64,000 nucleotides of DNA, from positions 29,388,001 through 29,452,000 of the forward strand of contig OZ024750.1 of assembly GCA_964016885.1 (NCBI GenBank), read 5' to 3'. Positions within the stretch are counted from its first letter, which is position 1; each line of letters begins with the position of its first letter. A program made the translations under genes and the position numbers. The notes beneath the pieces are model-generated. The model was given only the letters and a program-made list of their open reading frames with translations. It had not been told where the DNA came from and searched no databases. The DNA is from Eledone cirrhosa (lineage: Eukaryota). Of this stretch, positions 1-64,000 are shown piece after piece.

Positions 1-136
1 ATTGCTGGCCTTGTGCCTAAAGTAGAAACAATTATATATATACTGAGCACATTTTTTTCCTTGATCTATTTCTTCGGAAAGTCTTCACACTAAATATATA
101 TATATATATATTTGTTTGTATATATATATAAATGTT

Positions 137-167
<31 letters not shown>

Positions 168-192
168 GTTTGTGTATATATATATGTTTGTG

Positions 193-242
<50 letters not shown>

Positions 243-330
243 TGTGTATATATATATATAAACAAGGTTTAGTAAATAATGAAAAAGTTTCAAAATAAAT
301 TTTAAAAAATTGACTTTACCTACTATAGTT

Positions 331-414
331 ACCTTTACCGATCGGTTTCGAATCCCAAAAATAAAACGGAGACCATACGGCCTTCGTTGCAAAGAAAGAT
401 TCTCGTCAGAAGGT
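331..414 (-). ncRNA. Type I hammerhead ribozyme (mirror copy, perfect stem III)
   Basis: Reverse complement of 601-684 but with ACC-GATC-GGT stem III and a palindromic loop. Confidence 0.85.
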
Positions 415-600
415 TCTTTTCATTCAAAGAATATAAAATTCCTGAATTTAAATCACAAACTAGCGCTATCAAAAACTGTTCCTGGGATGAGAGTGGATGA
501 TGTAGAACAGGTTTATCAAGGGCCGTATCCCAGGAACAGTTTTTGATAGCGCTAGTTTGTGATTTAAATTCAGGAATTTTATATTCTTTGAATGAAAAGA

Positions 601-684
601 ACCTTCTGACGAGAATCTTTCTTTGCAACGAAGGCCGTATGGTCTCCGTTTTATTTTTGGGATTCGAAACCGATCAGTAAAGGT
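601..684 (+). ncRNA. Type I hammerhead ribozyme with extended stem II
   Basis: ACCTT-CTGACGA-GAATC...GATTC-GAAAC-CGATCA-GTA-AAGGT: stem I ACCTT/AAGGT, intact core, GUA cleavage triplet. Confidence 0.8.
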
Positions 685-892
685 AACTATAGTAGGTAAA
701 GTCAATTTTTTAAAATTTATTTTGAAACTTTTTCATTATTTACTAAACCTTGTTTATATTTGTTCTGGCTCGTTAATTTATTAACCCGCCATTGAACCAC
801 ATTGGCACTTGGTTGGACAATACATGCGTACCTTGGCGCCTTGTGCGTGAAGGGACGTATTTCATATTACTATATATATATATATATATGTT

Positions 893-923
<31 letters not shown>

Positions 924-926
924 GTT

Positions 927-966
<40 letters not shown>

Positions 967-987
967 TGTGTATATATATATATATAT

Positions 988-1577
988 GTATGGACACGTG
1001 ATGCGCATGAAAGTCGATAGCTGTATAACAAAGTGCAGGGCAATAAAGATAGACGGTAGCCACGGAATAGGCAGACCTAGAAAAACCTGGGACGAGCTGA
1101 TAAACTCCGACCTCACACACTTACACCTCTCCAAGACAATGTCACTGGACCGAGACCTTTGGCGGTACTCAGTAACAGAGAAGACCCGCCTTACCTAAAT
1201 ACATAGTAAAACCTACTACAGCCAGTAGGCATCTCTAACAAAATACCCCCCCCCCCCCCGTCCCACCACCACCACCCCGTTCTATGTAAAGTTATGTTGG
1301 TGCCACACCATCCAGGCCGAAACAAAATGAGATCGTGTAGGTGTCACGACAAAAAACACACAGTCCACGCTGTAATGTGGCCGTGTAGGCAACACGGTAA
1401 AAACCTCCCAGACCCACACTGTAAATGTGGTTGGTGTTAGGAAGGGCATCCAACTGTAGAAAACCTGCCAGACAGTCCTATGCGAGCAAGACAATCACTC
1501 TTGCCTCAAGTGGGACTACCCCCCGTCCAAACCCATGCAAGCGTGGAACACGGACGTTAAACGTTGATGATGATGAT
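988..1577 (+). mobile_element. 5'-truncated RTE-clade LINE end with (GAT)n tail
   Basis: YGHVMRM...[21 protein letters not shown], then 3' region and CGGACGTTAAACGTTGATGATGAT. Confidence 0.88.
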
Positions 1578-1612
1578 ATATATATATATATATATATATA
1601 TGTTTGTTTGTG

Positions 1613-1644
<32 letters not shown>

Positions 1645-2571
1645 TTATATATATATATAGACAAAACAAACAAAATATCTGAAGCCAGATATGTGAGCAT
1701 TAGGAAGAGCCTGCAATATAACACAGGAACAAGATAAACAATATAACCATGTTGATTTATTGTCAACAATCTCAGATGAAAAGTGTTGGAGGGGGGTGAG
1801 GGTGGGGATAGGGAAAAAATGATGAGTTGAGTAAATGGGAAATATTACATTTGTAAATGGGTCAGTGTAGTTGGGGGGGGGGGGGGAAGGGGTGTAGCTG
1901 GGGGAGTGTAGTTATAGGGGAACTGAGTGTAGATATGAATGGGGGAGCAATGCAGTTATGGTGCCCCTCCACAATCCCGGGGTGTAGTTATAAGGGGAGG
2001 CCAGTACAGTTATGGTGGAACCAAGTGTAATTATATGTAGTTATGGTCCCCTCCCCCTCCCCGTCCCGAGTGTAGTTATGGGGGGGGGGATTCTGGGGGA
2101 GGGACAGGAGTGCGCAGTTATGGGGGACCTAGTGTAGTTATGGCAGGGCCATAGGCCATGAGCAAAACATTCTGTTAGAGCTTCTTTGTTTAAATAGAAC
2201 CCCCCCCCAAAAAAAACTTTTTTTTTTCTGAATATCTGAACTATCTCCAGAGTCTACTAGGTCTCTGTTCCTTTAAATCCAGCAATTTGAAGGGGATAGG
2301 GAAGTCGATAAATTCACCCCCAGTGCATTACTGGTGCTTTATTTTATCGACCCCGTAAGGATGAAAGGCAAAGCTAACCTGGGCAGGATTTGAACTCAGA
2401 ATGTAAAGGGCCATAATTATGCTGCAAAGCAGGGTGTCTGACGCTCTACCGATACTGCCAGGGATCTAATTTAGGTAGAGAGCCAGCAGTTTATGGGAGA
2501 AAGTCAATTATATAGAACCCAGTAATTGACTGATACTTCAATCTATCAACCATGTAAGGATGAAAGGCATA

Positions 2572-2939
2572 GCTGACCTCGGCGGGATTTGAACTCAGAG
2601 TATAAAGGGCCATAACTCTATGCCGTAAAGCATGTTGTCCGATGCTCTGCCGGCACTCCCAATGCTGACCTCGGCGGGATTTGATCTCAGAGTATAAAGG
2701 GCCATAACTCTATGCCGTAAAGCATGTTGTCCGATGCTCTGCCGGCACTCCCAATGCTGACCTCGGCGGGATTTGACCTCAGAGTATAAAGGGCCATAAC
2801 TCTATGCCGTAAAGTATGTTGTCCGATGCTCTGCCGGCACTCCCAATGCTGACCTCGGCGGGATTTGACCTCAGAGTATAAAGGGCCATAACTCTATGCC
2901 GTAAAGCATGTTGTCCGATGCTCTGCCGGCACTCCCAAT
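2572..2939 (-). repeat. 4 x 92-bp tandem of the OK-like SINE tRNA head
   Basis: Units start at 2572, 2664, 2756 and 2848. Confidence 0.9.
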
Positions 2940-3379
2940 CCACTGCCTCCATTGACAGAAAATAAAGACAAGAAGATCATCACTCAAAGAGAAATAAACA
3001 TGCTCTGCTGGACGTGTAATGTTAATGTATATGAACAATGAAGCATGGATAAACTGAGTGAAAAGCTGAGCATAAGAAGTACCGGATGTGTACAGGAGAG
3101 AGGATTGAGCTGGTATCAACATGTAAGGTGATCACTGGTTGAAGAAGAAGTGCCAAGAGATTCATGCGTAAAGAGTTGAGGGAGGGATTGGGGGGGGGTG
3201 ACGACCAAGAAAGAAGTAGAGGAAAGATGTGATACTGGAGAAGACATGTCTAACCTATGGAGACATACAAAAATGTAAACCGATGATGACGATCACAATT
3301 AGGCTAGGAATATTAAGAAAATACAATTTTATTAACATCGACATTGAATATTAAAAAGAAAAGTGAGCATCTAGTGTTT

Positions 3380-4119
3380 CACCTGGTATATCCCACCTAA
3401 GACACCACCTGGTATATCCTACCTAAGACACTACTTGGTATATCCTACCTAAGACACTACTTGGTATATCCTACCTAAGACACTACTTGGTATATCCCAC
3501 CTAAGACACTACTTGGTATATCCCACCTAAGACACTACTTGGTATATCCTACCTAAGACACTACTTGGTATATCCTACCTAAGACACTACTTGGTATATC
3601 CTACCTAAGACACTACTTGGTATATCCCACCTAAGACACTACTTGGTATATCCCACCTAAGACACCACCTGGTATATCCCACCTAAGACACCACCTGGTA
3701 TATCCCACCTAAGACACCACCTGGTATATCCTACCTAAGACACCACCTGGTATATCCTACCTAAGACACTACTTGGTATATCCTACCTAAGACACCACCT
3801 GGTATATCCTACCTAAGACACCACCTGGTATATCCTACCTAAGACACTACTTGGTATATCCCACCTAGACACCACCTGGTATATCCCACCTAAGACACCA
3901 CCTGGTATATCCTACCTAAGACACCACCTGGTATATCCTACCTAAGACACCACCTGGTATATCCTACCTAAGACACTACTTGGTATATCCTACCTAAGAC
4001 ACCCCCCTGGTATATCCCACCTAAGACACCACCTGGTATATCCTACCTAAGACACCACCTGGTATATCCTACCTAAGACACCCCCCTGGTATATCCCACC
4101 TAAGACACCCCCCTGGTAT
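3380..4119. repeat. 26-bp minisatellite, about 28 copies
   Basis: CACCTGGTATATCC(C/T)ACCTAAGACAC with a TACTT variant. Confidence 0.95.
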
Positions 4120-4175
4120 TTATACCCTTGCTATCTAATGTTCATAATCCCAATATAAAGCTTGTTCATCTGTAC

Positions 4176-4461
4176 AACTGGTGTCACAGTGGTATATATA
4201 TGGGTCATGTAATGTATAACTGGTATCACAGTGGTATATATATGGGTCATGTAATGAATAACTGGTATCACAGTGGTATATATGGGTCATGTAATGTATA
4301 ACTGGTGTGTCACAGTGGTATATATATATGGGTCATGTAATGTATAACTGGTATCACAGTATATATATGGGTCATGTAATGTATAACTGGTATCACAGTG
4401 GTATATATATGGGTCATGTAATGTACAACTGGTGTGTCACAGTGGTATATATATGGGTCAT
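4176..4461. repeat. About 42-bp minisatellite, about 7 copies
   Basis: AACTGGTATCACAGTGGTATATATATGGGTCATGTAATGTAT. Confidence 0.9.
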
Positions 4462-4859
4462 TTAAGATTCTTGGTGTAGCAAAGTGATTAATTAAGCAGC
4501 GCCATAGAAATTCCAAAAACGTTAAGATTGCTGCTGACAAGCATACACTTAATTAAAATATTTCTATCAAACTCTGGTTAACTTCACACAATGAATAAAT
4601 AATTCCACTGAAATGATTAATGAGGTAGCGAACCAGCCTTAAGAGGGAGGGGGTCAACCTATGGCACAGATTTACAGATATACAAGTTTTAAATTTTGAT
4701 AAAATAACGTTGGTTTTCAGAGGATCTTTAAAAGTTTGTAAAAATCAATTAAGGATACTGATCAAGATCGAACAGTAGAGTTTCTATGACGCGTTATGGG
4801 ATATCATCATCATCATCATCATTTTACGTCCGCTTTTCCCTGCTTATGTAATAAATAAT

Positions 4860-5033
4860 TCTTTCTACTTTTGGCACAAGGCCAGCAATTACCCCAGTGC
4901 ATTACTGGTACTTTATTTTATTGACCCCCCTTTAGGATGAAAGGCAAGGTTAACCTCGGCGGGATTTGAACTCAGACTGTAAAGGGACGTAACTATGCTG
5001 GAAAGCATGGTGTCCGACTGTACCGATACTGCC
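4860..5033 (-). mobile_element. OK-like SINE
   Basis: 14-bp TSD ATGTAATAAATAAT. Confidence 0.88.
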
Positions 5034-5499
5034 ATGTAATAAATAATAAAGAAAAGGTTGGGAAAGCCGGTACAATCATCATCATCATCATTTAATGTCT
5101 ATTTTTCCATATTTACATGACTCAAGTTGTCAAGTTATGAGACAAGTCAGGTCAGGTGATCATGTCTTGCTCATACGGATCTGTATTTTGGCTTGGTTTC
5201 TATGGCTGGATGCCTTTCCTAATGCCAACCACATTACTGTGTGGATTGGATGCTTTTTATCATGGCACCAAAACAACCACCTTACAGGGTGTACTGAGTG
5301 CTTTTTGTTGTGTCACCAGCACAACCACCTTACTGGGTGGACTGGGTGCTTTTTATCGTATCACCAGCACAACCACCTTACAGGGTGGACTGGGTGCTTT
5401 TCATCATGTCACCAGCACAACCATCTTAAAGGGTGGGTAGAAGTATTAAAATGGAACTGGAGTAAAAAAGGATGACAAGACAATATTTTTATCTAATAC

Positions 5500-6200
5500 A
5501 TTTCATGATATTTCTGCAAATGGTGAACACTGAAAAACGAACAAGGAACACACACCTCTTGGGATAGTCTATGCCATCTAAAGCTATCACATTTCAATGA
5601 GAACCAGCACTGTTATCTGACAAGTTATCTGTAAGGAGGGGCTGAACATCCAGCTGGAGAGACTTCTTTTCAAACCCTGACCCACATACACCAACAATAC
5701 ATGCACACTTCCTAGCTGTCCCATCAACATGGAAGATGTTTGTGGTATACAAGGTCACTTGTAGAAACTGTGGTAGCTCAGACATTGGTAGCACTGTCTG
5801 GATGCTACACATACAGATCAAAGAACACACGATAGGTGCTTCCTCTATCCAAAAAACACAAAGAGAAATGTCACACCTGAGACATTGATGTCACCGTGGA
5901 GTCAACAGAGAGGAATATTGGTATTGTATGCATTAAAGAAGCTCTACTTATAAACAGGCATAATCCAAGCATCAACAATAAATCAGAAATACATGGAGCA
6001 GACTGGCTGTTAATAACTGGTCAGTGCATGTTACACACATCCACTGATGCTCCGTGTATATCTGCTCATGTCACACATCCACCAATGGTCAGTGACATAC
6101 ACAACACAGAAAAAGTTTGAGAGAACAGAATACATATTTTTTTTTTCTGATTTGTTCATCATTTGAAAAGGTCTTGAAATATGAAATATATAGGGTAAAA
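5500..6200 (+). pseudogene. Penelope-like GIY-YIG endonuclease remnant
   Basis: 5742-5828 translates VVYKVTCRNCGSSDIGSTVWMLHIQIKEH, preceded by a Cys-rich linker (CTLPSCPINMEDVC, other frame) and followed by IKEALLINRHNPSIN. Boundaries approximate. Confidence 0.8.
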
Positions 6201-6413
6201 ACAATATTTTGTTTTTGTTATCCCTTTTACCACAGTACCATGTTTATCAGCATTGTACTAGTATTCTCTACTATTTATTACAACTGATGTAGATACTGTT
6301 TAGGTCAGCTTTGATCAAGTAGACCTATGAAAACATTCCAGCTGTTATCTGGTTTTGTTGTTTTTGCTTTGTAAATCAGGGACTACACCCAGTGTATCCA
6401 GTTTTATATAAGA

Positions 6414-6851
6414 CTAGCTGGTCCCGTGCCATAAAAAATGACGGCTAATTGTAATATATATACATAATATAAAAAAGAGATGTTTGTTTGTTGGAAGTTT
6501 GTCATCACCCTCCTTCCTCAGTCGACGTTATCACCCCTTCCTTCCTCTGTTGACGTAATCACCCCTTCCTTCCTCAGTTGACGTAATCATCCCTTCCTTC
6601 CTCAGTCAACGTTATCACCCCTTCCTTCCTCAGTTGACGTAATCATCCATTCCTTCCTCAGTCAACGTTATCACCCCTTCCTTCCTCAGTTGACGTAATC
6701 ATCCATTCCTTCCTCAGTCAACGTTATCACCCCTTCCTTCCTCAGTTAACATAATCATCCCTTCCCTCCCCAGTTGACGTTATCACCCCTTCCTTCCTCA
6801 ATCATCTCTAGTGCATGACAGACAAATACACAAGGCTATTATATTAATAGA
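6414..6851 (-). mobile_element. Non-autonomous Helitron-like element with internal 28-bp minisatellite
   Basis: Minus strand starts TCTATTAATATAATAG, has TGTCTGTC, and ends with a CCGT..ACGG hairpin plus CTAG|T; about 10 tandem 28-mers at 6503-6800. Confidence 0.7.
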
Positions 6852-8330
6852 GTGTGATGAAAGATTTGGTTACTATTTTTGGCAAGTTGCATGACCATGC
6901 TAAGGCTCCTTGGTTTAATAATTCTGATTAACCCTTTGGATACTAAACCACCCTTGGTCCTACAATAGAAAATTGTTTTAAATTGTTTCTATTTATCCCA
7001 AAACCTTCCATCATAGTTTTATGTAAGAATCTTTAAGTTATGTTTGAAACACCAGCTTGATAATGAGGAAGTTATTTTACTAAATCTGTCCAAACTCTTT
7101 TCAAAATTTTTTGAAAGTCATGGACAGTGTCTTTCATAAGAAATATGGTGAGGAAATGGTTAAGATATTTGAGGAAATACCGAAAACACTAATATAGTGT
7201 CATTGACTTATTTATAAGAGCCACTACATGTTCCTAGCCTAATAAAGCAACCACACCAAAAGCCAGCTGACTACACAGCAACAGGATATAAAGAATGTAA
7301 TATATAGAGAAATATAGAAATAGGAGTCAATAGAAAACAATATTTTTTAGTTGTTAAGGCTTGTATAAAATAATAGATGAAGCCATTTGTATAATATAGA
7401 TTGAGTGTCAGATGTTGGTTCAGTAATAATCTCAAGCTAACCAAACCAACCCGTAGACAATGTTCCATTCACTTATAACCAACAAACTAATTGTTCTTGA
7501 TGAAGGATATGGGAACGAAGGAGCTGCTTTACTTTAACAGTCGGAATACAAGGTGTGTGTGTGTATGAAGGTGTGTGTGTGTATGTATAGAGCGAGAGAT
7601 ACACATACATATATGTTGGCAAGGAAAATAGACATTAAATGATATATATATATTATACAGATGCACACGTGCATGCATACATACATACATGCTAGCAGGG
7701 AAAATGGACATTAAATGATACACACATACACATATACCAGACAATCAATACAATTTCAATTACTGTAATACAATGTATTGAAGGTTGGGGGGTCTGGTTC
7801 ATGAAGAATACAACTTTAACCATACAAAACTTGATATAGTTAAGAGTAGGTAAAAATCACCTTCAGTTAAACCAACCTATGTAGGATGTTTACAAACTGT
7901 CTACTGGGAAATATAGAGACCGATTATAAAGGAAGTCATGTTGGTGACAGGATAAAAAGCATATAGTCCATCCTTTAAGGTGGTCATATTTGTGACACGA
8001 CAAAAAGTACATAGTCCATCCTGTAAGGGGGTTGTGTTGGTGACAGGATAAAAAGCACGCAGTTCATCCTGTAAGGTGGTCATGCTGATGACATAAAAAG
8101 CACCCAGTCTATCCTATAAAAAAACAGCCAGTCCACCCTATCAGGTGGTTGTGTCAGTGCCATGATAAAAAGCACCCAGTCTACACTGTAACATTAGTTG
8201 GCATTGAGCTGTAGAACATAAGCCAAAATACAGATCTGTACGAATATGATGTGGTCTCCAGATCTGACTTGTCTCATAATTTGACAATCCAACCCATGCA
8301 AGAGTGGAAAATGGACATTAAATGATGATG

Positions 8331-8364
<34 letters not shown>

Positions 8365-8367
<3 letters not shown>

Positions 8368-8900
8368 GAAAAATGATCAAACAAACACACAGGACACAAA
8401 TTTTTACAGTTATATTAGGTTCACGCTTAGTGGAAGTGGAGGAGGTTTCGACGTTTCACAGGAAAGTTCGGATAGGAAGAGAACAGAAACTCGAAGGAGT
8501 AGTAAGGGAAGGTTAGGGAAGGAAATAAAAAAAATATATAACTAAAAATGAAATGGTGGGGGGGGTATAGGTCCAGGCTAGAGGGCCAGGGTAGATGGTA
8601 GGAGGTGGCATGGGTGTGGTATAGTGTGTGTGAGTGTGTCAAAGGGGAGGAATGGGTAGAATGCAGCGCTTCAAATTGTTCTGTGTTATATGAAGAGAAG
8701 CCTGTCGGGTATTGGTTTTGTGTGTGTTTGTGTGTATGTGTAGATGTAAATACGTGTATGTGATGTAGAATGTATATTTTTTTTGTTAGTGCGTATACGG
8801 GAGTAGGAGTGTATGTGATGTTAATAATTGTTTATTTTGTGTGCGGGTAAAAAAAAATCACGTGCATGAAACGTGAGCATGCGTGCGGGTATATGTGATG
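8365..8900 (-). mobile_element. Probable Penelope-like 3' end remnant
   Basis: Minus strand GTGAAACGTCGAAAC (hammerhead 3' half) near 8445-8460; tail ends at the (TA)n at 8335-8364. Confidence 0.4.
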
Positions 8901-8904
8901 TTAC

Positions 8905-9673
8905 TATTGTGTCGAAGACCTCCTTCGGTCACGAATGACCATGTAATTTGCACCTAGAAAGTTTCCCTGCGAGGCACAAGTCCAGGCAAGGTTGTTTGAG
9001 GAAGACCAGCAGTCGCCCATACATACCAGTCTCCCCACTCCATGCCAAGGGAAAGGCAATGGCTGATACACCTTGGCACCAATGACGTCACAACTCATTT
9101 CTACAGCCGAGTCAACTGGAGCAATGTGAAATAAAGTGTCTTGCTCAAGGACAATGCATCACCTGGTCCGAGAATCAAACTCACAACCATTTAATTGCAA
9201 TCCCAATGCTCTAACCACTAAGCCATGCACCTTCAACTATTGTTGATGTGTTGTTTCCTTGAGCAAGACACTTTATTTCACATTGCTCCAGTTTACTTAG
9301 CTGTAGAAATGAGATGATAGGACTGGGGTCCCTATCATTCCACTGCAAAGTGGTCGTGGAGGTGCCACGGCAAAAAAGCACCCAGCCCACACTGTAAAGT
9401 GGGCGTGTAGGGGCCACAGTAAAAAAGCACCCAGCACTCACTGTAAATGAAGTTGGTGTTAGGAAGGGCATCCAGCTGTAGTAATCAAGCCAGAGTCAGT
9501 TCCCGTCCCACCCTTGCAAGCAGGGAAAAGCGGATGTAAACTGCTGAGTAAACTGGAGCAATGTGAAATAAAGTGTCTTGCTCAAGGAAACAACACATCA
9601 CCCAGTCTGAGAATTGAACTCACAACCTTTCGATTGCAAGGCCAATGCTCTAACCACTAAGCCATGTGCCTCC

Positions 9674-9704
<31 letters not shown>

Positions 9705-9830
9705 CATCATTTCATTTTACATCCGCTTTTCCCTGCTTGCAAGGGTGGGATGGGAACTTTCCCTGCTTGCAAGGGTGGGATGGGAACTGATTCAAGGCCA
9801 ATGCTCTAACCACTAAGCCATGTGCCTCCA
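8905..9830. mobile_element. Cluster of rearranged OR1/OR2-like SINEs
   Basis: Minus SINE 8905-9235, plus body 9245-9540, minus head 9543-9674, deleted minus copy 9700-9830. Confidence 0.8.
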
Positions 9831-9837
9831 TAACAAA

Positions 9838-9873
<36 letters not shown>

Positions 9874-10274
9874 TTTGTTAATGAAGCTTCAGGCACTACA
9901 CATACAAACAGAGAGACATCGATTCACACAAACTTTTCTTTTGTTTCATTTAAGAGGAGAGGGGAGTGGTGGGAGTTGGTGGCTAAAGGGGAAAAATCTA
10001 TGACTGGTCACTATGGCAACAAAGCCAAACGATATAACGAGATGAGATTTGTCTTTTTTTCTGAAACAACAATCTAGTACATAATACTAATTATTATAGA
10101 TTAATTACATAGAAAAACTCATTATATATTCATTATTTATTTATTGGGGAAATTATCCCTTCTAGGGTCATAATTTTGATGGTGTATTAAGGGTGGGTGA
10201 CCCTTAAAGTTGTATTAAGGGTGGGTGAACCCTAATGTCGAATTAAGGGTGGGAGAACCCTAAGGTTATATTAA

Positions 10275-10494
10275 CCCTTTATCATTTACATTACTTTATA
10301 TATACTATTATATTTTCATGGTAAAGGCTTTACCTCGCATAATTATCTCACATAATATTGAATCTATGAGATTTTGAAAGTATTTATTTTGAGAACAATA
10401 CCTTAACATCAGTATGAATGACCAGTTACAGCCAGTTTCAACAGAAAGAGGTAGAGAATTCTGGCCGGTTTTGGCCAGTTTGAACATTAGAGGG
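10275..10494. mobile_element. piggyBac-type MITE, reverse orientation
   Basis: TTAA-CCCTTT...GAGGG-TTAA. Same family at 14262-14467, 18312-18485, about 19140-19341, about 24437-24612, 28378-28586 and 51106-51356. Confidence 0.8.
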
Positions 10495-10953
10495 TTAAGG
10501 GGAGGTGTACCCTAAGGCTGTATTAAGGGTAGGTGAACCTTAAGTATCCATAATTTTATGAAATGAAATGTACATCCCATGCCACATCTATGCAGGTTTA
10601 GCTGACCTTCTACAATGTTGCATCTCATTGGAGGTTTCTCAGGTGTGTTAATGATAGTGGCCCCAGTTACACCTTGGAAAGTTATGTGAAATGAAGTGTC
10701 TTGCTCAAGAACACAACACACCACGGGGAATTGAACTCACAACCTCATGATCATGTGTCCAACAACATAATCACTAGGCCATGTCCTTTGATAGTTTTAG
10801 TGCACGACTGGTATTAAATAGAACTGGCTTAAAGTAAAATGAAATATTCAAAAGAATTTTACATTAAGTTAAGATCAATAGGGCATCAATAGATATTGAT
10901 GGTTGAGTATAGCATAGACTATAATCAATATTGAAGTGACAACACCAGTAACA

Positions 10954-11376
10954 GGGGGTGGGAGGAGGGGAGAGAGGGAGGGAATGAGAGAGAGGGAGGG
11001 GAGAGAGGGAATGAGAGATAGGGAGGGGAGAGAGGGAATGAGAGATAGGGAGGGAGGGAGTGGGTGAGAGGAGTGGGTGAGAGTGGAAGGGAAGGAGTGG
11101 GTGGGTGAGAGTGGAGGAAGGAGTGAGTGAGTGGGTGAGAGTGGAGTGAGTGAGTGGGAGGAAGGAGTGAGTGGGAGGAAGGAGTGAGTGGGTGAGAGTG
11201 GGAGGAAGGAAGGAGTGAGTGGGTGAGAGTGGGAGGAAGGAAGGAGTGAGTGGGTGAGAGTGGGAGGAAGGAAGGAGTGAGTGAGTGAGAGTGGGAGGAA
11301 GGAAGGAGTGAGTGAGTGAGAGTGGGAGGAAGGTGTGAGTGAGTGGGAGGGAAGGACGGAGGGAGAGAGAGGGAGG
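10954..11376. repeat. Purine/G-rich low-complexity tract
   Basis: GGGAGG/GAGTGAGTGGG repeats. Confidence 0.9.
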
Positions 11377-11499
11377 TAATAATAATAATAATAATAATAT
11401 AAAAATGCCAACATGATAAGATGGTTGCCATGTTGCACTGGAGCTGATGTAAAAAATATGGATTTCCATGTGCAGAAAAAAAGCTATGAACCTGCTGTC

Positions 11500-12015
11500 A
11501 TAAATGAGATGAGAGTGCTAGAGTGGTGTAATAAGGCTCTTATGGGACTTCACAATTCAGGCAGATGTGAAGATCAAATACAACAAACTGGATATTGTCA
11601 TAATTAAGAAGACAACCTGTACTCCCGTAGATGTAGGGTGATCTTTTGACACCAGATTTGAATGAAAAGAGGAGAAAATAGGGGCTTATACCAAACTAAA
11701 ATATGAGATCTTGAAATGCTGGAGTAATAAAGTGAAGACAGTCATCATTGTACCAGTGGTGATTGGCACTCTTGGCATGGTGACAAAGAACCTTAAAAAC
11801 AGACTGCACCAGGGATTGAACCACTCTAGAAGTCATGCCTACTGGGAACAGTTGGAATATTGAGAATGGTTCTGGACTACCAGCAGTAGCAAAATGACAA
11901 AGGACATGAAATGGTTTCGAGTTACTCCAGGTTACTGGTTGTAGTAATCCCTAAAATAACTGGCCCAAAACAAGATCAAAGTTGGTCATGAGAAACAATT
12001 AAAAAAAATAATAAC
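11500..12015 (+). mobile_element. R4/Dong-like LINE 3' remnant (RLE domain)
   Basis: Fragments LKYEI, VIIVPVVIGTLGMVTKNLK and KSCLLGTVGILRMVL; boundaries approximate. Confidence 0.7.
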
Positions 12016-12419
12016 AATGGCTTCTAATTTAGGCACCAAGCCAGCAATTTTAGGGGAAGGGGAAATTTGATTAAATCTACCCCCAGTACTTGACTAGTAC
12101 ATTATTTTACTGACATTAGAAGGATGAAAGGCCAAGTTGATCTCAGTGGAATTTGAACTTAGAACAAGCCAATATTTATATCCTTAACTGAAAGATATCA
12201 CCATAACCTAATGGTTAGGATGCTGGACACAAGACCATGAGGTTCTAAGTTCAATTCCTGGTGCGAGCAAGGCATTTCATTTCACGATACAACTCGGACT
12301 CCTATCATTAAGACACCTGAGAAACCTTTTATGAGATGCAACCACATAGGAGACCAGATAAACCTGCAAAGGTGTGAGCTGCAAATTTCATTTTTTTTTC
12401 ATTTCACATATATCATAAT

Positions 12420-12451
<32 letters not shown>

Positions 12452-12784
12452 TTCATTTCATTTTACGTCCGCTTTTTCCCTGCTTGCAAGGGTGGGACGG
12501 GAACTGATTCTGGCTTGATTTCTACAGCTGGATGCCCTTCCTAACACCAACTTCATTTACAGTGAGTGCTGGGTGCTTTTTTGCCGTGACACCTCCACGA
12601 CCACTTTGCAGTGGAATGATATGGACCCTAGCCCTATCATCTCATTTCCACAGCTGAGTAAACTGGAGCAATGTGAAATAAAGTGTCTTGCTCAAGGAAA
12701 CAACACATCACCCGGTCTGAGAATTGAACTCACAACCTTTCAATTGCAAGGCCAATGCTCTAACCACTAAGCCATGTGCCTCCA
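12420..12784 (-). mobile_element. Full-length OR2-like SINE
   Basis: Reverse complement of the 28848-29178 family. Confidence 0.88.
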
Positions 12785-12819
12785 CATGGCTTAGTATATA
12801 TATATATATATATATATAT

Positions 12820-12996
12820 AACGAAGGAAATGTGGTAAGGAACCAGGTGGACCATAACGCACCAAAGTACTCAATACTTGAAGTAGTAGAGTGGGTAATA
12901 GGAACCAGTAAGACCCCGACAGCTGAGCTCAAGCCGTTTCGACGGCTAATTAGCCGTCGAAACGGCTTGAGCTCAGCTGTCGGGGTCTTACTGGTT

Positions 12997-13001
<5 letters not shown>
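12820..13001 (-). mobile_element. Hammerhead 3'-half element with perfect 104-bp spacerless palindrome
   Basis: 12898-13001 is a perfect palindrome centred on GGCTAA|TTAGCC. Each arm has GTC-GAAAC-GGCTTGAGCTCAGCT-GTC-GGGGTC; the tail 12820-12897 is unpaired; TA flanks. Confidence 0.8.
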
Positions 13002-13066
<65 letters not shown>

Positions 13067-13069
<3 letters not shown>

Positions 13070-13192
13070 CAAAGGAATTGTGGTAAGGAACCAGATGGAC
13101 CATAACACACCAGAGTACTCAATACTTAGGGTAGTCCAGAAATAGCCGTCAAAACGGCTTGAGCTCTGCCGTCGAGGTCATACTTTTTCACA
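13067..13192. mobile_element. Rearranged copy of the 12.8 kb family (inverted tail plus forward hammerhead half)
   Basis: 13067-13130 matches 12820-12885, then CAGAAATAGCCGTCAAAACGGCTTGAGCTCTGCCGTC; TA flanks. Confidence 0.75.
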
Positions 13193-14045
13193 TATATATA
13201 TATATATATATATAGTCTACCCATGCTAGAAAGATTTAGGCTATTATTTCAAGGTTTTGTTAAAGTATACAATATTATATCTAGAACATAAACTAGGTGT
13301 TGTCTGTTGTTTGTCTTCAGAGAAAGAAGATTGACCTAAAAACCTATTATTTATTTGGTTTAGGTAACATCTCTGAAAATGTAAACTGTTGAGATTATAT
13401 ATGTATGTCTTATGAAGACTGGGTTGCTATGAAAATCAGGAGGGGAAAAAAAAATGACATGTTCATGTTTATGTGTGTTAGTTCCTTTAGAATATGTTTA
13501 TAAATCAAAACACACACACACACACACACACTCATCCACGCACACAAACACACACACTACAATCTCAATCTTCAGACTTAAGTGAAAATGTAGTTTATAT
13601 GTGTTCCAAACAATGAAAGGATAGGTTGTAACTGACTCACTAACATAAATATACAAATAATTAAAAATAATTAAAAAAAAACTACTACAAACCATTTGAC
13701 AGAACTTGCAACAAATCTTTTAAATACAACATTGAAAGAGAGAGGACATGTTTTAATTGTTTTAATCTCTGTATAGCAGGGAGTCTGAAACTCAAGGATT
13801 CAAAAAAGGCCATTATATCTTGAGGGAGGCAGACGATGTCAAAAGTGAGATGATGGTTGTTATGTTAATGATGATGATGTAAGGCTTTCCAAGTCATTGC
13901 TTCTCTGGATTCTTTGTTGAAGGATAGCTTATCATAATATTATTAATCTTGTCTCCAACCTCTATGAACCAACATACCCCAACCCCAATAAGGAACCTTC
14001 TGTGCAGTCATCTGACCTCACAAATTCCTCTCAAACTGTCTAGAC

Positions 14046-14219
14046 CTGGGGTCTCAAACTTAATGATTCCAAAGGACCATTATATCCTAAGCGAGAGGCG
14101 CAGTGGGACCAAAAGTGAGATGAGGTTGTGAGGACATGATTTCCACTAGTTATAAACTTTAATGCTAATCTACAACACAACTGATAATCTGCCTTTTGGC
14201 TAAGTGCTTGAGACCCCTG
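14046..14219. mobile_element. Short hAT-type MITE
   Basis: CTGGGGTCTCAA / TTGAGACCCCTG ends; partial related copy at about 13778-13860. Confidence 0.6.
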
Positions 14220-15054
14220 CTTTAGAGTTTAGCATAGTTGTGTGATTATTGGACGTTTTAGCCCTTTAGTAATTTAAACCGGCCGTATCCAGCCAGAATT
14301 CTCTCACTTCTTTCTGTTCAATCCGGCTGTAACTGGCAGCTCATACTAATGTTAAAGTATTGTTCTCAAAATAAATATCAAAATCTCATAGATTCAGTAT
14401 TATATGAGATAAAGCCATTACCATGAAAATATAATAGTAAATATAGAATAATATAAATGCTAAAGGGTTAATTTCCAAACACCTGGTTTTAGGTTCAGTT
14501 CCACTGTGTGACACCTTCAGCAAGTGTCTTGTACTGTAGCTTCAGGTTTACCAATGACTGCTGAGTGAATTTGGTAGACAGAAACTGAGGGGAAGCCCCA
14601 TCATATATACAATGCACCAAAGACAACATTATTCAATAAGCCCTTTTTTAAAAGATAGTGATGCATGCTTTGAAGGAGATTTGGTTGATATTGCTAACAC
14701 ACAAAATCAACTGGTTCTACATGACTGAAGATTCTATTAGTGGTCACATCAGCAGGTATCAGAGAATGATAGTTGCTTTTCAGCTGTACTTTTTACTTTC
14801 ATTACAACTTTTTGTACTTTAGCAAAACTGCCTGTTTTTTTTACAGATTTACAACGTGTATTGTCTTTAATCATTTGTATAACTACATCCTGTTCAGTGT
14901 TTTCCTTCATTATCAGCATAGTTTTATGTGTACAAAGATTGCACTAAATATTCGTTTGCATTAATTATTGAAGACTTCTGCTTATTTTGACAGGTTGGGG
15001 ACAAATAATGTTCTTCTTTTACTTCCTAGCTGTATATTCTTAGCATAATTTCAA

Positions 15055-15084
15055 ACCCCGAGCAACGCCGAGTAAATCTGCTAG
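15055..15084 (+). mobile_element. Helitron-like 3' terminus
   Basis: CCCGAGCAACGCCGAG hairpin about 10 nt before CTAG|T; 5' end not identified. Confidence 0.5.
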
Positions 15085-15138
15085 TTACTAATATTTGTAA
15101 TGAGGTATGGAAGACACCTGGTCATAGTTCATTATCAT

Positions 15139-15321
15139 GGGGGATTGGCAGTATCGGTAAAGGGTCGGACGCCATGCTTTGATGCATAGAGTTACGGCCC
15201 TTGCCATTCTGAGTTCAAATCCCGCCAAGGTTAACTTTGCCTTTCATCCTTATGGGGTCGATAAAATAAAGTACCAGTAATACACTGGGTGATTGCTGGC
15301 CTTGTGCCAAAAGTAGAAACA
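15139..15321 (+). mobile_element. OK-like SINE
   Basis: TSD ATTATCAT. Confidence 0.88.
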
Positions 15322-16709
15322 ATTATCATCATTATCCGCCTCACTATCACCACCATCATTATCATCATCACTATTTTCTATACTTATATGGGTTGGACAA
15401 GCTGTCCCGAGATGGCTAGATGACCTTCCTAACACCAAACCTGTTACAGTATAGATTAGGTGCCATGATGAAAAAGCACCCAGTTCACTTTGTAATGTGG
15501 TTGGCATTAGGAAGGGCATCCAGCCATAGAAACCAAGCCAAAAGCAGTTCTGTATGAGCAAGACACTATCCCATGATCTGACCTAACATGTCACCTAACA
15601 TGACAACCCATCTAACCCATGCAAGCATAGAAAATAGACGTTAGTGGTTACAGCATTGGACTCACAGTCATATGGTTGTGTTCAATTCATAAACCAGATA
15701 ATACATTGTGTTCTTGTGTAAGACACTTCATTTCATGTTGCTTTTTATTATAGGGCTAGGATCCCTATCATTAAACACATGAAAAACAACCTATGAGATG
15801 TAACCTTGTAGGAGGCCTTTTAAACCTATATAGGTGTTGACTAGGGTCCCTCCCTATTATTAAAAACCTATGAAACCACTTATGAGATGTAACCTTATAG
15901 GAGGCCTATTAAACCTATATAGGTGTGAGCTCTATGGAGGGAGTAGCTTAAATTTTAAAAAGAATTCTTGTGGAGTATAAACAGGTGAAACACAAGAAGT
16001 TTTGGTGTTTTATTACAAGGGTATGAAGAGATCAAATAAATTGAATTACAACATACCGCAAATTTAATCTTATATTTCTTTGTACAGTGAATAACTTAGA
16101 ATAATGGAATTTGAAATAACAGGAACAAATTCCAAGTTAATGACTCAAGACCAACAGGTTGTGATGTCTCAGGAAATTCTTAGTTGGATTTTGAATTTTG
16201 TAGAAACACACCCACCACTTAAACATAATAGTGGTGGTAATGGTAGTAGCAGTGGTGGTGATATTAGTAGTGGTAGTAGTAGTAGCAGTAGTGGTGGAAG
16301 TAGTGGTGGTAGTATTAGTAGTGATGTTGGTAGTGGTGATGGTAGTGGTAGTATAAGCTATCTTATTTAGCCCTTTTGATACCAAATCATTTTTAGTTTT
16401 ATGAAACAAAACTGTCTATTTTAAAGTGTTTACATTTATCTACAATCCCTTCCACCATAATTTTATGTAAGAACATTTGTTAAGCTATGTTCCAAACACT
16501 ACCTTAATGAGAAAGTGATATATTATATATTACTAAACTTCACCCTTCCTTCCTTCCCCCAACTGAAAAACAAGTAATTTCCGATGGGTTTCGAGGTCAA
16601 AAATCGTTGAAAACACGCACAAAAGAAGAGGAAAAAGAAAAATTCCTACCGGAATATGAGATGAAAGTTTATGTAAAAATTTATCAAAGCTATTTATCAC
16701 CATCTACAT

Positions 16710-17338
16710 CAAGGGTTCCCAACATTTTTTTTTGCATCATCGCCCACTTTTACATTTTCCACCACCCACCTATAAAGTAAATATTCAAAAGCATACAAAA
16801 ATGTTTGGTAAAAGTTTGTTCCTATTTAGCCACCTATGTTTTTTTTAAATTTTTTTTTTTTATTATAAAGGTTCTTTGCATATCCCCTTTAACCCTTTAG
16901 CATTTAAACTGGCCACATCTGGCCAAAATTCTCTCACCTCTTTCTGTTCAAACCGGCTGTAACAGGCCACTCATACTTATGTTACGGTATTGTTCTCAAA
17001 ATAAATAACATCAAAATCTCATAGATTCAATATTATGTGAGGTAAAGTGTTTACCACAAAAATACAATAGCATATATAGAGTAATTGTTTCTACTTTAGG
17101 CACAAGGCCAGCAATTACCCAGTGCATTACTGGTACTTTATTTTATCGATCCCGTAACGATGAAAGGCAAAGTCAACCTCGGCGGGATTATAGAGTAATG
17201 TAAATGTTAAAGGGTTAAATATATCCTTTCGGGCAGCCCATGTAGAAATACCTTCCTAACACTCAAAATTCTATATTGCCTACCATTTTCTGTTCAGTTG
17301 CTCATTGTGGGTGATACTGCTCTGGTTGGGAAACCTTG
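16710..17338. mobile_element. hAT-type MITE with nested piggyBac-type MITE and SINE
   Basis: TIRs CAAGGGTTCCCAAC / GTTGGGAAACCTTG; TSD ATCTACAT/CTCTACAT. Confidence 0.8.
16893..17214. mobile_element. piggyBac-type MITE (TTAA target) with SINE insertion
   Basis: TTAA-CCCTTTAGCATTTA...TAAATGTTAAAGGG-TTAA; SINE 17086-17188 with TSD TATAGAGTAAT. Confidence 0.85.
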
Positions 17339-18519
17339 CTCTACATCAAACATTGACAGTCACATGTACAAGCTAAAGGTGTCACATTGTGTCAAGCTAT
17401 ATAATATATACTACATATACATTTTAGGACTGATTCAGCAGATTTATGATCAAAGGCACTATTGTTGTCCCTGTTGATCTTATTGTCATGTACAGTCTAC
17501 TTAGATATACATTATTCAATGAGTCCTTCCATTTTTAAGATAGTTAGGTGATGTGATATGAGCTGCTATGTGTTTGGCTGCTATTTTTAACAGGTTAAAC
17601 AACCACAAAAAAGAGGCTTCCCTCTTTGACTTAACTAAATAGATATTAAGATAGTTAGGTGATGTGATATGAGGGAGATTTGGCTGCTATTTTTAACAGA
17701 TAAATGACCACAAAAAAAGAGGCTCCCTCGTTAACTTAACTAAATAGATATTAATATAGTTGGGTGATGTGATATGAGGAAGATTTGGGTGCTATTTTTA
17801 GCAGATTAAACAACCACAAAAAAGAGGCTCCCTCTTTAACTAAATACATAGACATCTATTGTGCTATCACATATCTCCACTGTATAACAGACTCATACAA
17901 TAAGGTGATAGCGCCAAAGCTGATACTCAGAGCATAAAGAAAACTAAAGAAATTATTTCATACTATGAACAAGAATAAAAGATTACAGAACAGAGTCAAA
18001 AATGTTTTTCTTGTCGCAGGACCACAAGGGTGGTGGTGGAAGTAGAGTTTGTTGAGAAGTGGGAGGATAGCAAGGGAGGGGGAGGAAATTAATACTGACG
18101 TGTTTAACTATTGAAAGCATACTTTCCCACACAAATAATAAAATGTAACTTTTTTTTTTCACGTAGCTATGATCGAACAAGACCTTAACTATAACAGCAC
18201 ATTTTTAGTTTTAGATATCAACATCAACATCACGAATGAAGGTGTCTATGTGGTTTCATGGCTTGCTAGAAATAACAGCTAAATCTCCCTCAAATCACAT
18301 TCTACATCTTACCCTTTAGCATTAAACCGGTTGTAACTGGCTGCTCATACTGATGTTAAAGTATTGTTCTCAAAATAAATAATATCAAAATCTCAGATTT
18401 GATATTATGTGAGATAATTGTGTGCAGTAAAGCCTTTACTGTGAAAATATAATAGTAAATATAGAGTAATATAAATGCTAAAGGGTTAAACATGTAAAGA
18501 CAAGAAACAGGGTCTCAAA

Positions 18520-18860
18520 AAGATTTAAGTGTTCCAGACTCCTCTGTAAAATCGGAACAATAGCAGCCCATCTGAGGAAAGAGCCCCATGAGGTGGGGTG
18601 GCTGTTTGCTGGTCATTGTCCATGGAAATGCCTTTGCCATTTTGTCTGTGGGGTGCAACCGAAACACCCCTCAAACTTTGGTGTAGAATGTCACTCGCTC
18701 CCCTTCCCCTAGTGCTTCTTGTTCTTCCCTTCCTTTTCCTCTCATTTATGGCATTTATTGTCCTTTCCAATAATGCTTTTTTTCTGAATGTTTGACCAAT
18801 TTGTAGTAATGTCCAAAATATTTTGGTTTCCTTCCTGTTACGCTGTCAAATTTTTCTTAA
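18520..18860 (-). mobile_element. Degenerate RTE LINE 3' fragment
   Basis: Minus strand KYFGH...LLERTI...RKGRTR, resembling the RTE C-terminus. Confidence 0.55.
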
Positions 18861-18892
18861 GTTTTTGCCATTTAAAATGCCAATTAGATAAT

Positions 18893-19071
18893 TGTTTCTA
18901 CTTTAGGCACAAGGCCAGCAATTACCCAGTGCATTACTGGTACTTTATTTTATCGACCCCGTAAGGATGAAAGGCAAAGTCAATCTCGGCGGGATTTGAA
19001 CTCAGATCGCAAAGGGACGTAACTATGCTGGAAAGCATGGCGTCAGACCCTCTACCGATACTGCCAATCCG
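18893..19071 (-). mobile_element. OK-like SINE
   Basis: TSD ATTAGATAAT. Confidence 0.88.
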
Positions 19072-19344
19072 ATTAGATAATGCAGTCCAGGAAGCAATGT
19101 TTGAAAATATGACAATGGTAATGTCTGGAACACTTTAAACCTACACCATTTACATTAAACTATATTTACTATTGTATTTTCATGGTAAACACTTTACCTC
19201 ACATATCAAATCTATGAGGTTTTGATATTTATTTTGAGAACAATACCTTAACATAAGTACGAGTAACCAGTTACAACCAGTTTGAACAGAAAGAGGTGAG
19301 CAAATTCTGGCCGGATATGGCGGGTTTAAATGCTAATGAGTCAA

Positions 19345-20076
19345 TCCCTTTTGAAACCCTATTTCTAATGGCAATGTCTGGAATACTATAACACCTTTTG
19401 AAACCCTAATTCTAATGGCAATATCTGGAATACTATAACCCCTTTTGAAACCCTATTTCTAATGGCAATGTCTGGAATACTATAACCCCTTTTGAAACCC
19501 TATTTCTAATGGCAATGTCTGGAATACTACAACACCTTTTGAAACCCTAATTCTAATGGCAATATCTGGAATACTATAACCCCTTTTGAAACCCTATTTC
19601 TAATGGCAATGTCTGGAATACTATAACCCCTTTTGAAACCCTATTTCTAATAGCAATGTCTGTAATACTATAACCTCTTTTGAAACCCTATTTCTAATGG
19701 CAATGTCTGGAATACTATAAACTCCTTTTGAAACCCTATTTCTAATGGCAATGTCTGGAATACTATAAACTCCTTTTGAAACCCTATTTCTAATGGCAAT
19801 GTCTGGAATGCTATAACCCCTTTTGAAACCCTATTTCTAATGACAATGTCTGGAATACTATAACCCCTTTTGAAACCCTATTTCTAATGGCAATGTCTGG
19901 AATACTATAAACCCCTTTTGAAACCCTATTTCTAATGGCAATGTCTGAAACACTATAACCCTTTTGAAGCCCTATTTCTAATGGCAATGTCTGGAATACT
20001 ATAACCCCTTTTGAAACCCTATTTCTAATGGCAATGTCTGGAATACTATAACCCCTTTTGAAACCCTATTTCTAAT
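19345..20076. repeat. 47-bp minisatellite, about 15 copies
   Basis: CCCCTTTTGAAACCCTATTTCTAATGGCAATGTCTGGAATACTATAA. Confidence 0.95.
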
Positions 20077-20534
20077 GAAATATAAGACACAATGGTAAGG
20101 ACTGGAACATTATAAACCATATTTCTATGAAATAAATTATTTTTCTGTTTCTAATTTATTTTGAAAATAATCAAGAATTTGTAGGACTTTAAATGCAATA
20201 ATGAACTTTTACATTATTAGATATAATCCACATCAGTGCTTGCACCATTATGCAAATTAGGGTTGACCAATTCCACTATTTGAATTTGTGGATACTATAA
20301 ATAGTATAGTAATAATAATAATGGTCTCTAGTATAGGCACAAGGCCTGCATTTTGGGTAGAGGGAAAAGTTGATTAAATTGACCCCAGTGCATTACTGGT
20401 GCTTTATTTTATCAACCCCGTAAGGATGAAAGGCAAAGTTTACCTTGGCGTGATTTGAACTCAGAACGTAAAGCCAATTGAAATCATAGTGAGAGTTTTA
20501 ACAAGCATCAAACCTAAATATGTTAGTAGTGTCC

Positions 20535-21405
20535 TGAACAGCTGTATGTTGGTACTATCCTCATATAGGATCACCCCTTCTAAATAGCTGTATGTTGGTA
20601 CTATCCTCCTATATAGGATCACCCCTTCTAAATAGCTGTATGTTGGTACTGTCCTATATAGGATCACCCCTTCTAAATAGCTGTATGTTGGTACTATCCT
20701 CTTATATAGGATCACCCCTTCTAAATAGCTGTATGTTGGTACTGTCCTATATAGGATCACTCCTTCTAAACAGCTGTATGTTGGTACTATCCTCCTATAT
20801 AGGATCACCCCTTCTAAACAGCTGTATGTTGGTACTATCCTCCTATATAGGATCACCCCTTCTAAACAGCTGTATGTTGGTACTATCCTCCTATATAGGA
20901 TCACCCCTTCTAAACAGCTGTATGTTGGTACTATCCTCCTATATAGGATCACTCCTTCTAAACAGCTGTATGTTGGTACTATCCTCCTATATAGGATCAC
21001 CCCTTCTAAACAGCTGTATGTTGGTACTATCCTCCTATATAGGATCACCCCTTCTAAACAGCTGTATGTTGGTACTATCCTCCTATATAGGATCACCCCT
21101 TCTAAACAGCTGTATGTTGGTACTATCCTCCTATATAGGATCACCCCTTCTAAACAGCTGTATGTTGGTACTATCCTCCTATATAGGATCACTCCTTCTA
21201 AACAGCTGTATGTTGGTACTATCCTCCTATATAGGATCACCCCTTCTAAACAGCTGTATGTTAGTACTGTCCTCTTAGATAAGATCACCCCTTCTAAACA
21301 GCTGTATGTTAGTACAGTCCTCTTAGATAAGATCAGCCCTTCTAAATAGCTGTACATTAGTACTGTCCTCATATATAAGATCACTCCTTTTAAATAGCTG
21401 TATGT
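20535..21405. repeat. 48-bp minisatellite, about 18 copies
   Basis: AAACAGCTGTATGTTGGTACTATCCTCCTATATAGGATCACCCCTTCT. Confidence 0.95.
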
Positions 21406-21591
21406 TAATATTCCCTCTGTGGTCAGAGAAATTAAGATTTAATATTGGGAACTAGTCTGGCTAGTTACCTTTTCCTGATCACACACAAACAAAGATATGT
21501 GATTTAACCACCGTGTCTACTTTTCACAGTCAGGCTAAAAATATATTCATTAAAAATACCCCCTTCCCCATAGGTTTACCACACACACACA

Positions 21592-21633
<42 letters not shown>

Positions 21634-23079
21634 TATATACACACACATATATATATATGTATACACATACATATATATATATACACATACATATATATAT
21701 ATACACATATATATATATATACACATACATACATTCTTTATACATACAAACACATATCTAAACAAAGAGAAAGAAAAGGAGAGAGATATAGGAAGTTATC
21801 TAGAAAGAGGTTGTGTGCGTGTGCGTGTGTGTGTGTGTGTGCGTGTGTGTTGGCCAAATGCCAGCCATGAAAAGTAGAAGGTGAACATGGAGATCATTGA
21901 GGACAATGTTTTCATAAGCAGTGATTCCAGGAGAGAGAGTGTGTGTGTGTGTATGTGTGTATGTGTGTGTAAGACATCACTCACTAGCTATCTAGTCAGT
22001 TACTAATTAACTATGAAACTTTAATTTGGTGATCAGTCAAAAAGGCTATTTAGGTCATTAATTGATTGCAGGGTTATGTATGGGACCATCCTAATGCTAC
22101 TTTACTATTAAAAATTAATATAACACTTAGGGCAAAGGACTGCAAATGTCACTGACATTGCTACCCTCTCTTTTATGATTAACAATGACAACAAGGATTT
22201 TAAAGCCCTTGTCTCTGTTAAAGGTTAGCCTTGCAAGGCCTCAAGATAATCTTCAAACTTATCACAAGGTCCTTTTGTGGAAATGTTTTATCTCCAGATG
22301 CTTTTCCTTGTGCTGATTCTTTTAAGTCACCTCTCCTATCACTAACAACAAGAAGGATTTTAAAGCCCTTGTCTCTGTTGAAGCAGTGGTTAGCCTTGCA
22401 AAGCCACATGACAATCTTCAAACCTTTTAAAGCCCTTTTCCCTGTTTGAGAATGTTTTTATGGTTGAAATTGTCAAAGTATTGGACAAGACACTGGTGAC
22501 TTCTATTCCAGCACTTGGCATTTTGAGATGAAATTCTTCAGAAGGATTGAAATTCCACCGATAGCCAGGGCTAGTCACCCAACTAACTGACCACAACTAA
22601 TTATGAAAGCTGCAATAGGTGGAGGAGGGTTGTGTTCATCTACTGTAGGGGAATAATGGCCAGAGCTGATTACCCAACTAACTGACCACAACTAATTACA
22701 AAAGCTGCAATATGTGAAGGAGGGTTGTGAATCAATGATGATGATGACTGAAAAGCTTATCTCTTCTACCAATCAGGACTTGAAGCCCTTTAAATCGAAT
22801 GAATTGATGTAACCCTTTTGATACCAAAGAATATAAGACTAAAGAAAATAATTGAAAAGCTTGGATATTTTGTTATGTAACTAATTACTCTAAAACTTGC
22901 ATGAGGGTAGGGTTGTATATATTTCTAAATATTGTGATGTAGTAACTATGGTAACGCAATCTGGCTTTTCAAAATATCAATGAAAGATGTCCAGAAAATT
23001 ACCATCTTTGTGTATTCCATTATAGTTGAAGAAGTTAACCTTTTCATTAACATATTTCTAATGAAATACTTCTTTACCC

Positions 23080-23535
23080 ACATATTCCTAGTGGGGGGCA
23101 GAATCTTCAAACACTCCTTCCAGTGGGTCCTGTCAGAAACAACCAGCTCCAATTGATCTGGCTGGATCCCCAAGCGAGACCAGCGAAGCTCATGGATGTT
23201 ATCCAACCATCTTGCTCGGGGGGGGTCTACCCCTCGGTCTCCTGCCAGTTTGTTTTGCCTGTCAAACCTGTCCAGCAATACTTTCCTGAGACATTCTAAC
23301 CACATGCCCATAGAATCGAAACTGTGATCTCTCAATTCAGAGAAGTAGTGGCTCTACCTTGAGTGACTCATCTCTGAGCTACGCACTCCAATGAGTAACA
23401 TTACTCCAAAGACCCTTCTGGTGAACCCAATTTTGGTCGCTTGTATTTGAAATTGTATTCTTTCAGTCATTACCCAAGATTCATGCCCATCAGTAAGGGG
23501 TGGCATGAATACTGAATTGAAGATATTAAGTTTGG
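23080..23535 (-). mobile_element. Degenerate RTE LINE fragment
   Basis: PRARWLDNIHELRWSRLGIQPDQLELVVSDRTHWK; related copy at 26585-26935. Confidence 0.7.
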
Positions 23536-25459
23536 CTTTTACACGGATTACACTGATTATTTTGTATTTTTAATGAAGGAAGAATTTGGTCAGAATTTAC
23601 TAAAATTATAATTCCATAAAGATGTTTTTATATAAAATTATGTAGGAATGTTTTAATTTACCCTTTAAAATGGATGACTTTGTTTGAAAGAAACAGAGGT
23701 GGATTATGGTGTGAAAGTATCAAAAGGGCTAAGACAATTTGACGTCTAGAACTTTCAACCAGATATAAAGATAGTTTTATATATTTAATGAGATTCAGGA
23801 GTTAAAATATGAAAGTAAATAAAGAAATATTGTTTTGCATTTCTAATTATTTGAAGCCAATGCAAGCATGGAAAAACATGTAAAATGGTGGTGAGGATTA
23901 TGGTGGAGGTGGTGAGGATTATGGTGGAGATTATGGTGGAGATGGTGACGACTATGGTGGAGAAGATGATGACCATGGTGGTGGTGAAGATGATGACTAT
24001 GGTGGTGGCGATGATAATGGTGATGATGGCCATGACAGTGATGTTAAAACTAATGCAAGCATGAAAAAAATGGATGTAAAAAATAATGATGTTGATGGTG
24101 ATGATGATGGTGATGGTGTTGATGGTGATGGTGATGATGATGATGGTGCTGATGATGGTGGTGATGATGATGATGATGGTGTTTGTGTTGGTGGTGGTGA
24201 TAATGACAGTGGTGCTGGTGGTGATGATGATATGTTGAAAGACTTCATTCTATTACCATATTTCTAACAAGAATAAACATTCTATGTTTCAATTGAATAC
24301 CAAAATAAGAATCTCCAACATCCTGAATGTTTGGTATTTATATAAAAATAAGATTTTGATCAAGTTTTTAATTTAACCCTTTCTATAAACTGCGTGATAT
24401 CGTCCCTGGTTCTGCAATAAAAAAAACTATTTTAATCCTTTAGCATTTAAATCGGCCATATCTGGCCAGAATTCTCTCACCTCTTTCTGTTCAAACCGGC
24501 CGCTCATACTGATGTTAAGGTATTGTTCTCAAAATCTCATAGATTCGATATTATGTGAAATGAAGCCTTTACTACAAAAATACAATCGTAAATATATAGT
24601 AATGTAAATGTTTATCTAAAGATATTCCATCATAATTTTATATAAGAACCTTTGTTAGGTTATGTTCCAAACACCAAATCAATAATGGCTTCTGATTTAA
24701 GCATAAGGCCAACAATTTTGGAGGAGGGGAAAGTTGATTAAATCGACCTGAGTTCGTTACTAGCAAGTTATTTTATTAATCCCGTAAGGATGAAAGGCAA
24801 ATCTAACCTTGGTGAGATTTGAATTCAGAGCTGTAACTATGCTGCAAAGCTGGGTGTCTGATGCTCTACCGATTACTGCGAACCCACTGCCCAGATTAAT
24901 AATCAGAAAGTTAATTACTTTACTAAATCCTTTCAGATAGTTGAGTAATTTCAAATTGTAAGAAATATGGTAACAAAAGGGTTAATGATACAGGTAGTAG
25001 TGTCTTTCATTAGATATGGTAACAAAAGGGTTCAAATATGAACTCTTTCTACTGGTTAGTAACATGAAAGCTGAGTCTTAAGTAGATTGGTAATGAAATA
25101 GTTAACAGATAGTTTAGGTTAGGTTTATTAATGTAATTTAATTGTTTTTTTTTTACATAACAACAAAGAGAAATATAAAACTTTGTAATTTCAGGTCTCA
25201 ATATATTGTTAACAGAAAACTAATATGTAAATTATTCTATTGTGGAGGAAGTATTTTATTCATTTTAAATGAATTATTATAGCTTCATACCATAGGAAAT
25301 AAAACATTCATTTAATTGAATCTCTCATTACACAAAGGAAAACAATAATTTAAGGAATGTAATTTACAACTACATAACTCTTAAGATATCAGATAAAAAA
25401 AGTAATGTAAAAAAAAAAAAAAATGTACAAATATACAGTTAGTATGGTTAAGTATAAAG

Positions 25460-25972
25460 ACTGTCCCTCGTCGGTCACAAATGACCATGGGATTTACACC
25501 TAGAAAGTTCCCCTCCGAGGCACAAGCCAAGGAATGGTGTTTTCATGGAAGGCCAGCAGTTTCCCATATTACCAGTCTCCCTTCATGTCACTAATGTTGT
25601 CCAAGGGAAAGCCAATGACTGATACAGCTTGGCATCAATGACGTCACAACATATATACACTATATATATATATATATATATATATACATACATACACACA
25701 CACACACACACATTATACATACACTTTATATGTTGTCCAAGGGAAAACCATTGACCGATACAGCTTAGCACAACATATATACACTATATATATATTATAT
25801 ATATATATAATATATATATATACCTTATATATACACTATATATGTCGTCCAAGGGAAAGGCAGAGGCAGATACAGCTCAGTACCAGTGACACAACACACT
25901 GCCTGGTCCAGGAATTAAACTCACAACCTCACGATTGTAAGCTGAAAGCTCTAGCCATTAAGCCATGTGCCT
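25460..25972 (-). mobile_element. OR1-like SINE split by microsatellite and partial duplications
   Basis: Similar to 8905-9235; GTCCAAGGGAAA..GATACAGCT segment occurs three times. Confidence 0.7.
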
Positions 25973-26584
25973 AGACAGTATAGTTAAGTATGAGCTAACA
26001 TACTGAATGTAGTGAGCAAAAGAAAAACCTTTAATGAATTGAAATTACACTCATAATGAGATGTCAAGCACAAGGAGGGAGAGAAGTTAGATTTACACCA
26101 GGGGATGATTTATAACTTTGGTAAATATGGGGTCAACTCTGGGGATGTTCAGACCTTATTAGACTTCCTCAGCAAAGCATAGTCTAACCTATACCAATGT
26201 TTTTATGTGGAAATTATTCACTAAATAAACAAACAGTAACTACATAAACAGACTTCCACCATACACTTTAAATTACGTTTCATTGCGATAGTTCTAATGA
26301 AAGATTTTGGATATGATGTAGAAATTCCCAAGAAATAACCAAGAATCGAAAAAGAGAAAAAGAAATAAAATCAAGCAACAAAAGGGAAAGTAAGTGAGAT
26401 ACTACACCCCAGTCTGAGCTTATCCCACAATCCTGGACTGCTATTTTATCAACCCCGAAAATATGAAAAATGTTTATAGTAACTAGTATAAACTGCAACC
26501 AAGAAAATTTGTAAAGCAACTGTTATATTAAAATATTGTTTCTAGATAATTTTATAACAAACAACTTCTTTGCTGATTTATTCC

Positions 26585-26935
26585 TGGAAGAGTCATGGTA
26601 GAGTCCTCAAACACTACTTCCAGCAGGTCCTGTCAGATGCAACTATCTCCAATTGATCAGGCTGGGTCTCCAAGCAAGACCAACCTAGTTTATGGATGTT
26701 ATCCAACCGTCTTGCTCAAAGTCTACCCCTTGGTCTTTCTTTAGACATTCTAATCACTTGTCTGTAGTATCCGAGCTGTGATCTCTCAATTCAGAGCAGT
26801 AGCTGCTCTACCAATAATGACACCGATTTCAGTTATACACTCTATTGAGTAACATTACTCCAAAGACCCTTCAAAGGAACCCCATTTTGCTCACTTGTAT
26901 TCGCTATCATATTCTTTCAGCTATTAACCAGGATT
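26585..26935 (-). mobile_element. Degenerate RTE LINE fragment
   Basis: Collinear similarity with 23080-23535. Confidence 0.65.
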
Positions 26936-28062
26936 TATAATAAACTGTTGATTAAAATCCCAGAAGGTTCCTAGTTTGAAACTAGCTTCTGATAATGTAC
27001 ATATTATGGAACAAGATACCTAAAAATGGTTGGAGTTTCAACTAATTGAACCACTTGAAATATAAATATACAGTCTAATGATAAAAGGTAATAGACTGGA
27101 AACATTACCCTCTTAAAGAACAATGTATGTATGTTTATATGGCCCTGTAACTCCTGGCAGAACCCTTCATCTCTTCAGGCCTCAATACAAGCTGGCCTCT
27201 TCCAGAGAAGGAGAGGAAGTTAGAAAGAGATATAAAAGAATTGACCCCTGTATTGGACTGGTATTTTTTTTTTTAAATCAATCTCGAAAGGATAAAAGTC
27301 AAAGTTAACCATGGCAATGCAAAGAGCCAGAACGAATTTCCATTCCATTCTGGGAGTTCTGAGATATTCCTCCATCTTCATTGGAGTCTCTCAGGCAAGC
27401 TTGCTTGTTTGACTAACTTGGCAGACTCAAATTTTGATTATATTAGCTTCTTTGCCCCATCAACAGTCATGTTTAGAATTCCTGCACACTACAACCATGG
27501 ATCCACAAAGTGTTCTATTCAACATTCTAACGACTCCACCAATTAAGGAATTGATCAACAAGATCCCAGACCTCATCTGATTATCAAGTGGGGTGGAACT
27601 CATCAAATTGGACAAAGGAAACAATGTTTCCATTGGTCTTTCCATAGCTAATACTATTTACTGGACACAACTCCTGGCAGATTACAATAACTCATCTCAA
27701 CATTTTAGACATTTTAAAGACAATTCTAGGCTTCTTAGCTCTTAACAATCCTGATTTCCTTGTACTGAAATATATTCAAAATTGCTATGAAACTCAACTG
27801 AAATCAAAGGCTCCTAAAATAGGTACCTCCTACTAAAGTATTACTGTCGTTCCTTTGAAATTTCCTGTCTTATCCTCTATAGCAGCAGTTATTTAAATTA
27901 ATTTTCCCATGGAAGGCCCCAGGCTTTTGAAAGATTTAATACACAGCGCTCCTTTTCAGTATCAAGTTTGCAGAATCCTCACCTCACATACAGAACCCCC
28001 TCCCTCCACCATACACACAATAGGACTACTGTTGCTCTAGAGTGTGATACCCTGTTCTAGAT

Positions 28063-28247
28063 AATTGTTTCTACTTTTTGGCACAAGGCCAGCAATTACC
28101 CAGTACATTACTGGTACTTTATTTTATCGACCCCGTAAGGATGAAAGGCAAAGTTGACCTCGGCGGGATTTGAACTCAGAATGATAAGGGCTGTAACTCT
28201 ATGCGTCAAAGCATGGCGTCTGACGCTCTACCGATACTGCCAATCCA
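28063..28247 (-). mobile_element. OK-like SINE
   Basis: Full monomer in reverse. Older or partial copies also at about 1-33, 2255-2460, 12018-12165, 20320-20470, 24685-24893, 31975-32198, 33675-33885 and 35463-35549. Confidence 0.85.
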
Positions 28248-28377
28248 AGGAGTATTTGTGACAACCTAGAAGACAGTGAGAAGAATGTCTGAGAAAACAT
28301 TGAGTTAACCCTCTTGATCCAACCCAACCAAACTAACTGCCTTCATTTTTTTTAAAATACAAAATTGCCTCTTTTAA

Positions 28378-28586
28378 CTCTTTAGCATTTAAACCGGCCA
28401 TATCTGGCTAGAATTCTCTCACCTCTTTCTGTTGAAGACCAGCCATAACCGGCTGCTCATACTTATGTTAACGTATTGTTCTCAAAATAAACAATATCAA
28501 AATCTCATAGATTCGATATTATGTGAGGTAAAGTCTTTACTATGAAAATATAATAGTAAATATAGAGTAATGTAAATACTAAAGGG
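28378..28586. mobile_element. piggyBac-type MITE
   Basis: TTAA flanks and family-typical internal sequence. Confidence 0.8.
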
Positions 28587-28847
28587 TTAAACAACAATCA
28601 ATGTTCACAACTTGATATTTCAAACATTTCAAACATCAGCTTACCAATAAATTAACTAGATACTTTTTACTAAATTCCTCAAAATCTTTGTTATAATACA
28701 TAAACTGAAATCACATACTGTCAAGAATATCTTATCCAAATGAAGGTGTGACTTTACTAAGTCAACTTATGCATGAGTATATACATACAGGGTGTATGTA
28801 TGTGTGAGTATATATATATATACTCTCACACACATATATATATACAT

Positions 28848-29178
28848 GGAGGCACATGGCTTAGTGGTTAGAGCATTGGCCTTGCAATCGAAAGGTTGTG
28901 AGTTCAATTCTCAGACCGGGTGATGTGTTGCTTCCTTGAGCAAGACACTTTATTTCACATTGCTCCAGTTTACTCAGCTGTAGAAATGAGATGATAGGGA
29001 CTGGGGTCCATATCATTCCACTGCAAAGTGGTCGTGCAGGTGCCACGGCAAAAAAAGCACCCAGCACTCACTGTAAATGAGGTTGGTGTTAGGAAGGGCA
29101 TCCAGCTGTAGAAACCCGTCCCACCCTTGCAAGCAAGGAAAAAGCGGACGTAAAATGAAATGATGATGATGAAATGAT
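28848..29178 (+). mobile_element. Full-length tRNA-derived CORE-type SINE (OR2-like) with RTE-type (GAT)n tail
   Basis: A box TGGCTTAGTGG, B box GAGTTCAATTC, CORE-like TTGAGCAAGACACTTTATTTCAC, tail CGGACGTAAAATGA. Confidence 0.88.
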
Positions 29179-29505
29179 ATATACATACATTGTGTGTGTG
29201 TATACACCAGTGGTGAAGGGTAACCTGGAAAGCAGGGCATGTAGTCCAATCGCCATGGCGGAAAGTGGGGCTGTGCAGCCTTACCCCCCCCCTCCAATTC
29301 CCTCTAAATGACCCTCCCAGTCAAAGCCGCATGTAGTGTTATCTAGTTTGTGTGTGTGTTATCTTTTTAAGTGTCTAGAATTTAGAAAGCAGTCAAAATT
29401 CTGATTGCCCCAAAGCTGTTGTGTGTTTGTGTGTATGTGTGTGTGTTATCTTTTTATGTGTCTACGATTTAGTAAGCAGTCAAAATTCTGCTTGCCCCAA
29501 AGCTG

Positions 29506-29580
<75 letters not shown>

Positions 29581-29917
29581 GTGTACGTGATCTTTTTTTG
29601 TGTCTATACGTTTTAGTAAGCAGCCAAAATTCTGCTTGCTTCAACCGACGCAATGGATCAGCTCAAGATTTTATAACACATGCACTGCATGCGTTGCATG
29701 CACGGACCCTTCGCCCCTAGTATACACACACACACAGATATACACATACACACAAAGTATACATTACAGTTGATTCAGTTGACTATATTTTACCTGGATG
29801 AAACATTTGCTTTCCAACTAGGCAAATAAACCTAGGATATTAAAAACAGACAACAAAGAACAAGACACTTATTTGACAAATAATTGTTATGAGAAGAAAT
29901 GGCTGCCATGGTATTGT

Positions 29918-30256
29918 TGGTGTTTAACTTTAGTCAGGTACACTGTACTGGTGTTTAACTTTAGTCAGGTACACTGTACTGGTGTTTAACTTTAGTCAGG
30001 TACACTGTACTGGTGTTTAACTTTAGTCAGGTACACTGTACTGGTGTTTAACTTTAGTCAGGTACACTGTACTGGTGTTTAACTTTAGTCAGGTACACTG
30101 TACTGGTGTTTAACTTTAGTCAGGTACACTGTACTGGTGTTTAACTTTAGTCAGGTACACTGTACTGGTGTTTAACTTTAGTCAGGTACACTGTACTGGT
30201 GTTTAACTTTAGTCAGGTACACTGTACTGGTGTTTAACTTTAGTCAGGTACACTGT
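29918..30256. repeat. Perfect 31-bp minisatellite, about 11 copies
   Basis: TGGTGTTTAACTTTAGTCAGGTACACTGTAC. Confidence 0.95.
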
Positions 30257-30311
30257 GCCACATTATTTTCATGTGTTGAAATTTAGGATAGAACTAAAGA
30301 CTTTAGTCAGA

Positions 30312-31135
30312 TGTGGCTGGGTGATTGGGTGATAAGGGGGAGTTGTGGCTGGGTGATTGGGTGATAAAAAGGGTTAGTTGTGGATGGGTGATTGGGTGAT
30401 AAGGGGGAGTTGTAGCTGGGTGATTGGGTGATAAGGGGGAGTTGTGGCTGGGTGATTGGGTGATAAGGGGGAGTTGTAGCTGGGTGATTGGGTGATAAGG
30501 GGGAGTTGTGGCTGGGTGATTGGGTGATAAGGGGGAGTTGTAGCTGGGTGATTGGGTGATAAAAAGGGTTAGTTGTGGATGGGTGATTGGGTGATAAGGG
30601 GGAGTTGTAGCTGGGTGATTGGGTGATAAGGGGGAGTTGTGGCTGGGTGATTGGGTGATAAGGGGGAGTTGTAGCTGGGTGATTGGGTGATAAGGGGGAG
30701 TTGTGGCTGGGTGATTGGGTGATAAGGGGGAGTTGTAGCTGGGTGATTGGGTGATAAAAAGGGTTAGTTGTGGATGGGTGATTGGGTGATAAGGGGGAGT
30801 TGTAGCTGGGTGATTGGGTGATAAGGGGGAGTTGTGGCTGGGTGATTGGGTGATAAGGGGGAGTTGTAGCTGGGTGATTGGGTGATAAAAAGGGTTAGTT
30901 GTGGATGGGTGATTGGGTGATAAGGGGGAGTTGTGGCTGGGTGATTGGGTGATAGAAAGGGTTAGTTGTGGATGGGTGATTGGGTGATAAAAAGGGAAAA
31001 TTGTGATTGGGTGATAAAAAGGGGGAGTTGTGACTTGGTAATTGGGTGATAAAAGGGGGGTGTTGCGGCTGGGTGATAAAAAAGGGGGAATGTTTTAGAG
31101 GTGATAAAAGAGGGATTGTTTTAGAGAGGGTGATA
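30312..31135. repeat. G-rich minisatellite of about 32 bp with higher-order structure
   Basis: TGT(G/A)GCTGGGTGATTGGGTGATAAGGGGGAGT with a periodic AAAAAGGGTTAG variant. Confidence 0.92.
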
Positions 31136-31619
31136 AAAAAAAAAAACAATAATCGATTGGTCGGTGTATAGATAATCAGTTGTCTAATTAGATATTTCAA
31201 GATAAGAAAGTTGAGAGAGAGAGAGACACATGATTATTTTATAATGTGATGACACACTTCTTCAACAGATTTAATAACTGAATCAACTACTTTCCTTCCA
31301 TATACTTATCAAGTAGTATAGATTAGATGTACAGCGCAACAACAGATCAGAAATCAAACAACAGACAAGTTAGACAGGTCAAATGGACCTTGGATAAGCT
31401 GGAATATGTTTCAGTTTATCCAAGGTTTAGGCTGTTGTAGTTAACTTGGTCAGTTGTTGGGACCTTGGATAAGCTGGAATATATATCAGTTTATCCAAGG
31501 TTTATGCCACCATCGCAAACACAAAAGATTTACCTGGTCAGTTGTTGTTTAGCCGCCTAAACCAGACCCGATCAGGGCCAGATTAAGTCTTTATAACTTC
31601 CCTCGGACTTAACCATATT

Positions 31620-31900
31620 GAAACTTTACCTTGATAGTTTACATCTTCCAAATATTTTACTAAACCCAGCCCAGCACATGGGTCCCCCCCTACTCTGGCC
31701 TCACACAGACCACTACACGCAGACCTTCCTACCTACAACTATGGCCCACTGGAACTCTCTCTCGACTTATGTCTTTCCCACGGGTGTTAATTTGTTACAG
31801 TTTAACCGTAACATCAATCAACATCAGTTTCTCTTCGAGGGACTGCAAAGGCCATGGGCATTACCCCTTTCTCCAGTCTCTGTTGAAGAGATTAATAGCT
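31620..31900 (+). mobile_element. CR1/Jockey-like LINE C-terminal remnant
   Basis: TQTFLPTTMAHWNSLSTYVFPTGVNLLQFNRNIN resembles the SF.PRT..WNSLP..F motif. Confidence 0.6.
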
Positions 31901-32914
31901 TAATGTTCTTATGCAATACCAGTTATCCAACCCAACCATGCCATACCCTTTTACGGTGACTATCATAGCCAGTAATATTCTTTCTAAAAATTGACACAAA
32001 ATCAGCAATTTGAGGGAAGGGGCAAAGTCGATTAAATCAACCTCAAACCTCAATATTTAACTGGTACTTTATTTTATCGACCACAGAAGGCTGAAAATCA
32101 AAGCTGACCTCGGTGGAGTTTGAACTCAGAACATAGGTTATAACTAATATCACTAACCATTTTATTCAACACTCTACCAATACTGCCAACCTACCACGCT
32201 ATCATAGCCAGTAATATTTCAAATGGGTTTAGACAAATACAACATAAGCATTTAAGGCTATTTATAAATTTTTCTTGCTAAAGCAGGGATTAATTGTGAA
32301 AGCTCCATGAGAAGCTTCATATCCATCAATGGGTTGTTTTTGAGGCAATGTTTTACTGTTAGATGCCCTTTCTGATGCAAACTCCTTTAATTAGCTCATA
32401 AGATAAATAAATGGGGATGTGATGTACCTGTCTAAACCAGATCATCAAAAGCTATCTCCAGCTATGGCAGATAGCGCACTAACATGACCAAGCTCTTTCA
32501 AAAGTTTCCCTATTTTACATGGCTTTGTCTTGTCTTTCGTTTAGTTCATATAGATTTAGACCAGACCATTTATAGACATTGTTGTGGCCTACCCTTATGT
32601 CTTTTACCATGAATCTTAACCAGACACACAGAGAGAGAGAGAGAGTTACGGGGAGGGGGGGGGATAACAGTACAGTCATTTGACTGTAATGTTCTGAGTA
32701 GATAAATAAATATTGAAGGAAGAACATTTTCTTAGCAACATCAATTCTGTATTTAATACCACTTACCCCTAGTCTGTATTGTTATCAACAATAGCTCAAA
32801 GACTACAAAGATTATCTGATATTCTGGGGGAAGGAGGAGAAGGAGGAGAATTTACCAGAAGGAAAAGATTAAATAGTTTTATTCTAGCTCGTTTGCCAAA
32901 ATAAATACTACTAC

Positions 32915-32955
<41 letters not shown>

Positions 32956-32998
32956 CGATATTAAACAAATGGAAACTACATTTATAAAACCATATTTA

Positions 32999-33060
32999 TT
33001 TCATTATATATATTTCAGGGATATCATATTAAAAATATGGTATGCCCTCTTCAGACAAAA
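32999..33060 (-). ncRNA. Minimal type I hammerhead ribozyme (mirror copy)
   Basis: Reverse complement of 33200-33261; the only difference lies in loop 2. Confidence 0.75.
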
Positions 33061-33199
33061 TACAATATATAAACAGTTTTATAAATAAATTTGACATACC
33101 TTAAAAAATTTTACAACTTCCATTTAAAAAGTTGTTATGGAAGTTGTAAAATTTTTTAAGGTATGTCAAATTTATTTATAAAACTGTTTATATATTGTA

Positions 33200-33261
33200 T
33201 TTTGTCTGAAGAGGGCATACCATATTTTGAATATGATATCCCTGAAATATATATAATGAAA
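33200..33261 (+). ncRNA. Minimal type I hammerhead ribozyme
   Basis: TTTTGT-CTGAAGA-GGG..CATATT-TTG-AATATG..CCT-GAAAT-ATAT-ATA-ATGAAA; palindromic loop 3, AUA cleavage triplet. Confidence 0.75.
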
Positions 33262-33390
33262 TAAATATGGTTTTATAAATGTAGTTTCCATTTGTTTAAT
33301 ATCGTAAAATACTCCAAAATCTGTTGAGTGCTTTTATATCAGTTATAAAATATTTACTCGTTGTAACCCAACAATTTTAAATAAAACTTT

Positions 33391-33427
<37 letters not shown>

Positions 33428-34025
33428 CAATTTTGCCTTTGTTTACTCCACATGTACCACTTACTACTGTTCTGATCATTCGATGATAACACTGACATCA
33501 GATGGAAGCAAGATATGCGTAGCTTTGCACTCAATGGTTTGTTTTACCATGTTGAGTTTATGCTGAAACTTATTTTCTTTTTAGGGTGTGAGCAGCAAGG
33601 TGGGTACTAGTTACCTACAGGTATGAATGATCCGGTGTATCGTACTTGTTAACCCTCCCTTAACCTTTTTAATATGGTAAGTTGGCAGTATTGGTGGGGC
33701 GTCGGGCAACAAGCTTTGCAGCCATTTTCGTTCTGAGCACACATCTGTCAAGGTTAGCTTTGCCTTTCATCCTTACAGGATCGATAAAATAAAGTACCAA
33801 TAACGCATTGGGGTCGATTTAATCGACTTTTCCCTTCCCTTCAAATTATTGGCCTTGTGCCTAAATCCCTAAATCAGAAACCAATATTAATCCACCCCAA
33901 AACATCTGCTTTTATGAAACAAAACCACGTAACCACCCACTTTAAAAGATGCCTATTTAAATATAAACTGTACAAGATTACTTGATATTATAAGAACCCT
34001 TTAAGTTATTTTATAAATACCATCT

Positions 34026-34250
34026 TTTTATAGAAACTAACTTCAAGTTAAAAGTTTCAACGAACGTTTTTTTATGTTTTTTTTTTAACTATGAAAATAG
34101 AAAATAGTTTAGCAAGTTGGCCTATAAGCCCCTGGAGACAACGCTGTCCACCCCCTCTCCCCAGGGTCTTATATGCCAAGCTTGTTAGACTAGTTTCATA
34201 GAAAAACAAAAATTAAATACGTTGAAGCTTTTAACTAAGTTTCTATAAAA
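34026..34250. other. Long imperfect fold-back
   Basis: Paired blocks TTTTATAGAAACT/AGTTTCTATAAAA, AGTTAAAAGTTTCAACG/CGTTGAAGCTTTTAACT, TAGTTTAGCAAG/CTTGTTAGACTA and CCCTGG/CCAGGG. Confidence 0.8.
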
Positions 34251-37200
34251 TACATTAACTGCTAAACGTTTCTAAAAATAGATCGTTTAAACGTCACCTC
34301 AAAGAATTAATAACTTGAGTAACTCCGTCAAAATACTTCGTTAATTAATTAATTCAAATATTACATTTGACTTAATGGGGTTAAAGTGGAAGCGCCAGGT
34401 GTACTGAGAGCCCTTGTTCACCATATCATTTATAATAAACATTAAAAGGCATTATACAGTCCAGTCGGTCCTAAATAAGCTATCAATTTTCATATGAAGT
34501 ATATGTAAATGTTTGACGTCTCAACGAGTATCTTCCACCTTCAACTAACTTAACCTCTGCTTTGGGTCCCGGCCTAGGGCCACACTCCCTCGAAGGCCTC
34601 ATTTAAAAAAATGTATGTTTATCTTTTTTAACACTAAATCACCAAAAAATATATATAATTTATTCTTTACCATTAATTTAATATAATTATTTAAAAAATG
34701 TTTACTCGAATGATTTTAGAGGTGAAAGCCGGCCCTGAGTTCAGTCTAGTTTAATTGTGGATCACTGCTTAAAGTTTCTGTTGATCGTGAGAAAAATACT
34801 CCACCTACGACATGCTGTCTTCTATAAATGGACAGAAAACGATTTATAATGAATGACGACAAAGAGTTCTGTATATATTTATTGTAAAGCCTTCTAATGT
34901 ATTGACACAAACCAGTAGTAATTCATAAAACCTGTCTTTTCATTTGTCACATCTACACTATTTAAGAAGAGAACAGTTTCTTATAGATACGCTCTCGCCC
35001 ATTTAATTAGACAATCCTCTCAACTATATTTAATAATTTCAGCCTATTTAGATACGGCCCATTGCATTCTGATAAATCTCGGGAAAGTTTGTCTTCTCGA
35101 GGACAACAAAATAAAGTATTGGGTTAGCTTAATAGATTCCTCCCAATTTAAGACTTGCGCCTTTATCAGAAATCAATAATTTCAGCGTAAATATTTCTGT
35201 TTAAGTAAATATTTATATTTGTTTTAAAAGCAATGCTGCGTGATATAATTTCAAATATTTTAAACCTTAACGAAATATTTGCATTAGACGCCTTAGAAAT
35301 ATATTCAAAGGAGAAAGTGGAAAAAAAAAGCCCACACTAAGTTTGGCAGAAGTACCATATTTAATGATGGTAATAAAAGGCGTGGCTATTACAGGTTGAA
35401 AGACTGATATTTTAAAGAGAGAAATGAAATAACAGGAGTTTCGAAACTGCATTATCAAGCTTTTTGCCTTTCATCCTTACGGGGTCGATAAAATAAAGTA
35501 CCAGTAATGTACTGGGTAATTTTCTGGCCTTGTGCCAATAGTAGAAACAATTATCAAGCTTGGTTAAACTAGCCATTCTCGGGCGTAACAATAAATATAG
35601 TGCCATAACTCCCATCTCTAAGGTGTTTAAATATAGTGTCCTAGCTCCATTCTCTGTTTTTCCTCGCCCACTTGTTCCTGGGTAGGCCGTGAGGCGGACA
35701 GAGTCCTCAAACACTCCTATTGGGTCCTATATGAAGTAACCGTCTCTAATTCATCCAACTGGATCCCCAAGAGAGACCAGCCGAACTCTCAATGGTAATA
35801 AGAAAAATGTTTAAATGTAGTGTCCCAGCTCCCTTTTCTATGGTAATAGGACTGCTCCAACTCCGATCTCTGTGGTAATAAGACTGACCAGGTCCCATCT
35901 CTATGGTAATAAGACTGACCCAGCTCCCATGTCTATGGTAATAAGGCAAATGTTTAAATTTAAGTGTCCCAGTTCCCTTCTTTATGGTAATCTAAGAAAA
36001 ACATAACTAAATACTCCCATGCTAATTCTAAAACCCAATAGTAAAGAGAATTTCCTTAAATGCCCAGAAACCCACAAGATACACTTGATAACCTGGTCTA
36101 CATCAATTGGAATGAACTAATGAGATCCGCTACGCAACCTGCTAAAAGTAGCAGCTAAACCTCCCTCAAATCATATCTCATCTTGAAAAGGAGGGAGGAC
36201 TGAAGTGACAATGTTGTCCTCAATATACAAAAAGAGGGGATGGTCTCAGTTGGAATGCCTTTGATCATATGATTATTGAAGACACTCGCGGGGCTTAATC
36301 TAAAACGAACCGATAATAGAATCTCTACGCAGTCGCTCAACATGTTAGAAATAGCAGCCAAATCTCCATTAAGTTACATCCCGCAGCTTTAAAATCACAT
36401 CGGAAAATATAGCCATGGATATAATAGAAAGATGGGATGGTCCCAGTTGGTATGTCTTTAACCCTAGGTCTTACTCGGTCAGAGCTGACCTGGAGTGAGA
36501 CATCAACATCAATTTAAAAGATTCCCGATGTCTCGTAAGGGTTTTATGGACTGATATCGATCACGAAGTATATATACACTTAAACTGGATCTTATGTACA
36601 ACAATATAAAACAAATATAGAGAAATAAGTGCAGTTAACACAAACTACATCGGGATCACCGGCTTCAGTTTTTATATTTAAAAAAATGTTTGAATTGATT
36701 TAGTTAAAATGATAGTCCGTCAATCAACATAATTACTTATACAAATAAGCTAATATTTATAATTTACTATTTTAGGAAGAGAAAATAATTGTTAAATAAA
36801 ACGCCCTATGTAAATTGCTTTGTTTGAGAACTTAATGAAAACAAGTTTGTATAGATTAATATAATTCATGCTCAGAACTTTTGATCAATTTTGTTTTCTA
36901 TTATCTACTTAAATATATTTGCAGACGCTTGGAATGTATTTATATTTTTTAAAGTATGATAACTAGGGCGCATCTGAAGATAAAATCAGATTTGGCGCCT
37001 TTTTATTTATTAAAGGCAGCAAAGTAAAGCAAGTTAGAGACAGGGAGGGATAGAGATAGAGAGATATTTCTAATGGGGACACAGATACCCTTAAATATTG
37101 AACAGGCATCGCTTTGGAAGTCTGTATAAAACTGCGAACACCCTAAATAATTTTACCTCAGAGGGAAAAATCAACAAAAAAAAAACAGAGCCATAAAAAT

Positions 37201-38140
37201 GTTTAGTTAATGGGACTTAGATTTAATAGGGATGAGAAAAATACATAAATAAAAAAGGGCAGTTAGCTTTACGAGCAATGTGGAGGGAAATAGGGAGCCA
37301 GCTTTTACTCTAACACACGTGTATGACTACATAGATTTATATATAAACACATAACACGTTCATACATACATGTTGATTTGTGCATTATTTTAGAGAAGTA
37401 ACATTTTAAAAGTATCTGAATTAGTTTTAAAATGAAATGACACACTTAGATTTTATTTATTTTCTGGTGAATTTAATTAAAATGGCCAAAAAAAAAAAAA
37501 AAAAAAAAAGAATGAAAAACTAGCGTTCATTTGTGGAGTTGGAGAAAAAAAAATGACAAGAAGTGAAGTCATAAGAATTAGATTCGTGTGTCGACAAGTG
37601 TCAGTAAGATAAGAGAAACGAACGACATTGTCATTTATATAGCCAGGTGTCATTTTACTCATACAACCTCACCTGATTTCTAACACGACTGTACTCTTTC
37701 TCAAAGGTTACACAAACCCCGTTACACCACCAAAAACATTGAAAGAACTTGGTGGTAAGTAAGTAAACATAATGTGACAGGACCCTACATATATTCTGTC
37801 CCCCTAACACAACACTAATTACTCGATAGATAGCTAGTGTATATTTGATACCTTATGCTGGGTATTAAATATATATACTAGCTATATAGTTCTAGAGGAA
37901 TATAATTTAAGTGAACATTCTGGAATAAGTTGATAATAAATTAACTATGCCAACAGGTAGAATGTTAAAAGCAGACTTAGTTTTATAAACCATAAAAGGT
38001 GTAATATATATCGGACTGTCCTCCGTTAAGAGGTTACAATAGAATGAATTAACCACGCAGCAATTTTTTCTATCACAGACTGAATTAAGAAAATAAGAGA
38101 GACAAAGTTATTTCACAACAAAATAGTTAAAAGTCTATAA

Positions 38141-38198
<58 letters not shown>

Positions 38199-38383
38199 AA
38201 TATATATATACACAACTTCACTTGTAAAAATACTTTAAAAACTTTACTCTTTTTAACGAAAATAAAATGTTAGTTTTGATTGCTGAGCTTTATATAAAGG
38301 TGTGTACGTGTGTTTTGTAATAGCTACATAAACCCAGAGTTGACAGATTTGTATGGAAAAAGGTAAAATAAAATAAATTAAAA

Positions 38384-38426
<43 letters not shown>

Positions 38427-38860
38427 TTTTTATGAGATTTAAAGTTTTAAAAAGTTGACGCTAAGAAACACACACACACCTGTAATCTTATACATACAAA
38501 TGTACACACCTGGGAAACTAATTGTTAACATTCAACAGACGAGTATTTCTAGAATTAGTAAGTTATATTATAAAATATATTTTTTTTAATTCTAAATATA
38601 AATAAAAAAAAAAAATCTCGTTATTTAAGAAATCTAAAAAAAAAAAAAAAACTTCATTTACTTTCATTTCTAAACATTAAAAAAAGTTAAAACAGAAGAA
38701 AGAACAAAAAAGTAAATGTTCTAATTGACTATTTTTTTAAATTTTAACTTTTAAAGCATGAATGCCACAACTCCTAACCTGAGCACACCTGTGCAAAAAA
38801 AAAACAAGATCTAGGGTTTGCTGATTCAGTAAAAGTTAAATCAAATTATATATATATGCA

Positions 38861-38915
<55 letters not shown>

Positions 38916-38924
38916 GTTAGTTAC

Positions 38925-38954
38925 CTTTATCCAAAGTTCGAATTCTGGTATCAT
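38925..38954 (-). CDS. First coding exon of a probable CLIC (chloride intracellular channel) family gene
   Basis: Minus strand ATGATACCAGAATTCGAACTTTGGATAAAG|GTAACT gives MIPEFELWIK then a phase-0 GT donor. It resembles the CLIC N-terminal P-x-x-E-L-[FWI]-[VI]-K motif, and vertebrate CLIC genes have an intron right after this K. Only 10 codons; exon 2 not found in window. Confidence 0.65.
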
Positions 38955-39179
38955 GTCTGTTTTTTAGTTGATGTCCGTGTTCATAAAAAAAAAAACAGAC
39001 GATGTATTTGTACTCCTTTCACTAAAGTGTCACGGATAGAGAGAGAGAAGTTTCTCACCACAAGACGAATGTCGTAAATGAAAAAAAGTCTGAGAAAAAG
39101 ATAAGATATAATAATAGCAAGAGGGGTATGAGAAGGGAAAATAAACCACACACAGGCACACACACAGTAAATGTGTTAT

Positions 39180-39320
39180 CCAACAAAAAACTAAAACTAA
39201 ACGATGACGCATTAAACAACTGTCGACTATTGGAGCAACTCCGCTGGCGGGACAACTGGGCGCATGCGTACTTGGAACCAGCCAGCGCACTTGTCCCCAT
39301 TACACAGCCAGGACAGTACA
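39180..39320. promoter_or_regulatory. Putative promoter of the minus-strand CLIC-like gene
   Basis: Non-repetitive CpG-containing segment about 250-350 bp upstream of the ATG, with GCGCATGCG (NRF1-like, 39260-39268) and TGACGCA (CRE/ATF-like, 39205-39211). Confidence 0.45.
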
Positions 39321-39408
39321 CATACATGTACACACGCACTCTCTCTGTATGTGTGTGTATATATGCATATATATCTATATACATACACACACATATACAC
39401 ATACACGC

Positions 39409-39441
<33 letters not shown>

Positions 39442-39455
39442 AATATATATATACA

Positions 39456-39503
<48 letters not shown>

Positions 39504-39504
39504 A

Positions 39505-39544
<40 letters not shown>

Positions 39545-39548
39545 ATAC

Positions 39549-39587
<39 letters not shown>

Positions 39588-39953
39588 CATACATACACAC
39601 ATATATATATATCTTCCTGTTAGCCATAACTGGATTATAGAGGTAAAGGATGAGTACTGTCTTCAGTTTATTGTCTTTTTTTTATCAACATGATTATTGC
39701 ATTTCATGTTTACTTTCACTACCAACATCACATCACCAATCTGCTACCCCACCACCATCCATCTTTCACCCCACCCAACCACACCGCAACTTCACTCTTT
39801 CTGCCAGCCCGCCCCACACCACCACCCCTCTTTCTGCCACATTATCTGTTCATTGTTGATTATTAAATAAAGTTTGACAAACTGACATAAGAAATTAATT
39901 TTCAGAAACACCAGATTAATTTGTTGCAAAGAGAAGAAAATAATATGTATATG

Positions 39954-40011
<58 letters not shown>

Positions 40012-40659
40012 CATACACACACATATATATATGTGTGTATGTGTGTCACACACATATATATATGTGTGTATGTGTGTTTATATATACATACAAACACACA
40101 TACATACATATATATATACATACATACACTGACAATTATAAGCCCTAGTAATTATTTCCTTCAGTGCAGGAAGTATAAGTTTTTGAAACAAAGGGATTTT
40201 GGTTGTCTGGTGGATCTGGCCTACTCTGCCAGATGCCAGATATCTGCCTGTAAGTGTCTTTTTTCTAGGTTTACCATCAATAAATCTAATATCTTTTATC
40301 TCTTGACTATTTTATTTCATTTTATTTTTTAGAAGTAAGGGCACAGTTTATAAATGATGGCTCTATCATTTTGAATTTTATTTGGCAGTAAATGGGGGCA
40401 AAAATAGATACCAATTCATTTTCAAATTTCACCAAAATGGGGGAAGGGTGTGTGTGTGTGTGGTTCACTACTCCCACCTCTTCTCCCACTCCATGGCAGC
40501 ATTTTTGAGAGGGTGACATGTTAGGCCTATTGTATTGAAAAATATGTTGTGATGGGAGTGAAGACAAACTGAAGAACTGCTGTGAGTAATTGCACAAACT
40601 CTAGCCATGCCCCTGCTACTAATATAGGTACATTTATGGTATTTATTATTACAAAGGAT

Positions 40660-42170
40660 ATGGAAGTCAGATCTACCCAGAGAAATAAAAATAGCTTGCT
40701 TCAGAACATCTGTTGAGTAAGTGTTGTTGTATGGATCAGGTACATGGACCCTGACACAAGTATCACATATCATTGTTCAGAACATCTGTTGAGTCAGTGT
40801 TGTATGGATCAGGTACATGGACCCTGACACAAGTATCACATATCATTGTTCAGAACATCTGCTGAGTCAGTGTTGTTGTATGGATCAGGTACATGGACCC
40901 TGACACAAGTATCACATATCATTGTTCAGAACATCTGTTGAGTCAGTGTTGTTGTATGGATCAGGTACATGGACCCTGACACAAGTATCACATATCATTG
41001 TTCAGAACATCTGTTGAGTCAGTGTTGTATGGATCAGGTACGTGGACCCTGACACAAGTATCACATATCATTGTTCAGAACATCTGTTGAGTCAGTGTTG
41101 TTGTATGGATCAGGTACATGGACCCTGACACAAGTATCACATATCATTGTTCAGAACATCTGTTGAGTCAGTGTTGTATGGATCAGGTACGTGGACCCTG
41201 ACACAAGTATCACATATCATTGTTCAGAACATCTGTTGAGTCAGTGTTGTTGTATGGATCAGGTACATGGACCCTGACACAAGTATCACATATCATTGTT
41301 CAGAACATCTGTTGAGTCAGTGTTGTTGTATGGATCAGGTACATGGACCCTGACACAAGTATCACATATCATTGTTCAGAACATCTGTTGAGTCAGTGTT
41401 GTTGTATGGATCAGGTACATGGACCCTGACACAAGTATCACATATCATTGTTCAGAACATCTGTTGAGTCAGTGTTGTTGTATGGATCAGGTACATGGAC
41501 CCTGACACAAGTATCACATATCATTGTTCAGAACATCTGTTGAGTCAGTGTTGTTGTATGGATCATGTACATGGACCCTGACACAAGTATCACATATCAT
41601 TGTTCAGAACATCTGTTGAGTCAGTGTTGTTGTATGGATCATGTACATGGACCCTGACACAAGTATCACATATCATTGTTCAGAACATCTGTTGAGTCAG
41701 TGTTGTATGGATCAGGTACATGGACCCTGACACAAGTATCACATATCATTGTTCAGAACATCTGTTGAGTCAGTGTTGTTGTATGGATCAGGTATATGAA
41801 CCCTGTCACAAACACTTGAGAAGAAACTAGATGGTGCATACACTGAAATGCTTAGGGTTGTACAAAACAGAAACTGGTGTCAATGAAAGTTTATACGGAA
41901 ACTTGTCTAAGATAACAACTACAATTGTTGAAAGACAGTTTCGATTTGCAGGACATTGCTGGAGAAGTAATCAGGAATTTAAACTCAAGCCACTATAGTG
42001 GGAACCAACTCATGGGAGATGCAGTAGAGGAAGACCTGCTTGAACCTTCATCGATCAACTCTCAGATGATACAAACTTCAGTAGGGAGCAGTTGCCAGGA
42101 GTAATGGAAAATCATGAATTGTAAAGGACTTTGTCAGGAATGTTTTACTGTGGTTGCAATGATGATGATT
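40660..42170 (+). mobile_element. RTE-like LINE C-terminal remnant containing a tandem expansion
   Basis: WKSDLPREIKIACFRTSVE...LEKKLDGAYTEMLRVVQNRNW...RFAGHCWR, with GATGATGAT tail. Confidence 0.8.
40700..41810 (+). repeat. 76/73-bp minisatellite derived from LINE coding sequence, about 15 copies
   Basis: Unit encodes FRTSVESVLLYGSGTWTLTQ plus about 16 nt of filler. Confidence 0.93.
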
Positions 42171-43109
42171 ACCTGTTGAATGGTGAAATATTGAATTGAG
42201 AGGAGTTTGGGGGCAAAGCAAGTGTAATGTAAGTTAGAAATGCAACAGTAAAATCTAGAGTAAAGTAAAAAAAAAAAAAAGAGAACAGTTCACATTTTTA
42301 CCTAATGTTTTATTTTTGAGATTATCACACTCCATTTCCTTTCTTTTGAAAATGGGATCTTAACCTCAAAATATCACAAAATATAAGGTAAACATGGGAA
42401 CTATTGTTTTGTTTTTCTTACTTTTTCTAGTTTTCACTCTTATATTTATTAGTTTTTGTTTTGAACTGTTTTCGTTTTACATCTGAAAAGAGGGTAAAAG
42501 CCCTAAAATATCATGTTGAAATATATTGGGTAAAATAGTACTTTGTTTTGTTTATTTGTCACCTTTTGGCCTTTATGTATTTCTACCACATTGTACCAGC
42601 TTTCTGAAATACTTAGTCTTGTATTCTTAATTCCATTGTACCAGTTTTCTCTAAACAATTATAACCACATATCTTACAATTCTTTATATAAATTATACTA
42701 AATTGAGACATTCACCCATCGAAGTTTGAAGTCAAATTACTTGACCGAGAAATACAGGAACAACAACAACACAAATGAAATCTAACATTTTGTTGTGTTA
42801 GTTGTATCCCATAGTTATATCCCTTTTAACTATGACTAATCTAGATAGGAAACAGATGCTTGGATTGTCTAGTTTTGTTGTTGGGTCATTTATCTAGGCT
42901 TAATGTTGCTTAACTTCAATAGCAGTTATACAAGAACTAATATTTACATTGTCATCTATCTATAGGTCATTGATTTTTTAAACTTTTTTTATAGTAACTA
43001 ATAAAAAAAACTGAGGTAGTAAATTAACTGAGTCGTTAGAACATCAGATAGAATATTTAGGGTAGTTATCAATGATGAATAAACTGGTTGGAGCAATAAC
43101 AGCCTTGTT

Positions 43110-43140
<31 letters not shown>

Positions 43141-43567
43141 ACACCCTACCAGCCCACACTGTACAGTAGTCGTGTAGGTGTCACAACAAAAAGTACCCTG
43201 TCCACACTGTAAATGTGGTTGGCATTAGGAAGGGCATCCAGCTGTAGAAACCAACTCAAAATTAGTTCAGTATGAGCAAGACTCGGTTATCTGATCTGGC
43301 TTGTCTCACAACTGGACAACTCGTCTAACTCATGCATGGAAAAATGGACATTAAATGGTGATGATGAAGATGATGTTTAAATATATATTATATATATATA
43401 TATATTGGGTTGTAACATAAATTCCCGCCGTTGTTATAATTTGTTTGTTTTCACTCTATTTTTTCTTGTTTGGCTTAGTGAATATAGTCATAATTTGTTT
43501 GAATAATTTGTTTGAATAATTTGTTTGAATAACTTAATTTTACTTTTTTTTTTTTGTAGCATTTGAA

Positions 43568-44613
43568 ATGGAAATTCTGGGAGGCAGAAAAAAACATTTT
43601 AGACACTTGCTTTATTTCGCTTTTCGCCAGAATCAAAAAGCCACCGAAGCAGCTCGGGATATTTGCGCCATTTACAGAGAGGATGCTATAGTTGCGAGGA
43701 CTGCTTGAGATTGGTTTGCCAAATTCAAAAATGGCAACTTCGACCTGGATGACGCGCCTCGCTCTGGACGACCTACCGAGTTCGACTAAGACCATTTGAA
43801 GGCGCTTTTGAAAGAAGACGGTCGCCAAACATGCAGAGAATTGGCCGAGAAGATGAACAGCAATGCAATGACAATCTCCCGCCACCTTCAATTAATTGGT
43901 TTTACTCAAAAACTTGGAGCTTGGGTGCCACACGAGCTTACCGAAAACAACAAAAAAAATCGCCTTCAAATTGCTGCTCAACATCTCGCCCGACACCGAG
44001 CAGCACGCGGCCTCAAGCAACGATTCTTATACGGTATTGTCACAGGAGATGAGAAATGGTGTCTCTACGTCAATATGAAGCAAAGTAAGGAGAGGGTGGC
44101 TTCAGGAGACATGCCAAAGCCAAGAGTTAAGAAAGACCTCCATCCCCAAAAGACCATGATCTGCGTTTGGTGAGACTGGGAGGGTCTTGTGCACTGGGAG
44201 ATGCTTGAGAAAAACAAAACGGTCAACAAGAATCTCTACATAGCCCAATTACGTTGTGTAAATGAGGCTATCCAACAGAAAAGATCCCATCGATAAGGCC
44301 AAGTTATCCTGCTCCACGACAATGCCAAGCCCCACGTTGCAAACATCATCAAAGCTGCCCTCCAAGAGCTCAATTGGGAGGTTCTTCAGCACCCACCGTA
44401 TTCTCCGGATCTTGCGCCATCGATTATCATCTTTTCCACTCATTGTCGAACCAAATGAGAGGTGTAACCTTCGACAATGATGAGGACCTTGCAAATTGGC
44501 TTAACAACTTCTTCGAGTCAAGGTCTGGCGATTTCTGGCGAAATGGCATCAATACATTGGTCGATAGGTGGGAGCAGGTCCTAAACATTGACGGAGAATA
44601 CGTACTTGACTAA
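43568..44613 (+). pseudogene. mariner (DD34D-type) transposase pseudogene
   Basis: Motifs WVPHEL, IVTGDEKW, LHDNAKPH, YSPDLAP..DYHLF, interrupted by stops and frameshifts. Confidence 0.93.
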
Positions 44614-44635
44614 TTTGTTGTTATTATTCTTATTA

Positions 44636-44822
44636 GGGCGGTGAATTGGCAGTATCGGTAGAGGGTTGGACGCCATGCTTTCTAGCATAGTTACGTCCCT
44701 TTACAGTCTGAGTTCAAATCCCGCCGAGGTTAACTTTGCCTTTCATCCTTACGGGGTCGATAAAATAAAGTACCAGTAATGTACTGGATAATTGCTGGCC
44801 TTGTGCCAAAGTAGAAACAATT
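44636..44822 (+). mobile_element. OK-like SINE inserted in the mariner 3' UTR
   Basis: Full monomer with 13-bp TSD ATTATTCTTATTA. Confidence 0.92.
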
Positions 44823-44902
44823 ATTCTTATTATTTTCAATAAAACTTCTTAATAAAAAAAACGGCGGGAATTTATGTTACAACCTAATATATATGTGTGT
44901 GT

Positions 44903-45047
44903 GAGTCCCGGATTCAATCAGGGATAACCACAGTAATTAAGGTACTCAATACATTAGTAGAGTGTATACAATAAGCTTTTGCTGATGATTTCCTTCGAAT
45001 GAAATAGTTCTAGTCATGTAGAAGTCATTTCTATATTAAATCTTATT
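44903..45047. mobile_element. Short microsatellite-flanked element with degenerate hammerhead
   Basis: Inverted tail (GGTACTCAATAC) then CTGATGA(44982)-TTTC..GAAT-GAAA. Stems I and III are imperfect. Homologous to 55334-55447. Confidence 0.55.
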
Positions 45048-45236
45048 ATATATATATATATCATCATCATCATCATTTAACGTCCATCTTGCTTGCTAGC
45101 ATGGGTTGGACGGTTTTGTCCCACTTGAGGCGAGAATGGTCGGGAGACTGTGTCTTGCTTGTACAGAACTGTTTCTGGCAGGTTTTCTACGGCTGAATGC
45201 CCTTCCTAACACTAGGAGCCTTTTTACTGTGTCGCT

Positions 45237-47325
45237 TACACGACCACTTTACAGTGTGGACTGGGTGCTTTTTGTCGTGACACCTACACGACCACTTTAC
45301 AGTGTAGACTGGGTGCTTTTTGTCGTGACACCTACACGACCACTTTACAGTGTAGACTGGGTGCTTTTTGTCGTGACACCTACACGACCACTTTACAGTG
45401 TGGACTGGGTGCTTTTTGTCGTGTCACCTACACGACCACTTTACAGTGTGGACTGGGTGCTTTTTGTCGTGTCACCTACACGACCACTTTACAGTGTGGA
45501 CTGGGTGCTTTTTGTCATGACACCTACACGACCACTTTACAGTGTAGACTGGGTGCTTTTTGTCATGACACCTACACGACCACTTTACAGTGTGGACTGG
45601 GTGCTTTTTGTCGTGTCACCTACACGACCACTTTACAGTGTGGACTGGGTGCTTTTTGTCGTGTCACCTACACGACCACTTTACAGTGTGGACTGGGTGC
45701 TTTTTGTCGTGACACCTACACGACCACTTTACAGTGTGGACTGGGTGCTTTTTGTCGTGTCACCTACACGACCACTTTACAGTGTGGACTGGGTGTTTTT
45801 GTCGTGACACCTACACGACCACTTTACAGTGTGGACTGGGTGCTTTTTGTCGTGTCACCTACACGACCACTTTACAGTGTGGACTGGGTGCTTTTTGTCG
45901 TGTCACCTACACGACCACTTTACAGTGTGGACTGGGTGCTTTTTGTCGTGTCACCTACACGACCACTTTACAGTGTGGACTGGGTGCTTTTTGTCGTGTC
46001 ACCTACACGACCACTTTACAGTGTGGACTGGGTGCTTTTTGTCGTGTCACCTACACGACCACTTTACAGTGTGGACTGGGTGTTTTTGTCGTGACACCTA
46101 CACGACCACTTTACAGTGTGGACTGGGTGCTTTTTGTCGTGTCACCTACACGACCACTTTACAGTGTGGACTGGGTGCTTTTTGTCGTGTCACCTACACG
46201 ACCACTTTACAGTGTGGACTGGGTGCTTTTTGTCGTGTCACCTACACGACTACTTTACAGTGTGGACTGGGTGCTTTTTGTCGTGTCACCTACACGACCA
46301 CTTTACAGTGTGGACTGGGTGCTTTTTGTCGTGTCACCTACACGACCACTTTACAGTGTGGACTGGGTGCTTTTTGTCGTGTCACCTACACGACCACTTT
46401 ACAGTGTGGACTGGGTGCTTTTTGTCGTGTCACCTACACGACCACTTTACAGTGTGGACTGGGTGCTTTTTGTCGTGTCACCTACACGACCACTTTACAG
46501 TGTGGACTGGGTGCTTTTTGTCGTGTCACCTACACGACCACTTTACAGTGTGGACTGGGTGCTTTTTGTCGTGTCACCTACACGACCACTTTACAGTGTG
46601 GACTGGGTGCTTTTTGTCGTGTCACCTACACGACCACTTTACAGTGTAGACTGGGTGCTTTTTGTCGTGTCACCTACACGACCACTTCACAGTGTGGACT
46701 GGGTGCTTTTTGTCGTGTCACCTACACGACCACTTTACGGTGTGGACTGGGTGCTTTTTGTCGTGACACCTACACGACCACTTTACAGTGTGGACTGGGT
46801 GCTTTTTTTTCGTGTCACCTACACGACCACTTTACAGTGTGGACTGGGTGCTTTTTGTCGCGTCACCTACACGACCATTTTACAGTGTAGACTGGGTGCT
46901 TTTTGTCGTGACACCTACACGACCACTTTACAGTGTGGACTGGGTGCTTTTTGTCGTGACACCTACACGACCACTTTACAGTGTAGACTGGGTGCTTTTT
47001 GTCGTGTCACCTACACGACCACTTTACAGTGTGGACTGGGTGCTTTTTGTCGTGTCACCTACACGACAACTTTACAGTGTGGACTGGGTGCTTTTTGTCG
47101 TGACACCTACACGACCACTTTACAGTGTGGACTGGGTGCTTTTTTTTCGTGTCACCTACACGACCACTTTACAGTGTGGACTGGGTGCTTTTTGTCGTGA
47201 CACCTACACGACCACTTTACAGTGTGGACTGGGTGCTTTTTGTCGTGACACCTACACGACCACTTTACAGTGTGGACTGGGTGCTTTTTGTCGTGACACC
47301 TACACGACCACTTTATAGTGTGGAC
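45237..47325. repeat. 48-bp minisatellite (about 43 copies) expanded from a SINE/RTE-associated unit
   Basis: CACGACCACTTTACAGTGTGGACTGGGTGCTTTTTGTCGTGTCACCTA, directly continuing a minus-strand element starting at about 45060. Confidence 0.95.
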
Positions 47326-47649
47326 ATATATATATATATTTAGGTTTTGTAAAGCTAATGTTGAAACGTGAGGAGATAATTAGTCTATTGGGTATAACAT
47401 CTATAAGGATGTATTCATAGAATAAATCTGTTACTGATTATATAGTGAGGATGACAACCAGGAAAACCATCTTTTATTCATGATTAACCTGCTCATATAA
47501 CTGATAGAAACTTTATCTTCTATTAGCTAATCAACTATATTTTCTTCAAAACTCATGAAATTCCAGTGGGCCACTGTGCGTATCATTAATTTCTGTAGCA
47601 TTAAGTGTCAGATAAATGAGATGTCCTTGACTGAATAGGACAACAACGA

Positions 47650-48215
47650 CATCATCACCACCACCACAACCACCACCACCACCATTATCACCACCACCAC
47701 CATTATCACCACTACCATCATTATCATCACCATGATGATGATGATCATCATCATCGCCACCACCGCAACCACCACCACCACCACCACCACCACCATTATC
47801 ACCACTACCATCATTATCATCACCATGATGATGATCATCATCTTCATCGTCACCACCACCACCACTACCATCATCACCATGATCATGATCACTACCACCA
47901 CCATGGTCATGATCATGATCATGATCACCATCATCATCACCACCACTACAACCACCATCACCACCACTACCATCATCATGATCATCATCATCATCACCAC
48001 CGCCGCTACCATCATCACCATGATCATGATCACTACCACCACCATGATCATGATCATGATCATCATCACCACCGCTACCATCATCACCATCATCATGATC
48101 ACCATCACCATCACCACCACTACCATCATGATCATCCCCACCATCACCACCACTACCATCATCACCATCATCATGATCACGATCACCATCACCATCACCA
48201 TCATCACCACCACCA
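47650..48215. repeat. (CAT/CAC)n trinucleotide mosaic
   Basis: Simple repeat; similar reverse tract at about 23885-24232. Confidence 0.9.
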
Positions 48216-48284
48216 TTTTAGCATGGTTTCTATAGCTAGATGTCCTTCTTAACACTAACCATGTTACAGTGGTATGTACTAGAC

Positions 48285-49230
48285 CAGTGCTACTCAAAGT
48301 GGTGGTCCGTGGACCGGTGCCGGTACGCGAGCCATCAGCTACCGGTACGCGGCCACTGTCCAGGCCATGCTAAGGAATCATTTGAAGAATTTTTTTTATT
48401 ACTTTTTTATATGTTTTGATATTGTATTATTTCTTTACAAAATAAATAGAAGATACAAAAATGGTCAACTATTATTATATTCATTATGGCGGTGGATTAG
48501 CAGTATCAGTGGAGGGTCAGACACCATGCTTTCCAGCATAGTTACGTCCCTTTACGATCTGAGTTCAAATCCCGCCGAGGTTGACTTTGCTTTTCATCCT
48601 TACGGGGTCGATAAAATAAAGTACCAGTAATGCACTGGGGTAATTGCTGGCCTTGTGCCTAAAAGTAGAAACAATTAATAGGGCGGTGGATTGGCAGTAT
48701 CGGTAGAGGGTCGGACGCCATGATTTCCAGCATAGTTACGTCCCTTTACGATCTGAGTTCAAATCCCGCCGAGGTTGACTTTGCCTTTCATCCTTACGGG
48801 GGTCGATAAAATAAAGTACCAGTAATGCACTGGGTAATTGCTGGCCTTGTGCCTAAAAGTAGAAACAATTAATAAGGCGGTGGATTGGCAGTATCGGTAG
48901 AGGGTCAGATGCCATGCTTTGACGCATAGTTACGGCCCTTGCCATTCTGAGTTCAAATCCCGCCGAGGTTGACTTTGCCTTTCATCCTTACGGGGGTCGA
49001 TAAAATAAAGTACCAGTAATGCACTGGGTAATTGCTGGCCTTGTGCCTAAAGTAGAAACAATTATTTCTTTACAAAATAAATAGAAGATACAAAAATGGT
49101 CAACTATTATTATATTCATTATAGATATCGTTTCCGGTATAAATTAATATTACTACGAAATATTAGCGGTACGTGGCACATTGAAAAAAAAAATGCCAGT
49201 CGGCCACATCAGGTAGTTTGAGAAGCACTG
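48285..49230. mobile_element. hAT-type MITE hosting the SINE trimer
   Basis: TIRs CAGTGCTACTCAAA / TTTGAGAAGCACTG; 8-bp TSD TACTAGAC/TACTAGAT. Confidence 0.85.
48488..49063 (+). mobile_element. Head-to-tail trimer of OK-like SINEs
   Basis: Three monomers of about 190 bp (GGCGGTGGATT...AGAAACAATT) joined by AATA, flanked by a 62-bp direct repeat. Confidence 0.92.
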
Positions 49231-49260
49231 TACTAGATGACAAATTGACAGTCATTATCA

Positions 49261-49440
49261 GTGAATTGGCAGTATCAGTAGAGGGTCAGACATGCTTTCC
49301 AGTGAAGTTACGTCCCTTTACGATCTGAGTTCAAATCCCGCCGAGGTTAACTTTGCCTTTCATCCTTACGGGGTCGATAAAATAAAGTACCAGTAATACA
49401 CTGGGTAATTGCTGGCCTTGTGCCAAAAGTAGAAACAATT
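49261..49440 (+). mobile_element. OK-like SINE
   Basis: TSD ATTATCAG. Confidence 0.88.
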
Positions 49441-49964
49441 ATCAGATAAAATTATTTGCAATATTTGCTCCAGCTCACAACATTCAGTGTTCAAATCCAA
49501 CTAAAGTTAGCTCTATTTATCATCCTTTTACCACCTTCTTCTTCTTCTTCTTCTTCTTTGCCTTCTTCTCTGCTTTCTTCTCCTTCTTTGCCTTCTTCTT
49601 CTTCTTCTTCTTCTTCTTCTTTGCCTTCTTCTCCTTCTTTGCCTCCTTCTTCCCACTTATTCCTGAGAGGGTCACGGGGGGGGGGGGGGGGGGGGGGGGG
49701 GCAGAGTCCTCAAACACTCTTTCCAGTGTGTCCTGCCAGAAGCAACCGTATCCAAGCAAGACTAGTCGGATTAGAGATTCTTCTTCTTCTCCTCCTCCTC
49801 TCCTTCTTCTTCTTCTCTCCTTCTTCTTCTTCTCAGTCACTTTCCCTCATTTTCACAGATAATTACACTCTTGTACTCCTCACATCAACATTCCTTCACT
49901 CTCGCGGACTTCATAATAACACAGATCTAATACATTTAGTACTTAGCTAATAGTAATACAGCTC

Positions 49965-50895
49965 TAATACACAGTACACATTACCTAGTTAATAGTTGAT
50001 AGTAACAGCTCTAATATGTTATAGTACATATTATCTTGTTAATAGTTGATAGTAACACAGCTCTAATATAATATAGTAGTTATTTCCTAGTTGATAGTAA
50101 CACTGCTCTAATACACATATAGTAGTTATTACCTAGTTAATAGTAACACAGCTCTAATATATTATAGTAGTTATTACCTTGTTAATTTTAACACAGCTCT
50201 AATGCACATATAGTAGTTATTACCTAGTTGATAGTAACACAGCTCTAATACACATATAATAGTTATTACCTAGTTAATAGTAACACAGATCTAATATATT
50301 ATAGTAGTTATTACCTTGTTAATTTTAACACAGCTCTAATGCACATATAGTAGTTATTACCTAGTTGATAGTAACACAGCTCTAACACATATATAGTAGT
50401 TATTACCTAGTTGATAGTAACACAGCTCTAATACATATATAGTCGTTATTACCTAGTTGATAATAACACAGCTCTAATACATTACCTAGTTGATAGTAAC
50501 ACAGCTCTAAAACATATATAGTAGTTATTACCTAGTTGATAGTAACACAGCTCTAAAACATATATAGTAGTTATTACCTAGTTGATAGTAACACAGCTCT
50601 AAAACATATATAGTAGTTATTACCTAGTTGATAATAACACAGCTCTAAAACATATATAGTAGTTATTACCTAGTTGATAATAACACAGCTCTAATACATA
50701 TATAGTAGTTATTACCTAGTTGATAGTAACACAGCTCTAATACATATATAGTAGTTATTAGCTAGTTGATAGTAGCACAGCTTTAATACACATATAATAG
50801 TTATTAGCTAGTTGATAGTAGCACAGCTTTAATACACATATAATAGTTATTAGCTAGTTGATAGTAGCACAGCTTTAATACACATATAGATAGTT
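49965..50895. repeat. AT-rich minisatellite of about 45 bp, array 1
   Basis: GTAACACAGCTCTAATACATATATAGTAGTTATTACCTAGTTGATA. Confidence 0.9.
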
Positions 50896-51105
50896 ATTTA
50901 TTGTTTATTAAGAAAATTTTCCTTATCAATGTTATCTACATGACTGAGAAAATATCAGTGAGAGTTTCTGCTACTAATGTACTTTGATAATTCTGTTATC
51001 TTCTTCATTTTCAATGACAACAACATAAAACTGACAGTTTATTAAGAAAATATGACTAGATGCAATGTTATAAGTTAGTGGCTTAATTTCTGGTGACAAA
51101 TTTAA

Positions 51106-51356
51106 CACTTTAGCATTTAAACCCACTGTATCTGGCCAAAATTCTCTCACCTCTTTCTGTTCAAACCGGCTGTAACTGGCTGCAGATACTGATGATAAGG
51201 TATTGTTTCTAAAAATAAATAATATCAAAATCTCATAGATTCTATATTATATGAGGTAAGTATATTATATTAGAGCTGTGTTTACTATCAACTATTAATT
51301 CAGTAATAACTACTAAAATATAATAGTAAATATAGAGTAATGTAAATGGTAATGGG
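51106..51356. mobile_element. piggyBac-type MITE with templated insertion
   Basis: TTAA flanks; about 58 bp of inverted neighbouring minisatellite inserted at about 51258-51315. Confidence 0.8.
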
Positions 51357-51424
51357 TTAAAAAATCACAGTAAATATTTGTATGTAGAAGATGTAGTGGG
51401 GTAATCAATGGGAAGAGTGTCAGT

Positions 51425-52118
51425 GATAGTAACACACCTCTAAAACATATATAGAATGTTATTACCTACTTGATAGTAATACATATCTAATACACATAGT
51501 ACATATCATCTAGTTAATAGTTGATAGTAACACAGCTCTAATATAATATAGTAGTTATTACTGAGTTAATAGTAACACAGCTCTAATATAATATAGTACT
51601 TATTACTGAGTTAATAGTAATACAGCTCTAATATAATATAGTACTTATTACTGAGTTAATAGTAATACAGCTCTAATATAATATAGTACTTATTACTGAG
51701 TTAATAGTAATACAGCTCTAATATAATATAGTACTTATTACTGAGTTAATAGTAACACAGCTCCTATATAATATAGTACTTATTACTGAGTTAATAGTAA
51801 CACAGCTCTAATATAATATAGTACTTATTACTGAGTTAATAGTAACACAGCTCTAATATAATATACTACTTATTACTGAGTTAATAGTAACACAGCTCCT
51901 ATATAATATAGTACTTATTACTGAGTTAATAGTAATACAGCTCTAATATAATATAGTAGTTATTACTGAGTTAATAGTAACACAGCTCTAATATAATATA
52001 GTACTTATTACTGAGTTAATAGTTGATAGTAAACACAGCTCTAATATAATATAGTACTTATCATTGAGTTAATAGTTGATAGTAACACAGCCCTAATGCA
52101 CGTAGTAGTTATTACCTA
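51425..52118. repeat. AT-rich 45-bp minisatellite, array 2
   Basis: GTAACACAGCTCTAATATAATATAGTACTTATTACTGAGTTAATA. Confidence 0.9.
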
Positions 52119-53230
52119 GCTGTATTTAATCCAGACTTTGTGTTCTGAGTTCAAATCCCACTGTGGTCAATTTAAGCAGTAACTTTTATCTGTCACTCTG
52201 TTCAACACTTTATCTAACCCTTGGACACTTAAAACAGGGTCCACTTTACTACACACATTCAGGTCAGGTCCCTGGTTTGAGGACATCTTCCTTTCTCTTT
52301 CTTTCCTTCCTTCTCACCAATCACCAAAGCCCTGTAAAGGGTCAAGGGAGTTGCCCTTCTCTCCCTGATTAAACAAGGAAAAAATAAATCTGGTTGACTG
52401 TAGGTAGAGTCCACTCTATTGCAAATATTCAGAACTGGGTATCCAGCTTGCAGACATGATCTTCCCTTCCAGTAAGGGCCAAATATCCAGCTTACAATTA
52501 CAGACTCTCCTTCCATTAAAGACCAAGTCTTCAGCTTACAAATACGACCTTCCCTTCCATTAAGGGCAACATTTCCAGTTTACAAATATTATCTTCCCTT
52601 CCATTATAGACCAGTTACTCAGCTTATGACTACAATCTTTCTTTCCATTAAGGGCCAGATACCTAGCTTAGAAATATGACCATCCATTCCATCACTCACA
52701 CAAGCCCTGAAAATGGTACTGCCATTTTGAGAAACTGTCATTCTGGATACTGTCATTTTGGGTACTGCCATCCCATCTTTGACTAAACTATTAAAAATAA
52801 TAAAGAAACTGTAGCTGACATGAAGAGGTAGCAGATATTATGTTAATGTTATGTGACTGTTACGTACAATTCACTGGTGTTTCTGTGTCTAAGTCTGACT
52901 GTGTGGGGTGGTTCATTGTTCTGGCATATATTTAGATACATGACACTATATAGTGAGGTTAGGAAGAGCTTATCTCCTCAGAGACCATGGCAATAGTCTC
53001 CTCAAGTCAGTGACTGTATGTGACAATATTGTATTATTTTAAAATTACATCACTCCTAAATAAATTCCAAGTGGATCCTGAGAGCTGGTACTTACCTTCA
53101 GCCTGTACAATTGTGTGATTGTGATTGTGTGTGTGTTTATATATATATATACATATATACATACATACATAATATACATACATACATACATACATACATA
53201 CATACACACATACATACATACACACATCAC

Positions 53231-53285
<55 letters not shown>

Positions 53286-53296
53286 GGTGTGTGATG

Positions 53297-53328
<32 letters not shown>

Positions 53329-53360
53329 CATACATACATACATACACACATCACACACAC

Positions 53361-53421
<61 letters not shown>

Positions 53422-53422
53422 A

Positions 53423-53483
<61 letters not shown>

Positions 53484-53589
53484 GCACATCTCACATTTAC
53501 ACATACAAACATATCTGTGTGTGGATGTGTGTATAGAAGAGAGAGAGAAAGAATGTGAGAAAGAAGAAATGTATATACATACATACATA

Positions 53590-54000
53590 CATGGCGGCTG
53601 CCAACTCGTTTTCGAGTACGGCCACTACTTTATATCCATGTAGGAGAACCCCTACCGATGCGCTGAACGAGTGTGACTTTTTAGTCCAGCCAGCGACTTG
53701 AAAACTTTGGTACAAACACTACACTTGTGACAAATATTGACACATAGTGCTGGGCCCATGGTACCCTGTGACGACAAGTGCAGAGAGATCTCCAGATATA
53801 AAGCAATGCCTGTGCCGTGAAGCTTTTATAGTGAGCAAAGTCACTGCACAAAGCCAGTCCCACTCTCTTAACCAAGATGATATTTACCAAAAAGAAGAAC
53901 AAGTCAACATCATTGGATACCATCAGGGTTGCAGGTGCTATATCAGAGTTTTCCTTCTCCTAGAATTCTGCCTTGACAAAGGCTAAGGGGTCATCTCTCC
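53590..54000. mobile_element. Probable non-LTR retroelement fragment in (TACA)n
   Basis: GC-richer segment between TACA repeats with TTTCCTTCTCCTAGA..TGCC..AAGGCTAA, resembling RTE-type 5' sequence in reverse. Confidence 0.4.
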
Positions 54001-54005
54001 ATACA

Positions 54006-54068
<63 letters not shown>

Positions 54069-54256
54069 ATTAAAATACTGGAGCGTGTTGGAGTTAATAG
54101 GACGAAACATTGTTGGCTAATAAAGACTTTTGATGTATTGAAGGCTTCTTTGGTTTATTTTCATAATATATATATATATATATATACATATTTATATATA
54201 TATAAATGATATTAATAAATGGAAACTATATTTAGAAATATCCCTTTGCTTATATG

Positions 54257-54295
<39 letters not shown>

Positions 54296-54297
<2 letters not shown>

Positions 54298-54512
54298 AAA
54301 GTTATATTTAAATTGTTGGGTTAACAACGAGTAAATATTTATAACTGATATAAAAGCACTCAACAAGTATTTGGAGTATATTTATGATATTAAATAAATG
54401 GAAACTATATTTATAAAACCATATTTATTTCGTTATATATATTTCAGGGATATCATATTAACAATATGTTATGCCTTCTTCAGACAAAATACAATATAAA
54501 CAGTCTTATAAA
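54296..54512 (-). mobile_element. Non-palindromic copy of the 33 kb hammerhead element
   Basis: Clearly homologous to about 33176-33393 in reverse; its tail abuts (TA)n at 54295. Confidence 0.85.
54428..54489 (-). ncRNA. Minimal type I hammerhead ribozyme
   Basis: TTTTGT-CTGAAGA-AGG..CCT-GAAAT-ATAT-ATA-ACGAAA. Differences from the 33 kb copy turn G-U pairs into A-U or G-C pairs, or fall in loops and bulges. Confidence 0.8.
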
Positions 54513-54551
54513 TATACTATACTTATAAATATACTATAACGTACTATATAT

Positions 54552-55320
54552 ATCATCATCATCATCATCAACGTTTAACGTCCGTGTTCCACGCTTGCAT
54601 GGGTTTGGACGGGGGTAGTCCCACTTGAGGCAAGAGTGATTGTCTTGCTCGCATAGGACTGTCTGGCAGGTTTTCTACAGTTGGATGCCCTTCCTAACAC
54701 CAACCACATTTACAGTGTGGGTCTGGGAGGTTTTTACCGTGTTGCCTACACGGCCACATTACAGTGTGGACTGTGTGTTTTTTTGTCGTGACACCTACAC
54801 GATCTCATTTGTTTCGGCCTGGATGGCGCGGCACCAACATAACTTTACATAGAACGGGGTGGTGTGGATGGGGTGGGGGTGGTGGCGGGACGGGGTGTAG
54901 TTTGTTAGAGATGCCTACTGGCAAGGCGGGTCTTCTCTGTTACTGAGTACCGCCAAAGGTCACGGTCCAGTGACATTGTCTTGGAGAGGTGTAAGTGTGT
55001 GAGGTCGGAATTTATCAGCTCATCCCATGTTTTTCTAGGTCTGCCTATTCCGTGGCTACCGTCTATCTTTATTGCCCTGCACTTTGTAATACAGCTATCG
55101 ACTTTCATGCGCATCACGTGTCCATACCAACGCAGCCTTCTCTCGAGTAAACAACATCTGATCCCTCTTATCTCTAATTTTTTCCTTAGTTCGTTTATGC
55201 TTTGCCGTTCACGTATATTACTGTGACACATCCAGCGGAGCATGCAAGCTTCGTTCCTCTCTAGTCTGCGTATATCCTCTGCACACAATGCCCAGGTCTC
55301 ACTACCATGCAACATTGCTG
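54552..55320 (-). mobile_element. 5'-truncated RTE-clade LINE, near-identical to 988-1577
   Basis: ORF 54905-55315 MLHGSETWAL...RRLRWYGHVMRM...GRPRKTW, same 3' region and tail. Confidence 0.92.
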
Positions 55321-55333
55321 TTATATATATATA

Positions 55334-55447
55334 GTACGTTATTCCGGGTTGAATCGGAGGTAACCACAGTAAGTAAGGTACTCAATACATTGCAGAGTAT
55401 AAAGAATGAAACAGTTCTAGTCCTGTAGAATCTCATCTATATTAAAA
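55334..55447. mobile_element. Second copy of the 44.9 kb family (hammerhead 3' half)
   Basis: Same inverted tail, then GAAACAG-TTCTAGTC-CTGTA (stem III ACAG/CTGT, GUA site); CTGATGA half missing. Confidence 0.55.
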
Positions 55448-55459
55448 TATATATATTTA

Positions 55460-56140
55460 TAATTCGTTTTTGAATTTGTCTTGTGAGATTTCTTATCTGA
55501 AAACGTGTGTTGAAACAGATATTGTTATACTTTGGGAGGGTCATGTTGACAATAAAAACACAACCACTTGTTGGTTTTCACTTCAATTTATTATAAGTTT
55601 CCAGCTGGTTGGCTGGCTGGTTGGTTTGATAACCGGAAGGTTGTTTATATATTGTCAAAGCTCTTTCGTCACGCATTCTGTGACCTCCTCAGTGACTAGG
55701 TTTTTATTCTGTGTGCCTCTCCTTTGTTCTATCCTACACCATCTTGTTGTGTGTTGTGTGCTTAGTTCGTATATGCGTTACATCCGGGTGTGTGTGTTTA
55801 TTTATTTATGTGTTTATTTACTTGTTCTATCTGTGGGTTTGATTTGTTTTGTTAGTTTGGTTTTTGCGTGTGTCTGTATGTCTTCATTTTGTCCACGATT
55901 TTTTAAATGGCTTTTTCCATGGCAATATGTATTTTTTTATCGCTAAATTATTAATAACAATATACCGTATTTGCCAGCCTATTGGATGCCCCCTCGCATA
56001 AGATGCTCCATCTTTTTTTATTATATTTTACGTTATATTTTGACATTTGTAGGTATTTTTATGGACCACGTCCAATATTCGTTGTTTTTCACTCTTCGCA
56101 GGTGTTCTAGGAATGTAACCACTGCGAATATTGAGGACAA

Positions 56141-56143
<3 letters not shown>
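55460..56143 (-). mobile_element. Penelope-like 3' end remnant between TA tracts
   Basis: TA-flanked segment holding the 55654-55696 hammerhead and a tail of about 190 nt; no convincing ORF. Confidence 0.55.
55654..55696 (-). ncRNA. Minimal type I hammerhead ribozyme
   Basis: Minus strand GTCA-CTGAGGA-G-GTCAC-AGAATGC-GTGAC-GAAA-GAGC-TT-TGAC: stem I GTCA/TGAC, stem II GTCAC/GTGAC, one extra nucleotide after A9. Confidence 0.75.
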
Positions 56144-56172
<29 letters not shown>

Positions 56173-56175
<3 letters not shown>

Positions 56176-57105
56176 TAAGATGTATGGTAGGTCGTATGTG
56201 AATCGCGATGATCACGTCTGACCTACCAAATATGTGACGGTAGCTAGTTAAGCTCTATGCGTAATTACTTAAATTATTGTATCTATTGTGCCTAAGTTGT
56301 ATCTGTTGAAGCAGCCCTTTGAAAATTCCTCGGATATCCCAAATACCGTAATTTTTAACTTTTAATGTATACTTTTCCTCAATTCGCTTTTATATATATC
56401 CTTAAAGGCTCTCTAAAATTTTAATTCTTCGAAGGGTCTCTCGGAAGAAGTTCCTATTAAAAATATTAAGGAGGCCTTTTCTGAGAGAATAATAGAAGGC
56501 TCTCTGAATTAACCTTTAATTGATTAGTTTCTTTCAACTTAGTAGGAAATATCAAAACTTCGTAAGTTTTCTGAAATTTGTAAACGTGATCTCGGGGGAA
56601 GAAGGTTTTTTTCTTTCGGGAAAATTTTTTTTTTTTTTTTTTTTCCTCTAGAAGGAATTTCATAGGAAACTTTATATATTTTTTAGGGAAACTTTATATT
56701 TTTATTTTTTATTTTATTAGCCTCTTAATTTCTTCTAGTCTAGTAGGTTTATTGGAGCCTGTAAGCTTTATGCACTTATTGAGGGATTTTCTAAGGTGCT
56801 TCTACGGGACCCCAAGTTTACTGTTAATGCGTAAATTATATATTATCTAATTTTTAAACTTCAATCCCTGACCCCGACAACTAATATAAAAGAGCCCCCT
56901 TAGAATATAGACCCCAACTATACAAGCGGAGTTGCTGATGTATACCACAATTTCAAACTGCTAGCCTTGAGTGATACGTTGATGTAAATAATGATCATAC
57001 AATCACATGTTATATGCCTTGATAAGTCCCACCATGTGGTCGGACGAAACGGCTGTCGGCAATAAACTTGTTATAATGTCATAATAGTTCCTTTGTTCTT
57101 TTTCA

Positions 57106-57108
<3 letters not shown>
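56173..57108 (+). mobile_element. TA-flanked element ending in hammerhead plus AATAAA (Penelope-like or retrozyme-like)
   Basis: Bounded by (TA)n on both sides; 5' hairpin TGGTAGGTC/GACCTACCA; 3' hammerhead at 57015-57061. Confidence 0.55.
57015..57061 (+). ncRNA. Minimal type I hammerhead ribozyme, U3-A8 core variant
   Basis: TGCC-TTGATAA-GTCC-CACCATGTGGTC-GGAC-GAAAC-GGCT-GTC-GGCA, followed directly by AATAAA and then (TA)n about 50 nt later. Confidence 0.75.
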
Positions 57109-57144
<36 letters not shown>

Positions 57145-57147
<3 letters not shown>

Positions 57148-57268
57148 TTTCATTTCATTTTACGTCCGCTTTTTCCCTGCTTGCAAGGGTGGGACGGGAA
57201 CTGATTCTGGCTTGATTTCTACAGCTGGATGCCCTTCCTAACACCAACCTCATTTTACAGTGAGTGCT
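57145..57268 (-). mobile_element. Truncated OR2-like SINE
   Basis: Matches 12450-12570. Confidence 0.8.
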
Positions 57269-57293
57269 AAAAAAAAAAACAAAAAAAAACTTT

Positions 57294-57367
57294 CGTCCCT
57301 GGGTGGACTCGAACCACCAACCTTTTGGTTAACAGCCGAACGCGCTAACTGATTGCGCCACAGAGAC
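57294..57367 (-). tRNA. tRNA-Asn(GTT), probably a decayed copy
   Basis: Reverse complement GTCTCTGTGGCGCAATCAGTTAGCGCGTTCGGCTGTTAACCAAAAGGTTGGTGGTTCGAGTCCACCCAGGGACG, followed by a T-run. Has G18>A in the D-loop and a C-A mismatch in the anticodon stem. Confidence 0.9.
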
Positions 57368-57382
57368 GATATATATATATAT

Positions 57383-58266
57383 CTCCCATGGGTACAAGCT
57401 GAAGCATATAGGTGACCGAATTAGCAGCAGAGGTGGGTGTTCAGAAAATACAATAACTAGGGTAAGAACGGGATGGAAGAAGTTCAGGGAACTACTGCCA
57501 CTGCTAGCTGCAAAAGGCTTCTCCCTCAAAATGAAAGGCAGACTGTATGATGCGTGTTACATGGTAGTGAGACCTGGGCACTGAAGGTGGAAGATTTATG
57601 TAGATTAGAGAGAAACGAAGCCTGCATACTCCGATGGATGTGTAATAGTAATATACGCGACCGACAAAGCATAAATGAATTGAGAGAGAGACTGAGCATA
57701 CGAGGAATCAAATGCTGTGTGCAGGAGAGGCGGTTGTGTTGGTATGGACATGTGATACGTATGAAGGATGACAGCTGCATAAAAAGGTGCAGAGCACTAG
57801 AAGTCGATGGAAACCGCGGAGTGGGGAGACCCAAGATGACCCGGGATGAGGTGATAAAAGCCGACCTTACCCAATTACACCTCTCCAAGGCGATGACACA
57901 CGACCGTGACCTCTGGCATCACGCAGTAATACGGAGTACCCGACCTCCCATGGGTACAAGCTGAAGCATATAGACAATATGCCCCCTCACCCTCCCACTG
58001 CAAGGTGGTCGTGGAGGTGCCACGGCAAAAAAGCACCCAACCCACACTGTAAAGTGGACGTGTAGGCGCCACGAAAAAGCACCCAGCACTCACTGTAAAT
58101 GAGGTTGGAGTTAGGAAGGGCATCCAGCTGTAGAAATCAAGCCAAATCAGTTCCTGTATGAGCAAGGCATGGTCAGCTGACCAGACACTGCCCACAACAG
58201 GACAACCTGTCTAACCCATGCTAGCGTGGAAGAACGGACGTAAAACGGTGATGGTGATGATGATGA
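57383..58266 (+). mobile_element. RTE-clade LINE fragment (diverged subfamily) with (GAT)n tail
   Basis: ORF 57554-57964 LHGSETWAL..WYGHVIRM..GRPKMT; upstream GWKKFRELLPLL motif. Confidence 0.88.
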
Positions 58267-58410
58267 TATATTAAAATAACAGATTAAATTTTAAGCAAAG
58301 AATCGCTGCTTTCACCCTTAATATTTGCTCTATGGTTCTTATATATTCGATATATATTTATCCTTATCGAGCCCTCTTCGGATTTTAGTCTTCAAATTTA
58401 TTATTATTAC

Positions 58411-58466
<56 letters not shown>

Positions 58467-58631
58467 CAGGGAGAGAGAGAGAGAGAGAGAGGGGGTAGAG
58501 AGGTAGAGATATGTAGAGACATATTGCTAGAGAACATTTCATTCATTGTTCCATGTTGGAATTTCTAACAATTCAATGTTTAAAGAAGATTTTGTTAAAA
58601 TAAAACAGAAAACTGAGTTAAGTGAGAAACA

Positions 58632-58868
58632 ACACTTAGGATTTAGTAAGTTAAGTGCTGGGCTACACCTACGATTTAGTAAGTTAAGTGCTGGGCTACA
58701 CTTAGGATTTAATAAGTTAAGTGCTGGGCTACACTTAGGATTTAGTAAGTTAAGTGCTGGGCTACACTTAGGATTTAGTAAGTTAAGTGCTGGGCTACAC
58801 TTACAATTTAGTAAGTTAAGTGCTGGGCTACACTTAGGATTTAGTAAGTTAAGTGCTGGGCTACACTT
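58632..58868. repeat. 33-bp minisatellite, about 7 copies
   Basis: ACACTTAGGATTTAGTAAGTTAAGTGCTGGGCT. Confidence 0.93.
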
Positions 58869-58920
58869 TACTCTTTTGTATAGATAAATATACACACACA
58901 TAGACTCACAGATACATAAT

Positions 58921-59108
58921 TGTTTCTACGTTAGGCACAAGGCCAGCAATTATCCAGTGCATTACTGGTACTTTATTTTATCGACCCCGTAAGGATGAAA
59001 GGCAAAGTTAACCTCGGCGGGATTTGAACTCAGAATAGCAAGGGCCGTAACTCTATACGTCAAAGCATGGCGTCCGACCCTCTCCCAATACTGCCAATTC
59101 ACCGCCCT
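58921..59108 (-). mobile_element. OK-like SINE
   Basis: 15-bp TSD TCACAGATACATAAT. Confidence 0.88.
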
Positions 59109-60044
59109 GTTTGTCACAGATACATAATGACACATAGACACACACACTCATAAACTCACAGATATACACACAGACACACACACAATTACACACACAAATA
59201 CAAGCATACACACACAAATACAAACATAAATTCACAGACACACACACAGATACACACATAAATTCTCAGACACACACACAAATACACACATAAACTCACA
59301 GACACACACACACCGATGCACACATAAACTCACAGACACACACACAGATACATATAGACTCATGGACACATACACACATATATAGATACACACACAGAGA
59401 CACACATTGACTCACAGATATACTCACACACATACAGATACACACATAAACTCACAGACACACACACATATAGATATATAAACTCATGAACACATAGATA
59501 CACACACACACACACACAGACACACAAACACACATATACACACACACACATAGACACACACAAACACACACACACGCACATAGATACACACACACACACA
59601 CAGGTACACACACAGACTCACAGATAGATACATGTAGATATATACACACACACACACAGATACACACACACATGTGCGTAGGCAGACATATACTCTCACA
59701 TTTGGATACACACACACATAGATACAAATACATAGACTCACAGACACACATACAGAGAGATGTATGTACATATAGATACACACACACATAGACAGACACA
59801 CACACGCACATAGACTCACACACATAACACCTTATACTCTAAGGGGACCAGGCCACTTTCAGGTTATGTCTCATCAGTAAGACCCCTACAGACCCCCTTT
59901 TGACCACTTGGTTATTGGAAACTTATGTGTAGGATACTTAAACCTAATGGAGATCACTCCTGCTCCTCCACAACCAGATTTAACTGGAACTCCTTTTTGC
60001 CGCCTCTGTTATTGCCCTTGGGGTTTAGGGCCACCTCTTCCTAG

Positions 60045-60442
60045 AGACTGAGAGCTGTTTGAGGGGATTGTAGGCAGATTTATCTACAAGCCTTCTGGTT
60101 CTAATAAGAGCTGTTTCAAGAGATTGTAGGTAGATTTATCAATAAGCCTTCTGGTTCTAATAAGAACTGTTTGAGGGGATTGTAGGCAGATTTTTTTCAA
60201 CAAGCCTTCTGGTTCTAATAAGAACTGTAACAGGAAATTGTAGGCAGATTTACCTTCAATTCTTCTGGCTCTACTGAGAACTGTTTCAGAGGATTGTAGG
60301 CAGATTTGCTTACAAGCCTTTTGGTTGTAATGAGAGCTGTTTCAGGAAATTGTCAGCAAATCTGCTGACAAGCCTTCTGGCTCTAATGAGAGCTGTTTCA
60401 GGAGATTGTAGGTAGATTTACCTACAAGCTTTCTGGCTCTAA
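60045..60442. repeat. Diverged tandem repeat of about 57 bp
   Basis: Recurrent GAGCTGTTT..GGATTGTAGGCAGATTT..CAAGCCTTCTGG. Confidence 0.8.
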
Positions 60443-61126
60443 CTACTATAGTGAAAACTTTGACCCCAAAAACTGGCCTCTTTCACTATACTTGCCTAAA
60501 CTGGCATACTTCTCATTCTTTAAAGCATGCTTTTACTATTCTACTTTCAAATGTCACAAAAGTGAGTTCAATTGAAACCTTTACCACCCTCATCAGACAA
60601 CATAGATAAGACTGTTTGCCTTAATCTGACTAATTAAAACAATCAGTCAGTACCCCTCCTTCCTCCAAAACAACAACAACAACAACCATGGGTCTCCACT
60701 GCTACTTCACAGATGAGTGGTTTAACAAAAGAAAGAATGTAGAGCTTAAAAATAAATAGAATAAAACAATTTGCTTGAACAACAGAAAACATATTATATA
60801 TATAGAGAGAGATATATATTTACATATATATAACGCTCTAGAGCAAATACCTTCAGTTTTTTGTTTAATCCTTTTACTTTTATTAATATCATTTTCCATA
60901 CATGGTAGTTGGAAATCATTCAGCTATTCTAAAAGAATATTAGTCTCCTGAATTTTTCATAGCAAAAATATGTTTTTTTCTTTGCAAGAAATTGTTCTTC
61001 TCACTCCACATAATGACATAATTATCCTTGCATGCTTTTCGCCCATCACCAGAGAACATTATGTCTTCCTGTTTTCTTTTGGTTGTAAGGTTTCTTTAAA
61101 TATTTACCGCATTTCCCGGCGTCGAA

Positions 61127-61382
61127 GAAATGAGATGATAGGGACTGGGGTCCCTATCATTCCACTGCAAAGTGGTCGTGGAGGTGCCACGGCAAAAAAG
61201 CACCCAGCCCACACTGTAAAGTGGACGTGTAGGTGCCACGGAAAAAAAGCACCCAGCACTCACTGTAAATGAGGTTGGTGTTAGGAAGCGCATCCAGCTG
61301 TAGAAATCAAGCCAGAATCAGTTCCCGTCCCACCCTTGCAAGCAGGGAAAGGCGGACGTAAAATGATGATGATGATGATGAT
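61127..61382 (+). mobile_element. 5'-truncated OR2-like SINE
   Basis: Body and (GAT)n tail match 28848-29178. Confidence 0.85.
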
Positions 61383-61439
61383 ATACATATGTATATTTGG
61401 TCTGCAAGATTCTTGATGTGAAATCATGTTGAAACCAAT

Positions 61440-61470
<31 letters not shown>

Positions 61471-61471
<1 letters not shown>

Positions 61472-61604
61472 GGAGTCCAGAAATAGCAGTCGAAACGGCT
61501 TGAGCTCTGCTTGAACATTTTCCTATTAACCACTCTACCACCCTCAGTATTGAGTACTCTGGTGCGTTATGGTCCATTTGGTTCCTTACCACACTTCCTT
61601 CGTT
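61471..61604 (+). mobile_element. Third copy of the 12.8 kb family
   Basis: GTCCAGAAATAGCAGTCGAAACGGCTTGAGCTCTGC followed by the same tail (GTATTGAGTAC...CCTTCGTTA); TA flanks. Confidence 0.8.
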
Positions 61605-62606
61605 ATATATATATATATATATATATAAATATGCTAAAGGCAAACAGAAATAACAAAGCAAACAACATATGTATATACCTACATATATAAACACACATAC
61701 ACACACATATATATATATGTTTAGTTATACTATTTACAATATGCTTTGTTTTGTTAAGTATATTAACAAAACAAACAAACAGATATTGTGTTACATCAGT
61801 TTTGGCTTCAGGAGCGGAGAAGGTTGAAAGTTCGGAACTTGTTGAAAATGAGGTTGAGAGGAAAAAGGGGTGGTGGGTGTGACAATAGGAAATAGAATGG
61901 CATAGAAAACATGGAGAATAGTTAGCCCAGTTGAATTACATGTTTGATTACACGGTAACATGTAGCAATACTGCTGCAATACTGTTACAAGACTGCTACC
62001 TTTATAGGGGAGGTAGGACCACTGCAATAAGTGTGAATCTGAAAGGGGAATATGTTGAATAAGATCATAATTAACTGATCCTTCTGTATTTTCTTTTATC
62101 CCAAAGACAGGAACTTTTTAGCTCCTCTCCTGTGTGTGTGTGTGAGTGCATGCGTGCGTGTTAAATGACTTTATCTTCTATTTACCTAATAGAATAAATG
62201 ACATGACACACAGATTACAAACAATATATACTTAGTTTGTAGATCACTATAATTGAATAGTCAAATACTTCACAGCTGGGACTTAGATTACTTAGTTCTA
62301 ATAATATATATATATATATACACACCCACTCACCCATATATATATATACATCAACCCACCCTAAATATATATATGATGATGATATATATATATATATATA
62401 AAATATTAAAAAAATAATGAATAAAACAATATTGTTTTATTCATTATTTTTTTAATTATTTTTTTAATATTTTATCTTGACTCTGTATTCCGTTTATCTT
62501 TCACCGAAAGTGATTTTTCATTGCATCTCTTCTTTCCATGATATCCGGATTACATTGAGTTCTTCATACGGATTGGACACTACCGTAAACTCTTGGTAGA
62601 TTTATC

Positions 62607-62670
<64 letters not shown>

Positions 62671-62672
62671 TA

Positions 62673-62708
<36 letters not shown>

Positions 62709-62726
62709 TGTATGTATGTATGTATG

Positions 62727-62771
<45 letters not shown>

Positions 62772-62776
62772 ATATA

Positions 62777-62812
<36 letters not shown>

Positions 62813-62834
62813 TATATATATATATATATATATA

Positions 62835-63049
62835 GGTGTGTGGCTGAGTGGTTAGAGAATTGGATTCGCAATCTTGAGGTTGTGAGTTTGATTCCTGGAC
62901 TGGGCGATGCGTTATACCCTTGAGCAAGACACTTTATTTCACGTTGCTCCTTCTACCTGGAGTTGCGACCGATAGATAGTATTAGCAACTGGAAAGACCA
63001 ACGGAAACATTGTTTCCTCGGTCTGATTTGACGAAAGTCGATCGATCCT

Positions 63050-63055
<6 letters not shown>
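62835..63055 (+). mobile_element. tRNA/CORE SINE with a different tail ending in poly-T
   Basis: A/B boxes plus CORE-like segment; tail similar to the reverse complement of about 27600-27695. Confidence 0.75.
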
Positions 63056-63090
<35 letters not shown>

Positions 63091-63093
<3 letters not shown>

Positions 63094-63968
63094 GGTGCGG
63101 ACAATATCTGTTCGCAAGATTACTGTCCAGGAAAAAATATTTTTTAAGATATATTTATCAAACTTGGGTCAGTTTGTCTTCATGACTTGTTCTTTCAATC
63201 TCACTCGATAAACCCGCCATTGGCTTTGATGAAGGCCTCAAGGCGGCCTTGGAACCGGCTACAGGCCTTCATCACTGTCCCCTGACTTAGGCCCCTAAAG
63301 GCACTTGTGATCCTTGCCTTCAGATTGTCTTTTGTATTGCAGCTAGATCTGTTGGCGTCTCGTTCCACTGCGCCCCACACAAAGAAGTCGCGGAGGCTGC
63401 AGTCAGGCGAGCTGGGAGGCCAGATGTCAGGTGAAGTGTGGTTGACGAAGTTCTCTGACAGACAGGCTTGGGTCTTTTGGCTGGTATGGCAGGGCACTGA
63501 GTCTTGCTGCCACACGTACGGCCTACCTGCAGCTACCTGGTCGATCCAGGGCTTTACTATCTTGCTCAGAACGCGGATGTAGCCATCGGTGTTCAGCTTG
63601 AGGCCCTCAGGGAAGAAGTGAGGTGGCATGACGTCACCTTGACTGCTGACGACACACAAGACCAATGTTATCGCTGAAAACTTTGTCTGCATGACTCTGG
63701 GCACATCTTTGGATTAGACAGCGAGCCACCTGTTGTTCTGGGAGTTGATCTTCTGGTCTTATTTGTCCTCCCAGCACGGACTCCAAGAAGAACTCCGTGT
63801 TTCTTCCACAAATTTGAAGGTTCAAAATTATTCATAATCAATTATTCTGAAAATAAATAATGGAAATATAGTCACTGTTTTTATGAAGACAAGTGTGACA
63901 ACGGAAGTAAAAAAAATTTGCATAAAATTAGCAGTTGAAAATTGCGAACAAATATCGTCCGCACCCTA
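63091..63968 (-). mobile_element. Internally deleted Tc1/mariner DD37D (maT-type) element
   Basis: Imperfect TIRs CAGGGTGCGGACAATATCTGTTCGCAA / TTGCGAACAAATATCGTCCGCACCCT in TA context; N-terminal transposase part missing. Confidence 0.9.
63201..63704 (-). pseudogene. C-terminal DD37D transposase fragment
   Basis: WQQDSVPCHTS...WPPSSPDCSLRDFFVW, with 37 residues between the second and third catalytic Asp. Confidence 0.9.
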
Positions 63969-64000
63969 TATATATATATAACACAGTAAAGAGAGAAGGG

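Follow-up and report, generated by a model that had tools for sequence, protein, structure and literature searches.

A lopsided hammerhead palindrome in an Eledone cirrhosa intron is probably a young retrozyme insertion made by a Penelope-like enzyme

Results

The window, a 64,000-nt stretch of the Eledone cirrhosa genome, carries a palindrome with hammerhead motifs inside the first coding intron of a CLIC/exc-4-like gene on the minus strand (Table 1). The gene came to light through Pfam and PDB searches, in which a CLIC/exc-4-like exon was detected 47 kb to the left, and a homologue placed exons 1 and 2; the Pfam scan drew on 150 of the 206 filtered reading frames from the window plus the 48 kb on its left. 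Exon 2, at C10:29349788 (-), has its start 38.2 kb left of the window and joins exon 1 in frame, and the resulting gene model, based on homology and GT/AG sites, gives intron 1 a length of 77,136 bp, in agreement with the intronic location envisaged in the first-pass annotation. A search for the GST N-domain missed the host gene, which was recognised by its CLIC identity instead.

Table 1. Coordinates of the palindrome, its hammerhead motifs and flanks, and the host gene in the window
Feature	Position	Strand	Remarks
Left (TA)n microsatellite	91..260	.	TGTTTGTG interruptions; target site
A arm	256..526	-	monomer 446-483 then 1-233; stops at fixed end A, joined to (TA)n; on sense strand of host gene
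Intact type I hammerhead motif	331..414	-	stem III CC-GAUC-GG; predicted cleavage between 336 and 335
38-nt "loop"	489..526	-	additional 5' sequence of the A arm (monomer 446-483)
B arm	527..872	+	monomer 1-346; stops at fixed end B, joined to (TA)n
Type I hammerhead motif with G>A at 676	601..684	+	predicted cleavage site 679/680, after GUA
Tail	760..870	+	~110 nt (~108) spanning ends A to B; Penelope-type
Right (TA)n microsatellite	871..990	.	interrupted pattern as on left, direct orientation
Second palindrome, same CLIC intron	32954..33392	.	different repeat family (1,923 candidates), (TA)n flanks
First coding intron, window part	1..38924	-	holds the element, 38 kb from either splice site
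First coding exon, CLIC/exc-4-like	38925..38954	-	MIPEFELWIK, then GT donor at 38924

Two head-to-head arms of 233 nt each, at 256-488 and 527-759, differ at one position (339 C versus 676 A) and enclose a 38-nt loop, with an asymmetric tail (760 to ~870) on the right side only, just as had been described at first pass. The loop is not random but monomer sequence on the minus strand, which brings the true length of the left arm to 271 nt. At the inversion junction (526/527), microhomology amounts to 1 nt, and the outermost ~5 nt of both arms (TATAT) are common to the (TA)n target, within which a target-site duplication cannot be delimited.

Elsewhere in the window, the palindrome at 32954-33392 matches the anatomy of the first: it consists of a 170-nt arm and a 256-nt arm with a tail, carrying a CUGAAGA...GAAA motif on both strands with a stem I that lacks canonical closure; a single-arm relative lies at 54514-54298 (-). 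At 12898-13001, a perfect 104-bp palindrome with (TA)n flanks, one arm of which extends further left, is possibly another inverted Penelope-type stump. Two more single hammerhead motifs lie upstream of CLIC exon 1, at 55692 (-) and 57019 (+). The window also contains tRNA-like matches at 57294-57367 (-) and 9603-9666 (-), mariner-like transposase remnants at 43538-44613 and 63201-63713, and, at 5533-5991, a decayed fragment of a second, non-Neptune Penelope-type frame with 36-47% identity to the L141 frame.

Both arms of the palindrome carry a type I hammerhead motif, which upholds the claim of a ribozyme on each strand at the level of motif anatomy, conservation and covariation. In the plus-strand motif, stem I (601-605/680-684) is followed by CUGACGA (606-612), stem II (613-617/661-665) encloses a 43-nt insert, and GAAA (666-669) precedes stem III, CC-GAUC-(G/A)G, from 670-677. 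Stem I of the retrozyme hammerhead reads ACCUU/AAGGU, stem II GAAUC/GAUUC and the cleavage triplet GUA. The minus copy contains the entire core (CUGANGA, GAAA and NUH) together with helices I-III, helix I being open. The plus copy has a C-A mismatch in helix III, where the palindrome's sole mismatch breaks a C-G pair in this copy only; this change at 676 converts CpG to CpA in a column that has G in 181 of 185 aligned family units, and folding predicts a stem III self-duplex of -16.6 kcal/mol for the intact form versus -4.8 kcal/mol for the mutant.

Rfam gave no hammerhead match at the gathering score in the window, nor at E<=10 within 200-1000, for which the long stem II insert may be the cause; the ribozyme call therefore rests on motif anatomy, conservation and covariation. 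Our purpose-written hammerhead motif scanner returned 1 match per 143 kb of shuffled sequence. Ribozyme core and helix columns vary by 0.2-0.7%, versus 1.4-7.3% elsewhere in the monomer, and we therefore infer that the ribozyme was kept by selection during spread. Stem I covaries between families: ACCUU/AAGGU of the retrozyme is wholly exchanged for GCUGU/ACAGC in a sister family, and the stem is still paired.

Searching the organism's own genome (3.0 Gb) with the element yielded 1,884 candidates, the best 40 of which are 99-100% identical. The copies are parts of a 483-bp monomer arranged head to tail, with window position 527 as monomer position 1; the window palindrome lacks 100 nt of this monomer, and one retrozyme arm holds up to 10 full ribozyme units in 483-bp tandem. 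Exact matches to a 23-nt word of the ribozyme number 1,225 across the genome, compared with 0 for its reversed control, and extrapolation from 46 sampled loci gives an estimated ~560 retrozyme loci, ~150 of them with a ribozyme on both strands. By its sequence, the family fits the definition of a non-LTR retrozyme, a non-coding tandem repeat with one type I hammerhead per unit. At one locus, 22 variants are common to all units and absent from other loci, a pattern that would fit a single recopied template without proving it. A literature search, with subscription journals mostly outside its reach, found no published report of the 483-bp family or of intronic self-masking, and the words "hammerhead" and "ribozyme" are absent from the accessible part of PMC13282606.

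Several best-hit copies break at monomer position 1, and a TATA-like word lies 30 nt upstream; a transcription start at this position was considered and rejected, the hotspot not being established because only 5 genome-wide matches lack the preceding C. No clear 5' truncation peak at the cleavage site was visible by eye among 66 ends of the ordered sample described below. Private changes in retrozyme copies, singletons among which may contain assembly errors, show no A>G excess as an ADAR footprint (A>G at 13 of 122 A sites, compared with 22/88 for G>A, 22/99 for C>T and 30/169 for T>C).

Retrozyme copies stop in (TA)n at two fixed RNA sites, A and B. End A is monomer position 233 (window 759/256), 80 nt past the cleavage site, and end B is monomer 341-346 (window 867-872), 188 nt past it. 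Standard A and B ends enter (TA)n at nearly all loci listed, and both also terminate single-arm insertions. We classified loci in two samples: an ordered sample, in which the first 100 of 1,225 matches in genome order correspond to 46 loci on C1, and a best-hit sample of 30 non-overlapping loci, the palindrome locus among them. The ordered sample contains 19 head-to-head loci (15 A+B, 1 A+A, 0 B+B and 3 with one odd end); the other 27 comprise 18 single A, 7 single B, 1 single odd end and 1 pair of separate convergent insertions. One locus classed as single-orientation, L091, has a short B arm visible by eye. In the best-hit sample, we counted 18 A+B, no A+A or B+B, 2 odd or complex and 10 single loci. 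Pooling the two samples gives 34 inversions that can be classified, and 33 of them are A+B (p = 2e-9 versus an expectation of at most 50%).

Among the 33 A+B loci, the longer arm can be either one (18 versus 15), and the 5' ends lie more than 10 nt apart in 29 and within 10 nt in 4 (1.4 expected). Judged from BLAST end points, 23 of 38 junctions overlap, mostly by 0-3 nt, 7 are blunt and 8 have inserted bases. Target-site duplications, mostly unreadable in (TA)n, were clear at 1 and possible at 1 of 74 loci. The flanks of L038 carry a 15-16-nt direct duplication with additional TA repeats between duplication and element, suggesting that some TA was added during priming. L030 sits between long inverted flanks. 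The claim that the ribozyme is always preceded by its own antisense stands for this locus and for divergent loci, but fails for the family, whose loci are mostly single-stranded or tandem-only: a full ribozyme is present on both strands at 12 of the 46 sampled loci, and an antisense copy is available 1:1 for 28 of 96 ribozyme copies.

The same ends and pairing recur in related families. A diverged sister retrozyme (85 exact matches; 459-467-bp units at L133:6010-6919 and L156-L185) likewise ends at +80/+188, and the 6 inverted loci that we examined are 5 A+B and 1 B+B. A coding family with RT and GIY-YIG domains, assigned by Pfam, has 12,324 ribozyme matches; the first 100 of these contain 20 close pairs, every one divergent, and all 7 classifiable inversions are A+B, with 3 unclassed. 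Because the A+B form is present in both of these families, the shape belongs to the enzyme and not to this locus. Coding Penelope fragments also form palindromes of 3.3-3.6 kb at L142:1760-5025 and L136:1058-4655, with arm identities of 99.7% and 98.6%, respectively; the ends at L142 are one A and one B.

No ORF with RT and GIY-YIG endonuclease lies inside the retrozyme element, and no Penelope reading frame is attached to the retrozyme in 105 loci; unrelated fragments are neighbours at 2 places and in the window. RT+GIY-YIG ORFs are found elsewhere in the genome, most with a Neptune-type CX2-5CxxC motif, and long open Neptune-type frames occupy L131:1275-4562, L132:2309-5122 and L133:1988-4519. 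No homology of the monomer to a coding family's pLTR was seen among 50 endonuclease loci (from 150 matches listed of 10,596 candidates), and none above shuffles to 8 other hammerhead-bearing ends save the sister retrozyme (z 9.2); a family whose stem I is identical and whose A end lies at nearly the same distance from the cleavage site (82 versus 80 nt) scores z 0.1. The L132 family, whose hammerhead is a U3-A8 core variant with stem I and GAAACC..GGUAAAGG in common with the retrozyme, is a candidate partner, with no alignment signal beyond this common motif.

A young insertion, as suggested at first pass, is supported by a divergence of 0.2% from the column majority. The A arm is identical to a natural monomer, that of L002, across m1-233 and m445-483, and the B arm differs by the 676 change only. 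Homogenisation of the arms, offered as the other explanation of their near-identity, proved unnecessary: each arm resembles copies at other loci as closely as it does its partner, and the identity of the minus arm to another natural copy means that their likeness reflects a young family. The sequencing runs listed as matching the element include no RNA run, which carries no evidence on expression. Over window 262-1100, sequencing run X1 gave one 513-nt contig (483 + 30, the monomer as a cycle) at a depth of 13.8, with 2 differences over the compared parts. Its organism label differs from that of the variant-rich runs, and the retrozyme family may be present, near-identical and at low copy, under a second species label.

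Discussion

The family closely resembles the metazoan non-LTR retrozymes of Cervera and de la Pena 2020 (PMC7229834) and Li, Clavereau and Pollet (bioRxiv 2026.07.22.740005). As far as the accessible portions of these sources go, both are non-coding tandem monomers of a few hundred bp with low GC, carry in each unit a single type I hammerhead whose stem III is 2 bp long and has a palindromic tetraloop, are dispersed as monomers to multimers, and co-occur with Penelope-like elements. The present family differs in its 483-bp unit and the 43-nt insert in stem II, and it is known from sequence, whereas non-LTR retrozymes are also defined by expression as linear and circular monomer RNA. Inverted copies and two fixed ends are described in neither source as far as accessible: the text of PMC7229834 contains the word "inverted" 0 times, and that of bioRxiv 2026.07.22.740005 does not describe them. 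To account for retrozyme spread, the latter proposes local tandem amplification alongside mobilisation by Penelope enzymes.

The palindrome structure itself is already known for Penelope-like elements, in which an inverted 5'-truncated copy (pLTR) lies head to head with the element and the tail is often one-sided (Arkhipova 2013, PMC3846280; Craig 2021, PMC8557442). Insertions of this type and the retrozyme copies have in common the head-to-head inversion, the one-ended tail, 5' truncation, (TA)n targets and a hammerhead in the terminal repeat; the retrozyme differs in having no ORF and no sequence link found to a coding partner. Its tail of ~108 nt compares with 30-40 bp in print (PMC8557442, PMC11167929) and ~63 nt in the local coding family. 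The Penelope protein studied in vitro, Poseidon PAc (Frangieh 2024, PMC11167929), offers a biochemical parallel: it is a predicted dimer, cuts both strands of AT-rich DNA and extends them, and initiates at a pair of internal RNA positions between which the tail lies. No difference between strands in the use of these sites is reported in the accessible part of that study, whereas the retrozyme copies pair one A with one B, suggesting that, in a single event, each strand is primed at a site of its own. Poseidon PAc also starts without homology, whereas the retrozyme ends are TATAT-like and match the target.

We consider it likely, at roughly 85%, that the palindrome is a young insertion of the non-coding, 483-bp hammerhead repeat, that this non-LTR retrozyme depends on a Penelope-like RT/GIY-YIG enzyme acting in trans for its copying and insertion, and that its lopsided head-to-head shape is a normal integration product and not an adaptation. 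In the mechanism that we propose, the enzyme would nick both strands of the (TA)n target; reverse transcription would be primed at A from one target 3' end and at B from the other, on a template common to both primings, which could be a single circular or multimeric RNA or sister RNAs of one source. Each cDNA would halt at a variable point, and a head-to-head junction using 0-3 nt of microhomology would unite the pair. Both cDNAs would extend toward the RNA 5' side, so the antisense would always come before the sense ribozyme. In L1 twin priming, both target strands prime, and an inverted 5' segment is joined by microhomology. The route proposed here has these features in common with it but differs in its fixed second priming site and in a tandem or circular template that lets the two cDNAs overlap into a palindrome. 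Stops of the first cDNA at the second primer occur at 3 of 33 loci, with 2.1 expected, and an L1-type collision of two cDNAs was rejected.

The arms of one locus carry common non-majority variants and diverge about as little as tandem units do (at L097, they differ at 1 of 477 nt, have 43 variants in common and are 9% from the majority), which points to one template or one source locus, although local homogenisation or unsampled source arrays could also account for such variants. So would fold-back self-priming of one cDNA, or an antisense template, with the endonuclease trimming the tail off one end, as proposed for rotifer Penelope elements in PMC3846280 and hinted at in PMC8557442; near-perfect centres occur at L012, L016, L031, L097, L136, L142 and window 32954. 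At the present locus, however, the A arm has 38 nt that the B arm lacks and the B arm has 110 nt that the A arm lacks, and a single nucleotide of junction homology is available. Across the family, the 5' ends mostly lie well apart, A and B ends both occur on single-arm insertions, and the additional sequence can fall on either arm, so one-sided fold-back does not explain it. We judge this origin of the second arm unlikely, although the 4 of 33 A+B loci with 5' ends within 10 nt suggest that fold-back may make some. That the palindrome is an assembly or chimera artefact from a fold-back read appears very improbable. Palindromes are error-prone in assemblies, and the 526/527 junction is crossed by no independent read or contig in 4 DNA or unlabelled sequencing runs; this blank is weak, because the runs consist of reduced-representation reads or collapsed contigs, possibly from other individuals. 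Against an artefact, each arm stops at a different site specific to the family, a pattern repeated at 32 other loci, the loop consists of family sequence without a counterpart in the opposite arm, and the flanks continue in direct and not mirrored orientation.

On the gene-sense strand, the antisense of the B arm is read first and the intact ribozyme second. Folding supports the proposal that the hammerhead is masked in a long dsRNA: the gene-sense copy is predicted to be buried in the 233-bp duplex, with ribozyme formation costing +131 kcal/mol in the full hairpin versus +5 to +10 in a single arm, and the full-hairpin cost stands even for a transcript stopped 6 nt past the ribozyme. It is a sound prediction that the hairpin in the CLIC pre-mRNA would mask the intact ribozyme completely. 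The further suggestion that the palindrome is a built-in safety is not supported: head-to-head A+B is a generic Penelope-type integration product in this genome and is already in print, and since this known inverted-plus-tail structure probably explains the palindrome, no safety function is needed. The hairpin that buries the ribozyme would be a by-product, which may make the insertion harmless and open it to editing. Hammerheads with a 2-bp palindromic stem III reportedly cleave poorly in vitro when they stand alone and have no partner in tandem (PMC4209133), which may leave little to mask.

A selective filter could act on palindromes that arise mechanically, if intronic gene-sense hammerheads were tolerated mainly when antisense masks them, leaving palindromes enriched in introns. 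The locus is intronic, its gene-sense ribozyme is the intact copy, and the predicted cost of forming it is that of the full hairpin; the 77-kb intron holds 2 palindromes and 1 decayed antisense copy but 0 unmasked gene-sense copies, and Xenopus retrozymes are reported to be depleted in introns (bioRxiv 2026.07.22.740005). With n=3, however, zero unmasked sense copies has a chance of ~0.25 (hand estimate from the family's mix of forms), so the intron copies fit the filter but are too few to count. In addition, motifs of this kind failed to cleave in vitro as single copies in the accessible part of PMC4209133, and 8 of 9 Xenopus retrozyme dimers are given as inactive in that of bioRxiv 2026.07.22.740005. 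We therefore hold the filter to be a rather doubtful idea.

To the known structure, our analysis adds a counted one-A-one-B rule in three families, a +80/+188 spacing that is conserved, and a concrete example from an intron where self-masking of the sense ribozyme is predicted. The A/B footprint on retrozyme copies provides direct genomic support for movement by Penelope enzymes, and the young family is a countable system for testing the origin of the tail and inversion, which the accessible parts of PMC8557442 and PMC11167929 call unresolved. The ~560 loci, with far more copies of the coding families, would permit testing of intron masking given a gene annotation. Near-perfect 200-bp intronic hairpins are candidate substrates for editing and small-RNA pathways. 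Paired priming is our tentative and fairly improbable conjecture for how these observations connect: one Penelope complex would prime both target strands at different fixed sites of the same RNA, so that ~4 in 10 insertions are born head-to-head, and those spanning the ribozyme would self-silence as dsRNA, would be the ones tolerated in intron-sense orientation, and may seed long perfect pre-mRNA hairpins in an animal likely rich in A-to-I editing.
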